Of a stretch of 64,000 bases of DNA, positions 1-64,000 are shown in pieces. The position numbers and the translations under genes were made by a program. The DNA is taken from positions 160,001 through 224,000 of the forward strand of contig JAXHNB010000002.1 in the NCBI GenBank assembly GCA_034520945.1. Direction: 5' to 3'. This stretch comes from Trueperaceae bacterium. GTDB lineage: Bacteria > Deinococcota > Deinococci > Deinococcales > Trueperaceae. The notes beneath the pieces are model-generated. The model was not told where the DNA came from. It did no database searches and saw only the letters and a program-made list of their open reading frames with translations. How positions within the stretch are numbered: position 1 is the stretch's first letter; every line of letters begins with the position of its first letter.

Positions 1-2
1 TA

Positions 3-77
3 TTCGCCCTGAACCTTTTGGGTGACAGCCTGCGCGACGCGCTGAATCCGCTGCTGCGAGCCGGACGGGGGCAATAG
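3..77 (+). CDS. 3' end of a peptide/nickel ABC permease (DppC/OppC type), partial
   Basis: Reads FALNLLGDSLRDALNPLLRAGRGQ*, the typical DppC C-terminal NLLGDxLRDALxP motif; runs off the window edge. Confidence 0.8.
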   Translation, partial: FALNLLGDSLRDALNPLLRAGRGQ

Positions 78-134
78 CGCGCAGGCGCCCGCGCTTCCGG
101 CAGCGCTCGCCCCACCGCGACCGTTCGCGGGACC

Positions 135-1133
135 ATGCTAGCCTGGCGCGCCATGTGCGCGTCCGACCCCGCCGACCTTCCGCGCGACGCGACGAGCACG
201 GCATCTTCGGCGCAAGCTCCGGAGGCGCCGACCGTTGACAGCGAAGGTACGGTGCCGCCCACGCGGCTGCTGACCGGCTTCCTGCTGATGATGGGCGCGA
301 TGATCCTTCTGCCCGTCATGGACGGCTTCGCCAAGCACCTGCAGACGCGCTACCCGGTTGCGCAGGTGGTGTGGGCGCGCTACCTGTTCCACCTATTGGT
401 GATGCTGCCGCTGGTGTTGGCACGATTCGGGCCGCGGGCCCTGTGGCCCGAACGCGTCGGCGTGCAGGTGTTCCGCGGCTCCCTGCTGCTGGGGGCGACC
501 ACGCTGTTCTTCTCCTCGATCGCGCGCATGCCGCTGGCGGACACGCTGGCGTTGTTCTTCGTGTCCCCCCTGGTGGTCACCGTCCTCGCAACGCTGGTGC
601 TGGGCGAACCCGTCGGCTGGCGCCGCGCCGCGGCTGTCGCGGTCGGTTTCGCGGGGGTGCTGGTGATCCTACGGCCCGGCACGGGCGTGTTCGAGTGGAC
701 GGCGCTCCTCGCCGTGGGCGCCGGCACCGTGCACGGCTTGTACATGCTGACCACCCGCAAACTGGCCGGCAGCGCCCCACCGCTGGTGACCCTCGCCTAT
801 ACCGCGCTGGTCGGCGCGATCGTGATGTCGGCGATCGTCGGGTTCGTGTGGGTGCCGCCCACGCCGGGCGACTTCGGCCTGATGCTGCTCCTCGGGCTGC
901 TGGCGGCGGCGGGCCACTTTCTGATCATCAAGGCGTTCGACCACGCGCCCGCTGCCTGGCTGGCCCCGGTCGGGTACAGCGAGATCGTGATGTCGACGCT
1001 GGTGGGGTACGTCGCGTTCGGCGACTTCCCGGACGGCTGGACCTGGATCGGAATCGCCATCATCGTGGCCAGCGGCCTGTACGTGTCGGTTCGCGAGCGG
1101 CGCATCTACCGCGCGCACCGCCCCGGCGCCTGA
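135..1133 (+). CDS. DMT/EamA family transporter
   Basis: About 10 hydrophobic helices in two EamA repeats (LGEPVGWRR, FGDFPDGWTWIG); true start may be ATG 153. Confidence 0.9.
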   Translation: MLAWRAMCASDPADLPRDATSTASSAQAPEAPTVDSEGTVPPTRLLTGFLLMMGAMILLPVMDGFAKHLQTRYPVAQVVWARYLFHLLVMLPLVLARFGPRALWPERVGVQVFRGSLLLGATTLFFSSIARMPLADTLALFFVSPLVVTVLATLVLGEPVGWRRAAAVAVGFAGVLVILRPGTGVFEWTALLAVGAGTVHGLYMLTTRKLAGSAPPLVTLAYTALVGAIVMSAIVGFVWVPPTPGDFGLMLLLGLLAAAGHFLIIKAFDHAPAAWLAPVGYSEIVMSTLVGYVAFGDFPDGWTWIGIAIIVASGLYVSVRERRIYRAHRPGA

Positions 1134-1164
1134 CGCGCGGCGCGGAGGTGCGCACCGGACCCAC

Positions 1165-1944
1165 TCAGGACAGCTCGGCGGCCGAATCGCGGTCCAGGTA
1201 CAGGGTCGCGTGCGGCGCGCGCCGCAGGACCGAGGCGGGACAGGCCGGGTCGATCGGCCCCTCCAGCGCCGTGCGTACCGCCGCCGCCTTGCGCCGCTCA
1301 GGTGCGATCACCAGCAGCCGCGCCGCCCGCAGCAGCGTGGGAACGGTCAGGGTGATGGCGTGCGTCGGCACGGCGTCCAGGTCGGCAAAGTGCCCCTCGC
1401 CGACCTGCTGGCTGCGGCTGGTCTCGTCCAGACGTACCACCTTGGCGACCTCGGGGTCCGCGAAGTCCGCGTAGGGCGGGTCGTTGAAGGCAAGATGCCC
1501 GTTCTCGCCGACGCCCATGCAGCACAGATCGATGGGGGCGCGCGCCAGCAGCGCTTCGTACGCCGCGATCGTGTCCTCGGCCCGCTCCGGGTCGCCGTCG
1601 ATGCCGTGGAACGTGCCGATGCCGAGCGGCTCGATCACCTCGCGCCGAAGGAAGCGCCGGAAGCTGGCGGGATGGTCTTCGTCGAGTCCGAGGTACTCGT
1701 CCATGTGGAACGTCTCGACGCGCGACCAGTCGACCTTCGCGCCGTTCTGGCGAAGCGCCGTGAAGAACGGGAGCTGCGAGTTGCCCGTGGCCAGCACGAC
1801 GCGTGCCTGGCCGCGGTCGCGGATGGCGTCGGCGAGGGTCTCGCGTGCGGCTTCCGAAGCGGCGCGGCCGAGCGCTTCGGGTGCGTCGTGGATCTCGACG
1901 TGCAGGTCCTCGTACTGGGCATTCGTATGCGTGCGTGTCGTCAT
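1165..1944 (-). CDS. nagB: Glucosamine-6-phosphate deaminase/isomerase family (NagB-like)
   Basis: LATGNSQ, FHMDEY, GVGENGHLAFNDP and CPASVL motifs; RBS GAGGAG before ATG 1944. Confidence 0.8.
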   Translation of the reverse strand: MTTRTHTNAQYEDLHVEIHDAPEALGRAASEAARETLADAIRDRGQARVVLATGNSQLPFFTALRQNGAKVDWSRVETFHMDEYLGLDEDHPASFRRFLRREVIEPLGIGTFHGIDGDPERAEDTIAAYEALLARAPIDLCCMGVGENGHLAFNDPPYADFADPEVAKVVRLDETSRSQQVGEGHFADLDAVPTHAITLTVPTLLRAARLLVIAPERRKAAAVRTALEGPIDPACPASVLRRAPHATLYLDRDSAAELS

Positions 1945-2285
1945 GGGCTCCTCGTCGCGTCCAGTCGGTGTGCCGGACGTGGCACGTTGGAATCGCGTCA
2001 TGGCGTCGAATCCGGCGGCGTGCGCGGCCGGGGCGGCCGTGGTGCGCGACCGCGGGTGCCGCACCGTACAGGATATCGGGCAGCGGGTCGGTGCGCGAGG
2101 GGAATGCGCGGGTCGCCCGTGTCGCCGCGCGCGGCTCGAGAGGGAACCAGCGCGAGGACGACCCGCGCGCCGTTTCGCCTGGACGCGGGGCCATGACGGA
2201 CCCGGCGTCGGCGGTACGCTGCTCACGGGATCGGCCCGCAGGTGCGCGCGTGCACGGGCGCGACACCGACCTGAGGAGGCTCATC

Positions 2286-3137
2286 GTGAACCATCCGCGC
2301 GTATCCGCCCGCAAGGACCATGCCCTGGGCGCGCTGTTCGGTCGTCGACCGGTCGTGATCGGCGTGGTGCACTGCCGGCCGTTGCCCGGCGCGCCCGACT
2401 ATCAGGGGGAGGAGATCGAAGCGATCCTCGACCACGCGGTGGAGGAGGCCCGGCGCTACGTGCGTGGCGGCGTGCACGGACTGATCGTGGAGAACCACGG
2501 GGACATCCCGTTCGCCAAACCCGACGCGCTGGGGCCCGAGACTGCGGCGATGATGGCCGTCGTCACCGACCGGGTGCGCCGGGCCGCCGGCGTGCCCGTG
2601 GGGGTCAACGTGCTGGCCAACGGGGCGCTGCAGGCGCTGGCGGTGGCGAAGGCGGGCGGCGGGTCGTTCGTGCGGGTGAACCAGTGGGCCAACGCCTACG
2701 TGGCCAACGAAGGGTTCATCGAGGGGCCCGCGGCCGCTGCGGCGCGGTATCGCGCCTGGCTGCACGCCCGCGAGGTCGCCGTGTTCGCGGACGTCCACGT
2801 CAAACATGGGTCGCACGCCATCACGGCCGACCGCAGCCTCGAGGAAACGGCGCGGGACGCGGCGTTCTTCGACGCCGACGTACTGATCGCGACGGGACAG
2901 CGGACGGGCGACGCGGCGCAGGCCGACGAGGTGCGCGCCATCGCCGAGGCGACGGGCCTTCCGCTCCTGGTCGGGAGCGGTGTGACCCGCGACAACGTGA
3001 CGTCGCTGCTGGAGGTGGCCGACGGCGTGATCGTTGCCAGTTCGCTGAAGGAGGAGGGCGTGTGGTGGACGCCCGTGTCCGAAGCGAAGGTGCGGGCGTT
3101 CATGGAGGTGGTGGATCAGGCGGCGGGGGGAGCGTAA
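2286..3137 (+). CDS. BtpA/SgcQ family TIM-barrel protein
   Basis: IGVVHCRPLPGAP, IVENHGDIPF, GVNVLAN and ADVHVKH motifs; RBS GAGGAGG before GTG 2286. Confidence 0.9.
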   Translation: MNHPRVSARKDHALGALFGRRPVVIGVVHCRPLPGAPDYQGEEIEAILDHAVEEARRYVRGGVHGLIVENHGDIPFAKPDALGPETAAMMAVVTDRVRRAAGVPVGVNVLANGALQALAVAKAGGGSFVRVNQWANAYVANEGFIEGPAAAAARYRAWLHAREVAVFADVHVKHGSHAITADRSLEETARDAAFFDADVLIATGQRTGDAAQADEVRAIAEATGLPLLVGSGVTRDNVTSLLEVADGVIVASSLKEEGVWWTPVSEAKVRAFMEVVDQAAGGA

Positions 3138-3196
3138 AGGTCGTGAGCGAGGTGGCGCTGGGGGGCGCGAGGCGTCGGCCGCGCAGGGCGGACCCG

Positions 3197-4234
3197 TCAG
3201 TGAAGGCCGCCGTGCGCGTCGGCGAGGGCCATGACCTCGTCCAGGGTGCCCATCGAGTTGGCGCAGGCGTGCCGGCCGACCACGATCGCGCCGCAGGCGT
3301 TGCCCATGCGGGCGGAGGCGTACCAGTCCCATCCTTGCAGGCGGCCGTAGATGAGGCCGGCCGCGAACGCGTCGCCCGCACCGAGCACATTGACGACCTC
3401 GGCGGGGAAGCCGGGTGCCTCGATCACCTCGCCGCTGCGGAGGTAGATGCGGGCGCCCTCGTCGCCCCGCTTGACGACCAGCGCTTCGGGGCCGCTGGGG
3501 ACGGCCAGGAGGTCGCGAACGTCGGCGTCTAAGTCGCCGCTGATTTCGGGCGCCGAGATCTGCTGGTGTTCGACGCGAAGCGCCGCGGGGTCGCGCAGCA
3601 TGGCGGCGTGCACCTCCTCGACCGTGCCGATCGCGACCGTGACCAACGGCAGTGCGGCACGGACCATCCGGCCGAAGGCACGTGGGTCGTACCACTGGTC
3701 CGCCCGGAAGTCGAGGTCCAGGAACACGGGCCGCCCCGCCGCCTGGGCGCGCTCGGCCGCGAACAACGTCGCGGTGGACTGTGGAGGTTTGGCGAGTCCG
3801 GTTCCGGAGATCTCCAACGCCCGGAAGCGCTCGACCTGGGCCGCGAGCACGTCGTCGATGCTCAGTTGCACGTCGGGGGCGGCCTCGCGGTAGAAGACCA
3901 GCGGGAAGCGGCCGTCCGGCTCGATCCCCAGCAGCACCGCGGTGCTGCGCGTGCCGGGCTTGCGGACCACCTGGCGCGTGTCGACCTTTTCGTCGTTCAG
4001 GAAGGTCGTGATGAAGTCGCCGACCTTGTCCTCGCCGACGCCGGTCAGCACGGCGGAGGCCAGGCCCAGCCGGCGGGCGCCGACCGCGATGTTGGTGGGG
4101 CTGCCGCCGACGTAGGCGTTGAACGAGTTGATCCGTTCGAACGGGACGCCGACGTCGTTGGCGTACAGGTCGATCGAACTCCGCCCCATCGTCAGCAGGT
4201 CGAGGGTGTCGTCGCTTGCGCGTTCCTGGCTCAC
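3197..4234 (-). CDS. iolC: 5-dehydro-2-deoxygluconokinase (PfkB family)
   Basis: MGRSSIDLYAND, GGSPTNIAVG, DLDFR and GAGDAF motifs; GTGA overlap with iolE stop. Confidence 0.9.
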   Translation of the reverse strand: MSQERASDDTLDLLTMGRSSIDLYANDVGVPFERINSFNAYVGGSPTNIAVGARRLGLASAVLTGVGEDKVGDFITTFLNDEKVDTRQVVRKPGTRSTAVLLGIEPDGRFPLVFYREAAPDVQLSIDDVLAAQVERFRALEISGTGLAKPPQSTATLFAAERAQAAGRPVFLDLDFRADQWYDPRAFGRMVRAALPLVTVAIGTVEEVHAAMLRDPAALRVEHQQISAPEISGDLDADVRDLLAVPSGPEALVVKRGDEGARIYLRSGEVIEAPGFPAEVVNVLGAGDAFAAGLIYGRLQGWDWYASARMGNACGAIVVGRHACANSMGTLDEVMALADAHGGLH

Positions 4235-5139
4235 AGTCCGAGCTCCTTCAGGTAGCTTCGGTTGCGGGCGGCGCTCTGCTTGGGGCTGCCGAGGCCTGGC
4301 AGCACGTCCTGTTCGACCACCAGCCAGCCGTGGTAGTCCTGCGCCCGCAGCCGTTCGAGGACGGCGGGGAAGTCGACGATGCCCTGGCCGAGTTCCGGGA
4401 ACACGCCCTGGCGCACCATCTCCGGGTAGCCCCATCCGTGCAGCTCCGCCTCCGCCACCACCTCGGGCGAAAAGTCCTTGAGGTGCACCAACTCGATGCG
4501 GTCGCCGTACCGCTCCAGGTCGGGGGCGGGGTCTCCGCCGCCCAGCGCCACGTGCCCCGTGTCGAAGCACAGGCCCACCAGCGCCGGGTCGGTTCGGTCG
4601 AGGAAGGCCTCGATCTCGGCGGGGGTTTCCACGTAGCTCGCGCCGTGCGCGTGGAAGGCGCAGCGAAGGCCGGTCTCGTCGCGGACGGCGCGGGCCACGC
4701 GGTGGGCCCCCTCGGCGTACTGGTCCAGTTCGCGTTCGCCGAGCGCGTGGGCGGGCAGGATGCGCCCGGCGTAGCGGGTGCGGTCGGGCACGCGCGAGTG
4801 GTCGGGGCCCAGGTTGAGGACGGCGTCGTCGCCGCCGACGGCGCGGACCAGCCGCGCGATCTCTAGCGCGCGTTGCACGTTGCGGTCGGTGTACTCGGGG
4901 TCGTCCAAGCGGACCGTGACCCACGACGCGATCAGGGTGAGGTCGCGCGAGGAAAGCGCCTCGGCCAGGCGGTCCGGATCGGTCGGGAGGAAGCCCAGGT
5001 CGCCGAGCTCGGTGCCGGCGTAGCCCGTCTCGGCCAGTTCGTCCAGGAACCGCATGGGGTCGACGCGGGCGTCCTCGGTGCCGGTGTTCTCGATCGTGCC
5101 CCACGAGCAGGGGGCGTTTCCCACGGGCCATCGCGTCAT
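4231..5139 (-). CDS. iolE: Myo-inosose-2 dehydratase (xylose-isomerase-like TIM barrel)
   Basis: GNAPCSWG, DTGH, VHLKD and WLVVEQD motifs; iol operon context. Confidence 0.85.
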   Translation of the reverse strand: MTRWPVGNAPCSWGTIENTGTEDARVDPMRFLDELAETGYAGTELGDLGFLPTDPDRLAEALSSRDLTLIASWVTVRLDDPEYTDRNVQRALEIARLVRAVGGDDAVLNLGPDHSRVPDRTRYAGRILPAHALGERELDQYAEGAHRVARAVRDETGLRCAFHAHGASYVETPAEIEAFLDRTDPALVGLCFDTGHVALGGGDPAPDLERYGDRIELVHLKDFSPEVVAEAELHGWGYPEMVRQGVFPELGQGIVDFPAVLERLRAQDYHGWLVVEQDVLPGLGSPKQSAARNRSYLKELGL

Positions 5140-6161
5140 TGCGTGCCTCCCGTCGATTCAGGGTCGTGTCGTGCGACCTCCACCGGGCGCCCTTCGCGCT
5201 GCGCGTCGCGGGCCGCCAACGCCAGCCGCAGCGACGCTTCGGCGTCCTCCGGGCCGGGCGAGGGGGCGCGGCCGGCGCGGACGTCGTCGACGAACGCCTG
5301 CAGTTCCAGCCGGTAGGCGTCCCGGAAGCGGTCCAGGAAGTAGTGTACGTGATCGCCGTGGATCCCATTCGCGTCGAAGTGCCACGTCTTGGTGGCGCGC
5401 GCGTCTTCGGCGACGAGCTTGCCGGCCTCGCCGTGCACCTCGATGCGCAGGTCGTAGCCGTACACCGTCCGGCGGGTGTTCTGGATCACGCCGAGCGCGC
5501 CGCTGTCGAACTCGAGCGTCACCACGCTGGTGTCGACGTCGCCGTGCTCCGCGAAGTGATCCGCGACCAACACCCGGCCGGTGGCGTGCACGCGGGTTAC
5601 CTCGCCCATCACGAAGCGGGCCAGGTCCAGGTCGTGAATCGCCGAATCGAGGTACAGCCCGCCTGAGGCCGCGACGTACGCGGGCGGCGGTGGGGCGGGA
5701 TCGGAGGAAAGGCTGCGGAACATCTCCGGCTTGCCGAGTTCGCCCTCGCGCACCGCCCGCGCGAGGGCGCCGAACCCGGGATCGAAGCGGCGGTTCAGCC
5801 CGATCTGGAACGGCGCCTGCTGACGCCGCACCGCCGCGAGGGCGTCCCGGGTGGTGGCCAGGTCCAGCGCGACCGGCTTCTCGCAGAACACCGCCAAGCC
5901 GGCCTCGGCGGCGGCCACCACCTGTTCGGCGTGGACGGGGGTGGGGGAGGCGATCACCACCGCGTCGAGGTCGTCGCGCCCCAGCAGCTCGCCGGCGTCG
6001 GCCGCGATGGCCACCCCGCCTGACGCTGCGCGGCGCGCCGCCGCTTCGTCCGCGTCGTACACGCACGCCAGGCTTGCCCCGTCGACCGCGCCGTACAGGT
6101 GCCGCGCGTGCAGCGCGCCGATGCGGCCGGCGCCGAGCACGCCGAACCGGAGCGTACTCAT
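5136..6161 (-). CDS. iolG: Inositol 2-dehydrogenase (Gfo/Idh/MocA)
   Basis: GAGRIG, CEKP, NRRFDP, DSAIHD and YGYDLRIEV motifs. Confidence 0.9.
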   Translation of the reverse strand: MSTLRFGVLGAGRIGALHARHLYGAVDGASLACVYDADEAAARRAASGGVAIAADAGELLGRDDLDAVVIASPTPVHAEQVVAAAEAGLAVFCEKPVALDLATTRDALAAVRRQQAPFQIGLNRRFDPGFGALARAVREGELGKPEMFRSLSSDPAPPPPAYVAASGGLYLDSAIHDLDLARFVMGEVTRVHATGRVLVADHFAEHGDVDTSVVTLEFDSGALGVIQNTRRTVYGYDLRIEVHGEAGKLVAEDARATKTWHFDANGIHGDHVHYFLDRFRDAYRLELQAFVDDVRAGRAPSPGPEDAEASLRLALAARDAQREGRPVEVARHDPESTGGTQ

Positions 6162-8074
6162 GACGCCTCCTCCTCGCTGGGGGCGCGAACGATCACCTGG
6201 CGTTCGCGGGCCCGTTCGTACGCCCGGCGTGCCTCAATGACCGGTTCCTGTGTCGAGGTCTCGGCGACGGGCACGTCCCACCACCCGCCGGTGTCGCCGA
6301 AGTCGGCGGCCTTGTTCGGGTCGACCTCGATGACGACGACGCGTACGCCGCGGGCGTCCCGCGCCGCATGCAGGGCGGCGCGGGCCTGCTCGGCGCTGCG
6401 CGCGGTCGTCGCGTGCGCCCCCATGGACGCGGCGTGCGCGGCGAAGTCGACCGGGAGGTAGGGGCCGTCCGGGCGTCCGCCCCCATTGCGGCCCCGGAGT
6501 TCGACGCCGAAGGTGGGGCTGCCCACGCTGCGTTGCAGCCCGTGGATGGACTGGAAGCCGTGGTTGTCGATCACCACGAAGGTGAGGTCCAGTCCTTCGC
6601 CCACGGCGGTGACGATCTCGGAGTTCATCATCAGGTAGCTGCCGTCCCCCACCAGCACCACCACCGGTCGTTCGGGGTCCGGTTCGGCCAAGCGCACGCC
6701 CAGGCCCGCCGGGATCTCGTACCCCATGCAGCTGTAGCCGTACTCCACGTGATACGCGCGGGGGTCGGTGGGGCGCCACAGCCGCAGCAGGTCGCCCGGC
6801 ATCGAACCGGCCGCGTTGATCACCACCGCGTCACCGCCGAAGGCGTCGTTCACCATCCCCAGCACGCCGCCCTGCGCCAGGCCGTTCTCGTCGCCGAGGT
6901 CGCTTCGTACCCGGTCGACCACGGCGTCCCAAGATTCCTTGAGCGACGCGATGCGGGCACGGCGCGCTTTGCCCGCGGGCGACGCGTGGGTGTCCGCAAG
7001 CGCGCCGTCCAGCGCCTCCAGGCCGACCCGGGCATCGGCGATCAGCGGCAGGGCGGCGAGCTTGTGGGCGTCCATGGCGGCGACGTTGAGGCCGATCACG
7101 GTCGCCGACGCGTCGAAGGCGGTCTTCGACGACGTGGTGAAGTCGCTGAGGCGCGTGCCGACCGCCAGGATTAGGTCCGCCTCGCGAGCCAAGGCGTTGG
7201 CGGCCGAACCGCCGTTCGTGCCGACGGGACCGACCGCCATGTCGTGCGTCCATGGGAGCGAGCCGCGGCCGGCCTGCGTTTCAGCGACGGGCACGCCCCA
7301 TCGCTCGGCGAAGTCGGCCAGCGTGCCTGTGGCGCCGGCGTAGCGCACGCCGCCGCCGGCCACGATCAACGGGGTTCGTGCCCGGCGCCAGGTGGCGACC
7401 GCGTCCGCCAGCGCCTCGCCTTCGGGCGGGGGCCGGCGGATGCGCCAGGTGCGCGGCGCGAAGAACGCCTCGGGCCAGTCGTACGCCTCGACCTGCACGT
7501 CCTCGGGCAGGCTGATCACCACCGCGCCGGTTTCGGCCGGGTCGGTGAGCACCCGCATCGCCTCGGGCAGGGCGTGCAGCAGCTGTTCCGGTCGGCTGAT
7601 GCGCGTGAAGAAACGGGCGACGGGCCGGAAGGCGTCGTTCAGCGACAGGTCGTGCTCGGTGGGGTGCTCCACCTGTTGCAGGACCGGGTCCGGCACGCGG
7701 TTCGCGAAGTAGTCGGACGGCAGCAACAGCACCGGCAGGCGGTTCACCGTGGCGAGCGCCGCGCCACTCAGCATGTTGGTGCTGCCGGGGCCGACCGAGG
7801 CGGTGCAGGCGAGGGTGGCCATGCGGTCGGCGTGCCGCGCGTAGGCGGCGGCGAGGTGCACCTGCGCCTGTTCGTTCTGGGGCCGGTAGAAGGGAAGGTC
7901 GAGGGCGTCACCGTACGCCTCCAACGCCTGACCCAGGCCTGCCACGTTGCCGTGACCGAAGATGCCCCATCCGGCGGGGATCAGGCGTCTGCGCACCCCG
8001 TCCCGCTGGCTGTACTGGACGGCGAGGAAATGCACGAGCGCTTGGGCGACGGTCATGTGGCGTGTCTGGTCCAC
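6158..8074 (-). CDS. iolD: THcHDO hydrolase, ThDP-dependent
   Basis: MTVAQAL, GIFGHGNVAG, PDPVLQQ, EYGYSCMGYE, GDGSYLM and WWDVPV motifs; RBS GAGGAG. Confidence 0.95.
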   Translation of the reverse strand: MDQTRHMTVAQALVHFLAVQYSQRDGVRRRLIPAGWGIFGHGNVAGLGQALEAYGDALDLPFYRPQNEQAQVHLAAAYARHADRMATLACTASVGPGSTNMLSGAALATVNRLPVLLLPSDYFANRVPDPVLQQVEHPTEHDLSLNDAFRPVARFFTRISRPEQLLHALPEAMRVLTDPAETGAVVISLPEDVQVEAYDWPEAFFAPRTWRIRRPPPEGEALADAVATWRRARTPLIVAGGGVRYAGATGTLADFAERWGVPVAETQAGRGSLPWTHDMAVGPVGTNGGSAANALAREADLILAVGTRLSDFTTSSKTAFDASATVIGLNVAAMDAHKLAALPLIADARVGLEALDGALADTHASPAGKARRARIASLKESWDAVVDRVRSDLGDENGLAQGGVLGMVNDAFGGDAVVINAAGSMPGDLLRLWRPTDPRAYHVEYGYSCMGYEIPAGLGVRLAEPDPERPVVVLVGDGSYLMMNSEIVTAVGEGLDLTFVVIDNHGFQSIHGLQRSVGSPTFGVELRGRNGGGRPDGPYLPVDFAAHAASMGAHATTARSAEQARAALHAARDARGVRVVVIEVDPNKAADFGDTGGWWDVPVAETSTQEPVIEARRAYERARERQVIVRAPSEEEAS

Positions 8075-8221
8075 CGGGGTCTCCTCTGGCGTGAAGTCGG
8101 AACGGGGCCGCGCCGAGGGGGCGTACCCCGCACCGGGCCTTCGCGCGGGCGTTTGCGTCGGACCTCTGAAGACGCGGCAAGGCCCCGCGTGCGGGCGACG
8201 TCGCACGCGTGATCGTGAGCG

Positions 8222-8251
8222 ACTATGGCGCCGTGGAGGGGCCGCTGTCAA
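8222..8251 (-). promoter_or_regulatory. Candidate sigma-A promoter of iolDGEC
   Basis: Minus strand TTGACA-18 nt-CATAGT. Confidence 0.45.
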
Positions 8252-8461
8252 GATTGGGTTCGCCCGCGTCGGACGCCTCGGACAGGGGGCGCGCGGACGG
8301 CGGGGTCGTCGCTCGGGACGTTGCGCGCCGTTGCGTCCCTCGTCGCACCGTGCCACCATTCGCGGCGCAACGTCGTCGGCGTGCTCGCACGTGGTGCGGT
8401 ACGTTCAGGTGCCGACCCGGTCGCACGCCATGTTGCTGACGTATCCAAGGGAGGAGCGCTC

Positions 8462-9301
8462 ATGAAGAATCCGTTGCATCCCGCCGCCGGCCGCGGCCCC
8501 GTCCTGGAGGTCACGCCCGCCTCGGCGCAGTGGCGCGACCTGGGGTTCACCGTCGCTCGTTTCGCGAACGGCGACCGGCACCAGGTCGCCAGCCACGGGC
8601 GCGAAATCGCGTTCGTGCCTCAAGCCGGCAGCGTCACCGCGCACGTGGACGGAACGGCGTACACGCTGGCGCGCCGCGGCGTGTTCGAAGCGATGCCGCA
8701 CGTGCTCTACGTGCCGCCCGGCACGGAGGTGACGCTGGAGGCCACAGGCGACGCCGAGATCGCCTGGGGCAGCGCGCCCGCCGACGGGCGCTACCCGGTC
8801 CGACTGTTCGAGCCTAGCGAGATGCGCCGCGAAGTGCGGGGCGGCGGGGCCGCCGTACGCGAGGTGCACCACGTGCTGGCGCACCCGCTGCCGGCGGAAC
8901 GCCTGATCGTGTTCGAGGTGTACGTGCCTGGCGGCGCCTGGTCCGGCTGGCCGCCGCACTGCCACGACGGACGTCAGGGTTCGGCCTACCTGGAGGAGAC
9001 GTACTACTACCGCATCCGGCCCGACACCGGCTTCGCCCTGCACCGCAACTACACCCGCGAGGGGGACATGGACGAGATCGTCGCGGTGCGCGACCGCGAC
9101 CTGATGCTGGTGCCGGGCGGCTTCCATCCGGTCGCCCCGACGCCGGGATCCAACGTCTACTTCCTGAACTTCCTGGCGGGCGACCTGGTGGGCGACGAGC
9201 GCGGTCGGCCGCCGGTCGACGATCCCGATCACGCCTGGATCAAGGAGGCGTGGGGGGACGCGGCGATGACGCTTCCGCTGCGGTTCGACGACGACGGGTG
9301 A
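8462..9301 (+). CDS. iolB: 5-deoxy-glucuronate isomerase
   Basis: WSGWPPHCHD, LEETYYY, GFHPV and YFLNFLAG motifs; RBS GGAGGAG. Confidence 0.9.
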   Translation: MKNPLHPAAGRGPVLEVTPASAQWRDLGFTVARFANGDRHQVASHGREIAFVPQAGSVTAHVDGTAYTLARRGVFEAMPHVLYVPPGTEVTLEATGDAEIAWGSAPADGRYPVRLFEPSEMRREVRGGGAAVREVHHVLAHPLPAERLIVFEVYVPGGAWSGWPPHCHDGRQGSAYLEETYYYRIRPDTGFALHRNYTREGDMDEIVAVRDRDLMLVPGGFHPVAPTPGSNVYFLNFLAGDLVGDERGRPPVDDPDHAWIKEAWGDAAMTLPLRFDDDG

Positions 9302-9310
9302 GGGCGGTCC

Positions 9311-10117
9311 GTGGCGTACGCGCCTGACGCCCGCCCCCTGATCCTCGACGCGTACGACCGCGGCTACGCCCTCCCTGCGTTCAACGTGTGCAGCGTAGAG
9401 ATGGTGCGTGCCTGCATCGAGGCGGCCGAGGAGGTACGTGCGCCGATTCTGCTGCAGACGTATCCGGCGGATTTGGCGCAGCTGCCGGCGCCGCACATGG
9501 CGGCCCTGGTCCGCAGCATGGCCGGCGCGGCCGCGGTGCCGGTCGCGCTGCACATGGATCACGGCCCGGACGACGCCACCGTGTTGGCCTGCCTTCGCGC
9601 CGGCTTCGGCAGCGTGATGCTGGACGGCAGCGACCTGGCGCACGACGCGTTGGAAATGCGGACCGCTCGGCTGGCCTGGGTGGCGCACGCGCAGGGCGCC
9701 GCGCTGGAGGTGGCGGCGGAGAGCTTCGACGCCGGTCGCGGCGCGCGCACCGTTCCCGACGAGGCGCGCCGGCTTCGCGAGGCGGGCAGCGACATGGTGG
9801 CGGTGTCGGTCGGCAGCGAGCACGGCCAGGCCGCCACCCTGGACCTGCCGCTGCTGCGCCGCATCGCCGACGCCGTGCAGGGGCCGTTGGTCCTGCACGG
9901 CGGCAGCGGCATCGGCGCGTCCGACCTGCGCGCGGCATGCACCATGGGCGTCGTCAAGGTGAACGTCGGGTCGGCCTCGTACCGGGCGCTGCGCTCCGTG
10001 TGGCGTGACTCCGCCGACGCGCCTAGCCACCGCGCCGTGTACGAGCGCGCCCGGGCCGCCCTGCGAGCCGTGGCGCTGGAACGGATCGACGCCGCGGGCG
10101 CTGCGGCACGGGCGTAG
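9311..10117 (+). CDS. Class II fructose-bisphosphate aldolase family (IolJ-like)
   Basis: ALPAFNV, LHMDHG, GSEHG, VLHGGSG and KVNV motifs; immediately after iolB. Confidence 0.85.
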   Translation: MAYAPDARPLILDAYDRGYALPAFNVCSVEMVRACIEAAEEVRAPILLQTYPADLAQLPAPHMAALVRSMAGAAAVPVALHMDHGPDDATVLACLRAGFGSVMLDGSDLAHDALEMRTARLAWVAHAQGAALEVAAESFDAGRGARTVPDEARRLREAGSDMVAVSVGSEHGQAATLDLPLLRRIADAVQGPLVLHGGSGIGASDLRAACTMGVVKVNVGSASYRALRSVWRDSADAPSHRAVYERARAALRAVALERIDAAGAAARA

Positions 10118-10200
10118 GCGCACGGACCGCCGAGCGGTCGGCGCGCCGCGCGGCGTCCGGCGTCGCGGCACGTCTGCGGGCCCTATTGCGCACCGCGACC

Positions 10201-10542
10201 GACGTGTACGACGGGCTGGACGTGCTGGTGAACAACGCCGGCGTGATGGACGCGTTTCAAGGCGTGGCCAGCGTGGATGACGACACCTGGCAGTGCGTGC
10301 GGCCATGCCTGCGGCGCTCATGAAGGCACGGCGGCGGCTCGATGGACGCGCCGGCAGCCGGTTCGGCCGGCGCCGCCTACACGGCGTCCAAGCACGGCCT
10401 GATCGGCCTCACCCGCAACACCGCCTTCGTGTACGCCAAACGCGGGGTTCGCTGCAACGCCATCGTGGTGGGCGGCGTGCACACGAACATCGCGTCCAGC
10501 ATGGACATGAGCAAGGCCGACGCCGGCTGGACCGCCGCGTAG
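10201..10542 (+). pseudogene. Short-chain dehydrogenase remnant
   Basis: DGLDVLVNNAGVMD then a stop, then AYTASKHGLIGLTRNTA...RCNAI in the same frame; N-terminal Rossmann motif and C-terminus missing. Confidence 0.8.
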
Positions 10543-10592
10543 TCGTCGGCCACGTACGTGCATCGCCGCCCTCTCGTTCTCGGCCGACTCTC

Positions 10593-10804
10593 TCAGGACC
10601 GAGCCGTGATCGTCGAGACGTCGTATGGCATCACGGCTGGGTCGTGCGTCACTACGGTCAACCCCTCCGTGCGAGCTTGGGCGACCAGCATGCGATCGAA
10701 GGGATCGCGATGGTGGTTCGGCAGGTTCCCAACGGCCAACGCATGCTCGCTGGTGACGTCGAGCGGCGTGAAGCGGTAGTGCGCGAGCATCGCGAGGTAG
10801 TCAC
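10593..10804 (-). pseudogene. vapC: VapC/PIN toxin, N-terminal half missing
   Basis: LPNHHRDPFDRMLVAQARTEGLTVVTHD present; the LLDTH N-terminus is absent and the GTG overlapping the antitoxin stop is out of frame. Confidence 0.75.
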
Positions 10805-11049
10805 GCGGCGCGGCCTTCAACGGCGTCCAAGACGTCGTCGGGGAGGGGCGCGTCGAAGTCGTCAGCGATGGCGATGCGTCCCGCCCAATAGCCGTGCGAC
10901 AGATCGCGGGGACGGTCGTCGGCCTGAACCACGCTCAGGCGCACCAGTGGGCGCCCGGCGCGGGCGATGACCACCTCCTCGCCGGCCAGCGCTTGGTCGA
11001 CGAGGCGCGAGAGTTTCGCCTTCGCTTCGGTAATGTTGACGATCCGCAT
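10801..11049 (-). CDS. Phd/YefM family antitoxin
   Basis: VNITEAKAKLSRLV...GEEVVIARAGRPLVRL...IADDFDAPLP; RBS GGAGG. Confidence 0.9.
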   Translation of the reverse strand: MRIVNITEAKAKLSRLVDQALAGEEVVIARAGRPLVRLSVVQADDRPRDLSHGYWAGRIAIADDFDAPLPDDVLDAVEGRAA

Positions 11050-11092
11050 CGCGTGCCTCCCGTGATGGCTGACGATGCGCGCCGCGCACCGT

Positions 11093-11671
11093 TCATGGCG
11101 CAGCTTCGCCCGGGTCGCCGCCGGTCACTTGGGCGAGGGCGTCCTGGTGGACCGCCAGGTCGCGCGCCGTGAAGAGCACGAACCGGACCAACCGCACGTG
11201 CTGCAGGTTGAGCGCGACGTCGGCGATCGTGCCGAGCGCCACGTGCGCGGCGTCCTCGACCGGGTAGCCGAACGCGCCGGTCGAGATGGCCGGAAACGCG
11301 AGCGACGACATCTCCTTCTTCTCGGCCAAGCGCAACGCATTGCGGTAGCCCTCAGCCAGGAGCTCGTCGCTGGGCGTGTCCAGCCCGTATACGGGGCCGA
11401 GCACGTGAATCACGTAGCGATTGGCGAGCCCATGCCCACCGGTCACGACCGCTTGGCCCGGCCGGATGGGGCCCAGCGGCACGGCCTCCGCTTCGAGCCC
11501 GGATCCCGCCGCCCGATGAATCGCGCCGGCCACGCCCCCGCCGATGCGCAGTTGCGCGTTGGCGGCGTTCACCACGGCGTCCACGTCCGGTTGGCGGACG
11601 ATGTCGCCTTGGACGAGTTCGACGTGGACCCGTCCGAACGTCCGGCTGGTGGGTGTTGGTGACTGTGCCAT
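11093..11671 (-). CDS. Macro domain protein (ADP-ribose binding/hydrolase, YmdB-like)
   Basis: QGDI, DAVVNAAN, GGGVAGAIH, VIHVLGP and FPAISTGAFGYP motifs. Confidence 0.9.
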   Translation of the reverse strand: MAQSPTPTSRTFGRVHVELVQGDIVRQPDVDAVVNAANAQLRIGGGVAGAIHRAAGSGLEAEAVPLGPIRPGQAVVTGGHGLANRYVIHVLGPVYGLDTPSDELLAEGYRNALRLAEKKEMSSLAFPAISTGAFGYPVEDAAHVALGTIADVALNLQHVRLVRFVLFTARDLAVHQDALAQVTGGDPGEAAP

Positions 11672-11800
11672 GGGGACCTCCGTCCCTCAGCGTAGCGCCG
11701 AAGCGCGGGTCCCACGCGTCTCCTGCGAGGCCGTCCAAGACCGGAGATGAGCCATGTTGTCGCGTTTGGGACGGCTCCGGGGGTGGGACGAATTTCCCTG

Positions 11801-11828
11801 TTGGCGCGCGGTGTACCCCCGGTAGCGT
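11801..11828 (+). promoter_or_regulatory. Candidate promoter of the exported copper/heme operon
   Basis: TTGGCG-16 nt-TAGCGT about 180 nt upstream of ATG 12007. Confidence 0.35.
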
Positions 11829-12006
11829 TCCTGTGTACGCCTGATGAGGAGCCTTGCATCGGCAGCGCGCTCCGGGCGTTCGGGCCTGCGACCCGTAACG
11901 GTCATCACTGGGTTCGGAAAGGAGGGGTTCTGGAGGACGTCGTGTCGTTTCCAGAAGCAACAACGCACACGCTGTCAATGCAATGCCCACTCGAAGGGAG
12001 TCCGCA

Positions 12007-12513
12007 ATGAACCGATTCGTCAAGACCATGACGGCGCTCGTCGCCGCCACTACGCTCCTCGGCGCCGCCTGGGCCCAAGGCTTGGGGGAAGACCTCACCG
12101 TCCGCATGGGCGAGATGTACTTCCAGATCGAAGGTCAGGAAAAGAACGCGCCGATCGAACTCGAAGCCGGCGTGCCCTACCGCATCACTTTCGTCAACGA
12201 AGGCGACGTGGAGCACCGCGTCAAGTTCGGCCGTAGCGTCGAGGCCGAAGAAGGCGTCCCCTTCGACTACGCCGAGCACCTGTTCGACGGGGTGTTCACG
12301 CGCGCGACCGGCATGGCCGGCAACCGGCAATTCTCGGTCGACACCGGTCAGCTGCTGGAGCTCGACGTGCAGCCCGGTGCCGTGGTGCTGGTCAGCTTCA
12401 CGTTGCCGACCTCCACGCGGGGCGAGTGGGAGATCGGCTGCTTCGTCCCCGCGACGCGTGACACGCCGAACCACTACATCGCCGGCATGCGCGCTCCGCT
12501 CATCATCGAGTGA
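12007..12513 (+). CDS. Exported cupredoxin with type-1 Cu ligand set
   Basis: Sec signal ending AWAQ; NEGDVEH, then GEWEIGC-FVPATRDTPN-H-YIAG-M (His/Cys/His/Met). Confidence 0.8.
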   Translation: MNRFVKTMTALVAATTLLGAAWAQGLGEDLTVRMGEMYFQIEGQEKNAPIELEAGVPYRITFVNEGDVEHRVKFGRSVEAEEGVPFDYAEHLFDGVFTRATGMAGNRQFSVDTGQLLELDVQPGAVVLVSFTLPTSTRGEWEIGCFVPATRDTPNHYIAGMRAPLIIE

Positions 12514-12545
12514 CGTCGCATACCACAAAACGAACGGGAGAATTC

Positions 12546-13904
12546 ATGATGAAGGTACGCATTTTCATTCTCAGCCTGAGCATCGCCGCCTTGGCAATGT
12601 TCGGCGCCGCTACGGCGCAGGACGACGGCGACTGGGCCACCGAGTGGTCCGACATGGTCAACGTGCACCTGTTGGCCGACCTCGATTCCTCCGGTCCGCC
12701 CGCGTGGGATCCCGAAGAGCACCCGGACGTGTTCATCACCACCGAGGGCATGGGCTACTCCGGCCTGATGGGCTCGCCCAACTCGCCCGGCCTGGCGATC
12801 ATCGACGCCAACACCTACGAGCCCGTCGCGTCGCAGAGCTACGAGCTGGAAGGCGCCGACGAGTACTTCGAGCCGCACGGCCTGGGCGTCTCGTCCGACG
12901 GCCGCTGGATCTACCTGCCGACCGGCACCAGCCCCGGCTTCGGTGCCGTGGGGACCGGCCGCTTGCTCATCATCGACGCCTACACGCTCAAGATCGACAA
13001 GATCCTCTCCACGCCTACCAACCCCCACCACGCCAAGAGCTTCACCCACGCCGATGGGCGCGAGCTGGTGTTGGCCTACACCTTCCGTGAGGGTGGGTTC
13101 TACATCCTCGACCCCAACGACGACAACCGCATGGTCGGGAGCGTCCCCAACCGCGAGCTGCAGGGCAACGGCTATCTCGCCTTCACCACCCCCGACGGGG
13201 AGTACCTGCTGATCAGCACGCGTCCCCCCTCCGGCGTGGACGCCCACGGGTTCGTGTCGGTCATCGACACCGAAACCTGGGAGCTGGTCCGCAACATCGA
13301 GGTGCTGGACTCCGATCCCATCTGGATCGCCATCACCGCCGACGGAAACGAAGCGCTCGTGACGGGCGGGCACGACAGCAACCTGACGCGCCTGTCGCTC
13401 GAAGGGGACGTCTCCGACTGGCACGTCGACGGCGCCGCCAACGCGGCCGCGCTCGGGCCCTACGGCGTGCACTACAACTGGGACGAGGACCGCGCGTTCG
13501 TGGTCAGCAAGGGCGAAGCCACCCACAACCGCGGCATCACCCTCGGCGAGGTGAACCCCGTCATCATGCAGCCTCCGCCCCTGCACTCCTGGGCGCCGGG
13601 TCCCGTCGCCACGCACCACACCGCTTGCATCCGTGGCGACCACGGTACCGTGCACCCGGACATCGACCGGGACGAGCTGTGGATCACCTGCAACGGTAGC
13701 TTCGAGATCGTCGTGTTCGACATGTTCGCCAAGGAGGTCAAGGAGCGCATCCCCATGCCGAACGGGGGCAGCACGCACTCCGGCGCCTTCGTTCACTACG
13801 AGGCCGACCCGATGGCGTCGACCGAAGGCACCGTCCTGTCGGACCAGAACGGCATGCACGGTCCCGCACTGCAGACCAAGCGGGAGATCCTCGGTCTCGA
13901 ATAG
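12546..13904 (+). CDS. Exported YVTN/YncE-like beta-propeller protein, His-rich, function unknown
   Basis: Signal ending ATAQ; repeated blades EPHGLGVSSDGRWIY, YLAFTTPDGEYLL, VSVIDTETWELVRNI, PIWIAITADG and GPYGVHY. Confidence 0.75.
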   Translation: MMKVRIFILSLSIAALAMFGAATAQDDGDWATEWSDMVNVHLLADLDSSGPPAWDPEEHPDVFITTEGMGYSGLMGSPNSPGLAIIDANTYEPVASQSYELEGADEYFEPHGLGVSSDGRWIYLPTGTSPGFGAVGTGRLLIIDAYTLKIDKILSTPTNPHHAKSFTHADGRELVLAYTFREGGFYILDPNDDNRMVGSVPNRELQGNGYLAFTTPDGEYLLISTRPPSGVDAHGFVSVIDTETWELVRNIEVLDSDPIWIAITADGNEALVTGGHDSNLTRLSLEGDVSDWHVDGAANAAALGPYGVHYNWDEDRAFVVSKGEATHNRGITLGEVNPVIMQPPPLHSWAPGPVATHHTACIRGDHGTVHPDIDRDELWITCNGSFEIVVFDMFAKEVKERIPMPNGGSTHSGAFVHYEADPMASTEGTVLSDQNGMHGPALQTKREILGLE

Positions 13905-13919
13905 ACCGGCGGAACGCTC

Positions 13920-13945
13920 GGTGGGGAGGCGCGCGCCTCCCCACC
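13920..13945. repeat. Perfect 26-bp intercistronic palindrome/stem-loop
   Basis: GGTGGGGAGGCGC|GCGCCTCCCCACC; no U-tract. Confidence 0.8.
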
Positions 13946-13968
13946 CCCTTCGGAGGGAGTCCAGCACC

Positions 13969-14571
13969 ATGACCACGAGTTCCTATGTTCGTGTCGCGAT
14001 TCTTGCCCTCTTGATGCCGTTCGCGTTCCTTGCGTCGGCGCAGGAGGAGGCGCCCGACCCGGAGTTGGTCAAGCGCGGGCAAGATCTTTACTACAACGTG
14101 GCCGGAACGGGCTGCGTCACCTGTCACGGCGTCGCGGGCCTCGGCGACATCGGCATCGGCCCGAACATCCGCGGCGTGCCGGTGGTCCGCATCGAGGGCG
14201 CTCTGGATGCTGCCGAGGAGATGGCGTTCCTGCATCCGGTGCTCAGCGAGGACGACCTGGTGGCGCTGGAGGCCTACCTGGCGTACGTCGAAACCCTCGT
14301 TCCCGCCACGACCACCGTACGCGGTGGTGCGTTCCAACCCGACGAGGTCAGGTTGCCTGCCGGCCAGCAGGTGCAGTTGATCGTCGACAACGGAAACCGC
14401 TCACCCTGCACCTTGGTCGTCGACGGTGTCGACGTGCAGGCCACCATCGACGGGCGCAGCACCGGCGACGTGTCGTGGACCACCGGCAGTGCCGGTACGC
14501 AGACCGTGGCCTATTGCCAGGACGAGCCCGACGTCCAACTCACGGTTCGCATCGTCGAACCCGAGGAGTGA
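13969..14571 (+). CDS. Exported monoheme cytochrome c fused to a cupredoxin-like domain
   Basis: Signal ending ASAQ; RGQDLY...CVTCHG...IGPNIRG...EM; C-terminal FQPDEVRLPAGQQVQLIVDN. Confidence 0.85.
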   Translation: MTTSSYVRVAILALLMPFAFLASAQEEAPDPELVKRGQDLYYNVAGTGCVTCHGVAGLGDIGIGPNIRGVPVVRIEGALDAAEEMAFLHPVLSEDDLVALEAYLAYVETLVPATTTVRGGAFQPDEVRLPAGQQVQLIVDNGNRSPCTLVVDGVDVQATIDGRSTGDVSWTTGSAGTQTVAYCQDEPDVQLTVRIVEPEE

Positions 14572-14575
14572 GACC

Positions 14576-15586
14576 ATGACGAGCCTGACGCGACGACTGG
14601 CGGGCCTCCTGATCGTGGTCGCCCTGGTGATGGGCGCTGCGATCGCACAGGACGACCATTCGGACGACGGTGAGGCGGAAGCCCTCACCATGAACGAGGC
14701 CATGCAGATGCTCACGCGCAGCGGAAGGGTGCCGCTGGCCGACGAGCACGACCACGACCAGATTCACGTCGACGTGCTGTACGCGCACCCGATCGTGTAC
14801 CGCTCGGGCGGCAACGAAGTGCCCGAGGCGGTGTACGAGGGCGACGAAGTGATCGTGTTCGTCACCGAGAACATCCACGCCGGCGAGTTCAGCTGGGATC
14901 CGGTCAAATTCGACCTGTACGTCGACGGGCGCGGCCCCATCGCGCCGGTGCGGTCCGAACAGGTGTCGCCCGACCCGCACCACCGCGCCACGCGGCACCA
15001 TTACCGCCTGGAGGAGGGCGAGGGCCCGCTATTGCGCAGCGACAGCTCGCGCTTGGAGCTGCGGCCCCAGGCCGGCAGCAGCAAGGCCGAGTTCGCGTGG
15101 GATCTCCCGCTCGAACTGGGCGAGGTGCGCTTCCACGGCCTCGAACCCACCGATGAGCCCCTCGACCTGAGCGACGCGCCGGTGTTGCGCGTCGAAGCGA
15201 CCGAAGACACCTACGTGCACTCGGGCCTCGTGGTGCCGGTGGGCGAGCCCGTCGTGGTCTTGTTCCGCAACGACACCGACGACGAACACCATTTCCACGT
15301 CCTGGACCTCGCCATCGACGGCACCATGCGCTGGCTCCAGACCGCGGGCGAGGCCGACCTGTTCACCGACGCCGAGCTGCGCCAGGCCACCCAGCTGCCC
15401 GACCACATCTGCGACAGCGACAGCGGCATCTGCCCCACGGGGCAGAGCGTGCACCTGCACGCCAACCCCCACGGGTCCGATGCGATCGCCTTCGTGCCGA
15501 AGGAGGTCGGCACCTTCGAGGTGGTGGACCCGCTGTTCCCGGAGCGGAGCGCGGAGTTCGAGGTCGTCGCCGGGGACGCTGGCTGA
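14576..15586 (+). CDS. Exported His-rich two-domain protein with cupredoxin-like C-terminus (putative metal chaperone)
   Basis: Signal ending AIAQ; DEHDHD, ENIH, DPHH, NDTDDEHHFH, HICDSDSGICP, HLHANPH, FVPKEVGTFEV. Confidence 0.65.
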   Translation: MTSLTRRLAGLLIVVALVMGAAIAQDDHSDDGEAEALTMNEAMQMLTRSGRVPLADEHDHDQIHVDVLYAHPIVYRSGGNEVPEAVYEGDEVIVFVTENIHAGEFSWDPVKFDLYVDGRGPIAPVRSEQVSPDPHHRATRHHYRLEEGEGPLLRSDSSRLELRPQAGSSKAEFAWDLPLELGEVRFHGLEPTDEPLDLSDAPVLRVEATEDTYVHSGLVVPVGEPVVVLFRNDTDDEHHFHVLDLAIDGTMRWLQTAGEADLFTDAELRQATQLPDHICDSDSGICPTGQSVHLHANPHGSDAIAFVPKEVGTFEVVDPLFPERSAEFEVVAGDAG

Positions 15587-15633
15587 CGCAACGCACGATG
15601 GCGCCCCTGCTCGCACCAGCGCGAGCGATCCAA

Positions 15634-15670
15634 AGCGACCTGCGTAGGGACGGTTTCTGCGCAGGTCGCT
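15634..15670. terminator. Hairpin between convergent genes
   Basis: Perfect 11-bp arms AGCGACCTGCG / CGCAGGTCGCT. Confidence 0.55.
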
Positions 15671-16376
15671 ATCGTTCGTCGTCGAGCGATTCGAGGTCGG
15701 ATGCTCGGGGTGCGGTCGAGCGCCATTGTGCGAAGGGGACGCCCACGGTGTCCCGACTCACCATCACGGCCGGGCGAGTGTCGAGGCTGGCCAGCCACGA
15801 CCCGAGACGGGGCAGGTCGGTGTCGGGCAGCCCGAAGCGCCGGTAGCCGGACAGCCACGCGTACACGCAAACGTCGGCGGCGGAGGGTCCAGGAAGGTCA
15901 GGGGCTGCCACGATCCATCGGCCGCCGGACCGCTCGAGCGCCTCTTCGACGGCATGTAGATGCCGGCGCCCCTCCGCGAGCAGGGTCTCCGCGCGGACGT
16001 GATCGATGCCCGCCTCAGGCGGCTCGATCAACTGCCAGTACAGGTGATGGCTGACGTCCCGAAGGGGACCGCTGGACCAGTCGATCCACGTCAGGACGTC
16101 ACGGCGGGCGCGTTCGTCGGCGGGAAATGAGCGTGGTTCGGGATGGGCCACCTCGAGGTGCAGCAGAATGTCCAGCGAGTCCAGGTGGGCGCCGTCCTCA
16201 TCGAAGTAGGCAGGGACCTTTCCTCGGGGATTCAGTGCGAGGTAGGCGGCCGTCTTTTGCTCCCGGGTCCTCAGGTCGATCTCGACACGGTCGAACCGCA
16301 CGCCCTTTTCGTGCAGGGCGATGGATACCTTGAAGCAGTGCGGGCTCCGGCGCGAGCTGAACAGCGTGGGGCGCAT
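15669..16376 (-). CDS. Glutathione S-transferase family protein
   Basis: SPHCFKV...LHEKG, LNPRGKVP, DSLDIL and SAADV motifs; start uncertain. Confidence 0.85.
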   Translation of the reverse strand: MRPTLFSSRRSPHCFKVSIALHEKGVRFDRVEIDLRTREQKTAAYLALNPRGKVPAYFDEDGAHLDSLDILLHLEVAHPEPRSFPADERARRDVLTWIDWSSGPLRDVSHHLYWQLIEPPEAGIDHVRAETLLAEGRRHLHAVEEALERSGGRWIVAAPDLPGPSAADVCVYAWLSGYRRFGLPDTDLPRLGSWLASLDTRPAVMVSRDTVGVPFAQWRSTAPRASDLESLDDER

Positions 16377-16387
16377 CGGGTACGGCA

Positions 16388-17173
16388 TCATGCAGGCGCG
16401 ACTGCGCGCCACACGCGCAACCAGTTGGCGTACGCGAGGTCGCGTAGGGCGGGTTCTTCATGGCCGGCCTTGCGGAGCACGTCGAGGACCTTGGGTAGAC
16501 CACGGGCGTCGCCGATGGCGTCGAGCACGTCCCAGAAGCCCGCTTCGGTGAGGTGCGAGACGTCGAGCAGCACGCCCAGGCGCTCGCAGGCCGCTACCAG
16601 TTCCCGGCCCAGGTCCGTCAGGCCGGGACCAAGGTCGGGCGTGGACGGAAAGGCGAGGGGGACGCCATGGGCGAACGCGTTCGGTCGGCTCCAGGCGAGC
16701 CCCAGCGAACGCACGCCGCGGTCGTACAGGGCGGCGAGTGTTTCGAGGTCTGGATCGATGGCGTCGGCCCCTTCCACGTGGAGGGCGGCCGCCAGCACGT
16801 CGTCGCGGAGGCACGATTCTGCCTCGTCCGGATGCGTCACCACGCGAACGCTGCCGCCCGACGTGGCGGCGAACTCGTGCAGCCAATCGGCCATCGCGTA
16901 CACGTGCCGGCGCGCGACGGCGGGATCCAGGGCGGGCGGGAGTGGAAGCTGGTAGCGGCCCGTATCGTCCGTGTGCGCGGCGAAATCGTTGGGGGCAACC
17001 TGCGAGGGGACGAAGGCCGAGAAAAACCCGCCGGCCATGCCCCCTTCGCGCATGCGGGGGAGATCGAGGTGCCCCTCGTCGCCCTTCGCGAGCACGTCTC
17101 GCTGCCCGCTGCGTTCCGGCCAGCGAACGACGGTCAGCAGGTCGTTGTGGCCATCGAAGACAGGAATCGTCAT
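16388..17173 (-). pseudogene. Membrane dipeptidase (M19) with internal in-frame deletion
   Basis: DGHND, HVEGAD, GLTDLG and DVSHL present; THSN/RN and GSDFDG segments missing between FWDV and AIGDA. Confidence 0.75.
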
Positions 17174-17237
17174 GTCGGCTTCGTGGCGCGGGGGCGGCCG
17201 GAGGCGAACCCAGGGCGGGCGCCCCCGGCCGCCGCCT

Positions 17238-18764
17238 TCACTCGGCCCGCGAGATGGTGCGGACCTCGATCTTTTGATCGGGCCGCGGCTGCCAGTCGAG
17301 ATCGCTCCGGACGCCGTACAGGTCGACCTGCTGGAACAGGATCAGCCAGGGAAGCTCGTCGTGAATGATCTCCTGCGCTTCGCCGTACAGCTCGGCGCGT
17401 CGCTCGTCGTTCATGGTGGTTCGCGCCTCCGACACCAGGCGCGTCACCTCTTCGTTCTCGTAGTTGTTCTTGGTGGGCGTGCGGGCGAAGCCGCCCCACA
17501 GGATGTCGTCGGCATCGAAGGTGCTGGTGCCCCACCCCATGTAGTGCGCCGCGGCCAACTCGTCGCCGGCCCGGTACTTGGTGAGCTGCACACTCCAATC
17601 GTTGAGGTTGAGGTCCACGTCGATCCCCACGTCGGACCACTGCCCCACGAGCGCTTCCGCGACCTCCTGGTCCTGTGCGTAGCGCCCCACGGGTGCGTCC
17701 ATCTCGAAGCTGATGCCGTCGGGGTAGCCCGCTTCTGCCAGAAGTTCACGGGCGCGCTCGGGATCGTGTGGATAGGGCTCGAGGTCCTCGTTCAGTCCGA
17801 ATGTGCCGTGCGCCAGGGGGGTGCCGATCTTGACGGCGTTTCCGTCGAAGAGGAACTCGATGATCTCGTCGACGTTGGTGGCGTACTGGATGGCCTTCCG
17901 CACGCGCACGTCCGACAGCGCCTCGTTCTTGGTGCCGTCCAGCGCCACGTACTGGATGTAGGTACTGGGTACGTCGCGGACGTCGAGCGCCGGGTCGTTG
18001 TCGACCGCGTCGGTGCGGTTGGCGGGCACGTTGGTGATCAGGTCGACGTCGCCCGCCTGCAGGGCCGCCACGCGGGTGGAGAGCTCGGGGATGGGGCGGA
18101 ACGCGACCTCCTGCGCCTCCGGCGCACCGCGCCAGTGATCCTCGAAGGCGCGGAGCTCCAGCCGGTCGTCCTTGACCCACTCGACCACGCGGTAGGCGCC
18201 GGTCCCGACGGGCTCTTCCGAAAGGGTGGCCTGGTCGGTGGATTCCACGTAGTCCTTGGAGACGACGAACCACTCGCTCAACCGCGCGGGCAGGAGCGGG
18301 TAGGGATCGTGCGTGTGAATCCGTACCGACAACGGCCCGGTCACTTCCACGTCCTCGATGACGGCGAAGCGGCTGGCCAACGGTGAGCCGAGCGACTCGT
18401 CCAGCGGGCGCTCCAGGGTGAACTCGACGTCTTCGGCCTCGAGCGTGCTGCCGTCATGAAAGCTCACGCCTTCGCGCAGCTGCAGCTCCCAGGTGGTGTC
18501 GTCGACGGTCCGCCATTCCGTGGCGAGGCCCGGCACCAGTTCGAGGTCGGCGTTGCGGTAGATGAGCGTGTCGAACACGTTGCTCAGCAGGCTGGTGCTG
18601 AAGGCGTCGTTCTGCATCTGCGGGTCCAACGAGGCGACGTCGGTGCCTTGCGCCACCATTAGCCGGTCGAGGGACTGCGCCAAGGCGGGGCCAGCCAGCA
18701 GGACGAGAAGGGCCGCGAGAAGGGCCGGGAGGGACGGACGGGCCGAGCTTCGAAAACGATGCAT
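17238..18764 (-). CDS. Peptide/nickel ABC substrate-binding protein (SBP family 5)
   Basis: Signal ending ALAQ; SLDP, LREGVSFHDG, PVGTGAY, DVRVRKAI motifs; RBS GAAAGGA. Confidence 0.92.
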   Translation of the reverse strand: MHRFRSSARPSLPALLAALLVLLAGPALAQSLDRLMVAQGTDVASLDPQMQNDAFSTSLLSNVFDTLIYRNADLELVPGLATEWRTVDDTTWELQLREGVSFHDGSTLEAEDVEFTLERPLDESLGSPLASRFAVIEDVEVTGPLSVRIHTHDPYPLLPARLSEWFVVSKDYVESTDQATLSEEPVGTGAYRVVEWVKDDRLELRAFEDHWRGAPEAQEVAFRPIPELSTRVAALQAGDVDLITNVPANRTDAVDNDPALDVRDVPSTYIQYVALDGTKNEALSDVRVRKAIQYATNVDEIIEFLFDGNAVKIGTPLAHGTFGLNEDLEPYPHDPERARELLAEAGYPDGISFEMDAPVGRYAQDQEVAEALVGQWSDVGIDVDLNLNDWSVQLTKYRAGDELAAAHYMGWGTSTFDADDILWGGFARTPTKNNYENEEVTRLVSEARTTMNDERRAELYGEAQEIIHDELPWLILFQQVDLYGVRSDLDWQPRPDQKIEVRTISRAE

Positions 18765-18907
18765 GGCGTTCCTTTCCGTGCAGGGACCTGGGACTTTGAC
18801 GAAGAGACGGACAGTATGGAGTTGAACAGAAACGGGTGAGACACTCTGTCAGGAATCGAACCCGGCCGCATCCATCCCATGATGCAACGGGCGGCCGAGG
18901 GGCACGT

Positions 18908-19798
18908 TCAGGTGCGAAGCGACGGGTCCAAGGCCTCGCGCAGGGCGTCCCCCACGAGGTTGACGGAAAGGACCGTCAAGAAGATCGCCAGGCCCGGCAT
19001 GACGCTGACCCACCAGGCGTCGGCGATGTAGTTGCGGCCGTCGGCGACCATGCCGCCCCACGTCGGCGCGGGCGGCGGGACGCCGAGCCCCAAGAAGCTC
19101 AGTGACGCTTCGACGAGGATCATGGCCGAGATGGTGAGCGTCCCGATCACCGTGATCGGCGCGACCAGGTTGGGCAGGAGGTGCCGCAGCATCACGCGCC
19201 GGTCGCTGCTGCCCAGCGCCTGGGCCGCCGCCACGTACTCGTTGGACATCAGACTGAGCACCTGCGCGCGCACGACGCGCCCGTAGGTGACCCAACCCGC
19301 CAGGCCCAACACCAGGATGGTGTTGCGCAGGCTCGGCCCCACCACCGCCGCCACCGCCACCACCAACACCAGGAACGGGATCGACTGTTGCACGTCGGCC
19401 AGGCGCATGACGATCTGATCCACCGCCCCTCGGTAGAACCCCGCCACCAGGCCGGCGCTCACCCCCACCAGCGCCTGAAGTGCGACCGCGCCCACGCCGA
19501 CGAGCATCGAAACCCGGGCCCCATACAGGATGCGGCTCAGCACGTCCCGCCCCAGGGCGTCGGTGCCCAAAGGGTGTCCCGCCGCGCTGTCGGGCAGCGG
19601 CCAGGGGGGACGAAGGCGCAAGGGAAGGCTCTGGTCGGTGGGATCGTGCGGGGCCAGCCACGGGGCGGCGATGGCCGCAATGATCGCCAGCAGGACGACG
19701 ACGACCGCCATCGTCGCCAGCGGCCTCGTGCGGGCGGCCAGGAGGAGGCGGCGAGCACGACGGCCGCCCATCGCCCCGGACGGTGCGGACCCGGTCAT
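18908..19798 (-). CDS. Peptide ABC permease (DppC/OppC)
   Basis: HPLGTDALGRD, EASLSFLGLG, NLVGDALREALDP. Confidence 0.93.
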   Translation of the reverse strand: MTGSAPSGAMGGRRARRLLLAARTRPLATMAVVVVLLAIIAAIAAPWLAPHDPTDQSLPLRLRPPWPLPDSAAGHPLGTDALGRDVLSRILYGARVSMLVGVGAVALQALVGVSAGLVAGFYRGAVDQIVMRLADVQQSIPFLVLVVAVAAVVGPSLRNTILVLGLAGWVTYGRVVRAQVLSLMSNEYVAAAQALGSSDRRVMLRHLLPNLVAPITVIGTLTISAMILVEASLSFLGLGVPPPAPTWGGMVADGRNYIADAWWVSVMPGLAIFLTVLSVNLVGDALREALDPSLRT

Positions 19799-20712
19799 GC
19801 GAGCCGAATCCTAGGGTCGAGGGCACCGTACAGGAGATCGATCACGAGGTTCACGAAGGCGACGGCGACCGCGACCAGCAGCACGAACGCCTGCACGATC
19901 GGGAAGTCCAGGTTTCCTAGCGACTGCACCAGCAGCAGGCCTGCGCCGGGGTAGGCGAACACCGTCTCGGTAACGATCGCGCCGCCGACCAACTGGATCA
20001 CCTGCAGACCCAGGACGGTCAGCACGGGAATGGCGGCGTTCCGGAGGGCGTGCACGAAGACGGTCGCCGTCTGGGAGCGGCCCTTCGCCCGCGCGGTGCG
20101 CACGTAGTCGCTGGCCAGCACCTCGAGCAGGCTCGAGCGCAGCAGGCGATTCAGGAACGACGCCGCGGCCGTGCCCAGCGTGATGGCCGGGAGGACGAGG
20201 TGCGCGGCGGTCCCCCGCCCGCTGGAGGGGAGCCAACCGAGTTGCACCGAGAAGAACAGGATCAGCACGATGCCGAGAAAGAAGTTGGGAAGCGCCTGCC
20301 CGATCAGGGCGACGGTGACGCCGAAGCGGTCGATCCAGGAGTCGGGGTGGAGCGCGGAGAGGATGCCGAGCGGAAGCGACACCCCGATGGCGACCAGCAG
20401 CGACGCGCCGAGCAACTGCAGGGTCGCGGGCAGCCGGTCGAGGACCATGCCCAATGCGGGTTGCTGGTGACGCAACGACGTTCCCAGGTCGCCTTGGAGC
20501 GCACCCAAGACGAAGTCGACGTACTGGACGGGCAGGGGCCGATCGAAGCCAAGCGCATGGCGCAGGCGCTCGACGTCCTCGTCGGTCGCGTCGAGCGGGA
20601 CCATGAGCGCCGTGGGGTCTCCTGACAACCGCACGAGCAGAAACACCAGCAGCGACACGCCGAAGAGCACGAACACGGAGTACAGCAGGCGGCGCAACAG
20701 GTAGGCCGTCAT
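19795..20712 (-). CDS. Peptide ABC permease (DppB/OppB)
   Basis: YLLRRL, GDLGTS, YVRTARAKG, ETVFAYPG, DLLYGALDPRIR. Confidence 0.93.
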   Translation of the reverse strand: MTAYLLRRLLYSVFVLFGVSLLVFLLVRLSGDPTALMVPLDATDEDVERLRHALGFDRPLPVQYVDFVLGALQGDLGTSLRHQQPALGMVLDRLPATLQLLGASLLVAIGVSLPLGILSALHPDSWIDRFGVTVALIGQALPNFFLGIVLILFFSVQLGWLPSSGRGTAAHLVLPAITLGTAAASFLNRLLRSSLLEVLASDYVRTARAKGRSQTATVFVHALRNAAIPVLTVLGLQVIQLVGGAIVTETVFAYPGAGLLLVQSLGNLDFPIVQAFVLLVAVAVAFVNLVIDLLYGALDPRIRLA

Positions 20713-20891
20713 GACGGAGGTCCGTTCGAACCGTCGTTCGGCGAAGCGATGACGCGAGGCGACATGCGGCGAATGATACGTGATCAAAGGACCGCGCGTC
20801 GGTTCGACGTTCGACGTGCGGCGGATCGGCGCCGCTGCGTGCGCATGACCCGCAAGGATAGGCTCGGGCAACGGAACCGGAGGTGCGTAAA

Positions 20892-21743
20892 ATGCAATAT
20901 GACGTAAATCTCAGCGGATGCGTGGCGCTCGTCACCGGTGCCGGCCGCGGCTTCGGGTGGGGCATCGCGGTGGCGGTGGCGCGCGCCGGTGCCCGCGTGT
21001 GCGTCACCGATGTGAACGAAGACGACATCACGCGCGCCGTGTCGGACATCGAGGCCGAGGGCGGCACGGCCTGGGGGCGCGTGCTGGACGCATCCGACCG
21101 CGACGCCTTCCGCGCGGCCGTGGACGAGGTGGTGGCACGGTGGGGACGGTTGGACGCGCTGATGCATGCCGCGATCTACATGCCGTTGGTGCGCTTCGAA
21201 GCGTTGGACGACGCCTCCTGGGACCGCCAGCTCGCGGTGGGCCTCGGGGGGTTCTACGCCGGGATTCGGGCGTCGCGGCCCACCATGGTCCGGCAGGGAC
21301 GCGGGCACGTGATCGGGATCGCCAGCGGCTCCTCCGTGCGCGGCTACCCCTACGAAGTGCCGTACTGCACCCTGAAGCACGCCCAGGAGGGCATGGTCCA
21401 GGCCCTAGCGATGGAGACGCGTCACCTCGGTCTGGCCTTCAACACCGTCGGCCCCGGCGCCCCGATCAAGACGACGCGCGTCAGCTGGGAGGAGCTCGAG
21501 GCGATGCCGCCCGATGAAACACGTGACTGGGTCGATCCGCGCGAGCTGGGCCGCGCCTTCGCCTGGCTGGTGGCGCAGGAGCCCGCACGCCTGTCCGGGT
21601 TCCGCCTGGACGCAGGACCGATCGTGCGCACGCTGGACACTGAGGGGCCGTCGTTCGAGCCGACGGCCGACAAGGTCTCCGCCTACCCCGACGCCTTCCG
21701 TGCACGGGCGGCGTGGTACGCGCAGCAGGAGGAAGGAGCGTGA
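20892..21743 (+). CDS. SDR family oxidoreductase
   Basis: VTGAGRGFG, GRLD and YCTLK motifs; RBS GGAGGT. Confidence 0.88.
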   Translation: MQYDVNLSGCVALVTGAGRGFGWGIAVAVARAGARVCVTDVNEDDITRAVSDIEAEGGTAWGRVLDASDRDAFRAAVDEVVARWGRLDALMHAAIYMPLVRFEALDDASWDRQLAVGLGGFYAGIRASRPTMVRQGRGHVIGIASGSSVRGYPYEVPYCTLKHAQEGMVQALAMETRHLGLAFNTVGPGAPIKTTRVSWEELEAMPPDETRDWVDPRELGRAFAWLVAQEPARLSGFRLDAGPIVRTLDTEGPSFEPTADKVSAYPDAFRARAAWYAQQEEGA

Positions 21744-21750
21744 GGCCGGC

Positions 21751-22800
21751 ATGACGCAGAGGGACGATGGAGATACCGATCGGGACGCCCCGGTGCGCTG
21801 GGGCATCCTCGGCGCGGCCAATATCGCCCGCAAGGCGGTCGGGCCCGCCATCGTGGCGTCCGGCAACGGCGTCGTGGCGGCGGTGGCGTCGCGGGAGCGG
21901 CCGAAGGCCGAAGCATTCGCGCGCGAGCTGGACGCGGCGCGCGCCCACGAGGGGTATCAGGCGTTGCTGGAGGACGGCGACGTCGAGGCGGTGTACGTGC
22001 CTCTCCCCAACGCGTTGCACGAGGAGTGGTCGATCCGCGCCCTGGAGGCCGGCAAACACGTCCTGTGCGAGAAGCCGTTGGCGCCCACCGCGGCGGCGTG
22101 CCTGCGCATGAAGTACGCCGCGGAGGCGGCGGAACGCCACCTGATGGAGGCGTTCATGTACCGCTTTCACCCGCGGACGCGGGCGGCGACGAGGCGGCTG
22201 CATGGGGGCGTCGTCGGTGCGCTGCGTCAGTCGTCGGCCACGTTCACCTTCCGGCTGCGCGACCGGGGCAACGTTCGATACTCGAAGGACCTTGCCGGCG
22301 GTGCCCTGCTGGACGTCGGGTGCTACACCGTGGACGCGAGCCGGAGGTTGATGGGCGAGGAGCCGATCCGGGCGGTTGCCATGTCGTCCTGGACGGACAG
22401 CGGCGTCGATGCCGAGACCGTGGGCATGCTGGCCTTCCCCTCCGGGGCGACGGCCTCGATCTCCTGCGCCCTGACGTTGCCCCGTGTCGAAAAGATGCGC
22501 GTGCAGGGCGAAGAGGGGACGCTGCGATTGCCGCGGGCCTTCCTGCCGGGGATCGATCCCGTGGAGATCCAGGTCGACGCGGCCGACGGCGCGTCGGATG
22601 CCGAGCGGGTGAGCGGCGTGGACCAATACCGGCTGATGGTGGAGGCGTTCGCAGCGCGCGTCCAGGGGCGCGACGTGGATGCGCCCGCCTCCGACGCGGA
22701 GGAGGCGGCCCGCACCCTGCGCGTGCTGGACGCGCTGGCGGCCTCGGCGCAGGGCGGCGGCCGACCTGTGGAGGTCGCTGCGGCGTCGGCCTCGGTTTGA
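21751..22800 (+). CDS. Gfo/Idh/MocA family oxidoreductase
   Basis: RWGILGAANIA, YVPLPNALH, GKHVLCEKP, MEAFMYRFHP, GGALLDVGCY. Confidence 0.92.
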   Translation: MTQRDDGDTDRDAPVRWGILGAANIARKAVGPAIVASGNGVVAAVASRERPKAEAFARELDAARAHEGYQALLEDGDVEAVYVPLPNALHEEWSIRALEAGKHVLCEKPLAPTAAACLRMKYAAEAAERHLMEAFMYRFHPRTRAATRRLHGGVVGALRQSSATFTFRLRDRGNVRYSKDLAGGALLDVGCYTVDASRRLMGEEPIRAVAMSSWTDSGVDAETVGMLAFPSGATASISCALTLPRVEKMRVQGEEGTLRLPRAFLPGIDPVEIQVDAADGASDAERVSGVDQYRLMVEAFAARVQGRDVDAPASDAEEAARTLRVLDALAASAQGGGRPVEVAAASASV

Positions 22801-22867
22801 GCACGGCCTGTGCCCGGGCGTCCTCAAGCCGCGCCTGGGCGCCTGATCCCGGGGTAGCGTCCAGAGC

Positions 22868-24082
22868 GTGAACGAGGGCTACCCCAGCGACGCGTCACGA
22901 CGCCGACGCTTGAAGCGCGAGGTGTGGGGCGCGCCGCGACGCTTCCGCGCCAGTTGCGCGCTGGGGCTCGAGGAGATCCTGCATGCCGAGGTCGCGGCGT
23001 TGCCGGAGGTGCACCACGCGGTGGCCCGGCCGGGGGAGGTGGCGTTCGACGGGGCGTTCGAGGCGGTGTACGCCGCCTTGCTGCGGCTCCGCAGCGCCGA
23101 CACGTTGCGCCTGTCGCTGGGCGAGATGCCGGCCGAGACCTTCCCGATGCTGTTCGATCAGCTGACACGCCTGTCGTGGCCGCTGTTCTTGCCGCCGCGT
23201 TGCGACCTCGAGGTGCGCGTGCGCAGCCGCAAGTCGCGGCTGCGGGACGCGGACGGCTTGGAGCGGACGCTGCGAAAGGCGGTGGCGGGGCAGGGCATCG
23301 AGACGCGGGCGCACGGTGCGCCGCGCCTCACCGTGGTGCTGGAGTTGTGGCGCGATCGCGCCGAGGCGTGGCTGGACGCGGCCGGGGAACCGTTGCACCG
23401 ACGCTGGGGCGACAAGTGGGTGGCGCGCACCTCGCTCCGGGAGACGACCGCGGCGGCGGTGGGCCTCTTCGCGTCGGTGGGGAATGCCGACCTGGTCGTG
23501 GATCCGTTCTGCGGGTCGGGCACGCTGTTGCTGGAGGCAGCCGACCTGATCGACGGAACCTGCCCGGGCGGCCGGCGTCCCTACGCCCTGCAGGGGTCAC
23601 CGTGCTTCAAATCCGAACGGATGCGGCACGCCTGGCGGCGCGACTGTGTCGACGCCGAGGCGCGCGCCGCCTCGAACCGCGCGCCGCGGCCGCCGCTGCT
23701 CGGCTGGGACGTGGATGCGGACGCCCTCGAGGCGGCCCGCGCCAATGTCGAACGGGCGGGGCGGACCGATCAGGTGCGGTTGGCGCGACGCGACGCGCGC
23801 GAGCTGGACCTGCCCGGCCTGGCCCGTACCGTCTCGGCGCGCATGCCGACGATCGTGAGCAATCCGCCCTACGGTCGTCGCGCCCTGGCGGTCGGTGGCG
23901 ATTCCGGGTGGCTCCTCGCGGAGGTGCTGCGTGCAGCGCCGGGTTGGCGGTTCGCGCTGGTGTACCCCGTGCCGGCGCACGCCGAGGCCGCGCCCGGGGT
24001 ACAGGTCGAGGAGGTGCGCTCCGTCCGCATGCGGGGCCTGCGCACCCACCTGATCCGCGGTCGGGTGGCGGACGGGCGCTGA
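22868..24082 (+). CDS. THUMP-domain class I SAM RNA methyltransferase (RlmL-like N-terminal module)
   Basis: GLEEIL, GEPLHRR, LRETTAA, DPFCGSGTLLLEA and NPPYG motifs; TAGCGT 7 nt before GTG. Confidence 0.8.
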   Translation: MNEGYPSDASRRRRLKREVWGAPRRFRASCALGLEEILHAEVAALPEVHHAVARPGEVAFDGAFEAVYAALLRLRSADTLRLSLGEMPAETFPMLFDQLTRLSWPLFLPPRCDLEVRVRSRKSRLRDADGLERTLRKAVAGQGIETRAHGAPRLTVVLELWRDRAEAWLDAAGEPLHRRWGDKWVARTSLRETTAAAVGLFASVGNADLVVDPFCGSGTLLLEAADLIDGTCPGGRRPYALQGSPCFKSERMRHAWRRDCVDAEARAASNRAPRPPLLGWDVDADALEAARANVERAGRTDQVRLARRDARELDLPGLARTVSARMPTIVSNPPYGRRALAVGGDSGWLLAEVLRAAPGWRFALVYPVPAHAEAAPGVQVEEVRSVRMRGLRTHLIRGRVADGR

Positions 24083-24155
24083 GCGGACGCCGCAGGGCGC
24101 GGGTGCGCCCGGGATGGGTCACGCGCGGACGCGACGCGGTCGCGATCCCGCGGTG

Positions 24156-25349
24156 TCAGGGCTCCTCTTGGGAGCCCGAGCTGCCGGGCAGCACGTACCG
24201 CAGGTTTCGGGTGCGGCCGAGCGCCTCCAGCGCGCCCTCGTCGCGCATGCGTCGCAGGTCCGCCCCGGCGGTGGCGCGACTGACGTGAAACGCCTCGGCG
24301 TAGGCACCGACCGTCCACACGAACCCCTCCCGGGCGCGCCTCAGCGTCTCCTCCCGCCGTTCGGCCGGTGGTGGCGGGGCGTGCGACCGGCCCTGTCGGC
24401 TGCCGTGGCGGGCCTCCGGGGGGCGCAAGGCGTCCGGGGCGCCGGCAAACAACGGCGGAGGCTCCGCCTGCGCGGCGACGGAGGCGGACCCTCGCGTGTC
24501 GTGCGGCGGCTCGGTCGTCGCGGGCATCTCCGCGCTCGACGTGTCGTGCCCCTTCCGGAAGGCGTTGGCGCACGCGGCCAGCCAGCGGTAGGCCAGGTCG
24601 GCGGCGAACTTGGGCGACTCCGCGAAGGTGACCGGCACGTTCGGGTGGGTCGCCTGCAACGCCGCCAGCAGGTTGGTGAGCCAGCCGGCACGGCTGCGTT
24701 CACCGGCTTCGAGGTACTGACCCAGGCGGCCCTCCACGACCACCATGGCGCGGGGCAGCGTGGCCAGCTCCGCCATCGTCAGCGACAGCGTGCCCGATAT
24801 CGCGTCGTTGGCGAGCTCGTCCGGCCGCTTGCGTTCGACGGCGGCGATCAGCAGCTCGCCGTCGAAGACGCCGTAATCGCCGACGGGGAGGCGCCGCCGG
24901 TCGGTGGTGACGGGATAGTTCGCGAACCGCCACGGGTAGCGCTCGCGGGTGTCGATGGTGAGGTGCAGCGCATCTTCGAGGCCGCGCGCCTGCGGCACGC
25001 GCAGGCCCGGCCGCGAGGTGCGCATGGTGCGGTCGCTGCGCCAGAAGATCAGCGTGCGGCCCCGCCGTTGCGTGTAGACGAAGATGCTGCGGCGCCGTGC
25101 GGGCCGGTCCAGTACCAACTGGACGGATGCGCCGGAGCGCCAGCAGTTCACCACCGGCACTTCCTCGAGCACCTCGGCGTCCTCGGGCCAGGCGTCGAAC
25201 GCGTGGCAGTACAGATCGCGGGTGACGGGCCAGCGATCCCGCGTCGCCAGCACCAGCGTCTCGCCCTGCAGGGGGAGGTGCAGCAGGTAGGGCAGGCGGG
25301 AGCGCGGGTCGGGGTTCCGGGCGACGAGGAAGGCGTGTGCGGCCGTCAT
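24156..25349 (-). CDS. ERCC4/XPF-type nuclease domain protein with C-terminal winged HTH
   Basis: ARNPDPRSRLPYLL N-terminus; IDTRE, GDY, VERK and VVEG motifs; C-terminal WTVGAYAEAFHVSRATAGADLRRMRDEG. Confidence 0.8.
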   Translation of the reverse strand: MTAAHAFLVARNPDPRSRLPYLLHLPLQGETLVLATRDRWPVTRDLYCHAFDAWPEDAEVLEEVPVVNCWRSGASVQLVLDRPARRRSIFVYTQRRGRTLIFWRSDRTMRTSRPGLRVPQARGLEDALHLTIDTRERYPWRFANYPVTTDRRRLPVGDYGVFDGELLIAAVERKRPDELANDAISGTLSLTMAELATLPRAMVVVEGRLGQYLEAGERSRAGWLTNLLAALQATHPNVPVTFAESPKFAADLAYRWLAACANAFRKGHDTSSAEMPATTEPPHDTRGSASVAAQAEPPPLFAGAPDALRPPEARHGSRQGRSHAPPPPAERREETLRRAREGFVWTVGAYAEAFHVSRATAGADLRRMRDEGALEALGRTRNLRYVLPGSSGSQEEP

Positions 25350-25483
25350 GGCTCGGTCCACGCTACCGCGCCCGCGGTCGTCGGCTGCTCGATGTGCGGC
25401 ACGGGACCGCCGTGGGGGCGTCGATCTGGCGATCTGACGCCCCCACGGCGAAGGTTCTGCCGTGCGCCCGCGGTCCGGAGGGC

Positions 25484-26433
25484 TTAGCGCCCGGTCGGCC
25501 CGAAGGACAGCCCGTACGTTTCGCTCCGGGTGGTGGACAGGAACAGGGCCGCGTCGCCCTGCGTGTGCACCGACAGGCCCTGTCGGCCTGCGGAGGTGAC
25601 GCTGCCCGAGAAGCCGCTGCCCAACTCGCTTCTGGGTGTCGGCGGGGAACGTGAACGAGCCGTCGTCCGGCGCGAAGCAGGTGACGCTGGTCAGATCGGT
25701 GATCGACACCACGGTGATCACCACGACGGTGTCCGCGCTGCCGCCTGCGGCCGACCACGAGAACGTGGTGTCGACGTCGACGGCGCCGCTGGCACCCGGG
25801 TCGGCGGGCGCGGTCAGCGTGAACGGATCCACGTCGGGGAATGCCGCGTCGGTGAAGGCAGGGAAGTCGGCACCGGGAGGAATCGTGAGCGTCAGCCCGC
25901 TTGGGAGCGGCGTGGCAGGCTCCTCACCGCCGAGGTCGTAGGCGATGACGGTGGTGCCTCCGGCCGTCCACTTGATTCAGCGTGGCGTAGGCCTGCCCGT
26001 TCGCCTCGACCTGCAGCGGGTCGCCGGCGTCGAGGAACTCGAATGAGATGTCGGGCAAGGGAATGTCCCCGCCGAACGGTTCCTCGTCGTCGAGGGAGAA
26101 CACGGAGCAGGTATCGACTTCGGCCGCGAACGGGTCCGACAGGAAGTCGGACGGCAACGTGGTCGAGAACTCCATGAATCCCCCGCCGCCCGTGACGGTC
26201 GTTTCCGTCTGCGCGCGCTGGAACTGCGCGCCACCCTGCGAGGACTGCTCGTCCAGGTTGGCGTAGCCGACCTGCGTCGTGCCGTTTCCGCCGTTCGGGC
26301 CCTCGTCGGGCCCATTGTCGCCATTGCCATCGCCGTTGCCGGAGCCGCCGCCCGAGCAGGCCACCATGACGACCGAAGCGCCGAGCGCCAACGCGGACGT
26401 CCGAACCAGCCGAGTGAAGAACGTCGATCTCAT
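25484..26433 (-). pseudogene. Lipoprotein with two apparent +1 frameshifts (or sequencing indels)
   Basis: Lipobox MVAC and Gly/Asn/Asp linker; coding signal continues after shifts near 25965 (TAGGTTVIAYD...) and 25632 (SELGSGFSG...GPTGR*). Confidence 0.7.
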
Positions 26434-26589
26434 ACTTGCTCCTTTCGCCTCCGTTCGTCGCCGATGCTGGAACGCCGACCCAGGGCCACGGACCATGCAC
26501 CCATAGGGTTGCGCGCACGCGACGAAACGTTGAACGAGGTGGAGTGTAGCAGGTCGAGGAGGCCCGGTTACGGATGGGTTGGACGCACG

Positions 26590-27837
26590 TCACGGCCCGC
26601 TGGCTCCCATCGGACGTCGGAAGATGCTCGGGCCGAAGGTGGACAGAAGGGACACCAGCACCACCGCCGGCGGCGCCAGGCTGGTCCAGGCCGCCACGGG
26701 AAGCACCCAAGTCCCCGTTGCGCCGCGGGGCCACACGCCGGTGAGGGGCAGCAGGCCGGCCAACAGGACCAGCGTGGCGGCCGTCGTCCAGCCCGGCGCG
26801 CCCGCGATGGTGGCGCCGAACCGGTCGCGGGCGGCCGCCAGCAATCCCAAGGTCAGCCCACCCAGCAGGTAGGCGTGCAGCCACAGCACCCGCAACGCCA
26901 TGGCGTCGCTCCAGGCCTGGCCGGCGGGCAGGGCCAGGACGACCGCGATCCCGCCCTTGAGCGCCAACAGCGCCAGCGGGACCGACCACGCGCTGCCCCT
27001 CCGGCGGACCTCGTCCTGCAGCAACGGCATGCACGCCAGCAGCAGCCCCATGCCGGCCGCGACGCCGGCCGCGGCCGCGACCGGGACGGCGAGCTCGGTG
27101 CCGGTGTCGCGGGCCAGCCGCGCGACGGTGCGAACCGCCAGTGCAACACTCAGCAGGTCGATGGCCGGCCGCGCCAACCGGCTTCGCGCCGCGTCGGGCC
27201 GGGCGGCGTACGCCAGCGCCAGCAGCGCCAGCGCGAACCAGCCGTCGGCGAAGGGGTCCAGGAACGCCGCCACCAGCGCTTGCATCCAGTCGGGCGACGC
27301 GAGCCCGCCGGCCCCCAGGGCCGCCAGCCCGAGCGCGCCGAGCGAGGCGAAGAGCAGCAGGAACAGCGCAGCGTCGAGGGCGTGCCGGACCGTGCCGTCC
27401 GAGGCGTGGCGCCTGGCCCGCAGGTACACGGCGGCGTAGGCGTACCACGCGGCCCCGTTCAGGCCGGCCGCCATCATCGACAGCGGCAGCTCCCGGCCGA
27501 ACAGCGTGGTGGGGTGATAGCCGCTGGTCAGGAACGGAAGGTACGCCAGCAGGCCCGCGACCACGGCCGCGGCCGCCACCCAATACCCGCGCGCGGCCGG
27601 GTGCAGCGTGCGCAACGCCAGCATCATCAGCGCGGGCGTGACCCACGCGAAGAACATCAGGTGCGAGTGCGCGTGTCGGGCGTTCTCGAACGACAGGCCC
27701 CAGGGGAGGCCGTGCATCATGGCGAAGCGCATGCCGGCCCCGGTCACGGCGGCCAGCACGAAGCATGCCAGCGCGGCGTGCCAGACAGCGCGGGCGATGC
27801 GAGCGTCTCCTTGGGGGGGCGGTTCCGGCACGATCAT
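26590..27837 (-). CDS. Polytopic membrane protein with HAHSH and HAYLLG motifs (NnrS/heme-copper-like, function unknown)
   Basis: About 12 hydrophobic segments; NARHAHSHLMFFAW and WLHAYLLG. Confidence 0.7.
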   Translation of the reverse strand: MIVPEPPPQGDARIARAVWHAALACFVLAAVTGAGMRFAMMHGLPWGLSFENARHAHSHLMFFAWVTPALMMLALRTLHPAARGYWVAAAAVVAGLLAYLPFLTSGYHPTTLFGRELPLSMMAAGLNGAAWYAYAAVYLRARRHASDGTVRHALDAALFLLLFASLGALGLAALGAGGLASPDWMQALVAAFLDPFADGWFALALLALAYAARPDAARSRLARPAIDLLSVALAVRTVARLARDTGTELAVPVAAAAGVAAGMGLLLACMPLLQDEVRRRGSAWSVPLALLALKGGIAVVLALPAGQAWSDAMALRVLWLHAYLLGGLTLGLLAAARDRFGATIAGAPGWTTAATLVLLAGLLPLTGVWPRGATGTWVLPVAAWTSLAPPAVVLVSLLSTFGPSIFRRPMGASGP

Positions 27838-27875
27838 CCAGCGTGGAGGATAGGCCGGCACCGCCCGGGCCGTCC

Positions 27876-27889
27876 TCGACCTGGGTCAA
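27876..27889 (-). promoter_or_regulatory. Crp/Fnr-type box upstream of the HAHSH membrane protein
   Basis: Minus strand TTGAC-CCAG-GTCGA; -10-like TATCCT at 27852-27847, placing the box centre near -41. Confidence 0.6.
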
Positions 27890-28006
27890 ACGCGGGTCGG
27901 GGTCGAACGCCGGGCTCTGTCGAGCGTGTCCTGGTCGCGCCGACGCCGTCGGTGACCCACGGGGGGTGCGACGCCCCCCAGGTCGCAGCTCAGATCCGGT
28001 CGAACC

Positions 28007-28087
28007 TCAGAAGATGGCGCACGAGGCCAACACGACGGCGAGCACGAATCCGATGATGGCGATTTGGGGGCCGGGGCCGGTGGACAT
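28007..28087 (-). CDS. 26-aa hydrophobic small protein
   Basis: MSTGPGPQIAIIGFVLAVVLASCAIF*; strong RBS GGGAGG about 7 nt before ATG; GC3-biased codons. Confidence 0.55.
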   Translation of the reverse strand: MSTGPGPQIAIIGFVLAVVLASCAIF

Positions 28088-28285
28088 GAAGGAACCTCCC
28101 GTAGGGAGCACGCGCGGAGCGGTGGGTTCGGACGCCTTACGCCTACCATGGAGCGTGCACGGCGCGCCAAGGTTCGTGCGGGGGTGAACACGGCAGGAAC
28201 GCACGCTTCGTCGTCGTTCATGGGGCCGAGGGCCGGCGTTTCAGCAGGCACCGGGGCCGACCGCGGCGACGACTAGCATGGCCCC

Positions 28286-28814
28286 ATGACGTCCCACCAT
28301 GATGCGTCCCGCGAATCCCGACCCGTGCCGGACCCCAAGCAGGAGCACTACCGCGAGTTGCGCCTCCGCGTGCGCGGCCTCGTGGAAGGACGAGAGCGAC
28401 TGGCTCGCCAACCTCGCCAACGTGGCGGGGGCCGTGTACGAGTGGCTCCCGGACGTGAACTGGGTGGGGTTTTACCTCCTCAAGGACGGCGAGCTTCGCT
28501 TGGGACCGTTCCAGGGGAGGCCCGCCTGCGTCCGCATCGCGGTGGGTTCCGGCGTGTGTGGCACGGCCGTCGCCAAGGGGCGCACGCAGGTCGTGCCGGA
28601 CGTCCACGCCTTCCCGGGGCACATCGCCTGCGACCCGGCATCGCGAAGCGAAATCGTGGTGCCGATCCGCGACGAGGGCGGAACGGTGCAGGCCGTGCTC
28701 GACATCGACAGCCCCAATGCTGGCCGGTTCGACGACGAGGACCGTGTGGGGCTCGAGGCGCTGGTCGCCGCCTTCGCGCCGCATGTCGATTGGGAACGTG
28801 CTCGGCAGACGTGA
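28286..28814 (+). pseudogene. msrC: GAF-domain free Met-(R)-sulfoxide reductase (MsrC/YebR) with a +1 frameshift near 28389
   Basis: KQEHYREL...VEG then shifted ESDWLANLAN, NWVGFY, LGPFQGRPAC, GVCG, FPGHIACD, SEIVVP, LDIDS. Confidence 0.8.
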
Positions 28815-28848
28815 ACCGGTTCGCGGTGCGGCCAGCCCGTGCGGCTGC

Positions 28849-28878
28849 TTGACCCGAAGGGGCCCGACCGCATAGATT
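28849..28878 (+). promoter_or_regulatory. Candidate sigma-A promoter of tctCBA
   Basis: TTGACC-18 nt-TAGATT. Confidence 0.45.
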
Positions 28879-28935
28879 GGCAGGCGCACGTAGCAAGCAC
28901 AGACCATCGTCTCGTACTCATAGAGAGGACGCATC

Positions 28936-29907
28936 GTGAAACGACTTCTTCTGTCCGTGTTCGCCGTGGCCGCGTTCGGTTTGACGGCCGCCTTCGCCCA
29001 AGAGACCCCCTCCGGCGTGCAGTGCATCGCGCCGTCCGACCCCGGGGGCGGCTGGGACATGACCTGCCGTAGCATCGCGCCCGTCCTGACCGACCTCGGC
29101 CTGGTGGACGGCCAGATCCAAGCCCAGAACATGGCCGGCGCGGGCGGCGGCGTGGCGTACGCGCACGTCGTGGCCCAGCAGGAAGGCAACGAGAACCTGC
29201 TGGTCGCCGCGTCGACGGCGACGACGACACGCCTGGCGCAGGGCCAGTTCGAAGGCTTCACCGCCGACGACGTGCGGTGGGTCGCCGCGGTCGGCGCCGA
29301 CTACGGCGTGATCGGCGTGGCGCCCGACAGCCCGCACGATTCGATCAACGACCTGATGGACGCCTGGAGCGAGGATCCCGCCGCGCTGACCGTCGTGGGC
29401 GGCTCCGCCGTGGGCGGCTGGGACCACCTCAAGGTCCTGCTGGCCGCGCAGGCCGCCGGCGTCGAGGACGTCGAGCAGATCCAGTACGTGTCGTTCTCCA
29501 GCGGCGGTCAGGCCATCATCGAGATCGTCGGCGGCCGCGCCGACGTGTTCACCGGCGACGCTTCGGAGGCGCTGCCGCAGGTCGAGTCGGGCAACCTGAA
29601 GGTGCTGGCCGTGCTGGCCGAAGAGCGCCTCGACGAGCCGCTGGCCGACGTGCCCACCGCACAGGAGCAGGGCATCGACGTGATCGGCGCCAACTGGCGC
29701 GGCTTCTACGTCCCCGCGGGCATCAGCGACGCGCGCTACCAGTACTGGGCCGACGCGTTCGAGGAGCTCGAGGCGTCCGAGCAGTACCAGGAGATCCGCG
29801 AGCAGAACGCCATGGCGCCGTTCGCGCGCTTCGGGGACGAGATGGAGACGTTCGTCCGCGACCAGGTCGACGACATCGAGGAACTCTCCGCCCGCATCGG
29901 CGAGTAG
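28936..29907 (+). CDS. tctC: Tripartite tricarboxylate transporter substrate-binding protein
   Basis: CIAPSDPGGGWDMTCR, NMAGAGG, GGSAVGGWDH and NWRG motifs. Confidence 0.93.
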   Translation: MKRLLLSVFAVAAFGLTAAFAQETPSGVQCIAPSDPGGGWDMTCRSIAPVLTDLGLVDGQIQAQNMAGAGGGVAYAHVVAQQEGNENLLVAASTATTTRLAQGQFEGFTADDVRWVAAVGADYGVIGVAPDSPHDSINDLMDAWSEDPAALTVVGGSAVGGWDHLKVLLAAQAAGVEDVEQIQYVSFSSGGQAIIEIVGGRADVFTGDASEALPQVESGNLKVLAVLAEERLDEPLADVPTAQEQGIDVIGANWRGFYVPAGISDARYQYWADAFEELEASEQYQEIREQNAMAPFARFGDEMETFVRDQVDDIEELSARIGE

Positions 29908-30026
29908 CGCCGACACCGTTCCTTCCGTCGACGTGAGCAGGGGCGCACCGTGCGCCCCTGCCCGTCTCGCGGCCGCCGCGCATCATGCGTCTCCGGCGGC
30001 CGGGTCCGAAGGGGGCCGATCCCGAC

Positions 30027-30467
30027 ATGAGCGACCGGATCGCCGGGGGCGTCACGATCGCGATCGCCGTCGCGTTCATGGCCTTGGCGTTCACCTTCCG
30101 GGCGGGCCGCTTCAGCGACCCGCTGGGCGCGCGGTTCGTGCCCATCGCCATCGGCGTGCTCGTGATCGCGGCGTGCGTGGCGCTGCTGGTCAAGCCCCGC
30201 ACGACCACGACGTGGCCCGAAGCGCCGACGTGGGCCCGTTTGGCGCTCTGCCTTGTCGCGTTCGTGGCGTACGGGTACATGTTGGTGCCGCTCGGCTTCA
30301 TCGTGGCCACCACGCTCGCATTCGCATTGTTCGCGCTCCTGTTCCGCGGCCCGCCGCTCCGTTCGGTGGTGGCGGCCGTTCTATTCTCGGTCGCGGCGTA
30401 CGCGTTGTTCTCTATGGCGCTGGACCTGTATCTTCCGACCGGACGGCTCTTCGAGGGGTGGTTCTGA
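30027..30467 (+). CDS. tctB: Tripartite tricarboxylate transporter small subunit
   Basis: DPLGARFVP, LGFIVAT, LDLYLPTG; four TM segments between tctC and tctA. Confidence 0.88.
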   Translation: MSDRIAGGVTIAIAVAFMALAFTFRAGRFSDPLGARFVPIAIGVLVIAACVALLVKPRTTTTWPEAPTWARLALCLVAFVAYGYMLVPLGFIVATTLAFALFALLFRGPPLRSVVAAVLFSVAAYALFSMALDLYLPTGRLFEGWF

Positions 30468-32012
30468 GTGGAGGTCCTGTCCTCTCTCCTGGGTGGCTTC
30501 CAGACCGCCATGTCGCCCGGCAATCTGCTGTTCGCGTTCTTCGGGGTGTTCATCGGCACCGTGATCGGCATGCTGCCCGGCATCGGGCCGATCAACGGCA
30601 TCGCCATCCTGATCCCCATCACCTTCGCGTTGGAGATCGACCCGACCACCATGATGATCCTGTTCGCGGGGATCTATTACGGTTCGCAGTACGGCAATTC
30701 GATCAGCACCATCCTGCTGAACGTGCCCGGCACCGCCTCGTCGGTCGCGACCGCGCTGGACGGGTACCCGATGGCGCGCAAGGGGCGCGCCGGTCCGGCG
30801 CTGGCGATGTCGGCCATCGCGTCGTTCATCGGCGGCACGCTGGCGATCTTCGGGCTCGCCTTCCTGGCGCCCCTGCTGGCGCAGTGGGCCATCCGCTTCG
30901 GGCCGGCGGAGTACTTCGTGCTGATCGTGTTCACGTTCACCACCATCTCGGCCCTCACCGGCAAGCACTTCGTGAAGGGGCTCATCGCGACCGGCATCGG
31001 GCTGATGCTGGCGACGATCGGCTTGGATCCCGGCACCGGCATCCCGCGCTACACCTTCGGGATGATGCCGCTGTTCGACGGGATCGACTTCGTCTCGGCC
31101 ACGATCGGGTTGTTCGCCGTCGCCGAGGTGTTCCTCATGCTCGAGACCACGAGCGCCGGAGAACAGGTCACCCAAAAGGTGGGCCGCGCGATGATCAGCG
31201 CCAAGGAGTTCGCGACCAGCTTCTGGGTGATGATCCGCAGCGCCGTCACCGGATTCTTCGTCGGCGTCCTGCCGGGCGCGGGGGCGACGATCGCCGCGTT
31301 CCTCGCCTACGCCAACGAGCAACGCTGGCTGGACAAGGAAGGCACCTTCGGCGAAGGTGACATTCGCGGCGTCGCCGCCCCCGAAGCGGCCAACAACGCC
31401 GCCGTGTCGGGCGCGATGATTCCGCTGCTGACGCTCGGAGTGCCCGGCAGCGGCACCACCGCCGTGATCCTGGCGGCGCTGCTGGCCCTGAACCTGAACC
31501 CCGGTCCCTTGTTCATTTCGCAGCAGCCGGACCTGTTCTGGGGGTTGGTCGCCTCGATGTACATCGGCAACGTGATGCTGCTGATCCTGAATTTGCCGAT
31601 GGTCGGCCTGTTCATCCGCATCCTGCTGGTGCCGCGTTGGGTCCTGGTGCCCTCCGTGGCGGTGATCGGCTACGTCGCCGTGTATTCGGTGAACGGCTCC
31701 GTGTTCGACCTGATGGTGATGACGGCCCTGGGCGTGCTCGGGTACCTGATGCGCAAGATGAGCTACCCGGTCGCGCCGGTGATCCTGGCGTTGGTGCTGG
31801 GGCCGATGATGGAGACCAACCTGCGGCGTGCCCTCTCGCTGGCGCAGGGCGACGCGTCCGTCCTGTACGGGTCCGGCATCGCCATCGTGCTGTGGGTGAT
31901 GGTGGCGGGCTCGATCCTGCTGCCGATTCTCACCAAGCGAACCCCCGTCGCCACGCTCGGCCCGAAGGACAAGGGTCGCCAAGGAGACGGCGGGCCGCCC
32001 CTCCAAGACTGA
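30468..32012 (+). CDS. tctA: Tripartite tricarboxylate transporter large subunit
   Basis: GMLPGIGP, ILLNVPG, DGYPMA, APEAANNA, LGVPGSG. Confidence 0.95.
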   Translation: MEVLSSLLGGFQTAMSPGNLLFAFFGVFIGTVIGMLPGIGPINGIAILIPITFALEIDPTTMMILFAGIYYGSQYGNSISTILLNVPGTASSVATALDGYPMARKGRAGPALAMSAIASFIGGTLAIFGLAFLAPLLAQWAIRFGPAEYFVLIVFTFTTISALTGKHFVKGLIATGIGLMLATIGLDPGTGIPRYTFGMMPLFDGIDFVSATIGLFAVAEVFLMLETTSAGEQVTQKVGRAMISAKEFATSFWVMIRSAVTGFFVGVLPGAGATIAAFLAYANEQRWLDKEGTFGEGDIRGVAAPEAANNAAVSGAMIPLLTLGVPGSGTTAVILAALLALNLNPGPLFISQQPDLFWGLVASMYIGNVMLLILNLPMVGLFIRILLVPRWVLVPSVAVIGYVAVYSVNGSVFDLMVMTALGVLGYLMRKMSYPVAPVILALVLGPMMETNLRRALSLAQGDASVLYGSGIAIVLWVMVAGSILLPILTKRTPVATLGPKDKGRQGDGGPPLQD

Positions 32013-32082
32013 GCCGTTCGAGCCCGCCCGCGCCCCGTTCGCCGTAGGGGGAGCGCGGGGTCGTGGCGTGAGAGAGCCTTCG

Positions 32083-33594
32083 ATGACCGATCATCACGTG
32101 CGCGTACACCCCTCCCGCGACGCGCTCCCACGCGAAGAACAGCTCGCCTGGACGCTGGCCGAGGTCGCGACCGGCACCCACGACGTGCCCGCCGCCGTCC
32201 GCGACATGGTGATCAACCGCGTGATCGACGACGCGGCGGTGGCGGTCGCGTCGCTGGAGCGCGCCCCGGTCGTGGCGGCGCGCCGGCAAGCTACCGCGCA
32301 CCCGCGGCCCGGGGGCGCGACGGTGGTCGGGCTCGGCAACGAGCGGCGCGTGCATGCCGAGTGGGCGGCCTGGGCCAACGCCGTCGCCGTGCGCGAGCTG
32401 GACTTTCACGACACCTTCCTGGCCGCCGACTACGCGCACCCCGGCGACAACATCCCGCCGTTGCTGGCGGTCGCGCAGCAGACCGGCTGCCGCGGACGGG
32501 ACCTGCTGCGCGGCATCGTGGCCGCCTACGAGGTGCAGGTGGCGCTGGTGAAGGGCATCAGCCTGCACGCGCACAAGAAGGACCACATGGCCCACCTCTG
32601 CCCCGCCACCGCGGCGGGCCTGGGCGCCATGCTGCACCTCCCGACCGCGCAGGTGTACCAGGCGATCCAGCAGGCGGTGCACGTCGCGTTCACCACGCGC
32701 CAGTCCCGCAAAGGCGAGATCAGCAGCTGGAAGGCCTACGTGCCGGGTCACTCCGCCCTCCTCGCCATCACCGCGGTGGACCGGGCCATGCGGGGCGAGC
32801 GGTCCCCCTCGCCGATCTACGAGGGCGAGGACAGCGTGCTGGCCTGGATGCTGGACGGCCCCGACGCACACTACGTGGTGCCGCTGCCGGATCCGGACGA
32901 GCCGCGCACCGCCATCCTCGAGACCTACACCAAGGCGCACTCGGCGGAATACCAAGCGCAGGCGTTCATCGACCTGGCGTTCGAGATGCGCACCAAGCTC
33001 CCCAGCGACCCCGACGAGATCGAGGAGATCGTCATCCGCACCAGCCACCACACCCACACCGTGATCGGAACCGGCGCCCACGACCCGCAGAAGCTGGACC
33101 CGCACGCCAGCCGCGAAACGCTGGATCACAGCCTGATGTACATCGTGGCGGTGGCGCTGCAGGACGGACGGTGGCACCACGAGGACAGCTACGCCCGCGC
33201 GCGCGCCACGAAGCCCGACACGGTCGCCCTGTGGCACAAGATCCGCACCGAGGAGGACCCCTCGTGGACCGCGCGCTACCGCGATCCCGACCCCGGCGCG
33301 CGGGCGTTCGGCGGTACCATGACGGTCCGGCTGCGAGACGGGCGGGAGATCCACGGGGAACGCGCCGTGGCCGACGCGCACCCCAACGGCGCCGCGCCGT
33401 TCGCGCGCAGTGATTACCTCGCCAAGTTCCGCACCCTGGCGGCCGGCATCGTCCCTGACGAGGAGCAGGCGCGGTACCTGTCGTTGGTGGAGCGTCTGGA
33501 CGAGCTCACGCCCGAGGAGATCGAGGAACTCGACGTGCAGGCGCCCCGTGTCTCCGACGCTGCCTCGCATCGTGACGGGGGAGGCATCTTTTGA
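32083..33594 (+). CDS. prpD: 2-methylcitrate dehydratase (MmgE/PrpD)
   Basis: VRELDFHDTFLAADYAHPGDNIPP, KKDHMAH, GEISSWKA, SRETLDHS, AHPNGA. Confidence 0.92.
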   Translation: MTDHHVRVHPSRDALPREEQLAWTLAEVATGTHDVPAAVRDMVINRVIDDAAVAVASLERAPVVAARRQATAHPRPGGATVVGLGNERRVHAEWAAWANAVAVRELDFHDTFLAADYAHPGDNIPPLLAVAQQTGCRGRDLLRGIVAAYEVQVALVKGISLHAHKKDHMAHLCPATAAGLGAMLHLPTAQVYQAIQQAVHVAFTTRQSRKGEISSWKAYVPGHSALLAITAVDRAMRGERSPSPIYEGEDSVLAWMLDGPDAHYVVPLPDPDEPRTAILETYTKAHSAEYQAQAFIDLAFEMRTKLPSDPDEIEEIVIRTSHHTHTVIGTGAHDPQKLDPHASRETLDHSLMYIVAVALQDGRWHHEDSYARARATKPDTVALWHKIRTEEDPSWTARYRDPDPGARAFGGTMTVRLRDGREIHGERAVADAHPNGAAPFARSDYLAKFRTLAAGIVPDEEQARYLSLVERLDELTPEEIEELDVQAPRVSDAASHRDGGGIF

Positions 33595-34502
33595 TCCGCT
33601 TCGACGCCGCGTCGCCCCAGGACGCACGGCGCGCGCTGCGCGACGGTCTGGCGCGGTCCGGCCCGCCGCTGCGGTTCCCGGGCGCGTTCTCGCCGCTGGT
33701 GGCAAGGATCGTCGAGGAGGTCGGCTACGACGGCGTGTACGTCTCCGGCGGCGCGCTGGCGGCCGACCTGGGCATGCCCGACGTCGGCCTGACGACCCTG
33801 AGCGAGGTGGCGGACCGCGCGCACCGCATCGCCACCGCGACCTCGTTGCCGGTCATCGCCGACGTCGATACCGGCTTCGGTGAGGCGTTGAACGCCGCCC
33901 GCACCGTGCAGGAGCTGGAACGCCTCGGTGTCGCCGGTTGCCACCTGGAGGATCAGGAGAACCCCAAGCGCTGCGGCCACTTGGACCGCAAGCGCCTGGT
34001 CGCGCCCGACGCGATGGAACGCAAGCTCCGCGCCGCCGCCCAGGCCCGCCGCGACCACGACTTCGTGCTGATCGCCCGCACCGACGCGCGGGCGAGCGAG
34101 GGGTTGGACGCCGCCATCGAGCGCGCCCGCGCGTACGTCGGCGCCGGCGCCGACGTGGTCTTCCCCGAGGCGCTGCAGGACGAGGGCGAGTTTCGCGCCT
34201 TCCGGGCGGCGATCGACGCGCCCCTGATGGCCAACATGACCGAGTTCGGCAAGTCGCCGCTGTTGGACCTCGGCACCCTGCACGACCTCGGCTACGACCT
34301 GGTGATCTACCCCGTCACCACGCTGAGGCTGGCGATGCGGGCCGTCGAGGACGGCCTGCGCGCCATTCACGAGGAAGGGACGCAGGCGCGGCTGGTGCCG
34401 GAGATGCAGACGCGGACGCGGTTGTACGAACTGCTGCGCTACGAGGACCATGCCGCCTTCGACCAGGCCGTGTACGACTTTGCGCGGGACGGCGACGACT
34501 GA
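33591..34502 (+). CDS. prpB: Methylisocitrate lyase
   Basis: DVDTGFG, HLEDQENPKRCGH, ARTDA, FPEA, ANMTEFGKS. Confidence 0.93.
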   Translation: MIRFDAASPQDARRALRDGLARSGPPLRFPGAFSPLVARIVEEVGYDGVYVSGGALAADLGMPDVGLTTLSEVADRAHRIATATSLPVIADVDTGFGEALNAARTVQELERLGVAGCHLEDQENPKRCGHLDRKRLVAPDAMERKLRAAAQARRDHDFVLIARTDARASEGLDAAIERARAYVGAGADVVFPEALQDEGEFRAFRAAIDAPLMANMTEFGKSPLLDLGTLHDLGYDLVIYPVTTLRLAMRAVEDGLRAIHEEGTQARLVPEMQTRTRLYELLRYEDHAAFDQAVYDFARDGDD

Positions 34503-34701
34503 GCCGCATCGGCGGGGCGCGTCGGTGCGCGCCGGCCAGGCGCGCGCCCTCCTACTGGGGCGGGTCGCCTTTCTGACGGACGCGCGCGGGGTGGAGGCGG
34601 GACGATGCCACCTGCACGCGGCCCGAAGGGGCCGCCGCGGGGCGCGGATCCGGGCACGAGCGGGCAACGCCGGCAAGGCTTCCCCGCCTGAGAGGAGCAT
34701 C

Positions 34702-36105
34702 ATGAGCGCGAACACGAACGCGAATCACGGAGAGGTCGAGCACTTCGACCACGTCCTGATCGGCACCGGACAGGCGGCCGGCACCCTGGTCGGCGCGCTG
34801 CCCAAGGACGAGACCATCGCGATCGTCGAAGGGGATCAGGTGGGCGGCACCTGCGTGAACGACGGCTGCACCCCCACCAAGACGTTGATCGCCAGCGCCA
34901 AGGTGGCCCATCAGGCCCGCCGTTCCGACACCTACGGCGTCACCACCGGAGCGGTCGAGATCGATTGGCCGGCGGTGCGGGCGCGCATGAACGAGCTTCG
35001 CCACGGCGGCCGCGACGGGCTGACCCGTTGGTTCGAAGGGGCGTCGCACATCACCCTGATCCGCGGCTGGGCCGCCTTCGAGGCGCCCAAGGTGCTGCGG
35101 GTGGGCGAGCGCCGCATCACGGGCGACCGGATCTACCTGAACGTCGGCGCACGCGCCCGCGTGCCCGACCTGCCGGGGCTGGACGAGGTGCCCTGGCTGG
35201 ACAACACGCGGATCCTGGACCTCGAGGAGGTGCCGCGGCACCTGCTGGTCGTGGGCGGTTCGTACGTGGGGCTGGAGTTCGCGCAGGCGTTTCGGCGTTT
35301 CGGCGCGGAGGTCACCGTGTTGGAGCGCGGTCCGCGCCTGATGTCCCGCGAGGACGAGGACATCGCCGAGACCGCGCGCGAGATCCTCGAGGGCGACGGC
35401 ATCGAGGTGCTGTGCGACGCGGAGGTGCGCCGCGTGCGCGCCGGCAGCGACGGTCCGGAACTCGAGGTGGCCCACGGCGACACCGAGCGGGTCGTCGCCG
35501 GTTCGCACCTGTTGTTGGCTGTCGGGCGCGTGCCGAACTCTGATCGGTTGAACCTGCAGGCGGCCGGCATCGAAACCGATGCGCGGGGCTACATCCAGGT
35601 CGACGAACAACTGCGCACCACCGCCGACGGCGTGTTCGCCGTGGGCGACGTGAACGGGCAGGGCGCCTTCACGCACACCGCCGTCAACGACGCCGAGATC
35701 GTTCTCGACGAGCAGCGCGGCGGGCCCCGGCGCCTGTCCGACCGCACGCAGGTGTACGCCATGTTCATCGACCCGCCCCTCGGCCGGGCGGGCCTGAGTC
35801 GCCGCGAAGCGATCGCGCGCGGCCACCGCGTGCTCGAGGCGACGCGGCCGATGGCCAAGATCTCGCGCGCCAAGGAGATGGCCGAGACGAAGGGCATGGT
35901 CAAGATCCTGGTCGACGCCGACACCGAACGGATCCTCGGCGCGGCGGTGCTTGGCGTGTACGGCGACGAGTTGGCCAACACCTTCGCGCTGTTCATGCAG
36001 ACCGGGGCATCGTGGAAGGAGTTCCGGCGGACGGTGCTGGTCCACCCCACCATCGGCGAACTGATGCCCTGGATCCTGGACGGGCTGGCGCCGGTCGACG
36101 CCTGA
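34702..36105 (+). CDS. Pyridine nucleotide-disulfide oxidoreductase (RclA/MerA-like, without Hg-binding Cys pairs)
   Basis: GGTCVNDGCTPTK, GGSYVGLE, GDVNG..AFTH and HPTIGE motifs; RBS GAGGAG. Confidence 0.88.
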   Translation: MSANTNANHGEVEHFDHVLIGTGQAAGTLVGALPKDETIAIVEGDQVGGTCVNDGCTPTKTLIASAKVAHQARRSDTYGVTTGAVEIDWPAVRARMNELRHGGRDGLTRWFEGASHITLIRGWAAFEAPKVLRVGERRITGDRIYLNVGARARVPDLPGLDEVPWLDNTRILDLEEVPRHLLVVGGSYVGLEFAQAFRRFGAEVTVLERGPRLMSREDEDIAETAREILEGDGIEVLCDAEVRRVRAGSDGPELEVAHGDTERVVAGSHLLLAVGRVPNSDRLNLQAAGIETDARGYIQVDEQLRTTADGVFAVGDVNGQGAFTHTAVNDAEIVLDEQRGGPRRLSDRTQVYAMFIDPPLGRAGLSRREAIARGHRVLEATRPMAKISRAKEMAETKGMVKILVDADTERILGAAVLGVYGDELANTFALFMQTGASWKEFRRTVLVHPTIGELMPWILDGLAPVDA

Positions 36106-36186
36106 TCGCGCCGCCGCGCGCCCATCCGTGCGCGCCAAGGGAAACGGCCGCTGCGCGGCACGTGCCGCGCAGCGGCCGACCTTGCG

Positions 36187-37125
36187 TCATGCGCCCGCAT
36201 CGCGCATCGGTCCGCCGGTGCCCTCCTCGGGCGCTGATGGGCCGTTCGCGTCGTCGTCCGCGTCGTCCCCCTGCCCCCCGTCGGTTCCACGGCCGTCGTC
36301 GCGCGGCCGGTCGTGCAGCGTGACGTGCGGGAAGGGGATCACGATCCCCTCGCGGTCGAACGCCTCTTTCACCTGCTGGTGAATCTGGTTGCGGACCTCG
36401 AGGTAGTTGTCGCGGGCGGCCCAGACGCTGAACTGCACGTCGATCGAGGAGGCGCCGTACCCCTGCGCGATGATCAACGGCGCGGGCTCCTCCAGCGCCA
36501 GCGGATTGCGGTCGGCGACCTCCATCAGGATCCGCTTCACCAACGTCAGGTCCGTGTCGTACGCCACCCCGACCGGCAGGTCGTAGCGGCGGATCGGGTA
36601 GCGACCGACGTTGGTGACCTCGGAACGCACCATCGTTTCGTTGGGGATTCTGACCAGCAGGTTGTCGAAGGTGCGCAGCCGTGTCGACAACAGGTCGATC
36701 GACCGCACTTCGCCGGTAATGCCGCTCACCTTGATCACGTCGCCGATCTCGACCGAACGTTCCAGGCCCAGGAACAGGCCGCTGATCATGTTGGATGCGC
36801 TGGTCTGCGACGCGAAGGCGACGGCGGCGGTCAGGATGCCGGCCGCGCCCAGGATGACGGTGAAGTCGAATCCCAGCTGCCGCAACGCCGAGACGGTGAA
36901 CAGCCCCAGCACCACGTAGCGGGCGGTGCGCACCATCAACACGCGACTTTGCGCGCGCCGCCCCCGCATCAGGTGCCCCACCATGCGCCGCGACAGGCCC
37001 GCCAGCACCAGGCCGGCCACGAACAAGGCGACGGCCCGCACCGCCGGCCCCAGCCGGGCGGGCTCGGCCAGGGCGCCCCCGATCCAGCCGAGGGCGTCGC
37101 CCACGGGTGCCAGCAGCTCCGTCAC
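36187..37125 (-). CDS. MscS family mechanosensitive channel
   Basis: AFASQTSASNMISG, GDVI, TFDNLLVRIPN, VGVAYDTD, GIVIPFP. Confidence 0.92.
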   Translation of the reverse strand: MTELLAPVGDALGWIGGALAEPARLGPAVRAVALFVAGLVLAGLSRRMVGHLMRGRRAQSRVLMVRTARYVVLGLFTVSALRQLGFDFTVILGAAGILTAAVAFASQTSASNMISGLFLGLERSVEIGDVIKVSGITGEVRSIDLLSTRLRTFDNLLVRIPNETMVRSEVTNVGRYPIRRYDLPVGVAYDTDLTLVKRILMEVADRNPLALEEPAPLIIAQGYGASSIDVQFSVWAARDNYLEVRNQIHQQVKEAFDREGIVIPFPHVTLHDRPRDDGRGTDGGQGDDADDDANGPSAPEEGTGGPMRDAGA

Positions 37126-37943
37126 GACGACCTCCAAGCCAGCAGCTGGCTGAACGTTCGCAATGTCAGCAGGCCCTCGGACCGCCGCCTGGGCTCCGCG
37201 ATGCGCCGCGCGTTCCCGGCCATGCGCGGCGGTTCCTTGTCGATGCGGACGTCGGCCACGTCCCCCGAGGCGCCGCGGACCAGGGTCACGCGCGGTGTCC
37301 ACAGACCCCGGTCGGTGGCGTAGAGCGGGAGCAGGTCGACGGGCACCTTGAGTCGCTCGACGGGCAGCGGGACGCCGGCGGATTCCTCGATCCGTATGGG
37401 TGTGACGGCGCGGTGCGGTCGCATGGGAAGCGCCTCCAGGTCGGTACGCCCCGTCGTGCGCGAGGCGTAGCACAACTCGCCGTCGACGGTGTCGGGGCCG
37501 AACCAGGTGTCGGACGGTCGGTAGCAGGGCATTTCGCGCAGGGCGTGGCGCGGATCGAGGGTGGTGACGCTCGCCCACAGCGGCGTGCTGACGTAGAGTT
37601 GCGTGCTCTCGTTCGCCGCGACGACCACGCCCTCGGCCGGCCTGACGATCATCGGCCGGTCCGCCAGCCGCGGCTCCAACGCCACGCGTGGCGGCGCCTG
37701 GGCGAAGGCGTACCGCATCGCCGTCGCTTCGCCCCGCGTGGACGCCTCATTGCGGGACTCCGGCGCGGCCACCTCCAGGGTGTCGTCCAAGGGATCGTCG
37801 CCCCCCTGATGCCACACGCGCCATTCGCGGGCGTGCCGCTCGGCATGCACGGTGATGGGCCCGATACGCCAGCGACGCACCTCGCCGATCTCGAACCGGC
37901 ACGGTTCCCACCAGGGGCGCGCGAGGGACGGGCGTGAAGGCAC
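37122..37943 (-). CDS. Hypothetical protein (DUF432-like), coupled to mscS
   Basis: LADRPMIVRP, YVSTPLW, SDTWFGP...GELCYASRT; TACACT 5 nt before GTG; GTGA overlap with mscS. Confidence 0.65.
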   Translation of the reverse strand: MPSRPSLARPWWEPCRFEIGEVRRWRIGPITVHAERHAREWRVWHQGGDDPLDDTLEVAAPESRNEASTRGEATAMRYAFAQAPPRVALEPRLADRPMIVRPAEGVVVAANESTQLYVSTPLWASVTTLDPRHALREMPCYRPSDTWFGPDTVDGELCYASRTTGRTDLEALPMRPHRAVTPIRIEESAGVPLPVERLKVPVDLLPLYATDRGLWTPRVTLVRGASGDVADVRIDKEPPRMAGNARRIAEPRRRSEGLLTLRTFSQLLAWRSS

Positions 37944-38002
37944 GCCACAGTGTACGTGCTCGGCGGCGGGGTGGCGCCAGCCGGCCGTGCAGCCGCGCGG
38001 GC

Positions 38003-39190
38003 TCAGGCCTGCATCGTGAACAGACGGGCCGCCCATCGCGCCGTCGGGGAGCGGAGCAGGCCGCGTACCGCCGCTTCACGCGCCCACGGGACGGGCGTCG
38101 GTCGGCCCAGCCGCATGTTCCAGGCGGCCCGGCGGGCGGCGCGCCGCGCCGCGGCGCGTTGACGGTGGTCGTACGCTCGTTCCGCCTCGGCCCAGTCGAG
38201 CTCGCCGCGGAGCGCCGCCCGCACCCCGCGTGCCGCCCGCGCAGCGCCTAGGAGGCCGAGGTTCATGCCCTGCCCGCCGATGGGGCTGACCACGTGGGCG
38301 GCGTCCCCGCACAGCCACAACTGACCTTCGGCCAACCGCGTCGCCAGGCGACGTTCCGTGCCGAACGCCGAGGTGTGGACGGCCCCTCGCACCGTAAGGT
38401 GAACGCCGGTCCGCTCCGCCACCATGCGCGCCAGCTGGTTCGGGTCGGCCTCGGCCGGCGGCCGGTCGGTTCGCGCCACCCAGCGGCGCCTGCCGGCCGG
38501 CAGCGGGAACGACTCCACCACCCCGTCCCGCGCCAGGAAGATGGCGGCGTCGTCGCCCAGTACGCCATCGTCCGGAACGTCCGCCATCAGGTAGTGGTCG
38601 CGGTAGCGGCCGCCCCGCACCGGTACGCCCAACCAGGCGGCGCTTTGGCCACGCCCGCCGTCGCACGCCACCGCCACGCGCGCGTGCAGCGGGTCGGGCG
38701 GCGCGACGCCGTCCACGGCCTCGGTCGACAGCGTCACGCCCGACGCGCCTCGACGGACGTCGGTGACCCGAACCCCGCGGCGGAGGGCGGCCGGCGCGGC
38801 GGCGCACAGGCGGGCGGCCAGCACCTCTTCGGTGACGCGCTGCGGGACGCTCAGCACGTACGGGAACGGGGCCGGCAATACGGCGTCCAGCGACAGGACC
38901 CCCAGCGGGCGGGGCCCGGCCGGGCCGAGCGCGCCGTACGCCCGGCCGCGGACGATGGCCACGCCGCGCGCCGCCAGAGGCTCCGCGGCCCCGACCTCCG
39001 CCAACGCCGCCAGGCCGGGGGGATGAAGGCCGATCGCGCGGGAGTGCCGGGCCGGCGCGCGCCGCGCCTCCAGCACCGCCACGCGCACCCCCGCCTGCGC
39101 CAAGTGCGTCGCCAGGTACAGGCCCACCGGGCCGGCGCCGATGATCGCCACCTCGACCGGGTCCGGCGGGGGGCCCGTGTGCCCCGTCAC
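38003..39190 (-). CDS. FAD-dependent monooxygenase
   Basis: GAGPVG, ACDG and GDAAHVVSPIGGQGMNLG motifs. Confidence 0.9.
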   Translation of the reverse strand: MTGHTGPPPDPVEVAIIGAGPVGLYLATHLAQAGVRVAVLEARRAPARHSRAIGLHPPGLAALAEVGAAEPLAARGVAIVRGRAYGALGPAGPRPLGVLSLDAVLPAPFPYVLSVPQRVTEEVLAARLCAAAPAALRRGVRVTDVRRGASGVTLSTEAVDGVAPPDPLHARVAVACDGGRGQSAAWLGVPVRGGRYRDHYLMADVPDDGVLGDDAAIFLARDGVVESFPLPAGRRRWVARTDRPPAEADPNQLARMVAERTGVHLTVRGAVHTSAFGTERRLATRLAEGQLWLCGDAAHVVSPIGGQGMNLGLLGAARAARGVRAALRGELDWAEAERAYDHRQRAAARRAARRAAWNMRLGRPTPVPWAREAAVRGLLRSPTARWAARLFTMQA

Positions 39191-39915
39191 GGCCGCGCTC
39201 GCAGCACGACCCACTGCCGGAACGGCCCGAGGGGCTCCACCCGCCAGCGGGCCGGCGCGCGGAGGCGCACCTCGGCCGGCGTGAAGGCGCGCCGGATGGA
39301 GCGGAACCCGTCCTCCCGCACGAACGAGCGTCGGAACGGCCACGAGATCAGCGCGAAGGCCGGGAGGGCCAGCGGGGTGCGCCGAAGGTCGGCGTGCAGA
39401 GCCAATCTTGTCGACAGGCGGCCGGTGGTCGTGAGGAAGGCGGCGACCGCCTCGTCCGGAAGGTGGTGCAGCACGTGGTTGGACACCACCAGGTCGTAGC
39501 GGTGACCTCGGGACGCCAACGTTTCTGCGTCGCCGGCCACGAACCGCACGTTCGGCGGCGAGGCGCGCTCCTGGGCGTACGCCAGCGCGCGCGGGTCCGG
39601 ATCCGCGCCGGTGATGCGGACCGGGAGGCCGTCGCGCGCCGCCCAGGCCGCCAGGCGGCGCGCCAAATCCCCACCGCCGCAGCCGACGTCCAGCAGGGTG
39701 GGCGTCCGGCCTTCGGCCTGGACGGCCTCGAGGGTCGGGCGGAGCCTCCGGGCGTAGGCGGCCCGCCACGCGCCCACGAGCTGGTTCACGACCGCGAACT
39801 GCGCGTAGGTGCGTTGGAGGCGCGCCGGGTCGCAGCGCGGGTCGTCCATCCGTTCCCGCAGGCGCTCCGCCCGCCGACGAAGCCACGGGTCCCCGGCGTG
39901 CGGGGGCGCGTTCAC
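39187..39915 (-). CDS. Class I SAM-dependent methyltransferase
   Basis: ERMDDP, LLDVGCGGGD, SNHVLHH, DGFRSIRRAF. Confidence 0.88.
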   Translation of the reverse strand: MNAPPHAGDPWLRRRAERLRERMDDPRCDPARLQRTYAQFAVVNQLVGAWRAAYARRLRPTLEAVQAEGRTPTLLDVGCGGGDLARRLAAWAARDGLPVRITGADPDPRALAYAQERASPPNVRFVAGDAETLASRGHRYDLVVSNHVLHHLPDEAVAAFLTTTGRLSTRLALHADLRRTPLALPAFALISWPFRRSFVREDGFRSIRRAFTPAEVRLRAPARWRVEPLGPFRQWVVLRARP

Positions 39916-41021
39916 GTGCGGCGCAATAGGCCCGACGCCACGGTCAGGCCGGGTCCGAACGCCAGGGCCAGCACCGGCTCGCCGCGCGGGCGTTCCTCGC
40001 GGAGCAGTTCTTGCAGGACGAACATCACCGTCGCGCTGGACATGTTGCCGTACGCGGCCAGGACCTGCCGGGAGGCGGTCAGCGCGTCGGCCGGCAGGCT
40101 GAGTTCCGCGTCGAGGCGATCCAGGATGGCGCGCCCGCCGGGATGCACCGCCCAGCGCGGCACCTCGTCCTGTGACACGCCGGCCTCCGCTAGGAGCGGA
40201 TCCAAGGCGGACGTGGCCTCGTCGGCCACGATGCCGGGAACGTAGCTCGACAGCACCATCTCGAATCCGTGATCGCCGAGCGTCCAAGCCATGTCGTCGT
40301 GCCCGCGGGGGGCGAGGCCGTCCGCGAAGCCGACCAGCTCGTAGGCCGGCCCCCGAGGGTCCCGGGCGCTGACCACCGCCGCCGCGCCGCCGTCGGCGAA
40401 CACGCTTGCGGCGATCATGGCGTCGTCCTCGCGGGTGGGCTGCAGGTGCAGCGTGCACAACTCGACCATGGCCACCAGCACCACCGCGTTCGGATCGGCG
40501 CGGCAGAACGCGCGCGCCATGCGCAGGGCGGGGAACGCCGCGTAGCACCCCATGAAGCCCAGGTGGTAGCGCTCGGTTCCCGGACCCAACCCCAGGTCCC
40601 GCACGATCTCCAGGTCGGGTCCCGGGGCGTAGAAGCCGGTGCATGACGCCGTGACGACGTGCGTGACGTCCGACGCGTCGAAGCCCTCGGCGCTCGCCAG
40701 CGCGCGCCGGGCCACCTCCGGGAACAAGTGCCCCGCCTCGCGCCGGTAGCGCGCGTTCCGCTCCGCCGTGCCGGGCGAGCGAAAGCGTCCGTCCGCGTCG
40801 AGGTAGAACCCGTGCCCCTCGCCTTTCGGGGGGCCGTCCGGCGCGAAGTCCTCGATCACGCTGTGACGGGTGCGGATGCCGGAGCGGCGGTAGATGCCGG
40901 CCAGCAGCCGCTCGGTGCGGCGTTCGCCCCCGATCCAGGAGCGCATCACCTGGTGCGCGTGCGTCTGCGAATAGGACGGCTCGGGCACGGCTGTCGCGAG
41001 GGCGTGAACGTACGGCGGCAT
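39912..41021 (-). CDS. Type III polyketide synthase
   Basis: Cys-His-Asn triad: MGCY, VHPGG, YGNMSS; also FADG and FGPGLT. Confidence 0.95.
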   Translation of the reverse strand: MPPYVHALATAVPEPSYSQTHAHQVMRSWIGGERRTERLLAGIYRRSGIRTRHSVIEDFAPDGPPKGEGHGFYLDADGRFRSPGTAERNARYRREAGHLFPEVARRALASAEGFDASDVTHVVTASCTGFYAPGPDLEIVRDLGLGPGTERYHLGFMGCYAAFPALRMARAFCRADPNAVVLVAMVELCTLHLQPTREDDAMIAASVFADGGAAAVVSARDPRGPAYELVGFADGLAPRGHDDMAWTLGDHGFEMVLSSYVPGIVADEATSALDPLLAEAGVSQDEVPRWAVHPGGRAILDRLDAELSLPADALTASRQVLAAYGNMSSATVMFVLQELLREERPRGEPVLALAFGPGLTVASGLLRRT

Positions 41022-41097
41022 GTGGGCACCATATCCGGCGGCGTGCGTGGCGCACGTGGGCCGGCAGGCAGGGCCGCCGGCTGCGGTAGCGTCGGGC

Positions 41098-42210
41098 GTG
41101 CCGAGCGTTCAGGTACATGCCACGACGTTCGATCGGACCCGCGGGGGCGCGCCCGTGACCCGCCACCACGTGCGGGCGGACGACGGGTCCGGCTTCGCCG
41201 TGCTGGATTTCGGTGGGGCGATCACCGAGGTGCGTGTGCCCGACCGTTGGGGCCGCATGCGCGACGTGACCCTCGGCTGGCCGGACGCGGCCGGCTACGA
41301 ACGCAACGACGCCTACCTGGGCGTGGTGATCGGCCGGTGCGCCAACCGCGTGGCGGGCGGCGAACTGCCCGTGGGTGGCCGCACCCACGCCCTGCCCCGC
41401 AACGAGGGCAGGCACCACCTCCACGGCGGGCCCGGCGGGTTCCACGTGCGGACCTGGGGCGTGCGACCCGTCGGCACGGCCGCCGGTCCCCGCGAGGAGG
41501 CGGACGGGACCGACCGGGACGAAGGCGGCGTGGAGCTCTGGCGCATCAGCCCGGCGGGGGAGGAGGGGTACCCCGGCAGGCTGGAGGTGCGGGTGCGCAT
41601 GACGTGGTCCCTGGCGCACGCGTTGCGGATCGTGTTCCACGCCACCGCCGACGCGCCGACCGTGGTGAACCTCACCCAGCACCCCTACTGGAACCTGGCC
41701 GGCAGCGGCACCATCCTGGACCACGACCTCACCGTGCACGCCGACGCCTACACCCCGGTGGACGCGGACGGCATTCCCACCGGCCAGATCGCACCGGTGA
41801 CGGGCACGCCGTTCGACCTGCGCGCGGGCGGCCGACTGACCCGCGTGGTGACGGCCGACGATCCCGCCATCCGCGCCGCAGGCGGCCTGGACCACAACTA
41901 CGTGCTTCGCCCCGCCGATCCGGGCGTGGCGGGCTGCACGGCGGCCGCGACGCTGTCGGACCCACGGTCGGGCCGCCGGCTGCAGGTCCGGACCACCGCG
42001 CCGGGCCTGCAGGCGTACAGCGGCAACGGCCTGGGGGGCGGCCGCGCCGGGCACGCCGGTCGGCCGTACGCGCGGCACGGCGGCATCGCACTCGAGGCGC
42101 AAGGGTTCCCCGACGCCCCGCACCATCCGTACTTCCCCTCCTGGGCGGTGACGCCCGAGGCGCCGTTTCGGCGCGAGGTCGTGTACGCGTTCGGGGCCGA
42201 CGCTCGCTGA
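41098..42210 (+). CDS. galM: Aldose 1-epimerase (mutarotase)
   Basis: GRCANR, HLHGG, GYPG, NLTQHPYWNL, DHNY, LEAQGFPD. Confidence 0.9.
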   Translation: MPSVQVHATTFDRTRGGAPVTRHHVRADDGSGFAVLDFGGAITEVRVPDRWGRMRDVTLGWPDAAGYERNDAYLGVVIGRCANRVAGGELPVGGRTHALPRNEGRHHLHGGPGGFHVRTWGVRPVGTAAGPREEADGTDRDEGGVELWRISPAGEEGYPGRLEVRVRMTWSLAHALRIVFHATADAPTVVNLTQHPYWNLAGSGTILDHDLTVHADAYTPVDADGIPTGQIAPVTGTPFDLRAGGRLTRVVTADDPAIRAAGGLDHNYVLRPADPGVAGCTAAATLSDPRSGRRLQVRTTAPGLQAYSGNGLGGGRAGHAGRPYARHGGIALEAQGFPDAPHHPYFPSWAVTPEAPFRREVVYAFGADAR

Positions 42211-42232
42211 GCCGTGCCCAGGTGGCGGGGGT

Positions 42233-43170
42233 TCAGCCGGCCGGCAGGCCGGCCTGCAGCAGCGCCACCACCACCGCCACCGTCAGCAGCGAGAGCGCGG
42301 TCGACACGATGACGGTGCCGGCGACCTCCTCGGCGTCGCCGCCGAACTCCAGCGCCAGCATGAAGGTGTTCACCGCCGGCGGCATCGCGCCCAGCAGCGT
42401 CAACACGGCCAGATCGAGACCACCCGCGCCCACCAGCCGGCCCGTGAGGTACGCGGCGCACGGGCCGACCAGCAGTTTCAGCCCCGATCCCATCAGGTGC
42501 ACGCCCGTCGGGGGGCGAAGGCCGCGGCGCTGCACCTGAAGGCCCAGCGTCAACAACACCAGGGGGATGGCGGCGTCCCCGAGCAGCTCGAGCCCGCGGG
42601 CCACGCCCGTGGGGACCGGCAGCGCCAAGAGGTTGAACGCCACGCCGAGCGCCGCGGCCCACAGGGGGGGAAGTCGGGCCACGCCGCGCAGCCGGCGGCC
42701 CAGATCCACCCCGCCGGGCGCGCCGTCGCCGTGGTGACGGGGCCCCGCCAACACCAGCGGGCCGATCGTGAACAGGGTCAGTACCGAGAACACGTACAGG
42801 ATCAGGGCGCGCTGCAGGCCCGCCTCGCCGAAGGCGAACAGCGTGATGGGCAACATCAGGTTGGCGGAGTTGCCGAACATGCTGGTCGCCACCAGCCCCG
42901 TCCGCTGGACGCGGGGAAGCGCAGCGTGGCGCCCCACGCCACGAGCGCCATGACCAGGAGGTACAGGGCGTTGGCGCCCACCAACAGCGCCACGTCGGCC
43001 AGGACCAGCGGCATGTCCAGCAACGAGGTGAACACCAACGCGGGAAGGGTGGCGTACAGCGCCACCCGGTTGATCGGCGTGGGGTCCGGCCTGAACGCCG
43101 CGCCGAGGAGCGCGCCCGTGAACACGACCAGGAAGGCCGGCAAAACGACGTCGAGAAGGGCCGGGATCAC
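42233..43170 (-). pseudogene. AEC/auxin-efflux family permease with one frameshift near 42910
   Basis: MIPALLDVVLP...PALVF in one frame; FGNSANLMLP, GDAAIP, AMPPAVN in another. Confidence 0.78.
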
Positions 43171-43179
43171 GGGGGCGTC

Positions 43180-43794
43180 CTACCCTTCGGCCCGCAGCGG
43201 CGCCGTCGCCAGGACGTGGTGCCTTGGCCCGTCGGGACGCAGTTCGCTGGCGAACACCGTCACCGCCTCGGCGCGGTCGGTGGGGCCGTGCCAGCCGTCC
43301 GGCAGGTGGACCGGGTGGCCCCGCCCCCGGAGGCGGCCGACGGTGAGGTGCGGCGTGAACGGCTTGTCGTCGCCCGTCAGCAGGCCCGCCTGGCGCAGGG
43401 CGGCGTCCAGATCGGCCTGGAGGCGACGGACCGGCGGGCCTCCTGGGCCGACGCCGATCCACAGCACCCGCGCCCGCCGGGGGGCGGGGAAGGCCCCGAA
43501 GCCGGCGGGGGCCCAGGCGAACGGCGTGTGGGCGGCCGCCACCTCGCGGACGATCTCGGTGGCGGCGCGCACCTCGGCGCGGTCCAGGCCGCCCAGGAAC
43601 GCCAGCGTCAGGTGGACGGTGGCGGGGTCGGCCCATCGCACGGGGGTGCGTTTCGTGCCTTCGGGGATCACGTCGGCGTGGGCGAGCCGGTCGATCGCCT
43701 CGTGCACCGCGGCGTGCTGGCGGGCGCTGGGACGCAGCGCCACGAAGGTGCGGGTGGTCTCGGCTCGCGTTCGGATCGGGCACGTCCGTACCAT
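43180..43794 (-). CDS. thpR: RNA 2',3'-cyclic phosphodiesterase (2H family)
   Basis: RTFVAL, HLTLAFLG, GAFP..RARVLW and FTPHLTVGR motifs. Confidence 0.88.
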   Translation of the reverse strand: MVRTCPIRTRAETTRTFVALRPSARQHAAVHEAIDRLAHADVIPEGTKRTPVRWADPATVHLTLAFLGGLDRAEVRAATEIVREVAAAHTPFAWAPAGFGAFPAPRRARVLWIGVGPGGPPVRRLQADLDAALRQAGLLTGDDKPFTPHLTVGRLRGRGHPVHLPDGWHGPTDRAEAVTVFASELRPDGPRHHVLATAPLRAEG

Positions 43795-43974
43795 GGGACG
43801 TTCCACCGGCCCGGCGCAAGGGAACGCGCGACCGGTATGCTCGGGGCACGACCTCGCGGTGCGGACGCGCGGTGCCGCCTGCCGGCACCGCGCGGCTCGC
43901 CCGGATTTCATGGGATCGCCGTTGCGACGCCGGGCGCCGTAGCGGAGGATCGATTCGTGCTTGGAGGACGCGTG

Positions 43975-44352
43975 ATGCGTATTCGCTCCCGTTGGCTTTT
44001 ATCGTCGCTCGCCTCGTTGTTGCTCGCCGGCATGGCCGGCGCGGCCCCGCCGTGCGGCGTCCTCCTGGGGGGCTACCTGGAGGACCACGACGGCGAGGTG
44101 GTGCCGTGCCTGGTGGACCTTCAGGAGGACGCCCTCTGCTTCGGACTGGAGGACATGACGGTGAATACCGCCACGCGGACGTTGGACGCGCACCTGCAGG
44201 CGCAGGGCGTGCCGCGCCCGGTTTGGGACACCACCCCGGCCGGCAACGCCACGCGCGTGAACACGGAAAGCGGCGACCGGCTCGAGGTCGTCCTCGCCGC
44301 CGACGGCGCGTTCACGACCATGGGGACGTGCCGGATCGTCTACGAGCGTTGA
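43975..44352 (+). CDS. Small secreted hypothetical protein with four Cys
   Basis: RBS GGAGG, signal-like N-terminus, GC3 bias. Confidence 0.6.
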   Translation: MRIRSRWLLSSLASLLLAGMAGAAPPCGVLLGGYLEDHDGEVVPCLVDLQEDALCFGLEDMTVNTATRTLDAHLQAQGVPRPVWDTTPAGNATRVNTESGDRLEVVLAADGAFTTMGTCRIVYER

Positions 44353-44359
44353 GGGGGCG

Positions 44360-47300
44360 TCAGCCGGCGTAGTGGTAGCCGCGCACCGCGATGGGCCCCT
44401 CGAGCCCCACCACCCGGTGGGCCCGCAGCGTCCAGGCGCGCCCGTCGCGGTGTAGGACGCCGTCCACCACCAGCATCCGCGCGTCGCGCAGGGTGCGCCA
44501 CTGGGCGTCCCACAGGTCGGGCGTGATCACCACCTGCACGCGGTCGGTGCCGTCCTCGATCACGAAGAAGGCGAACCCCTTGGCGGTCTGCGGTTTCTGG
44601 CGCGCCACGATCAGGCCGCCGAGGCGCACCTCGCCCTCCCGGGCCTGGGCCATGGGGGTGACGCCCAGGTCCAGGAGTTCGCGCCGCATCAGGTCGACCG
44701 GGTGGACGCCGGCCTCGTTCATGCCCTTCAGTTCGTAGTCCCAGACGATCCGTTCCGCCTGCGCCAGGGCCTCCAGCGGCGGGGTGGGCGGGGTGGTGGC
44801 GAACAGCGGGGTGCGGCCCGGCGGGGTGGTGTGGTGCAGCGCGCGGGCTTCGAACAGGCCGTCGCGGCGTGCCTGCAGGGCGTCGAAGGCGCCGGCCCGG
44901 GCGAGCGCCTCCAGCGCGCCTCCGTCCAGGGCCAGGCGGTGGTACAGGTCGCGCACGCCGCGGTAGGGGCCGCCCCGCGCGCGTTCCATCACGACCTGGC
45001 GGGCGTGCGCGTCGGAGACCCCCTTGACGGCGTGCAGCGGGGGGCGGATGCGGTCGCCTTCGGGGCCGCGCTCGACGCGGTAGGCGACGCCGGAGGCGTT
45101 CACGCACAGGGGCGCGACGTCGACGCCCCAGCGCCGTGCCTCCTGCCGCAGGGTGGAGAGGGGCCACATGCCGGGATGCTCGGTCATGACGGCGGCGAGG
45201 TAGGGGGCGGGGTGGTGGTGCCGCAGCCAGGCGCTGACGTAGGCGTGCAGCCCGAACGCCCAGGCGTGCGATTCGGCGAAGCCGTAGCCGCGGAAGGCGG
45301 CCATGGCGTCGAAGATCGCCTGCGCCTCCTCGGGCGTGCAGCCGCGCGTGCGCATCGCGCCCTCCACGAAGGCGTGGTGCCAGTCGCGGATCTCGGCCTC
45401 GTCCTCGAAGGTGGTGACCTTCTTGCGGAACCGCTCGGCGTCGCTCCAGCTCATGCCGGCGACGTGCACGGCGATGCGCATCAGGTCCTCCTGGAACAGG
45501 ATCACGCCGTAGCTCTTGGCCAGCACCGGCTCCAGCGAGGGGTGCAGGTAGGTGACCGGCTCGCGGCCGTTGCGGCGCGCCACGTAGGGGTGCACCGTGT
45601 CGGACTGGATGGGGCCGGGCCGGAACAGCGCCACCTGGTGCGCCAGGTCGGTCAGGGTGCGGGGCCGCAACTGGGTGGAGAGGCGCACCTGGCCGGGCGA
45701 CTCGATCTGGAACAGGCCCATGGTGTCGCCCTCGCGGATGCGGCGCCACACCTCGGGGTCGTGGGGCGGGTCGCGCACGTCCAGCCAGCGGCCTTCCAGG
45801 CGGTACACCTCCTCGCGGGTGCGTTCGAACACCCCCAGCATCCGCAGGCCCAGCAGGTCCAGCTTCACCAGCCCGAGGGCGGGCGCGTCGTCCTTGTCGA
45901 ACTGCAGCAGCTTGAGCCCGCCGCTGGAGCGTTCGATGGGGCTGTAGTGCGCCAGCGGTTCGCGGCTCAGCACCACCCCGCCGGCGTGGGGCGCGACGTG
46001 CCGCACGAAGCGCGGCTCCATGCTGCGCATCAGGCCCAGCAGCTGCGTCAGCACCGGCGCGTCGCCCAGCACCTCGCGGAAGGCGTCTTCCGCCTCACAG
46101 GCGTGGTGCGGGCGGCGGTGGCGGTGCTGGCGGCCGAGGGCCTTGCCCAGGGCGTCGCGCGTGTCCGGCGGGATGCCGAGCGCGCGGCCCAGGTCCTGCA
46201 CGGCGCTGGGGAGGTAGTAGGTGATGCGGTTGCACACCATCGCCTCGGTGCGGGCGCCGAAGCGGCGCTCGACCCAGGCCAGCACCTCGTCGCGGCGGCC
46301 GGAGGCGATGTCGACGTCGATGTCGGGCGGGCTGGTCTTGCCGCCGTGCAGGAACCGCTCGAACAGCAGGTCGTGCTCGATCGGGTCGGCCTGGGTGACG
46401 TCCAGCAGGTAGCACAGGATGCTGGCGGCGGCGGAGCCGCGCCCGCTGGCGACGATGCCGCGGGCGTGACAGTAGTCGGTGACCTCGGCGGTGGCGAGGA
46501 AGAACTCGGCGAACCCGAGCGCGCGGACGGTGGCGAGCTCCTCGTCCAGGCGGGCGCGGGCCTTCGCCAGCGCCTCGCCGCGGTAGCGGTCGCGCAGCGC
46601 GTCCCAGGCGCGGCGTTCCAGGTGTTCGTCGGCGGTGAGTCCTTCGGGCACCCGCGCCTTGGGGGGGATCAGCCGGTCGGGCAGCAGCGGCCAGCGGCAG
46701 GCCTCGGCCAGCGCCTCGGTGTTGGCCAGCACGTCGGGCAACGTCAGCGGGAGGTCCGGCAGCGGCGTGAGGTCGTGCAGGTCGGGGTGCGGCACGAACG
46801 CCGCGTCGTTCTGGGGGCGCTCCGGGTGCGGGTCGTCGACGGTGATGCCGAGGCGGGCGCACGTCAACGCGTCGTAGAGGGGGTGCAGCTCGCGGGTGGC
46901 GTACCGCACCTCGGGGGCGGCCACGGCCGGCAGCCGCCAGCGCTGGGCCAGGCGCCGCAACGCCCGGCCCCGCCGCCGGTCGCCGGGGTGCGCGCCGAAG
47001 TAGAGCTGCACCCAGAGGCGGTCTGGGAAGATCGCGCCCAGCCGCTCGAGCAGCCGCTCGAGATCGGAGAAGCGGCGGGCGGCCAGCAGGCGGCTGGGGA
47101 ACCCCGCGCGCCCGCCGGTGAGGGCGTGCAGGTCGGTGGCGTGCGCCTCGAGCATCGCGGGGGTGATCTCGCCGCCCTGCTGGTGCGCGATGGTGAGCAG
47201 CTCGTTCAGGGCGGCGTAGCCGTGGCGGGAGGCGCTCAGCAGCGGCAGCGGCCAGCAGCCGGCCTCGTCGCGGAGCCGCACGGTTGCGCCGATGAGGGCG

Positions 47301-47533
47301 TGCATGCCGCGGTGGCGGGCGGCGCGGTGCGCCTCGACCGCGCCGTACACGCCGTTCAGGTCGGTGAGGGCGAGGGCGTGGTAGCCCAGCTCGGCGGCCC
47401 GGTCGACCAGCCGCGTGGGGCTGCTGACGCCGTGCCCGAAACTGAAGTAGGACTGCACGTTCAGCAGATGGCGGAGGCGGCCCGGGGCGGAACGCCGGGT
47501 CGGCTCGGGCGCGCCTGGTGGGGCGGCGCGCAT
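44360..47533 (-). CDS. dnaE2: Error-prone DNA polymerase III alpha subunit
   Basis: GRGSAAAS, FERF, PPDIDVD, KLDLLGL, GLFQIESP, YGFAESH, QKPQTAKGFAF; degenerate PHP domain. Confidence 0.95.
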   Translation of the reverse strand: MRAAPPGAPEPTRRSAPGRLRHLLNVQSYFSFGHGVSSPTRLVDRAAELGYHALALTDLNGVYGAVEAHRAARHRGMHALIGATVRLRDEAGCWPLPLLSASRHGYAALNELLTIAHQQGGEITPAMLEAHATDLHALTGGRAGFPSRLLAARRFSDLERLLERLGAIFPDRLWVQLYFGAHPGDRRRGRALRRLAQRWRLPAVAAPEVRYATRELHPLYDALTCARLGITVDDPHPERPQNDAAFVPHPDLHDLTPLPDLPLTLPDVLANTEALAEACRWPLLPDRLIPPKARVPEGLTADEHLERRAWDALRDRYRGEALAKARARLDEELATVRALGFAEFFLATAEVTDYCHARGIVASGRGSAAASILCYLLDVTQADPIEHDLLFERFLHGGKTSPPDIDVDIASGRRDEVLAWVERRFGARTEAMVCNRITYYLPSAVQDLGRALGIPPDTRDALGKALGRQHRHRRPHHACEAEDAFREVLGDAPVLTQLLGLMRSMEPRFVRHVAPHAGGVVLSREPLAHYSPIERSSGGLKLLQFDKDDAPALGLVKLDLLGLRMLGVFERTREEVYRLEGRWLDVRDPPHDPEVWRRIREGDTMGLFQIESPGQVRLSTQLRPRTLTDLAHQVALFRPGPIQSDTVHPYVARRNGREPVTYLHPSLEPVLAKSYGVILFQEDLMRIAVHVAGMSWSDAERFRKKVTTFEDEAEIRDWHHAFVEGAMRTRGCTPEEAQAIFDAMAAFRGYGFAESHAWAFGLHAYVSAWLRHHHPAPYLAAVMTEHPGMWPLSTLRQEARRWGVDVAPLCVNASGVAYRVERGPEGDRIRPPLHAVKGVSDAHARQVVMERARGGPYRGVRDLYHRLALDGGALEALARAGAFDALQARRDGLFEARALHHTTPPGRTPLFATTPPTPPLEALAQAERIVWDYELKGMNEAGVHPVDLMRRELLDLGVTPMAQAREGEVRLGGLIVARQKPQTAKGFAFFVIEDGTDRVQVVITPDLWDAQWRTLRDARMLVVDGVLHRDGRAWTLRAHRVVGLEGPIAVRGYHYAG

Positions 47534-47751
47534 CAGTCGAGGATCCGTTCCAGGCGCCAGTGGCCGTCCTGCACGAACACTTCGGCGACGAGGTCCCCGT
47601 CGAGGTCCAGCAGGTAGTGGTCGCTGGGCGTTTCGCGTCGCCACCAGCGGTTGCCGACCCGCCAGGCGTCCAGCACGCCCCGCACCGCGCGGGGTCGGCC
47701 GTCCTCCAGCGCGACCCGGTGGGGGAGGCCGTCACGGAGCGCGACGCGCAT
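47533..47751 (-). CDS. ImuB C-terminal-like small protein (DUF6504-like)
   Basis: VLDAWRVGNRWW...DHYLL...WRLERILD; translationally coupled to dnaE2. Confidence 0.8.
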   Translation of the reverse strand: MRVALRDGLPHRVALEDGRPRAVRGVLDAWRVGNRWWRRETPSDHYLLDLDGDLVAEVFVQDGHWRLERILD

Positions 47752-49135
47752 GGGGAACTGCCGTGGCGGGGGTGGGTGCGCGGGGGGGCGCGGGCGCCGG
47801 GACGGGCGCGGGCCACGGCACGGGGGCGTCGGTGGCGGCATCCCGCAGCGCCCAGCGGAGGCGTGGGCGCAGCGCGTCGGGGTCGTGCAGGACGAAGCGG
47901 CGCGCTTGGCCGGGGAAGCGGGCGTGGACGGCGCGGGCGGCCTCGGCCCGGCGGCGGCGCTGGGGCCAGAGCTCGCCCGGCTGGTTGCGGTGGGCCAGGC
48001 CGGACAGCTCGATCTGCACGGCGTCGACGCCGAGCGGCACCAGCTGCGTATCGTGCAGCGCGAGCCGCGCCAGCCCCAGCAACCGCCGCTCCTCACGCAG
48101 CGGTTGCTTGGCGCGGCGGGTGGCGTCGCTGTGCAGCCCCGCCGCGGTGGCGGTGACGCGGACCCGTTCGGCGCTGCGTTCGCCCAGCGCGTCTGCGGCG
48201 CGTTGGACCAGCCGCGCCAGGATCGGGTCGAGTTCGCGCGGTTCGCGGGCGGCCTCCTCGAACGCGTGCCCGGCGGTGATCACGGGGGGCGGGCGGCGGG
48301 GCGGCACCCGGTCGGTGCGGGGGCCGTGCAGCACCGGTTCCAGGGTGCGGCCGTCCTCGCCGAGGAAGGCCCGCAGCTGGGCCGGCCGCCAGCGCCGCAG
48401 GGCGCCGATGGTGTCGACGCCGAGCCAGGCCAGCCGCGCACGCTCGGCGGGGGAGAGGCCGACGCCGCCCAGCAGGTAGAGGGGCGCCGCGTCGAGACGG
48501 TCCCAGGGATCCTCCCCCCTCGGGAGGATCGCGGTGCGGCCGGGCGGGCTCAGGTAGGACGAAAGGTGGGCCTCTTCGACCGTGTCGGCGCCGCCGACCC
48601 GCGCGCCGGTCCGTTCGGCGAAGGCGGCGGCGTCGTGCGCGTCCCCTTCGAAGGCGACCACGCCGCTGCGGATCGCCACCACCCGGGGAGAGACGGCGTG
48701 CATGCCGTCCAGGAAGGCCTCCCAGGCGGCGTCGACCTCGGGGCCGGCGGCGGGCAGGACGCGCAGGGCGGGCAGGCGTTGCCGCGCGCCGGCCAGCGTC
48801 ATGCCCTCGCGTACGCCGGCGGCGCGGGCGGCCGCGTCGGCGTGCGCGACGGTGCGCCCGTCCTCGCTGCAGGCGAGGGGGGCGGGCCCCGTGCCGTCCG
48901 GGACGGGAGGGCCGCTCGCCGCTGTGCCGGGCGCCGTGTTGGGCGCTGCGGCAGGTGCGAGCTCGAGCGCGGCGTCGAGCCGCCCCCAGCGGTGGGCCCA
49001 CAGCGCGAACGGTTCGACGCTGGCGACGAGGACGCGCAGCGGGGCGGGGCGCGGGGTGGGCGCGCGGTCCGCGGGGACCGGTCCGGGCCCGTCCTGGACG
49101 CGGCGCGCGCCGGGGTTCGTGGTACGATGCGACAT
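47732..49135 (-). CDS. Y-family polymerase-like ImuB/ImuY, catalytic Asp motifs absent
   Basis: ARAAGVREGMTLAGARQRLP, SPRV, LAWLGVDTIGAL; upstream of dnaE2. Confidence 0.82.
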   Translation of the reverse strand: MSHRTTNPGARRVQDGPGPVPADRAPTPRPAPLRVLVASVEPFALWAHRWGRLDAALELAPAAAPNTAPGTAASGPPVPDGTGPAPLACSEDGRTVAHADAAARAAGVREGMTLAGARQRLPALRVLPAAGPEVDAAWEAFLDGMHAVSPRVVAIRSGVVAFEGDAHDAAAFAERTGARVGGADTVEEAHLSSYLSPPGRTAILPRGEDPWDRLDAAPLYLLGGVGLSPAERARLAWLGVDTIGALRRWRPAQLRAFLGEDGRTLEPVLHGPRTDRVPPRRPPPVITAGHAFEEAAREPRELDPILARLVQRAADALGERSAERVRVTATAAGLHSDATRRAKQPLREERRLLGLARLALHDTQLVPLGVDAVQIELSGLAHRNQPGELWPQRRRRAEAARAVHARFPGQARRFVLHDPDALRPRLRWALRDAATDAPVPWPAPVPAPAPPRAPTPATAVPHARRAP

Positions 49136-49169
49136 CGCCGGGCACGACCTTTCGTGTCGGGACGATTCG

Positions 49170-49226
49170 TTCGGACGTACCGTCGGGCCGCCACAGCCAT
49201 CGGTACGTCCGAATCCGTTTCGGACG
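49170..49226. promoter_or_regulatory. Three TTCGGACG half-sites forming overlapping inverted repeats upstream of imuY
   Basis: TTCGGACGTACCG (49170-82) / CGGTACGTCCGAA (49201-13), plus CGTCCGAA-N5-TTCGGACG (49206-26). Confidence 0.6.
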
Positions 49227-49368
49227 GGTGCGAGCTCAGCGCGCCGGGGGCGGCGCGCGCAGCGGAGTGCCTGCGTTCATGCCTGCGAGCATACCTCAAA
49301 AACTAAGGTATAGGGAAGGGGGGCGACGGCCTCCCGCGCATCCCCCACCCGCTGCGCGCGGCCCCTGC

Positions 49369-50820
<1,452 letters not shown>

Positions 50821-51054
50821 TCAGGCCTTGCCGATGCGAACCCGCCAGATCTCGGGGCCCGCCTCGAGGTACGTCCATGCCAGCTGGCCCGGGCGTTCCG
50901 CCTGGAACTGGTAGTAGAGCGGTTTGGGGTCGTGGTCGTTCACCAGCTCGTACGATTCGCCGGGTGCCAGCGCGTCGAAGCGCTCGAACAGCAGCGGGTG
51001 CCGCTCGCGCGGCGGGATGGGGCGGACGTCGATGGTGTTCGGGTCGTCGGACAT
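50821..51054 (-). CDS. DUF2249 domain protein
   Basis: IDVRPIPPRERH, LVNDHDPKPLYYQF, YLEAGPEIWRV; RBS GGAGG. Confidence 0.9.
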   Translation of the reverse strand: MSDDPNTIDVRPIPPRERHPLLFERFDALAPGESYELVNDHDPKPLYYQFQAERPGQLAWTYLEAGPEIWRVRIGKA

Positions 51055-51079
51055 GGGATCCTCCGGGAACGGACGGGCC

Positions 51080-51409
51080 TCAGCCAGGGGAGCCCGTCAG
51101 GGAACGTACGCCGAGCACGGTGAAGGTGCCGGCGCCGGCAACGAGTGCCTTGGTCTGGCCCGTGGCGACGTGGACCACGTCGCCGGTGTGGACGGCGTGC
51201 CGCACCTCGCCCTCCTCGATGCGCCCCTCGCCCTCCAGGACCACGAACGTGGTGGCGTTGGCGTCGCCCTCGGGCGCCCGGAGTTCCTGTCCCGCCTGGA
51301 GGCACAACAGCATCACCGCCTGCGTGTCGCCCACGTGGAGCGCCTGCGGGTAGGGTCCGGCCTCCAGGAACGCGCGCCGGTCCAACGCGTGCATCAGCGG
51401 CACGGGCAC
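51080..51409 (-). CDS. Cupin domain protein
   Basis: LCLQAGQEL, VVLEGEG, GDVVHV motifs. Confidence 0.75.
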   Translation of the reverse strand: MPVPLMHALDRRAFLEAGPYPQALHVGDTQAVMLLCLQAGQELRAPEGDANATTFVVLEGEGRIEEGEVRHAVHTGDVVHVATGQTKALVAGAGTFTVLGVRSLTGSPG

Positions 51410-51633
51410 ACCGTCCGAAGCTCCGCGTACAGCGAGGCGGCCTCCGCCTCGCTCAGGCCGCGCAGGCGCACGGCCTGCGCCAGCGTGATCGTCGGGGCCA
51501 GCGCGCGGCGCATGGCCGGGTTCGCCAGCGGCGTGAAGCCGTGCCGCACCAGGCAGGGCAGCACCTCCGGCGCCTCGGCCAGCAGGGCCGAGACGCGCAT
51601 CTCTGCGAGCGGGCGAAGGGCAGCGTGCGTCAC
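51394..51633 (-). CDS. DUF1858-like small protein
   Basis: MRVSALL...PEVLPCLVRHGFTPLANPAMRR...ITLAQA; start GTG 51633 or ATG 51600. Confidence 0.75.
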   Translation of the reverse strand: MTHAALRPLAEMRVSALLAEAPEVLPCLVRHGFTPLANPAMRRALAPTITLAQAVRLRGLSEAEAASLYAELRTVCPCR

Positions 51634-51669
51634 GACGAGCAGCCTGCCGGCGGGCGGCCCTACGCGGCC

Positions 51670-51683
51670 ATGACCCAGGTCAT
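51670..51683. promoter_or_regulatory. Crp/Fnr-type box for the DUF1858-cupin-DUF2249 operon
   Basis: ATGAC-CCAG-GTCAT, about 42 nt upstream of GTG 51633. Confidence 0.65.
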
Positions 51684-51825
51684 GTGGCGGCAAGCGTACG
51701 GGCCCGGTCCGGTCACGGCCGAGCGAACGGGGACGCCGCCGGGCGCTCCGAGCCGACGCCCCCCGCGATCTCGTCCGCCAGCCGCTCGCACCACGCCTCG
51801 ATCCGGGCCTCGACCGCGTCGTGCC

Positions 51826-51866
51826 TTGACGTGCGTCATGGTCACGGGCGGGGGCGGCGGTAGGCT
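51826..51866 (+). promoter_or_regulatory. Crp/Fnr-type box plus -10 of the regulator gene
   Basis: TTGAC-GTGC-GTCAT (51826-39) centred about -41 from a leaderless ATG 51873; TAGGCT at 51861. Confidence 0.65.
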
Positions 51867-51872
51867 GCGGGC

Positions 51873-52631
51873 ATGGACGGGTCGCGGCCACGAACGGTGT
51901 CCAATGGGGGAGAGCACGCAGCGGGCGGGCACTGCTCGGCCCGGGTCCGGTTGGAGATGCTGGGTCGTGCGCCGCTGTTCGGCAGCCTGGACGAGGCGGC
52001 CTTGGGGCGCGTCAACGAACAGTGCCGCGCCGTGGCCTGCTCGCCCGGTGCGGTCGTCTACCGCGAGGGCGACCCCGCCGAGCGCCTGTACGTGGTGGCC
52101 ACCGGCGCCGTCAAGCTCGTGCGCCATGGCGCGGACGGGACACCCGTCCTGCACGACGTCGTCGCTCCGGGCGAGACGTTCGGGTCGCTCTACGCGCTCG
52201 GCGACGACCTGCTCACGCACGAGGCCGTCGCATTGCGCCCCGGTTGCCTGCTTCTGCTCACCGCCGATGCCTTCCACCACGTGATGCGCACGGAGCCCGG
52301 CGTGGCCGAGGCCGCGTTGCGGCTCACCGCGAACCGGCTGCGCGAGGCGCAGGGCACGGTGCAAGCGCTCAGCACGCTGCCGGTCGAGGGACGGCTGGCC
52401 GCGACGTTGCTGCGCCTGGCACGCAAGGTGGGCCAGGAGGACGGCGGTGGCATGCATCTCGGTGTCGCCCCGACGCAGGTGGACCTGGCGGCGATGACCG
52501 GCACCTCGCCCGAGAGCGTCAGCCGCGTGTTCGCACGTTGGCGGGCGCAGGGTTGGGTCGCCACGGGTCCGGGCGGTCCGGTGCTACGGGACCTGGAGGC
52601 CTTGGGCCGCATGGCGGAAGGCGTGGCCTAG
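51873..52631 (+). CDS. Crp/Fnr family transcriptional regulator
   Basis: PLFGSL, YREGD, GAVKL, GETFG, VEGRLA; HTH TQVDLAAMTGTSPESVSR. Confidence 0.93.
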   Translation: MDGSRPRTVSNGGEHAAGGHCSARVRLEMLGRAPLFGSLDEAALGRVNEQCRAVACSPGAVVYREGDPAERLYVVATGAVKLVRHGADGTPVLHDVVAPGETFGSLYALGDDLLTHEAVALRPGCLLLLTADAFHHVMRTEPGVAEAALRLTANRLREAQGTVQALSTLPVEGRLAATLLRLARKVGQEDGGGMHLGVAPTQVDLAAMTGTSPESVSRVFARWRAQGWVATGPGGPVLRDLEALGRMAEGVA

Positions 52632-52776
52632 GCCGGCCTTCGGGCGGGCAACCAGGGCTTCGCACAGCGAGGATGTACGAGAAGTACGACATAACGAGTT
52701 GCTAGGGTTTCGTATACAGGTCGTGAACGGGTTCATTAGCCACGTTGGAGACGCAGGTACTGTGTGTTCAGGCGGG

Positions 52777-52806
52777 TTGACGTAAACGCGGTAATCCGCG
52801 TATACT
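52777..52806 (+). promoter_or_regulatory. Near-consensus sigma-A promoter in an AT-richer patch
   Basis: TTGACG-18 nt-TATACT. Confidence 0.7.
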
Positions 52807-52948
52807 GCCGTACGCGTAGGCGGATTCACGCCACGCGTCCGGGCTTGGCCCGAATTGTTATGCAGGGAGAGCACGCATGAAATACGATCGATGGGCCAAA
52901 CGGACGCAACGGGGTGAACCGACGACGCATCCACTCGGAGGTGATGCG

Positions 52949-53128
52949 ATGGCCACCACGCGTGAAATCAATGCGACCTTCCGGTGCAGCCGATGCGCTG
53001 GGCGCGGGGTGGTCCTGGTAGGGCGCCACACCCCCCTCGCGCACATGGAGCGCTGCACGACCTGTCGCGGTCGGGGGCACATGCTGCCCATCCGGCGCGA
53101 ACCGCGCAGGCGACCCATCGCGCGCTGA
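52949..53128 (+). CDS. 59-aa basic protein with two CxxCxGxG (DnaJ-type Zn finger) motifs
   Basis: CSRCAGRG and CTTCRGRG; RBS GGAGGTG. Confidence 0.65.
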   Translation: MATTREINATFRCSRCAGRGVVLVGRHTPLAHMERCTTCRGRGHMLPIRREPRRRPIAR

Positions 53129-53221
53129 CCGGGCGCGCGCCGTCGCGCGCGGCAGAACCCGGATGTACGCACGGCGCGGCCCGGACACCGGTGGGTGTCC
53201 GGGCCGCGTGACGTGTGCCAC

Positions 53222-53517
53222 GCACCGGCCCTGGCCGAGGCCGACGTGGGGATCGCCATGGGGGCGGCGGGTACCCGCGCCGCGCTCGACACGGCGCCGG
53301 TGGCGCTGATGGGCGACGACCTCCGCACCCTGGCGGAGGGGGTTGGCCTGGCCAGGCGCACCGTGCGCGTCGTGCAGCAGAACCTGTTCATCGCGCTCGG
53401 CACGGTCGCGCTCTTGGTGGCCGGCGTACTGACCGGCCAGGTGCACATGGCTGGGGGCATGCTGGTGCACCAGGCGTCGGTGCTGCTGGTCATCGTCAAC
53501 GCGCTTCGCCTGGCTGG
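53222..53517 (+). pseudogene. C-terminal remnant of a heavy-metal P1B-type ATPase
   Basis: [33 protein letters not shown]; everything upstream of the GDGxND region is absent. Confidence 0.82.
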
Positions 53518-53744
53518 GCCGGGGCCGCGAGGGGAGGCCGCGGGGCGTACCGTGCGCATCCCCCGCCCTCGCCCGAGCCCGCCGCCTGACCCACGTCGTG
53601 GCCGGCGGCGTCTGCGCGCCGGGCCTGGTACGATCTCGGCCGGACTCACGACGGGAGAACGATGTCGATGCCTACCTACGCTTTGCGCCCCCCCACCCTG
53701 CCCACGCCGCGGCGTCCGCTGCGGCCGGAACGCGCGGTGCTCTC

Positions 53745-55391
53745 ATGAGCGACGAACGGCACGACGTCGTGATCGTAGGCGGCGGGTCGGCGGGATCGGC
53801 CCTCGCCAACCGGCTCAGCGCCGATTCCGAAGCCCGCGTGCTGGTGCTGGAGGCCGGGCGCCCCGATTCGTGGTGGGACGTCTTCATCCACATGCCGGCG
53901 GCGCTCCCGTTCCCGATCGGGAGCCGATTCTACGACTGGCAGTACGAGTCCGAACCGGAACCGCACATGGGGGGCCGCCGCGTGTACCACGCGCGCGGCA
54001 AGATTCTGGGCGGGTCGTCCAGCATCAACGGGATGATCTTCCAGCGCGGCAACCCCATGGACTACGACCGCTGGGCGCAGGAGCCCGGCATGGAGGCCTG
54101 GGACTACGCGCACTGCCTGCCGTACTTCAAGCGGATGGAGACCTGCATGGCGGGGGCGGACGACTGGCGCGGCGGGGACGGTCCGCTGGTGGTGGAGCGC
54201 GGCCCCGCCGAGAACCCGCTGTTCGGGGCGTTCTTCGAGGCGGCCGAGCAGGCCGGCTATAGGCGCACCGACGACGTCAACGGGTACCGCCAGGAGGGGT
54301 TCGCGCGCTTCGACCGCAACGTGCACCGCGGCCGCCGTCTCTCCGCCTCGCGCGCCTACCTGCATCCCGTGCGCCACCGCGACAACCTCACCGTGCGGAC
54401 CCGCGCCTTCGTGACCCGCATCCTGTTCGAGGGCACCCGCGCGACCGGCGTCGAGTACGTGCACCGTGGCCGGACGCACCGCGCGCTGGCCGACGAGGTG
54501 ATCCTGTGCGGCGGCGCGATCGCCACGCCGCAGCTGCTGCAACTGTCCGGCGTCGGCGAGGGCGAGCACCTGCGCTCGCTGGGCATCGAGCCGGTCGCCG
54601 ACCTTCCCGGCGTGGGGCAGAACCTGCAGGACCACCTCGAGGCCTACATCCAGTACGCCAGCAAGCAACCGGTATCGATGGCGCCGTGGCTGGCGTGGTG
54701 GCGCAGGCCGTGGGTCGGCTTCCAATGGTTGTTCTTCCGGCGCGGGCCGGGCGCCACCAACCACTTCGAGGCCGGCGGGTTCGTCCGCTCCAACGACCGC
54801 GTGGACTGGCCCAACCTGATGTTCCACTTCCTGCCCTTGGCCATCCGCTACGACGGAACCTCGCCCGCCACGGGGCACGGCTACCAGGTGCACGTCGGGC
54901 CGATGTTCTCCGACGTGCGCGGCGAACTGAAGATCACCTCGACCGACCCGTCGGTCAAGCCGTCGATGCGGTTCAACTACCTGTCGACGGAGAACGACCG
55001 ACGCGAGTGGATCGAGGCGATCCGCGTGGCGCGCGACATCCTCACCCAGCCCGCCTTCGAGCCGTACAACGCCGGCGAGCTGTCGCCCGGCCCGGCGGTC
55101 CAGACCGACGAGGAGATCCTGGACTGGGTGGCCCGTGACGCGGAGACCGCCCTGCACCCCTCCTGCACCGCCAAGATGGGCACCGACGAGATGGCGGTGG
55201 TGGACCCGTCCACCATGCGGGTGCACGGCGTGGAGGGCCTACGCGTGGTGGACGCCTCGGTGATGCCCCGCATCACCAACGCCAACATTTACGCGCCGGT
55301 GATGATGATCGCCGAGAAGGCCGCCGACCTGATCCTCGGCAAGGCGCCGTTGCCCCCGTCCGACGCCCCGGTACACCGGACCCGCTCGTAG
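53745..55391 (+). CDS. betA: Choline dehydrogenase (GMC oxidoreductase)
   Basis: [46 protein letters not shown]. Confidence 0.9.
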
Positions 55392-55475
55392 GGCCGGATC
55401 GCGCACGCCTGTCACCGTCGCGACGGGGTCGGCGGTCGTACCTTCGCGCTGCTAGCATGCCGCGTGGAGGTCGGG

Positions 55476-56264
55476 ATGAGGGCTGGACCCTCGCCGAAGC
55501 TGGTGACGTACCTCGTGTGGGGCATGGGTCTGGCCGCATGGGCGTTGGCGGTGGGGCCCGCCGCGCCACGGGAGGCGCCGGCGGCCGGGGAGGCCGTGGC
55601 GCTGCAGGCCGGCGTGCGTACCGGCGAGGCGTTGCTTCCCGACCTTCAGGTGGTGCGGCCGCATGACCTGGAGCTGATCGGGTCCCGGGCCGAGGGCGAT
55701 CTGAGGCTGAAGTTCACCACCGTGATCTGGAACGCCGGCGACGGACCGATGGAGGTGCGTGGGTCCCGCAACGAGGCGACCGGCGATCTCGAGGTGTACC
55801 AGTACCTGCATGCGTCCAGTGGCGACGTGCGGCGCGACCGGCGGGTCGGCCGCTTCGACTACGAGCACCGGCACGGCCACCTCCACCTGGTGAGCTTCGC
55901 GCAGTACAGACTCTGGTCGCTGGACGGCGACGGGGCCCCGCAGGAGGTGGTGGCCGAGAACGCCAAGGTCGGCTTCTGCCTGATGGACAACCTGGTGATC
56001 GACGAGGACCGTGCCCCCGAAGGCCCCGTCTACGGCGGGTGCGAGGCCGAGGTGCAGGGCATATCCGTCGGGTATGGCGACGCGTACCTGGCCGACCTGT
56101 TCGAGCAGGACTTGCACGTCTCGGACGTGCCGGACGGCCGCTATCGGCTCGTCAACGTGGCCAACCCGGACCGTGCGCTGCGAGAGGCCCGGTACGACAA
56201 CAACCAGGCGGCCGTGGACCTGGTCTTGCGGGAGGGGCGCGTGGCTCCCGTCACGGCACGCTGA
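55476..56264 (+). CDS. Exported lysyl oxidase-like protein
   Basis: LLPDL, NAGDGP, HRHGHLH, KVGFCLMD, QGISVGYGDAY, ANPD...EARYDNN. Confidence 0.82.
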   Translation: MRAGPSPKLVTYLVWGMGLAAWALAVGPAAPREAPAAGEAVALQAGVRTGEALLPDLQVVRPHDLELIGSRAEGDLRLKFTTVIWNAGDGPMEVRGSRNEATGDLEVYQYLHASSGDVRRDRRVGRFDYEHRHGHLHLVSFAQYRLWSLDGDGAPQEVVAENAKVGFCLMDNLVIDEDRAPEGPVYGGCEAEVQGISVGYGDAYLADLFEQDLHVSDVPDGRYRLVNVANPDRALREARYDNNQAAVDLVLREGRVAPVTAR

Positions 56265-56331
56265 GCGCGCCGGTGCGGCGGGCGCGTCGGGTACGCTCCG
56301 GTATGCATCGCGTCCCCCGCACGAGGCGGCC

Positions 56332-56607
56332 GTGACGGCCGAACGCCGCCTCCACGAACTGCTTCGGGACCCCAAGGTCGAGACCGTCCACCTCAGCAGC
56401 GCCCTCCGGCGTGCCCTCGGCATCAGCAAGAAGGCCGCCGACCGCCACCCGCGCCTCCGCGCGCACCGCACGCTGCCCGGCGCGGTGATGATCGCGATCC
56501 GAACCACCTACAAGGACAACGTGGTGGTCCTGGCCTACGACGAGCCGGGCGAGGCGTTCGCCCGCGACTTCGCCCGCCGGCCCGATTGGGGACGTCTGGC
56601 GTCGTGA
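56332..56607 (+). CDS. Small hypothetical protein
   Basis: 91 codons with strong GC3 bias; no recognisable motif; start uncertain. Confidence 0.45.
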   Translation: MTAERRLHELLRDPKVETVHLSSALRRALGISKKAADRHPRLRAHRTLPGAVMIAIRTTYKDNVVVLAYDEPGEAFARDFARRPDWGRLAS

Positions 56608-56686
56608 TCCGCACGCCCCGCCGCGTCGGCGGGCGACAGGACGTTCGCCTCTGGTGGCCGTCCGTGCGGCGATGCATCGTCGGCTT

Positions 56687-58084
56687 ATGGGTCCGTCGCT
56701 GGGTGGGTCGTGGTCGAACCGGATCAAATCGTTGGCGCTGCTCCTCCTGCTCACGCTGTGGGTGCCGCCGGCCGGCGCCCAATCGCCGGGCGACACGGCG
56801 GGGCCGACCCCGCCCCTCCCGGTCGACGTGTACATCTTTCACGGCGACGGCTGTCCGCATTGCGCCACGGCGCTTGCGTTCCTCGCCGACCTGAAGCAGG
56901 ACCACCCCACCCTGCGGGTGCACGACTTCGAGGTCTGGTACGACGCCGACAACCGGCCGTTGCTCGAGGAACTGGCCGCCGCGTACGGGCGGCGCGTGCA
57001 GGGCGTCCCCATGATCTTCCTGGGCGACGAGGTCTGGACCGGCTTCGGTGCGAGCGTGGCCCGAGACCTGCAGGAACGTGTGGTGCGCTACGAGCAGCAG
57101 CCTGCGCCGGACCCGATGGCCCGGATCGGGCGCGCCGAAGAATCCGAGGAAGAAGAATCCGAGGAGCCCGTGGCGGTGGGGGGCGAGAAGGGCGCCTCGG
57201 GAGGCGACCCCGCGGCAGCACGCACGGTGACGCTTCCGCTGCTCGGACAGGTGGCGTTGGCGCGGTCGTCTCTGGTGGTGTCCACGGCCCTGATCGGACT
57301 GGTGGACGGCGTGAACCCGTGCTCGTTGTGGGTGTTGGCGCTGCTCCTGGGCGTGGTGCTGGGAAGCGGGTCGCGGCGTCGCGTGGCGGGGGTGGGCGTG
57401 ACCTTCCTCATCATCACGGCCGCCGTGTACGCGGCGTTCATCGTCGGCCTGTTCGAGGTGCTCGGCTACCTGTCCTTCCTCGGCGGCATCCGCGTGGCGG
57501 TCGCCGTGGTGGCCCTGGCGATCGCCCTCGTGAACCTGAAGGACTACCTGGCGTTCGGCCGCGGCCCGAGCCTCACCATTCAGGACGCCCAGAAGCCGGG
57601 CATCTACCGCCGCATCCGGAACGTCGTTCGGGCCGACGGATCGTGGCTGGCGACGCTGGGCGCGACCGGGGCGCTGGCTTTGGGCGTCACCTTGGTCGAA
57701 CTCCCCTGCACCGCGGGTTTTCCCGTGGTGTGGACGGGGCTGGTCGCCGACGCCGGCGTCGGTCGGGGCACGTTCGGGGGGTTGTTGGCGTTGTACATGG
57801 CGATCTACCTGCTGGACGAGCTCGTCATCTTCGGCGCAGCCGTGATCACCATGCGCAGCGCGCGGTTGGACGAAGGGGGCGGACGGATCCTCAAGCTCGT
57901 GGGCGGATCGGTCATGCTGGCGCTGGCGGTCGCGATGCTGGCGTGGCCCGAGGCCCTGTTCACCCTGACGGGCACCCTGGTCGTGTTCGCCGTCGCGCTT
58001 GCGGCCGCGGGGCTGGTGCTGCTGGCGCACCGCGTGTTCCACCCGGCCTCCAGCCCCTGGCCGCGGCCGGAACGGCTACGCTGA
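56687..58084 (+). CDS. Glutaredoxin-like (CPHC) domain fused to a DsbD/CcdA-like membrane domain
   Basis: FHGDGCPHC, GVPMIF, DGVNPC and ELPCTAG motifs; multiple TM segments. Confidence 0.82.
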   Translation: MGPSLGGSWSNRIKSLALLLLLTLWVPPAGAQSPGDTAGPTPPLPVDVYIFHGDGCPHCATALAFLADLKQDHPTLRVHDFEVWYDADNRPLLEELAAAYGRRVQGVPMIFLGDEVWTGFGASVARDLQERVVRYEQQPAPDPMARIGRAEESEEEESEEPVAVGGEKGASGGDPAAARTVTLPLLGQVALARSSLVVSTALIGLVDGVNPCSLWVLALLLGVVLGSGSRRRVAGVGVTFLIITAAVYAAFIVGLFEVLGYLSFLGGIRVAVAVVALAIALVNLKDYLAFGRGPSLTIQDAQKPGIYRRIRNVVRADGSWLATLGATGALALGVTLVELPCTAGFPVVWTGLVADAGVGRGTFGGLLALYMAIYLLDELVIFGAAVITMRSARLDEGGGRILKLVGGSVMLALAVAMLAWPEALFTLTGTLVVFAVALAAAGLVLLAHRVFHPASSPWPRPERLR

Positions 58085-58088
58085 GCCC

Positions 58089-59084
58089 ATGGAGAAGCGA
58101 CGGTTGGGATCCACCGGCTACCACGTGTCGATGATCGGCTTCGGCGGATGGGCGATCGGGGGCGCCTGGGGCGACGTGCCCGAAGAGGACGCGTTGGCTG
58201 CGCTCCGCACGGCGCTGGACGAGGGCGTGACCTTCCTCGACACCGCCGACGTGTACGGCGACGGCCGCAGCGAGCGCCTCATCGCCCGGGTGCTGAACGA
58301 GCTGCCGCCCAAGGAGCGCGCGCGGATCACGGTCGCCACCAAGGTCGGCCGGCGGCTGGACCCGCACGTGCCCGAGGGGTACGTGTACGAGAACCTCGCC
58401 GGCTTCGTCGACCGCAGCCGCGACGAGCTGCGGGTCGACACGCTGGACCTGGTGCAGCTGCACTGCCCCCCGACCGAGGTGTACCGGCGCGACGACGCGT
58501 TCGAGGCGATGGAGCGAATGGTGCGCGAGGGCCGCGTGCGCCACGTGGGCGTGTCGGTCGAGACGGTCGAGGAGGCCCTGCTGGCCGTCGAACGCCCCGT
58601 CGTCGAGACGGTCCAGATCATCTTCAACCCGTTCCGACTCAGGCCGGCCGAGGAGGTGTTCCCCGCCGCCCGTGCGCACGACGTCGGCATCGTCGTGCGC
58701 GTCCCGCTGGCGTCGGGGCTGCTGACCGGAAAGTTCGACGAGGACGCGACCTTCGCCGCCAGTGATCACCGCCACTTCAACCGGCACGGGGACGCGTTCG
58801 ACGTGGGCGAGACCTTTTCCGGCGTGGACTTCGACACCGGCGTTGCCGCGGCCCGGGAGCTGGGCCAGGTCGTGCCGGAGGGCGCGACGCTGGCGCAGGT
58901 CACGCTGCGCTGGATCCTGATGAACCCCGACGTGTCGACCGTCATTCCGGGCGCCAAACGGCCGGCGCAGGCGCGCGAGAACGCCCGCGCGGCAGAGCTG
59001 CCGCCCCTGAACCGCGACGCCATGGAGACGGTACGCCGCGTGTACGACGAACGCATTCGGCCGCAGGTGCATCACCGCTGGTAG
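58089..59084 (+). CDS. Aldo/keto reductase
   Basis: GFGGWAIGG, DTADVYGDGRSE, ATK, QLH, PLASGLL, IPGAK. Confidence 0.93.
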   Translation: MEKRRLGSTGYHVSMIGFGGWAIGGAWGDVPEEDALAALRTALDEGVTFLDTADVYGDGRSERLIARVLNELPPKERARITVATKVGRRLDPHVPEGYVYENLAGFVDRSRDELRVDTLDLVQLHCPPTEVYRRDDAFEAMERMVREGRVRHVGVSVETVEEALLAVERPVVETVQIIFNPFRLRPAEEVFPAARAHDVGIVVRVPLASGLLTGKFDEDATFAASDHRHFNRHGDAFDVGETFSGVDFDTGVAAARELGQVVPEGATLAQVTLRWILMNPDVSTVIPGAKRPAQARENARAAELPPLNRDAMETVRRVYDERIRPQVHHRW

Positions 59085-59106
59085 GGCCGGCCGGGTGCGG
59101 TCGAGG

Positions 59107-61899
59107 TCAGGTGGGTGCGCGTCCGGGCGCCCACTGCGTCAGGTCGTCGCCCGGCATCGGCTTCGCGAACAGGTAGCCCTGCCCCACGGCACAGCCCACG
59201 TCGATCAGGAAGGCGCGCTCTTCTTCGGTCTCGACGCCTTCGGCGACGACGTCGAGCCCGAACGCGGCGGCCAGGTCGATGACGCCGCGCACCAACGCTT
59301 CGTCGGGTCGCGATGCCGACGACCCCAACCCGCGGACGAAGCCGCGGTCGATCTTGAGCGCGTCGGCGGGCAGGCGCCGGAGGTAGCTCAGCGACGCGTA
59401 TCCGGTGCCGAAGTCGTCGATGGCGATCCGCACCCCCAGCTCGCGAAGACGGGCGAGCGTGACCAGCGCGTCGTCCTCCGCGCGCATCACGGCCGACTCC
59501 GTCACCTCGATCTCCAAGCGCGCCGGTGCCACGCCGTGCCTCTCGAGGTCTGCCGCGATGGCGCGGTCCAGGTCGCCCGTGGCCAATTCGCGCGCGGAGA
59601 CGTTGACGGCCACGCGGGCGCAGCCGACGCCGGCCACGTCCCAGCTGGTCAGGTTCGCCAGCGCCAGGTCTCGCATGGTGCGCCCCAACGCCATCACCTG
59701 ACCCGAGCGTTCCGCTTCGGCCACGAAGTGCTCCGGCGAGATGCGGCCGTGCTCTGCGTGCGTCCAGCGGGCCAGCGCCTCGACCGCCACCAGCGAGCCG
59801 TCCCGAAGCGACACCTGGGGTTGGAACGCCGCCTCCAGATCGCCGTTGCGGAGGGCCGCGGCAAGGTCCGTGCGCAGGTGAAGCCGCGTTAGCGCCTCCG
59901 CGTTCAGGTCCGGCGCGTAGAAGCGGACCGAGCCCGGTCCCCTCGTCTTGGCGCCGTTCATGGCGGCCTCGGCCCGGCCCAACAACGTCACCGCGTCACG
60001 CCCGTCGCCGGGTGAGACGGCCACGCCGACGCTGCAGCTCAACGCCACCGGGTGCCCCGCCGCCTCGATGGGGTCCTCCAAGGCGTCGCGCAACTGGTGG
60101 GCCAGCGTGTCGGCGTCCTGGGGTTCGGCCAGGTCCCCCGCCACCAGCACGAAGGCGTCCCCGCCGAAACGCCCCAACACGTCGCCGGTCCGCATGCGTG
60201 CCGCGAAGGCGCGGGCGGCCCGTTGCAGGATCTCGTCTCCGACATCGTGCCCCAGCGAGTCGTTCACCCCGCGGAACCGATCCAGCCCGGCACAGACGAC
60301 CGCCGTCCGCGTACCCCGCCGGGCCGACCCCGCCAGCACCGTCCCGAGCTGCTGCGTGATCCCGTTGCGGTTCGGCAGGCCGGTCAAGGGGTCGGTGTAG
60401 GTGAGGGTGTCCACCCGCGACGAGAGGATGCGCAGTTCGGTCACGTCCAGGTGCACGCCGTGCAGCGCGGTGGGCGTGCCGCGCGCGTCCCGCTCCAGGG
60501 CGCCCTGGGAGGCGATCCAGCGGTAGCTGCCGTCGCGGTGCCGAATGCGGTACTCGTTGCGATACGGGCCGGACGGCTTGGCCAGGTACGCCTGGAGGGT
60601 GTGGCGTGCCGTCTCGACGTCGCTGGGGTGCAGGAGCCCCTCCCATGCCTCGCGCGTGTCCGCGATGTCCGAGGGGGCGTAGCCCTTCTGCCGTTTCCAC
60701 CCGTCGGACAGCGTGACCGTCCGTGACGGCAGGTAGAGGGTCCAGAACCCGAGGTTCGCGGTGTGGGCGGCCAGTTCGGCGCGGCGTCGTTGCTGGTCCA
60801 GCTGCGCCTCGGTCCGTTTGAGGTGGGTGATGTCGTGGACGGTGGCGATCAGGGCGGCCTCGAGGTCGTCGTCCGGGGCGACGTGCGTCATGTCGACGTA
60901 GGCGGGAAAGGTGGTGCCGTCGTCGCGCCGGCGGCGGGCCTCGAACACCGCGTGTCCCTCCTGCGCGGCGGTCGCGAGGGCTGCCTCGAGGGCGGCGCGA
61001 TCCTCGGGAACGGTTACGTCCTCGATGGGACGACCGGCGAGCGCCTCCTCGCTGCTGGCGTGCATGTTGGCGAAGGCGCGATTCGTCCAGGCGATCCTGG
61101 TGCCCGAAGGGTCGCTCAGCACGATGCCCACGTGGGCGTGCGCGAACACGGCCACCCAGCGACGTTGGTCGCGCTCGCGCTGGATGCGCTCGCTGATGTC
61201 CTGCTTGACGGCGATGAAGTGATGGGGACGTCCGTCGGCGTCGCAGACGGGCGTGATGGTCATCTCTTCGGGGTACTCCGTGCCGTCCTTGCGTCGATTG
61301 ATCAGCTCGCCGTGCCACACCTCCCCCCGCGAAACGGTGACCCAAAGATCGCGATAGAAGTCCTTGCCTTGACGGCCGGAGTGCAGCAGCTCCCCGTGCG
61401 TGCGGCCCATGGCTTCGTCCATGCCGTAGCCGGTCAGCTTCGTGAACGCGGGGTTGCACCACACGATGCGCCCCTCCGGATCGGTGAGGGCCACCGCGCT
61501 GGCGGCCACGTCCAGCGCCTGGTCGCGCAACCGAAGGCGGGCCCGCGTCTCGACCAGGTCGCTGACGTCGTGCACGATGACGTACCACAGGTTCTTCTCC
61601 CGCACGCGGACCGGGGCGTTCGCGACCCGCACCTCGCGAACGGTCCCGTCGGCGCGCCGGTGTCGTGCGTCCGCGGGTAGCGACGCATCCGGATTCGAGG
61701 CCTGCGGCGGCCCATCCACGTCGAGGTCGGTGAGCGTGCGCGAGCGGAGCGCCTCTGCCGACCAGCCGTAAAAGCGGGCGGCGGCAGGGTTGGCGTCGAC
61801 GATCCGGCGGGTGTTCGGCTCGACCAGGAGCATGACCACTTGGTCGTTGCCGAAGAGGGTTTCGAACGCCTTCGCGTCACGCAGGATCGGACGCGCCAT
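59107..61899 (-). CDS. 4xPAS-GGDEF(degenerate)-EAL protein, likely c-di-GMP phosphodiesterase
   Basis: Four PAS/PAC repeats; GGDAF; VEALAR, EVTES, DDFGTGY, AEGVE, QGY. Confidence 0.92.
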   Translation of the reverse strand: MARPILRDAKAFETLFGNDQVVMLLVEPNTRRIVDANPAAARFYGWSAEALRSRTLTDLDVDGPPQASNPDASLPADARHRRADGTVREVRVANAPVRVREKNLWYVIVHDVSDLVETRARLRLRDQALDVAASAVALTDPEGRIVWCNPAFTKLTGYGMDEAMGRTHGELLHSGRQGKDFYRDLWVTVSRGEVWHGELINRRKDGTEYPEEMTITPVCDADGRPHHFIAVKQDISERIQRERDQRRWVAVFAHAHVGIVLSDPSGTRIAWTNRAFANMHASSEEALAGRPIEDVTVPEDRAALEAALATAAQEGHAVFEARRRRDDGTTFPAYVDMTHVAPDDDLEAALIATVHDITHLKRTEAQLDQQRRRAELAAHTANLGFWTLYLPSRTVTLSDGWKRQKGYAPSDIADTREAWEGLLHPSDVETARHTLQAYLAKPSGPYRNEYRIRHRDGSYRWIASQGALERDARGTPTALHGVHLDVTELRILSSRVDTLTYTDPLTGLPNRNGITQQLGTVLAGSARRGTRTAVVCAGLDRFRGVNDSLGHDVGDEILQRAARAFAARMRTGDVLGRFGGDAFVLVAGDLAEPQDADTLAHQLRDALEDPIEAAGHPVALSCSVGVAVSPGDGRDAVTLLGRAEAAMNGAKTRGPGSVRFYAPDLNAEALTRLHLRTDLAAALRNGDLEAAFQPQVSLRDGSLVAVEALARWTHAEHGRISPEHFVAEAERSGQVMALGRTMRDLALANLTSWDVAGVGCARVAVNVSARELATGDLDRAIAADLERHGVAPARLEIEVTESAVMRAEDDALVTLARLRELGVRIAIDDFGTGYASLSYLRRLPADALKIDRGFVRGLGSSASRPDEALVRGVIDLAAAFGLDVVAEGVETEEERAFLIDVGCAVGQGYLFAKPMPGDDLTQWAPGRAPT

Positions 61900-61952
61900 A
61901 GGCCAGCATACGACGGGGGCAACGGCGTGTACGTGCGATCTTCACCGCGTTC

Positions 61953-64000
61953 CTACGGCTGCGCCAGGAGGTCGCCCCACGGAACCGGGCGGTGCAGGGC
62001 ATACCCCTGAAGGTAGTCCACGCCGATGTCGTGCAGCTGGGTCCGGACCTGCTCGCGTTCGACGAACTCGGCCACGGTCCGCTTGCCGAGGGCGGCGGCA
62101 AGGTCGTGCACCGAACGCACCAGCGTCTCGTCCAGGGGGTTGCGGTCCATGTCCCGCACCAACAGGCCGTCGAGCTTCACCAGGTCCACCGACGCCGTCT
62201 TGAGGTAGGCGAACGAGGACAGGTCGCTCCCGAAGTCGTCCAGGGCCACACGCACCCCACGCGCCCGCAACGACGTCAGGAACCGCTCGGCGTCCGGCAG
62301 GCTGGTCATGGCGGCCGTCTCCGTGATCTCGATGCACAGGCGAGCGGGCGGAAACCCCGTCGCGTCGAGCACGCCGAGAAGCTGCTCGGCGAACGCCGGA
62401 TCGGAGACGGAGCGCGGGGATACGTTCACGTGGACGGCGCTGAGCGCCTGCACGTGCGCCGGGTGGCGCACCAGCGTCTCCAGGGCGGTGCGCACCACCC
62501 ACCGGTCGATGTCACCGGCCATGCCGTAGCGTTCGGCGGCCGGGAGGAACGCCCCCGCCACGTGAAGGCGTCCGTCCACGTCGCGCAGTCGGACCAGCAG
62601 CTCGTAGCGCAGCTCGTCGGGATCGGCGCGTGCCACGATGCGCTGGGCGTACAGCTCCAGGCGGTCGTCCGCCAACGCGTCGCGCATCCGATCGACCCAC
62701 GCCATCTCGCCCTGCCGGGCGGCCTGCGCCTCGTCGCTCTCGGCGTAGGCGTGCACGCGGTCCCGGCCGCGATCCTTGGCGATGTAGCACGCGACGTCGG
62801 CCCGCCGGAGGATGGCGCCGGCATCCTCATCGTCCCCGTCGATCGACACGACCCCGATGCTGCAGGAAGTTCGGAAGCGCCGGCCCTCGAACGGGACCTC
62901 CGTCGCGGCGATGCGCGCACGCAACGCCTCGGCCACCTCGACGGCCGTGTCCAGGGGCGTGCGGTCCAGCAGGATCGCGAACTCGTCGCCGCCCAGACGA
63001 CCGACGGTGTCGGTGGCGCGCACGTGGCTGGTGATCTCGTGCGCGAGGTGCGTCAGCAGCGCGTCGCCGGCGGCGTGCCCGGCGGTGTCGTTCACGACCT
63101 TGAACTGATCGAGGTCCAGGTAGCACAGCGCGTGCGTGACCCCGCGCCGCTGAGCGGAGGTGTGCGCCTGCTCGGTGCGTCGCTCGAACTCGTAGCGGTT
63201 CACCAGACCGGTGAGCATGTCGTGGCGGGCCTGGTGGCTCAGCTCCTCGGTCAAGCGCTTGGCTTCCGATACGTCGTCGAAGGTCGCGAACAGCTCGCGG
63301 GCCTGCCGGCGGCCGAGATCGACCTGGGACAGCGTGCTGCGGACCCAGATCTGCCGGCCGTCGCCCCGGACCAGCCGGTATTCGAACGTCGTTCCCTCCC
63401 CGGGCTGTAGGAACGCGCTCACCTCGCCCGCGCGGGGGCGGCGCTCAGGGCCGATCAGCTCCAACAGCGTCGTCTCCAGGAGCTGCGCCCGCGTCCGCCC
63501 CGCGAGGTCGCACAGGGCGTCGTTCACGTCCACGAGCCGGCCGAGGCCGTCCACGCGGGCCATTCCGACGCCCGCTTGCTCGAAGGTGCGGCGCACGGAC
63601 CGATCGTTCGCGCGGATGCGCCGCACGCTCCAGGCCACCAGCAGGCCGGCGATCAGCGCCAACACCAGGAACGAGCCCACGGTGATCACGAAAAGCGCGC
63701 GGTTCAACCAGCGCACGCCTTCGGCGAGCAGGCGCGTGAGCGCCCGCTCGAGGGGCCGGATCCGGAACGAGATCTCTTCGATCTCGGCCCGGAGCTGCGC
63801 GATGCGTGGCTGCGTGGGCGTGGCGGGCCCCTCGTGGAGGCGCTGCAGCTCGTCCGCGACCTGCTCGAGGGCCAGGACGTGTCGGTCCGCCTCGCGCCAC
63901 ACGCGGACCGCATCGCCGAACGGGGCCACGTCCGAGAACACCAGGTAGAACCAGATCATCCGGGGGACGTCTTCGGGGGCGTTGCGCCCGTCCAGGAAGC
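61953..64000 (-). CDS. Membrane sensor-PAS-GGDEF-EAL protein, 5' end outside window
   Basis: TM helix, PAS, YLDLDQFK, RxxD and GGDEF; ELL, EITET, DDFGSD, QGY. Confidence 0.9.
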   Translation of the reverse strand, partial: FLDGRNAPEDVPRMIWFYLVFSDVAPFGDAVRVWREADRHVLALEQVADELQRLHEGPATPTQPRIAQLRAEIEEISFRIRPLERALTRLLAEGVRWLNRALFVITVGSFLVLALIAGLLVAWSVRRIRANDRSVRRTFEQAGVGMARVDGLGRLVDVNDALCDLAGRTRAQLLETTLLELIGPERRPRAGEVSAFLQPGEGTTFEYRLVRGDGRQIWVRSTLSQVDLGRRQARELFATFDDVSEAKRLTEELSHQARHDMLTGLVNRYEFERRTEQAHTSAQRRGVTHALCYLDLDQFKVVNDTAGHAAGDALLTHLAHEITSHVRATDTVGRLGGDEFAILLDRTPLDTAVEVAEALRARIAATEVPFEGRRFRTSCSIGVVSIDGDDEDAGAILRRADVACYIAKDRGRDRVHAYAESDEAQAARQGEMAWVDRMRDALADDRLELYAQRIVARADPDELRYELLVRLRDVDGRLHVAGAFLPAAERYGMAGDIDRWVVRTALETLVRHPAHVQALSAVHVNVSPRSVSDPAFAEQLLGVLDATGFPPARLCIEITETAAMTSLPDAERFLTSLRARGVRVALDDFGSDLSSFAYLKTASVDLVKLDGLLVRDMDRNPLDETLVRSVHDLAAALGKRTVAEFVEREQVRTQLHDIGVDYLQGYALHRPVPWGDLLAQP

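What the first reader, a model, noticed from the sequence alone, without database searches (positions are those of the whole stretch)
12007..15586. Candidate undescribed exported copper/heme redox enzyme system (four-gene operon)
Seen: four co-directional genes, all with Sec signals, encoding a type-1 cupredoxin, a 452-aa His-rich beta-propeller, a CxxCH cytochrome-cupredoxin fusion and a His-rich protein, closed by a hairpin. Known: propeller Cu enzymes (NosZ, thiocyanate dehydrogenase, methanethiol oxidase) work with cytochrome/cupredoxin partners and Cu chaperones. This propeller has no CuA domain or heme c, and no nosDFY, nirFED, mauG or qhp genes are adjacent, so I cannot assign it to a described pathway. 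Inference: catalytic propeller, two electron carriers and a Cu loader acting on an unknown small substrate.
Basis: partly seen in the sequence, partly recalled or inferred. Interest (0 to 1): 0.88.

Follow-up and report, generated by a model that had tools for sequence, protein, structure and literature searches.

The report
Unnamed copper propeller enzyme operon
Four exported proteins are built around a histidine-lined propeller protein from a widespread family that nobody has studied; it is probably a new kind of copper enzyme wired to a cytochrome, but its substrate is still unknown.

Summary
Window 12007-15586 (+) carries four tightly spaced genes with Shine-Dalgarno sites and Sec-type leaders, closed by a 17-bp hairpin: g1 a type-1 cupredoxin, g2 a 452-aa seven-bladed propeller, g3 a cytochrome c fused to a Cupredoxin_1 domain, g4 a His-rich two-sandwich protein.

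g2 matches no Pfam, NCBIfam or PDB family. It fails the tests for NosZ, for clade III L-NosZ (NF052460) and for thiocyanate dehydrogenase by sequence. Its family is real and widespread: 312 database clusters and 80 loci, all MAGs, in at least ten phyla. H111, H161, H162, H366, H411, K322 and D365 are invariant.

Only g2+g3 is conserved, in 60 of 80 loci, and the two are fused in some taxa. Relatives add a DsbD-type membrane protein whose periplasmic domain is homologous to the g4 N-domain, plus SCO1, PCuAC and YtkA-like genes. No metal has been measured.

Best reading (0.55): a new family of periplasmic copper propeller oxidoreductases that works like NosZ or TcDH but belongs to neither. Substrate and direction are unknown. 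An alternative N2O/NO reductase is possible (about 0.15).

The parts
11994..12000 (+). Shine-Dalgarno-like AAGGGAG, 6 nt before the g1 ATG
   Evidence: It supports the 12007 start over the upstream ATG at 11983 listed.
12007..12513 (+). g1: exported type-1 (blue) cupredoxin, 168 aa
   Evidence: ORF. The motifs NEGxxxH ... GCF ... HY..GM are conserved across 6 homologues, with Met replaced by His in 2 of them. No Pfam or NCBIfam hit. A 41%-identical paralogue lies on contig C10 of the same genome.
12546..13904 (+). g2: exported 7-bladed propeller of an unnamed family, the putative catalytic copper subunit, 452 aa
   Evidence: H111, H161, H162, H366, H411, K322 and D365 are invariant in all 81 sequences that have a residue at the site (one main-clade ORF reads X at 111, one sister-clade ORF has a gap at 411). 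H327 is kept in 78/81, E324 in 79/81, H59 in 69/81, and the C361/C382 pair in 55/59 of the main clade only.
13920..13945 (+). 11-bp G+C hairpin in the g2-g3 spacer
   Evidence: z is only -1.44, so it is not above what this composition gives. Possibly a processing or stability element; not followed further.
13969..14571 (+). g3: exported mono-haem cytochrome c (GCVTCHG plus a conserved Met) fused to a Cupredoxin_1-like domain, 200 aa
   Evidence: Pfam; a 36-sequence alignment; fused to the propeller in proteins of 619-702 aa (sequences).
14576..15586 (+). g4: exported His-rich protein of two beta-sandwich domains, 336 aa. The N-domain carries TENIH and DPHHR. The C-domain is Cupredoxin_1-like and carries EHHFH and HxCDSxSGxCPTG..VHLHA.
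   Evidence: The N-domain is homologous to the periplasmic domain of the ~470-aa DsbD_TM protein of related clusters.
15634..15670 (.). 17-bp stem, 3-nt loop hairpin between the convergent g4 and GST-like genes; a likely bidirectional terminator

Best explanation
The operon encodes a periplasmic copper/haem redox enzyme of a protein family that has not been described.

Proposed mechanism. The four apo-proteins are exported by Sec. g2 folds into a seven-bladed YVTN/lactonase-type propeller. Its hub is lined by invariant histidines that sit at the start of the inner strands or in a top loop (H111, H161, H162, H327, H366, H411, perhaps H59), with K322, E324 and D365 beside them. I infer that this hub binds a polynuclear copper centre (2-4 Cu), as the hubs of NosZ and thiocyanate dehydrogenase do, and turns over a small molecule that enters the funnel. 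Electrons pass between this centre and the respiratory chain through the haem c of g3 and its Cys-bearing cupredoxin-like domain. In this lineage they also pass through the blue copper protein g1. g4 and, in other organisms, the DsbD_TM fusion protein, SCO1, PCuAC and YtkA-like proteins load or maintain the copper sites.

Shown: gene structure, fold, family conservation, gene neighbourhood and fusions. Inferred: copper in g2, the electron path, and the role of g4.

Substrate and direction are open. I lean slightly to reduction of a small N-oxide under low oxygen (about 0.35 of the mass), against oxidation of a reduced S or N compound (about 0.30) and something else (about 0.35).
For: (1) Fold. 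The AF2 model has pLDDT 87.2. VIA-align finds 7-bladed propellers: 1l0q Z 32.9, lactonases Z about 30, hydrazine synthase beta Z 28.5, NosZ 2iwf Z 26.8 with 331 residues aligned, TcDH 5f75 Z 25.9 with 332 aligned.

(2) A real, constrained family. 312 clusters at E<=1e-3, none with a functional name. 95 representatives at E<=1e-30. 80 genomic loci. Five His, K322 and D365 are invariant in all 81 sequences with a residue at the site, across two clades that are only about 33% identical.

(3) Redox coupling. A g3 homologue is found in 60 of 80 loci. Natural fusions of propeller + cytochrome c + Cupredoxin_1 exist (sequences). In a thaumarchaeal locus the partner is the cupredoxin-like domain alone.

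(4) Copper logistics in the neighbourhood. An N-domain+DsbD_TM protein occurs in 40 of 80 loci, always co-directional, with a weak PpoB2 'copper chaperone' hit. SCO1 occurs in 10 loci, plus 3 with a longer form. PCuAC and HMA occur once each among the 12 loci annotated. YtkA-like proteins form two clusters, in 13 and 12 loci.

(5) Weak profile-profile similarity to the NosZ propeller (Prob 60.8, E 8.2e-5). Our PHH blade lies on the blade of NosZ H159. In a longer, weaker alignment E109-P-H111 lies on the NosZ D-x-H-H.

(6) The g3 cupredoxin-like domain shows a swapped ligand pattern, either C...C-x-x-[DE] or H...C-x-x-C. This suggests a real thiolate metal site (read from the alignment).

(7) Context that leans towards low-oxygen or N-oxide use. 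GAF/PAS HisKA_3 kinases with NarL-type regulators sit upstream in 12-14 loci, and Fnr/FixK-like regulators in 2 of the 12 annotated loci. DsrP/NrfD- and DsrO/NrfC-like quinone modules occur in the sister clade. The own genome has two nirK and no nosZ.
Against: No metal has been measured and no coordinates were available to me. That the conserved His cluster in space is inferred from their place in the blades, not seen.

The own genome lacks the DsbD_TM partner, the second propeller and PCuAC; it has one SCO1, which lies far from the operon.

Structural similarity is higher to metal-free YVTN proteins and lactonases than to NosZ or TcDH. The profile hit to TcDH is only E 0.1.

The NosZ similarity is weak (Prob 38-61) and could come from repeat-like propeller blades.

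g3's Cupredoxin_1 hit is 0.3 bits under Pfam's cut-off, and the domain lacks a classical copper ligand set.

Links to N metabolism are loose. Among 50 genomes with the family, NirK or NirS was found in 22 and NosZ in 5. All are MAGs, many are kin, and there was no matched control set.
Confidence: 0.55

Rival explanations
1. g2 is a functional N2O (or NO) reductase of a fourth type. It would hold a CuZ-like copper(-sulfur) cluster in the hub. The CuA domain of NosZ would be replaced by the separate or fused cytochrome c/cupredoxin-like module g3. The cluster would be assembled without NosDFYL.
For: Seven conserved His, the same number as the invariant His of the NosZ propeller in alignment A2. 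Weak collinear similarity to NosZ blades 1-4. Own genome: nirK x2 over cut-off, no NosZ, no L-NosZ. Of 22 Nir-positive genomes among the 50 searched, 21 gave no NosZ hit, including 8 of 8 NirS genomes. NarX/NarQ-like and Fnr-like regulators lie nearby. Rhodanese is found in 5 loci and a class-V aminotransferase or Cys/Met PLP enzyme in 2; these could supply sulfur.
Against: The His pattern differs from NosZ: there is no His in the blade that carries NosZ H330, no GPLH, and no DXHH. There is no CuA motif anywhere in the family (0 of 81, and 0 of 20 fused forms). 28 of 50 genomes have no Nir. The NosZ frequency of 5/50 is near the ~12% quoted for genomes at large in PMC13685413, so there is no clear exclusion. 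The genomes are MAGs and many are kin. Many carriers are aerobic lineages (recalled).
Confidence: 0.15
2. g2 is a dehydrogenase of the thiocyanate-dehydrogenase type. A trinuclear copper hub would oxidise a reduced sulfur compound (thiocyanate, a thiol, sulfide or similar), or a reduced nitrogen compound, and pass the electrons to cytochrome c (g3) and on to a terminal oxidase.
For: The inventory of conserved residues (an HH pair, further His, Lys, Glu, Asp, and Arg in the main clade) resembles the TcDH active-site list K103, H135, H136, H206, E288, D314, H381, H437, H482, H528, R544 printed in PMC6504805. Fold match to 5f75: Z 25.9, 332 residues aligned. TcDH uses a cytochrome c as acceptor (PMC9456337 abstract start). 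Rhodanese is found in 5 loci; an ATP sulfurylase and a TauE sulfite exporter lie near single loci. Carriers are mostly aerobic marine, saline or groundwater lineages (record titles).
Against: Sequence similarity to TcDH is not significant (E 0.1) and in a different blade register. g2 has a Sec leader, not the Tat leader of TcDH (read; PMC6504805). The residue orders along the chain do not match. No CopCD or Cus genes are nearby. I could not obtain TcDH sequences for a profile comparison.
Confidence: 0.12
3. g2 is not an enzyme. It would be a periplasmic metal-binding propeller, acting as a chaperone or scaffold like the zinc chaperone AztD or the haem d1-handling NirF/NirN, that serves some other copper protein.
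For: His-lined propellers can be metallochaperones (AztD, PMC6689063; only the search listing and abstract start were seen). NirN and NirF are among the Foldseek hits. The cluster is rich in chaperone-like genes.
Against: Fusion to a c-type cytochrome plus a cupredoxin-like domain (sequences) and quinone-module neighbours in the sister clade point to electron transfer. No obvious client enzyme is conserved in the clusters. Invariant Lys/Glu/Asp beside the His look catalytic.
Confidence: 0.08
4. g2 is the large subunit of a quinoprotein-type dehydrogenase, or carries a protein-derived cofactor of its own (for example a Lys-Tyr or Cys-linked quinone made with copper). It would pass electrons to a cupredoxin and a cytochrome c, as methylamine dehydrogenase does with amicyanin and cytochrome c551i.
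For: The heavy chains of methylamine and aromatic amine dehydrogenase are among the best Foldseek hits, as complexes with amicyanin or azurin. Invariant K322, Y123, Y306 and W379, and a Cys pair in the main clade. A DsbD-type thiol-redox partner is present. The composition of the mau cluster is recalled, not tested here.
Against: No small cofactor-bearing subunit and no MauG-like dihaem protein appear in the window or in the conserved neighbour clusters. The Cys pair is absent from the sister clade while the His set is kept.
Confidence: 0.05

Closest known systems
Nitrous-oxide reductase NosZ (clades I and II)
   Same: A periplasmic seven-bladed propeller with about seven conserved hub histidines. 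It needs a dedicated electron-entry module and copper chaperones. There is weak collinear profile similarity over blades 1-4, and the Sec leader is like that of clade II.
   Different: No CuA domain or motif. TIGR04246 scores 10.5 bits against a cut-off of 625. The His are distributed differently over the blades. No nosDFYL. The electron module is haem c plus an atypical cupredoxin-like domain.
Clade III lactonase-type NosZ (L-NosZ; He et al. 2025, Nature 646:152; NCBIfam NF052460)
   Same: A lactonase/YVTN-type propeller of 400-900 aa that lacks nosDFYL in its neighbourhood. Both show EPH and PHG-like motifs.
   Different: No NF052460 match to g2 at E<=1, nor to its locus at E<=10. No CuA motif, no GPLH, no D/GXHH in the window protein (criteria from the MiDAS preprint). 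The neighbours are cytochrome c/DsbD_TM/SCO1, not b-type cytochromes plus ABC/MacB transporters (PMC13685413). The original paper is not held.
Thiocyanate dehydrogenase TcDH (PDB 5F75, 8Q9X)
   Same: A seven-bladed propeller, 450-490 aa, with an HH pair, further His and Lys/Glu/Asp at a trinuclear copper hub. It has a cytochrome c partner and copper-handling genes nearby.
   Different: Sequence similarity is insignificant (E 0.1). Sec rather than Tat leader. Different copper-handling genes (SCO1/PCuAC/DsbD_TM rather than CopCD/Cus). The residue order is not superimposable from sequence.
Methylamine / aromatic amine dehydrogenase with amicyanin or azurin and cytochrome c
   Same: The same three-part logic: propeller subunit, cupredoxin, c-type cytochrome. 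The fold is similar.
   Different: No TTQ-bearing small subunit and no MauG. The MADH propeller carries no metal hub (recalled).
Methanethiol oxidase / selenium-binding protein family (MtoX, SELENBP1)
   Same: Propeller fold (2ece, Z 26.4, 332 residues aligned). That this enzyme is copper-dependent and has SCO1 in its gene cluster is recalled, not tested.
   Different: No sequence or Pfam relationship.

Membership tests
NosZ (TIGR04246 / TIGR04244 type N2O reductase) | Matches the NosZ HMM above its cut-off | tested here: not met
   g2 against TIGR04246: E 0.13, 10.5 bits, cut-off 625. A whole-genome scan finds only CuA-type fragments of cytochrome oxidase subunit II genes.
NosZ (TIGR04246 / TIGR04244 type N2O reductase) | C-terminal CuA cupredoxin domain with CX2FCX3HXEM | tested here: not met
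   The motif is absent from g1-g4, from 81 of 81 family ORFs and from 20 of 20 fused forms of 560 aa or more. It is present in 4 of 4 NosZ controls.
NosZ (TIGR04246 / TIGR04244 type N2O reductase) | Seven CuZ histidines in the blades carrying DXHH, xH, PHG, GPLH, GH, EPH | tested here: not met
   g2 has seven conserved His but in another pattern: EPHG, PHH, a loop His (KGExxHN), GDH, STH, EHP. Where NosZ has H330, g2 has I259. DXHH and GPLH occur in 0 of 81.
NosZ (TIGR04246 / TIGR04244 type N2O reductase) | nosDFYL (and nosR or nosGH) accessory genes in the cluster | tested here: not met
   None in the window flanks, nor among the conserved neighbour clusters of 80 loci.
Clade III L-NosZ (NCBIfam NF052460) | Matches NF052460 above 700 bits | tested here: not met
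   NF052460 is not among g2's NCBIfam hits at E<=1. An own-genome scan at E<=10 does not hit the g2 locus. 0 of 50 carrier genomes have a match over the cut-off.
Clade III L-NosZ (NCBIfam NF052460) | Motif filter of the discovery workflow as quoted in the MiDAS preprint: CuA motif, DXHH or GXHH, PHG, GPLH, EPH; length 400-900 | tested here: not met
   g2 meets the length criterion and has PHG and EPH (one site, 109-112). It lacks the CuA motif, D/GXHH and GPLH.
Thiocyanate dehydrogenase | Significant sequence similarity to TcDH (5F75, 8Q9X) | tested here: not met
   No phmmer hit. The family profile gives E 0.1 over 125 columns in a shifted register.
Thiocyanate dehydrogenase | Active-site set K103, H135, H136, Q156, H206, E288, D314, H381, H437, H482, H528, D529, R544 | tested here: inconclusive
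   g2 conserves a similar inventory (K322, E324, D365, R363, seven His). I had no residue-level structural superposition and no TcDH sequences (list from PMC6504805).
Thiocyanate dehydrogenase | Tat export | tested here: not met
   The g2 leader MMKVRIFILSLSIAALAMFGAATA-QD has no twin arginine (read).
YVTN / lactonase-type seven-bladed beta-propeller (fold level) | Seven four-stranded blades, superimposable on 1l0q and 6-phosphogluconolactonases | tested here: met
   Z 32.9 (298 residues aligned, rmsd 2.4) and Z about 30. No Pfam propeller model reaches its cut-off.
Type-1 (blue) cupredoxin (g1) | His, Cys, His, Met ligand set on a cupredoxin scaffold | tested here: met
   The ligands are present in the window protein and conserved in its 6 homologues, with Met replaced by His in 2. 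The fold was not modelled, and PF00127 gives no hit.
Class I c-type cytochrome (g3 N-domain) | CxxCH plus a distal Met; PF00034 above cut-off | tested here: met
   24.6 bits against 21.3. GCxxCHG and the Met are conserved in at least 80% of 36 homologues.
Cupredoxin_1 (PF13473) (g3 and g4 C-domains) | PF13473 above 27 bits | tested here: inconclusive
   g3 scores 26.7 bits and g4 19.1 bits. Homologues of g3 score 41 and 62.6 bits. The g4 model matches 4hcf with TM 0.76 normalised to the target.

The most novel reading that the evidence does not exclude
The propeller is a fourth, unrecognised type of nitrous-oxide (or nitric-oxide) reductase. It would hold a CuZ-like copper-sulfur hub, built without NosDFYL by a DsbD-type/SCO1/rhodanese route, and would be fed by a cytochrome c-cupredoxin module instead of CuA. 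It would be present in lineages (Woeseiaceae, Chloroflexota, Acidimicrobiia, Trueperaceae, some Thaumarchaeota) that are now scored as lacking N2O reduction.
Probability: 0.12. Interest if true: 0.95.

Novelty: new variant of a known kind. Interest (0 to 1): 0.72.

Why it matters
Very few enzymes are known in which a propeller hub holds a multinuclear copper centre: NosZ, its clade III relatives and thiocyanate dehydrogenase. Each was a landmark for the nitrogen or sulfur cycle.

A third, sequence-unrelated family with the same building logic and its own copper-assembly genes would be a new bioinorganic site to solve. It occurs in abundant sediment, groundwater, marine and saline lineages. It would also be a process that genome-based element-cycle inventories currently miss.

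If the substrate is N2O or NO, the budgets of 'truncated denitrifiers' would need revisiting. If it is a sulfur or nitrogen compound, a new dissimilatory oxidation would be defined.

All 80 loci found are from MAGs, so the family has escaped genetics. The compact four-gene version in this window is a convenient set for heterologous expression.

Tried and rejected
1. NosZ, L-NosZ and TcDH membership: tested and rejected.

2. The original L-NosZ paper (doi 10.1038/s41586-025-09401-4) is not held. I used secondary descriptions and the NCBIfam model instead. Its supplements, and the closed bioRxiv supplements, may hold reference sequences that I could not compare.

3. Complex prediction of g2 (26-452) with the g4 N-domain (26-195): score 0.11, mark 0.32, no verdict.

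4. Sequencing runs: five holders from two studies (salt pan and sediment metagenomes). No RNA holder was listed and no reads were laid.

5. Rfam scan of 11600-15800: only a chance miRNA hit at E 0.86. Promoter scan: none found. Repeats in the 335-nt upstream spacer: nothing notable.

6. Earlier findings of this scan, searched by sequence: nothing.

7. ESM Atlas: only 'hypothetical protein' and generic YVTN clusters.

8. Literature searches for a description of this family found none. The terms were lactonase-type / nitrous oxide; novel bacterial protein family; L-NosZ; thiocyanate dehydrogenase / trinuclear copper; thiocyanate dehydrogenase + nitrous oxide reductase + beta-propeller + homologs. 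A family without a name is hard to search for, so this is weak evidence that nothing is in print.

9. An apparently N-truncated copy in L004, from a genome that also has NosZ, looked like gene decay. It is cut by a run of 100 N, so no inference can be drawn.

10. The NirK-like gene next to the cluster in L002 is a two-domain multicopper oxidase, not NirK (TIGR02376 78 bits, cut-off 296).

11. A forced global hhalign against NosZ gave nothing.

12. I considered whether the DsbD_TM partner tracks the Cys pair of the main clade. It does not: it is found in 35 of 63 main-clade and 5 of 17 sister-clade loci.

30 of the 80 loci were left out: L013, L024, L035, L042, L045, L046, L051, L056, L057, L059 and L061-L080. 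No matched control genomes were searched.

Full report
OBSERVATION

- g1, 12007-12513, 168 aa
- g2, 12546-13904, 452 aa
- g3, 13969-14571, 200 aa
- g4, 14576-15586, 336 aa

The spacers are 32, 64 and 4 nt, and each start has a Shine-Dalgarno-like run at the right distance. All four products start with a Sec-type leader that ends AxA-Q. I read this from the sequence; no predictor was available.

A 17-bp hairpin at 15634-15670 lies between g4 and the convergent GST-like gene. The 104-nt stretch folds with z -4.85, and 0 of 200 shuffles fold as well. The flanking genes are unrelated: a KduI/IolB protein, a class II aldolase, a truncated PIN with a Phd antitoxin, and a Macro domain protein upstream; a GST, an M19 dipeptidase and a peptide-binding protein downstream.

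The region has a slightly lower G+C than its surroundings (0.66 at 12001-14000, against 0.70-0.73).

THE FOUR PROTEINS

g1 has no Pfam or NCBIfam hit. With its six neighbourhood homologues it shares the ligand set of a blue copper protein: NEGxxxH, GCF, HY..GM. The Met is replaced by His in two of them.

g3 is a mono-haem cytochrome c. PF00034 scores 24.6 bits against a cut-off of 21.3, and GCxxCHG and a Met are conserved. It is followed by a Cupredoxin_1-like domain that scores 26.7 bits against a cut-off of 27. That domain lacks a classical copper site. It does show a swapped pattern across lineages, read from the alignment. Trueperaceae, Fraserbacteria and Acetothermia have Cys ... Cys-x-x-Asp/Glu. 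Proteobacteria have His ... Cys-x-x-Cys. This looks like a thiolate metal site that has exchanged ligands.

g4 has 19 His. Its model (pLDDT 70.8) shows two beta-sandwich domains. The best Foldseek matches are multicopper oxidases with tandem cupredoxin domains, at low TM (0.25-0.31), and for the C-domain a copper-bound Cupredoxin_1 protein, 4hcf (TM 0.76 to the target). Four full-length homologues keep a C-P-[LI]-H loop typical of type-1 copper, three of them followed by a Met; the fourth sequence as extracted ends just after the loop. The window protein has D-P-L-F there. It keeps EHHFH and HxCDSxSGxCPTG..VHLHA.

THE PROPELLER

g2 has no significant hit in Pfam or NCBIfam, nor among PDB sequences with the single sequence. 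The family profile hits only YVTN-type propeller proteins (best E 5.9e-8) and TcDH at E 0.1.

The AlphaFold2 model is confident (pLDDT 87.2, pTM 0.88). VIA-align against 48,161 chains gives seven-bladed propellers:
- the archaeal YVTN protein 1l0q: Z 32.9
- lactonases: Z about 30
- hydrazine synthase beta: Z 28.5
- NosZ 2iwf: Z 26.8, 331 residues aligned
- a selenium-binding protein: Z 26.4
- TcDH 5f75: Z 25.9

Foldseek ranks NirN, methylamine and aromatic amine dehydrogenase heavy chains, cd1 nitrite reductase, NosZ and TcDH together. The fold alone does not name a function.

THE FAMILY

The word-indexed search found 312 clusters at E<=1e-3. The top non-self hit is 73% identical. All are named 'hypothetical', 'YncE family' or similar. 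The exhaustive search of 50% representatives gave 95 hits at E<=1e-30 and 273 at E<=1e-10.

The genome collection gave 80 loci, all MAGs by their titles. They come from Trueperaceae, Ca. Fraserbacteria, Ca. Acetothermia, Chloroflexota (Dehalococcoidia, SAR202, Anaerolineae, Limnocylindria), Acidimicrobiia, Acidobacteriota, Alpha-, Beta- and Gammaproteobacteria (many Woeseiaceae, also Arenicellaceae), Thaumarchaeota and a haloarchaeon.

I extracted 81 sequences: 59 of the main clade and 22 of a sister clade that is about 33% identical. Their conservation:
- H111, H161, H162, H366, H411, K322, D365, Y123, Y306, D189 and W379 are invariant in every sequence that has a residue at the site (one ORF reads X at 111, one has a gap at 411).
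- H327 is kept in 78, E324 in 79 and H59 in 69.
- The only two cysteines of g2 (C361, C382) are kept in 55 of 59 main-clade sequences. In the sister clade they are Ala and Asn.
- R363 and N383 also switch, to Ser and Met.

By their place in the chain, H111, H161/H162, H366 and H411 sit at the start of the innermost strand of successive blades, and H327 sits in a top loop. That is where NosZ and TcDH carry their copper ligands. I could not see coordinates, so this is inference from the secondary structure.

WHAT IT IS NOT

NosZ. TIGR04246 gives 10.5 bits against a cut-off of 625.

CuA. The motif CX2FCX3HXEM is absent from all 81 family ORFs and from all 20 fused forms of 560 aa or more. It is present in 4 of 4 NosZ sequences that I fetched as controls.

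Clade III L-NosZ. NCBIfam holds a model, NF052460 (480 positions, cut-off 700). It does not hit g2 at E<=1. It does not hit the g2 locus in a whole-genome scan at E<=10. No genome among 50 carriers has a match over the cut-off. The motif filter of the L-NosZ discovery workflow, as quoted in a preprint, is failed on the CuA, D/GXHH and GPLH criteria. The gene neighbourhood described for clade III is b-type cytochromes and ABC/MacB transporters (PMC13685413, passages), which is not what is seen here.

TcDH. There is no significant sequence match, and the leader is Sec rather than Tat.

A DISTANT LIKENESS TO NosZ

hhalign of the family against four NosZ sequences gives Prob 60.8, E 8.2e-5 over 158 columns. 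It puts our PHH blade on the blade of NosZ H159. With a looser setting (Prob 38, E 3.3e-4, 301 columns), E109-P-H111-G lies on the NosZ D-S-H-H, H162 on H159, and I259 on H330.

This fits common ancestry of the blades and a related but different hub. It is weak evidence, and propeller repeats can align by chance.

NEIGHBOURHOOD

tblastn of the four window proteins on the 80 loci:
- A g3 homologue is found in 60 of 80, in most right after the propeller, and in a few of the sister clade several kb away or just upstream.
- g1 appears in 5 of 80: the Trueperaceae, Fraserbacteria and Acetothermia loci L001, L002, L003, L005 and L006.
- Full-length g4 appears in 4 of 80.
- Partial g4 hits appear in 34 of 80. 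Most cover residues 10-183 and fall in the N-terminus of a protein of about 470 aa.

Proteins of 619-702 aa join the propeller, cytochrome c and Cupredoxin_1 in one chain (sequences). In a thaumarchaeal locus the partner is a 175-aa protein with the cupredoxin-like domain but no cytochrome.

I called 1031 ORFs in the 80 loci with a simple caller of my own, which is rough in high-G+C DNA, and clustered them. The conserved neighbours are:
- The ~470-aa protein (N-domain plus DsbD_TM, with a weak PpoB2 'copper chaperone' hit): 40 loci, always co-directional; 35 of 63 main-clade and 5 of 17 sister-clade loci.
- Separate cytochrome c-cupredoxin genes: 22 loci.
- Cytochrome c alone: 9 loci.
- YtkA-like proteins: two clusters, in 13 and 12 loci.
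- SCO1/SenC: 10 loci, plus 3 with a longer form.
- NarL-type response regulators: 14 loci.
- GAF/PAS HisKA_3 kinases: 12 loci.
- Rhodanese: 5 loci.
- In the sister clade only, NrfD-like (5 loci) and 4Fe-4S (4 loci) proteins. NCBIfam relates these to DsrP/QrcD and DsrO/NrfC.

Among the 12 loci annotated in full, a second YncE-like propeller followed by SCO1 is seen in the proteobacterial loci (L014, L017, L021, L037, L052). PCuAC is seen once (L021), an HMA protein once (L014), and Fnr/FixK-like regulators twice (L005, L014).

The ~470-aa protein conserves T-E-x-x-H and H-H-R in its periplasmic domain. These are the same motifs as g4's TENIH and DPHHR. Its membrane part conserves PC, PxxC and GCxxCF.

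THE WINDOW'S OWN GENOME

The genome is 3.47 Mb in 10 contigs, estimated 97% complete and 5% contaminated. It has one copy of the propeller. It has no homologue of the DsbD_TM partner, the second propeller or PCuAC, and one distant SCO1. The window therefore carries a minimal version of the system, in which g4 supplies the periplasmic His-rich domain without a membrane anchor.

The genome has two nirK genes over the cut-off, no NosZ, no L-NosZ and two haem-copper oxidases.

It belongs to the same family as the Trueperaceae chromosome CP070651. I infer this because G186 has the coordinates of L004 and L064.

The gene is patchy among relatives. It was found in 3 of 151 genomes of the order including this one, in 2 of 36 other genomes of the family, and in 0 of 3 of the genus. 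Together with the G+C dip, this suggests horizontal acquisition.

Near-identical DNA occurs in salt-pan and sediment metagenomes of two studies.

CO-OCCURRENCE

I searched 50 carrier genomes, all from main-clade loci and all MAGs. The results:
- NosZ in 5.
- NirK in 14 at E<=1e-40, of which 9 are over the cut-off.
- NirS in 8.
- 22 therefore have a nitrite reductase, and only one of these (G024) also has NosZ.
- 28 have neither NirK nor NirS.

These numbers are compatible with a role that replaces NosZ, but they do not show it. The genomes are incomplete, many are close kin (six of the eight NirS genomes are Woeseiaceae or unclassified Gammaproteobacteria by their record titles), and I ran no matched controls.

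HOW IT MOST LIKELY WORKS

I read the system as a periplasmic copper oxidoreductase.
- A small substrate is turned over at a histidine-bound polynuclear copper hub in g2, helped by K322, E324 and D365.
- g3 is the fixed electron conduit (haem c, then possibly a thiolate copper site).
- g1 is an extra blue-copper shuttle in this lineage.
- g4, like the periplasmic domain of the DsbD-type partner elsewhere, handles copper, or thiol redox, for assembly.

Confidence in this class-level reading is about 0.55.

On direction, the regulators (NarX/NarQ-like GAF kinases, Fnr/FixK-like proteins), the quinone modules in the sister clade and the nirK-plus, nosZ-minus state of this genome tilt me slightly towards a reductase of an N-oxide. 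The TcDH-like residue inventory, the rhodaneses and the mostly aerobic carriers argue for an oxidising enzyme of a sulfur or nitrogen compound.

Non-catalytic (chaperone-like) and quinoprotein-like readings remain possible but fit the cytochrome fusions and the conserved neighbours less well.

NOVELTY AND VERDICT

The building plan is known from NosZ and TcDH: a propeller with a multi-His copper hub, a cytochrome or cupredoxin partner, and dedicated copper chaperones. The family itself, its histidine pattern, its electron module and its assembly genes are not described in any library or paper I could search. I file it as a new variant of a known kind.

The 'undescribed copper/haem redox system' idea stands on indirect evidence. 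The four-gene unit is lineage-specific, and only propeller plus cytochrome-cupredoxin is universal.

Interest is 0.72. The finding is concrete and widespread, and biochemistry can test it directly. Copper, substrate and direction are all still unshown.

BASIS NOTES

Papers:
- PMC13477213: passages and supplement passages.
- PMC13122619, PMC13685413, PMC13274427, PMC6504805: passages.
- MiDAS preprint 10.64898/2026.07.10.737647: passages and section 20.
- PMC9456337 and PMC6689063: search listing and abstract start only.
- He et al. 2025: not seen.

Recalled, not from any call: CuZ is bound by seven His; the TcDH hub is trinuclear, with the roles its residues are said to play; the content of the mau cluster; MtoX/SCO1; the aerobic lifestyle of carriers.

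Noticed in passing
window 10596-11049 (-): A Phd/YefM antitoxin gene followed by a PIN-domain ORF of only 75 aa. The ORF matches just positions 56-112 of the 120-position PIN model, so this is a truncated VapC-like toxin next to the operon.
   Followed up: partly
window 12001-14000, and the own order: G+C dips to 0.66 against 0.70-0.73 around it. The propeller gene is found in only 3 of 151 genomes of the order and 0 of 3 of the genus. The cluster looks horizontally acquired.
   Followed up: partly
window 13920-13945: An 11-bp G+C-rich hairpin in the g2-g3 spacer, just before the g3 ribosome-binding site. It is not above composition-matched shuffles (z -1.44).
   Followed up: yes
window 14576-15586 (g4), compared with L003, L006, L065, L066: The four full-length homologues have a type-1 copper loop, C-P-[LI]-H, followed by a Met in three of them. 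The window's g4 has D-P-L-F, so this copy has lost that site while keeping the other His/Cys motifs.
   Followed up: partly
G000 C6:270521-271399 and C2:102949-103860 (outside the window): There are two copper nitrite reductase genes over the TIGR02376 cut-off in a genome with no NosZ or L-NosZ. Whether the second haem-copper oxidase at C6:35983-37308 is an NO reductase type was not examined.
   Followed up: no
L036:9326-9850 (thaumarchaeal MAG): In the archaeal version of the cluster the partner is a 175-aa membrane-anchored cupredoxin-like protein (LHPIF ... YCLNTNCKTH) without a cytochrome c domain. The propeller there lacks the Cys pair.
   Followed up: partly
L061-L072, L074-L076, L079, L080 (sister clade), plus second copies in L026 and L078: A sister clade of propellers, about 33% identical, keeps the His/Lys/Asp set but swaps C361/R363/C382/N383 for A/S/N/M. 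It sits with DsrP/NrfD-like and DsrO/NrfC-like quinone-module genes. In some of these loci the adjacent cytochrome c is fused to a His-rich domain like the g4 C-domain. It may act on another substrate.
   Followed up: partly
L002:5487-7878 (Ca. Fraserbacteria MAG): Directly upstream of the propeller lie a two-domain multicopper oxidase and two g1-like cupredoxins. The oxidase is not NirK (TIGR02376 78 bits against a cut-off of 296). A rhodanese follows the DsbD_TM gene. A rhodanese appears in 5 loci in all.
   Followed up: partly
L004:7901-8000: A run of 100 N cuts the 5' part of the propeller gene in the complete Trueperaceae chromosome record, so the copy only appears truncated.
   Followed up: yes
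L005, L027, L036: DUF3179 proteins, one of them fused to a thioredoxin/AhpC domain, lie within a few kb of the cluster in three distant phyla. Their meaning is unknown.
   Followed up: no

Follow-up and report, generated by a model that had tools for sequence, protein, structure and literature searches.

What kind of site would be formed by histidines and tyrosines predicted to line the axis of a secreted beta-propeller, and is it one of the copper centers already known from such folds? This question is raised by P0001, a gene in the window (the whole 64,000-nucleotide stretch of Trueperaceae DNA that was analyzed), whose features are collected in Table 1. The first-pass annotation had placed H111 (EPH), H161/H162 (PHH), Y210, Y306 (GPY), H366 (GDH) and H411 (STH) at equivalent blade entries, had pointed to H327 and to a pair of cysteines, C361 and C382, and had likened the arrangement to the copper ligands of NosZ and TcDH; every one of these residues stands in the translation at the number it was given.

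Table 1. Features of the propeller gene P0001 and its neighbors, in coordinates of the window
Feature	Position	Strand	Remarks
P0003, secreted cupredoxin, 176 aa	11983..12513	+	type-1-like H77, C153, H165, M170; separated from the propeller gene by 32 nt
P0001, propeller gene, presumed catalytic subunit	12546..13904	+	452 aa, then stop (translation)
P0001 signal peptide, residues 1-24	12546..12617	+	Sec-type
H111 codon	12876..12878	+	blade-2 inner-strand entry
H161-H162 doublet	13026..13031	+	blade-3 inner strand
Y210 codon	13173..13175	+	blade-4 inner strand; His in a paralogous clade
Y306 codon (G-P-Y-G)	13461..13463	+	blade-6 inner strand
K322-G-E-A-T-H327-N328 loop	13509..13529	+	blade 6, strands B/C (model secondary structure)
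C361 (13626-13628) and C382 (13689-13691), probable disulfide	13626..13691	+	brackets D365-H366
D365-H366	13638..13643	+	blade-7 inner-strand entry
H411 codon (S-T-H-S-G)	13776..13778	+	entry of C-terminal strand 413-419
Perfect 11-bp hairpin, GC-rich	13920..13945	+	in the 64-nt propeller-cytochrome gap; without a T-run
P0124, secreted, 200 aa, class-I cytochrome c and cupredoxin-like domain	13969..14571	+	C49-x-x-C52-H53, M85
P0004, secreted, 337 aa, two His-rich beta-sandwich domains	14573..15586	+	starts 1 nt after the P0124 stop

Fold of P0001 and conservation of its hub residues

The plus-strand frame of P0001 is the coding one, with a GC3 of 0.91 and an RBS-like GGGAGAA upstream of the ATG; the antisense frame is fully open as well, a by-product of the GC content of 71.6%. 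The encoded protein contains 19 His, 13 Tyr and only 2 Cys. Its signal peptide lacks an RR motif, and a Tat-like motif is present in only 3 of 112 homologues.

AlphaFold2 models P0001 as a beta-propeller (pLDDT 92.2, pTM 0.90). The secondary structure of this model contains seven inner strands, which start near residues 112, 160, 208, 258, 305, 364 and 413; the blade-2 start at 112 is taken from the repeat alignment, DSSP assigning only residues 114-115 there. Residues 57-444 superpose on seven-bladed YVTN models with TM-scores of 0.74-0.87 by target, and the YVTN propeller 1l0q is matched both by a profile of the 112 homologues (A1; E = 5.6e-12) and by Foldseek (1.4e-14). Neighbors in the ESM Atlas are generic YVTN, lactonase and YncE proteins only. 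As modeled, P0001 is a YVTN/lactonase-type seven-bladed beta-propeller. An eight-bladed fold of the cd1 type was rejected, since P0001 has seven inner strands and seven-bladed models fit it.

The placement of the named residues at blade entries is borne out by the AlphaFold2 model, where H111, H161/H162, Y210, Y306, H366 and H411 lie at -2 to +2 of six inner-strand starts, and the equivalent position in blade 5 is occupied by W260. H327 is located away from the blade entries, within the motif K322-G-E-x-x-H-N328 between strands B and C. The C-terminal strand 413-419 is, in our reading of the model, the innermost strand of blade 1. Because of the propeller topology, which is the basis of this statement in place of side-chain distances, the named His and Tyr would line the propeller axis.

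Conservation was assessed in 77 propeller genes, of which 76 come from the 80 genome loci and one is P0001 itself. H111, H161, H162, D189, Y306, K322, D365 and H366 are invariant in all of them; H411 is present in 76, the lone exception being a truncated gene, and H327 in 73. E324 is kept in 76 genes, N328 in 75 and E109 in 64, while Y418 is invariant or nearly so. Among the 112 homologues, H111, H161, H162, Y306, H327 and H366 occur in every sequence, H411 in 111 and Y210 in 110. The alignment check that the annotation had called for thus came out in its favor, in that both samples agree on invariant or near-invariant hub His and Tyr, with Y210 excepted by clade. The conserved His of P0001 are exactly H111, H161, H162, H327, H366 and H411, that is 6 of 19, and the other 13 are variable. 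Six of the nine His or Tyr conserved to at least 94% fall within the 35 strand-entry positions among 428 residues (hypergeometric p = 1.4e-5, with the position ranges set post hoc).

The two cysteines are both present in 58 of the 77 genes and both missing from 19, with no mixed case. Since they are found together or not at all, they would represent a dispensable disulfide, and their role as metal ligands was rejected on account of this co-variation and of their loss from 19 genes. Galactose oxidase carries a Tyr-Cys cross-link next to its copper; a site of that type does not fit P0001, because Y210 and Y306 persist in genes from which the two Cys are absent, though a free tyrosyl ligand could still be present.

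At the Y210 position, 65 of the 77 genes have Tyr, 11 have His and one has Gly. The 11 genes with His form a single paralogous clade (99% support), and W260-to-Gly and R363-to-Ser change together with Y210-to-His. Tyr and His are interchangeable as metal ligands. The mixed His/Tyr set, on which the annotation had built its proposal, is therefore a subfamily trait and not a fixed one, Y210 being His throughout one paralogous clade. The conserved hub His number six in the window protein and in the 65 Tyr-type genes, and seven in the 11 His-type paralogues, whose ring order HH, H, none, H, H, H, H is that of NosZ. Of the 14 positions that distinguish Tyr-type from His-type genes, 4 lie at the hub, an enrichment that is not significant (p = 0.10).

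Comparison with known propeller families

Searches of the P0001 sequence against Pfam, NCBIfam and the PDB returned nothing significant, with no Pfam gathering score reached, and residues 340-452 alone gave only chance matches in the PDB. The family carries no name in these three resources, and a literature search for YVTN, cupredoxin and cytochrome c combinations and for NosZ-like and TcDH-like proteins found no description of it. By structure, Foldseek gave TM-scores by query of 0.52-0.59 for NosZ and 0.55 for TcDH, and of 0.43-0.56 for NirN, cd1 nitrite reductase, YncE and amine dehydrogenase heavy chains, so that NosZ and TcDH are not favored over other propellers.

The CuZ center of NosZ is described in passages of PMC11573801 as bound by seven hub His, two of which come from one blade and one from the C-terminal closure strand. 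As far as that description goes, NosZ and P0001 are alike in being periplasmic seven-bladed propellers (as predicted for P0001) with hub His at inner-strand starts, one blade with two consecutive His, one blade with none, and one His on the C-terminal innermost strand (PMC11573801). The annotation's appeal to NosZ-type positions is accordingly well placed, since the H161/H162 doublet and H411 on strand 413-419 repeat the devices of NosZ. Sec-type export is a further trait shared with clade II NosZ, and a cupredoxin-fold partner domain is common to NosZ and the P0001 family; some clade II NosZ carry a haem c domain, according to part of a preprint (bioRxiv 2024.06.05.597523). In contrast to the seven hub His of NosZ, P0001 has six conserved hub His and two Tyr, and its doublet belongs to the third blade counted from the N-terminus, that of NosZ to the second. 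Relatives of P0001 also differ from NosZ in that they lack the CuA motif, so that electrons would presumably enter by haem c or type-1 copper.

These likenesses raise the possibility that P0001 is a divergent N2O reductase with a CuZ-type [4Cu:S] center, either within or sister to the lactonase-type clade III NosZ (L-NosZ) reportedly described by He et al. in Nature in 2025. Proteins similar to L-NosZ combine a lactonase/YVTN-type propeller with a cupredoxin, according to passages of PMC11033732, and the P0001 family shares this seven-bladed architecture, unlike the canonical Nos propeller. Both families are also reported from groundwater and marine metagenomes. Besides the ring order shared by the His-type paralogues, the cupredoxin-like domains of relatives bear a weak resemblance to the NosZ C-terminal domain (E = 2e-7 to 3e-4). 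The scores, however, speak against this reading. P0001 has no match at E <= 1 to the NCBIfam L-NosZ model NF052460.1, for which the cut-off is 700 bits, and the relatives P0105, the L073 paralogue and P0158 reach 14.8, 19.6 and 58.1 bits. Against the NosZ models of clade I (TIGR04244) and clade II (TIGR04246), P0001 stays below the cut-off of 625, the latter giving 10.5 bits (E = 0.13) over residues 375-421 only. The CuA motif C-x3-C-x3-H-x2-M occurs in 0 of 169 full-length relatives, which led us to reject a CuA partner, and Pfam scans detected no nosD, nosF, nosY or nosL in the window or among 45 neighbor genes of 8 related loci. The hosts differ as well, L-NosZ being assigned to Nitrospirota, Nitrospinota, Desulfobacterota and similar phyla in passages of PMC13477213. 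With the six hub His and the shifted doublet of the window protein, we regard an N2O reductase of this kind as very unlikely. The 'NosZ-like' proteins of DPANN (PMC10936187) are CuA-only and unrelated to the P0001 family.

The second likeness drawn by the annotation was to TcDH, a soluble periplasmic enzyme whose seven-bladed propeller has three Cu ions in its central tunnel and which donates electrons to a c-type cytochrome (passages of PMC9456337); its loci carry copper-transport genes (passages of PMC6504805). On these accounts, the P0001 family shares with TcDH the seven-bladed propeller, a c-type cytochrome partner and copper-handling genes at its loci. The structures of pmTcDH (8q9x, 8yu5) are matched at the TM-score of 0.55 given above; by sequence, the A1 profile reaches E = 0.073 with 8yu5_A and E = 0.095 with 8q9x_A, and a phmmer search with P0001 has no match to the TcDH chains. 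TcDH is Tat-exported according to PMC6504805, whereas export in the P0001 family is of the Sec type, and the accessory genes described there are Cop or Cus, compared with Sco1, PCuAC, YtkA-like and DsbD-type genes here. Sequence score, export and accessory genes are the points compared here, and in each of them P0001 stands apart from TcDH.

Other propellers suggest chemistry of a different kind. The hub could instead house an organic cofactor or one made from the protein itself, such as a haem-d1-like tetrapyrrole of the kind in NirS, NirN and NirF, PQQ, or a quinone or cross-link of Y306 with K322, the His serving as axial ligands or acid-base groups. Foldseek places NirN, NirF and cd1 nitrite reductase among its best matches, the relative P0121 lies just over the gathering score of PF02239 (Cytochrom_D1; 25.6 versus 25.5 bits), and Y306 and K322 are invariant, as Y418 is or nearly is. 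However, haem d1 propellers of the cd1 type have eight blades, as against seven in P0001, which itself has no PF02239 match, and no haem d1 or PQQ biosynthesis genes were found in the window or the 8 loci scanned. This explanation would also leave the copper chaperones of related operons (see below) unaccounted for, unless, as in amine oxidases, the cofactor is generated by copper. We therefore consider an organic cofactor distinctly unlikely.

Methylamine and aromatic amine dehydrogenase chains resemble P0001 in having a periplasmic propeller whose partners are a type-1 cupredoxin, amicyanin or azurin in their case, and a cytochrome c, as the entry titles 2mta and 2h47 indicate, and their heavy chains are among the Foldseek matches (TM-scores by target of 0.62-0.67). 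The methylamine dehydrogenase heavy chain is non-catalytic and without a His hub, the cofactor residing on the small subunit. By the same pattern, or that of YncE, the P0001 propeller could be a non-catalytic scaffold or binding subunit whose partner does the chemistry. We judge this hardly probable, the least so of the explanations considered here, since no small catalytic subunit gene conservedly adjoins the propeller genes, and since the most conserved residues are the polar His/Tyr/Asp/Lys set of the hub and not a surface patch.

Gene neighborhood and spread of the family

The genes flanking P0001 encode candidate redox partners. In L001, L003, L005, L006 and L012 the propeller gene is immediately preceded by an orthologue of the upstream cupredoxin P0003, in which the His, Cys and His ligands are kept and the fourth is Met (L003, L006 and L012) or His (L001 and L005); the window copy itself is not recognized by Pfam. 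Downstream, P0124 matches Cytochrom_C (6.6e-5) and Cupredoxin_1 (5.9e-6) in Pfam, and C49, C52, H53, M85 and C183 are invariant in 25 sequences, although the cupredoxin-like domain has no conserved His ligands. The following gene product, P0004, carries E..H and HHR motifs in its N-domain and EHHFH and H-x-C-x6-C-x6-H-x-H motifs in its C-domain. Likeness to cupredoxins is demonstrable for the C-terminal domain only, which Foldseek matches best to 4hcf, a copper-bound Cupredoxin_1 structure (TM-score by target 0.81-0.88; AlphaFold2 pLDDT of P0004 83.4). A terminal C-x-x-H-x-x-M motif is kept by most P0004 orthologues and lost in the window's copy. The hairpin between the propeller and cytochrome genes has a fold energy that is ordinary compared with shuffled sequence (z = -1.33), no match to a sigma-70 promoter was found, and the sole terminator-like site is inside P0004.

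The propeller family was traced to 80 genome loci in at least ten phyla, and 100 representatives of 50%-identity clusters were recovered at E <= 1e-30, some of which are fragments or long multi-repeat YVTN proteins. Carriers include Trueperaceae, Chloroflexota (SAR202 and others), Woeseiaceae, Arenicellaceae, Porticoccaceae, Acidimicrobiia and Nitrosopumilales. In Chloroflexota, a NarL-type regulator and a kinase containing two GAF domains are often encoded next to the propeller. Of the 80 loci, 62 have a cytochrome c gene, either joined to the propeller (13 loci) or standing separately within 6 kb, mostly directly downstream (49 loci); none was detected in the other 18, some of which are on short contigs and three of which are archaeal (L056, L068, L070). 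Among the 169 full-length relatives, 28 have a CxxCH beyond residue 380 and 10 have a C-terminal type-1 C..H..M cupredoxin motif, such fused cupredoxins occurring in distant relatives. This recurrent fusion to cytochrome c or blue copper shows, as far as gene architecture can indicate it, that the propeller family sits in an electron-transfer chain.

Copper-handling genes were counted in 54 loci, those whose downstream sequence extends for 4 kb or more. A P0004-like N-domain and a DsbD-type membrane domain are joined in one gene in 43 of these loci. Sco1, PCuAC and YtkA-like proteins, which belong to families that handle copper, are encoded in 16, 4 and 12 loci, respectively, and 44 loci have at least one gene for these or for a DsbD-type protein. 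Pfam scans detected no Sco1, PCuAC or YtkA gene in the window.

Proposed function and its meaning

Taken together, P0001 is probably an undescribed copper redox enzyme. More specifically, we propose with moderate confidence that it is the catalytic subunit of an uncharacterized, widespread family of Sec-exported oxidoreductases, in which a seven-bladed YVTN/lactonase-type propeller carries a copper center at its hub. The ring of H411, H111, H161/H162, Y210, Y306 and H366, together with the H327 loop on the same face, would supply six His and two Tyr, with D365, E324 and K322 behind them, to hold this center, which most likely contains more than one ion. Copper sites of such a build are known from N2O reductase (CuZ) and from TcDH (three copper ions). 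A small substrate, at a guess an inorganic nitrogen, sulfur or oxygen species, could bind at the hub. Electrons might then be exchanged between this site and the P0124 haem, in a direction that we can only presume, and in the Trueperaceae lineage of the window also by way of the type-1 cupredoxin P0003; from these carriers they would go to the respiratory chain. Since P0001 is exported by the Sec route, its metal would be inserted outside the cytoplasm. P0004 is a candidate helper in metal delivery here, and in relatives this role could fall to the P0004-like N-domain fused to a DsbD-type membrane protein, along with Sco1, PCuAC or YtkA-like proteins. Sco1, present at 16 of 54 loci, could also serve other cuproproteins. 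The annotation's suggestion of a multi-copper or Cu-tyrosyl site is thus upheld in part: a copper redox role fits a neighborhood with a cupredoxin upstream and cytochrome c downstream, both fused to the propeller in relatives, and with copper-handling families in related operons, whereas the mixed His/Tyr set from which it was drawn varies between subfamilies.

Alternatively, the hub site might be mononuclear, or its metal might be Fe(II), Mn, Zn or Ca in place of copper; the protein would then act as an oxygenase or hydrolase, like other propellers with a metal at the hub, and the cytochrome and cupredoxins would be only loosely associated. In carotenoid oxygenases, Fe(II) is bound by four His of the hub, and propellers of the lactonase/PON type bind Ca or Zn. 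Carboxylates and an Asn stand beside the His of P0001 (E109, in 64 of 77 genes, D189, E324, D365 and N328), six His with carboxylates could bind iron, manganese or zinc, and relatives have weak SGL/lactonase-type Pfam matches. We nevertheless find this fairly unlikely, although the least so of the alternatives, because fusion to cytochrome c (13 of 80 loci; 28 of 169 proteins) or to a type-1 cupredoxin (10 of 169) argues for obligate electron transfer, because the chaperone families of the operons handle copper, and because six to seven invariant His exceed the need of a mononuclear site.

Returning to a copper hub, a bolder and rather doubtful extension is that the Tyr-type and His-type paralogues represent a fourth lineage of hub-copper propellers beside NosZ, L-NosZ and TcDH. 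The His-type, with seven His in CuZ order, might then be a new enzyme that reduces or oxidizes a small nitrogen oxide (N2O or NO), and the Tyr-type, including P0001, might swap one His for Tyr to form a copper-tyrosine center with different chemistry, possibly a missing step in the nitrogen or sulfur cycling of sediment and groundwater.

NosZ removes N2O and TcDH oxidizes thiocyanate, and both are environmentally weighty. The P0001 family follows the construction principle of NosZ, L-NosZ and TcDH, yet falls outside each of them in the comparisons of sequence score, motifs, export and accessory genes given above. It is widespread, including in abundant lineages of sediment and groundwater. Its Tyr-type and His-type paralogues offer bioinorganic chemistry a naturally occurring comparison of Tyr with His in a hub site rich in His, and with the substrate of the family identified, the periplasmic respiratory repertoire would gain an enzyme.

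Fold and family of the propeller

The propeller protein P0001 is encoded in the plus frame, with an RBS-like GGGAGAA upstream of its ATG, a Sec-type signal peptide at residues 1-24 and no twin arginine. Among its residues are 19 His and 13 Tyr but no more than two Cys, the C361/C382 pair pointed out in the first-pass annotation, and every His, Tyr and Cys residue named there was found at the position claimed. The open antisense frame was rejected as a gene: it is a composition artefact of the GC content (71.6%), and third-position GC of the plus frame is 0.91.

The AlphaFold2 model (pLDDT 92.2, pTM 0.90; 112 aligned homologs) has four-stranded blades whose first strands start near residues 112, 160, 208, 258, 305 and 364, with three more strands from residues 61-98 and an extra strand at 413-419. 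We assign the latter to the first blade as its innermost strand and so count seven blades. In support of this reading, seven-bladed YVTN models superpose on residues 57-444 (TM by target 0.74-0.87) and the family profile matches the YVTN propeller 1l0q (E = 5.6e-12). Foldseek against the PDB returned only generic propellers (TM by query 0.43-0.59), including a YVTN S-layer protein, NirN, NirF, YncE, NosZ, cd1 nitrite reductase, amine dehydrogenase heavy chains and Pelomicrobium thiocyanate dehydrogenase (TcDH; TM 0.55), without singling out copper enzymes. P0001 belongs to the YVTN/lactonase-type propeller fold class only.

Since searches of Pfam, NCBIfam and PDB sequences gave no significant match, P0001 lies outside every named family. 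Its top NCBIfam score was 16.5 bits (cut-off 287), the Sec-type NosZ model scored 10.5 bits (cut-off 625), and P0001 was absent from the matches of the lactonase-type NosZ (L-NosZ) model NF052460.1 at E <= 1. L-NosZ has its primary description in He et al. (Nature 2025), and the structure of TcDH is the subject of Tikhonova et al. (PNAS 2020). We found no description of this propeller family in the literature searched.

A word-seeded search (8000 candidates scored) yielded 312 homologs at E <= 0.001, the nearest named ones being hypothetical proteins from Trueperaceae MAGs (65-66% identity). A profile search across 1.84 billion cluster representatives gave 4591 hits with E <= 0.001, of which 487 passed E <= 1e-10 and 100 passed E <= 1e-30; the weaker ones are YVTN repeats of a generic kind. 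In a scan of one genome per species, 87 stretches encoded the protein, and 80 loci, all from MAGs, entered the analysis. The carriers are Trueperaceae, Chloroflexota (Dehalococcoidia, SAR202, Limnocylindria), Woeseiaceae, Arenicellaceae, Porticoccaceae, Alphaproteobacteria, Myxococcota, Acidimicrobiia, Acidobacteriota, Fraserbacteria, Acetothermia and Nitrosopumilales.

Features of the window and of related loci (L handles), with coordinates
Feature	Location	Strand	Basis or remark
P0003, secreted cupredoxin	window 11983-12513	+	ligand residues shared with orthologs
P0001, propeller gene	window 12546-13904	+	stop-free translation, 452 residues
Antisense ORF, 500 aa	window 12474-13976	-	open frame opposite propeller gene
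Hairpin	window 13920-13945		perfect 11-bp, GC-rich, without T-run
P0124, secreted class-I cytochrome c then cupredoxin-like domain	window 13969-14571	+	translation, alignment
P0004, two His-rich beta-sandwich domains	window 14573-15586	+	model pLDDT 83.4
P0004 C-terminus	window 15500-15586		D-P-L-F-P-E-R where most orthologs have C-P-x-H-x-x-M
GST-N-domain protein	window 15669-16412	-	adjoins operon
Cluster resembling inositol catabolism	window 4231-10117		unrelated to propeller operon
Lysyl-oxidase-family protein	window 53598-56264	+	PF01186, E = 1.4e-14
Second YVTN propeller	L040 9456-10616; L013 10595-11797; L031 9478-10668; L057 9547-10692
GAF/HisKA_3 sensor kinase and regulator neighbors	L010 2688-5181; L052 216-1964; L055 3886-4569; L073 10469-12220
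Tandem His-type propellers	L075 3674-7602		two copies, cytochrome c fused to each
Tyr-type propeller, Trueperaceae bin86 chromosome	L004 5998-6996		match starts only at query residue 120
GST-N-domain protein of a related locus	L031 11353-12914		adjoins operon

Conserved residues at the propeller hub

In the model, H111, H161/H162, Y210, Y306, H366 and H411 are all found between positions -2 and +2 relative to an inner-strand start, in agreement with their proposed blade-entry placement; the equivalent position of blade 5 is W260. H327 is found in the blade 6 loop K322-G-E-x-x-H-N328, between strands B and C, and by general propeller topology this loop would share a face with the strand entries. 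Conservation was examined in the propeller gene of the window and 76 others taken from the 80 loci, 77 in all. H111, H161, H162, D189, Y306, K322, D365 and H366 are invariant, H411 (the exception being a truncated gene) and E324 are kept in 76, N328 in 75 and H327 in 73, and the remaining 13 His of P0001 are variable. Position 210 is Tyr in 65 genes, whereas 11 have His there and one has Gly. Of the nine conserved His/Tyr, six lie within 35 entry positions of 428 (p = 1.4e-5), with strand-entry windows set after the data had been seen and the blade-2 strand start taken from the repeat alignment, not DSSP. The two Cys occur together in 58 genes, are both missing from 19 and are never found singly, a pattern that points to a dispensable disulfide flanking D365-H366 and led us to reject them as ligands.

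The 11 genes with His at position 210 form a single clade (99% SH-aLRT support in a quick IQ-TREE tree), in which W260 is replaced by Gly and R363 by Ser. With His in place of Y210, this clade has seven hub His. The positions that distinguish the clade are not significantly concentrated at the hub (4/14, p = 0.10). Tyr-type and His-type genes occur together in two Trueperaceae MAGs (L003 with L074, L004 with L072), and L033 and L049 have two or three divergent copies. The Tyr-type gene of L004 may be truncated or frameshifted.

PMC11573801 gives seven His as CuZ ligands of NosZ (H132, H133, H181, H323, H378, H429, H490), with two supplied by blade II and none by blade IV. P0001 shares with this arrangement a His doublet, one ligand-free blade and a C-terminal closure strand that bears a His. 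Going round the ring from the doublet, NosZ gives HH, H, none, H, H, H, H, and P0001 gives HH, Y (or H), none, H327 (with Y306), H366, H411, H111. Compared with NosZ, though, the doublet of P0001 is one blade more distant from the termini. We regard this as a resemblance of construction, homology not being demonstrated. TcDH is a seven-bladed propeller whose tunnel houses three Cu ions; its acceptor is cytochrome c552, and copper-transport genes lie alongside (PMC9456337, PMC6504805). Assignment of P0001 to NosZ, L-NosZ or TcDH was rejected on every ground applied; L-NosZ was compared through its NCBIfam model and published descriptions (PMC11033732, PMC13477213, PMC13122619, PMC13502197), and TcDH through sequence similarity and signal-peptide type.

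The operon and its counterparts

P0001 is the second of four plus-strand genes (P0003, P0001, P0124, P0004) separated by gaps of 32, 64 and 1 nt. His, Cys and His of the cupredoxin P0003 are retained in the propeller-preceding orthologs of L001, L003, L005, L006 and L012, with Met as fourth ligand in three and His in L001 and L005. Across 25 sequences of P0124, CxxCH and a Met are invariant and the cupredoxin-like domain has no conserved His, so that this domain lacks both a CuA and a type-1 site. The best fold match of P0004 is the copper-bound Cupredoxin_1 protein 4hcf (TM by target 0.81-0.88), to the C-terminal domain only. Its terminal C-x-x-H-x-x-M is kept in most orthologs (most in L001, L073 and L074 end in type-1-like C-P-x-H-x-x-M, and L005 has His for Met) and is gone from the window copy, where the putative terminal copper site has therefore been lost; EHHFH and H-x-C...C...H-x-H motifs remain. 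A possible intercistronic element for processing or stability is the hairpin in the propeller/cytochrome gap, but its fold energy is ordinary for its composition (z = -1.33).

The operon is flanked by unrelated genes, which encode a Macro-domain protein, a GST and a peptide ABC transporter, and by the cluster resembling inositol catabolism. Encoded in that cluster are a xylose-isomerase-like TIM barrel, a GFO/IDH/MocA dehydrogenase, a TPP enzyme, a KduI/IolB-family protein and a class-II aldolase. Elsewhere in the window, directly after a GMC oxidoreductase, lies a member of the lysyl-oxidase family, another copper-quinone enzyme type.

Of the 80 loci, 13 have a homolog of the cytochrome gene fused to the propeller and 49 have it as a separate gene; none was found in the other 18, which include short contigs and three archaeal loci. 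In 169 full-length relatives (400-900 aa), CxxCH occurs beyond residue 380 in 28, a type-1 C..H..M cupredoxin motif ends 10, and a CuA motif was found in none. The Nitrosopumilales loci (L056 7248-7850; L070 4216-4749) have no cytochrome c gene. L056 encodes a 201-residue secreted protein with H...C...C-x5-C-x2-H and a weak match to the NosZ C-terminal cupredoxin region (TIGR04244, E = 1.8e-4), which may be a copper-based replacement for the heme partner.

Sco1 and PCuAC are established copper chaperones, and the YtkA family includes a CuA assembly factor. Downstream sequence extends for 4 kb or more in 54 loci. In 43 of them, a single protein joins the P0004-type N-domain, whose E..H and HH motifs are conserved, to a DsbD/CcdA-type membrane domain that has conserved Cys; Sco1/SenC occurs in 16, YtkA-like proteins in 12 and PCuAC in four, and 44 have at least one of these. 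A second YVTN propeller, which lacks the His hub and ends in a conserved Cys-His (18 copies aligned), is present in 19 and may be an assembly factor; in proteobacteria it sits between the DsbD-type gene and Sco1. In Chloroflexota the operon is adjoined by a kinase with two GAF domains and HisKA_3 and by a LuxR/NarL-type regulator (13-15 of the 54 loci). This kinase architecture presumably recalls heme-based O2/NO sensors and offers a lead for the inducing signal. GST-N-domain proteins also adjoin the operon in L031, L046 and L048, a gene of the TauE/SafE sulfite-exporter family follows in three loci, and rhodanese genes occur in six of the 54, a faint sulfur flavor too sparse to interpret.

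A candidate periplasmic copper oxidoreductase

Several points speak against a copper enzyme: the failure of Foldseek to set copper enzymes apart from other propellers, the absence of Sco1 and PCuAC from the window, the ligand-free cupredoxin-like domain of the partner P0124, and the non-significant test of clade-distinguishing positions. With somewhat better than even confidence, the reading we find most likely is that P0001 serves as catalytic subunit in a periplasmic copper oxidoreductase not described before, working like NosZ or TcDH; for the dehydrogenase direction, TcDH provides the precedent. Fold, residue positions, conservation, gene order and fusions are established, whereas copper, the number of ions, the direction of electron flow, the chaperone roles and the substrate are part of the proposal. 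The metal would be inserted after Sec export with the help of dedicated accessory proteins acting as chaperones. A small substrate would then bind at the His-lined, probably multinuclear copper hub, and P0001 would exchange electrons with a c-type cytochrome and, in this bacterium, also with a blue copper protein.
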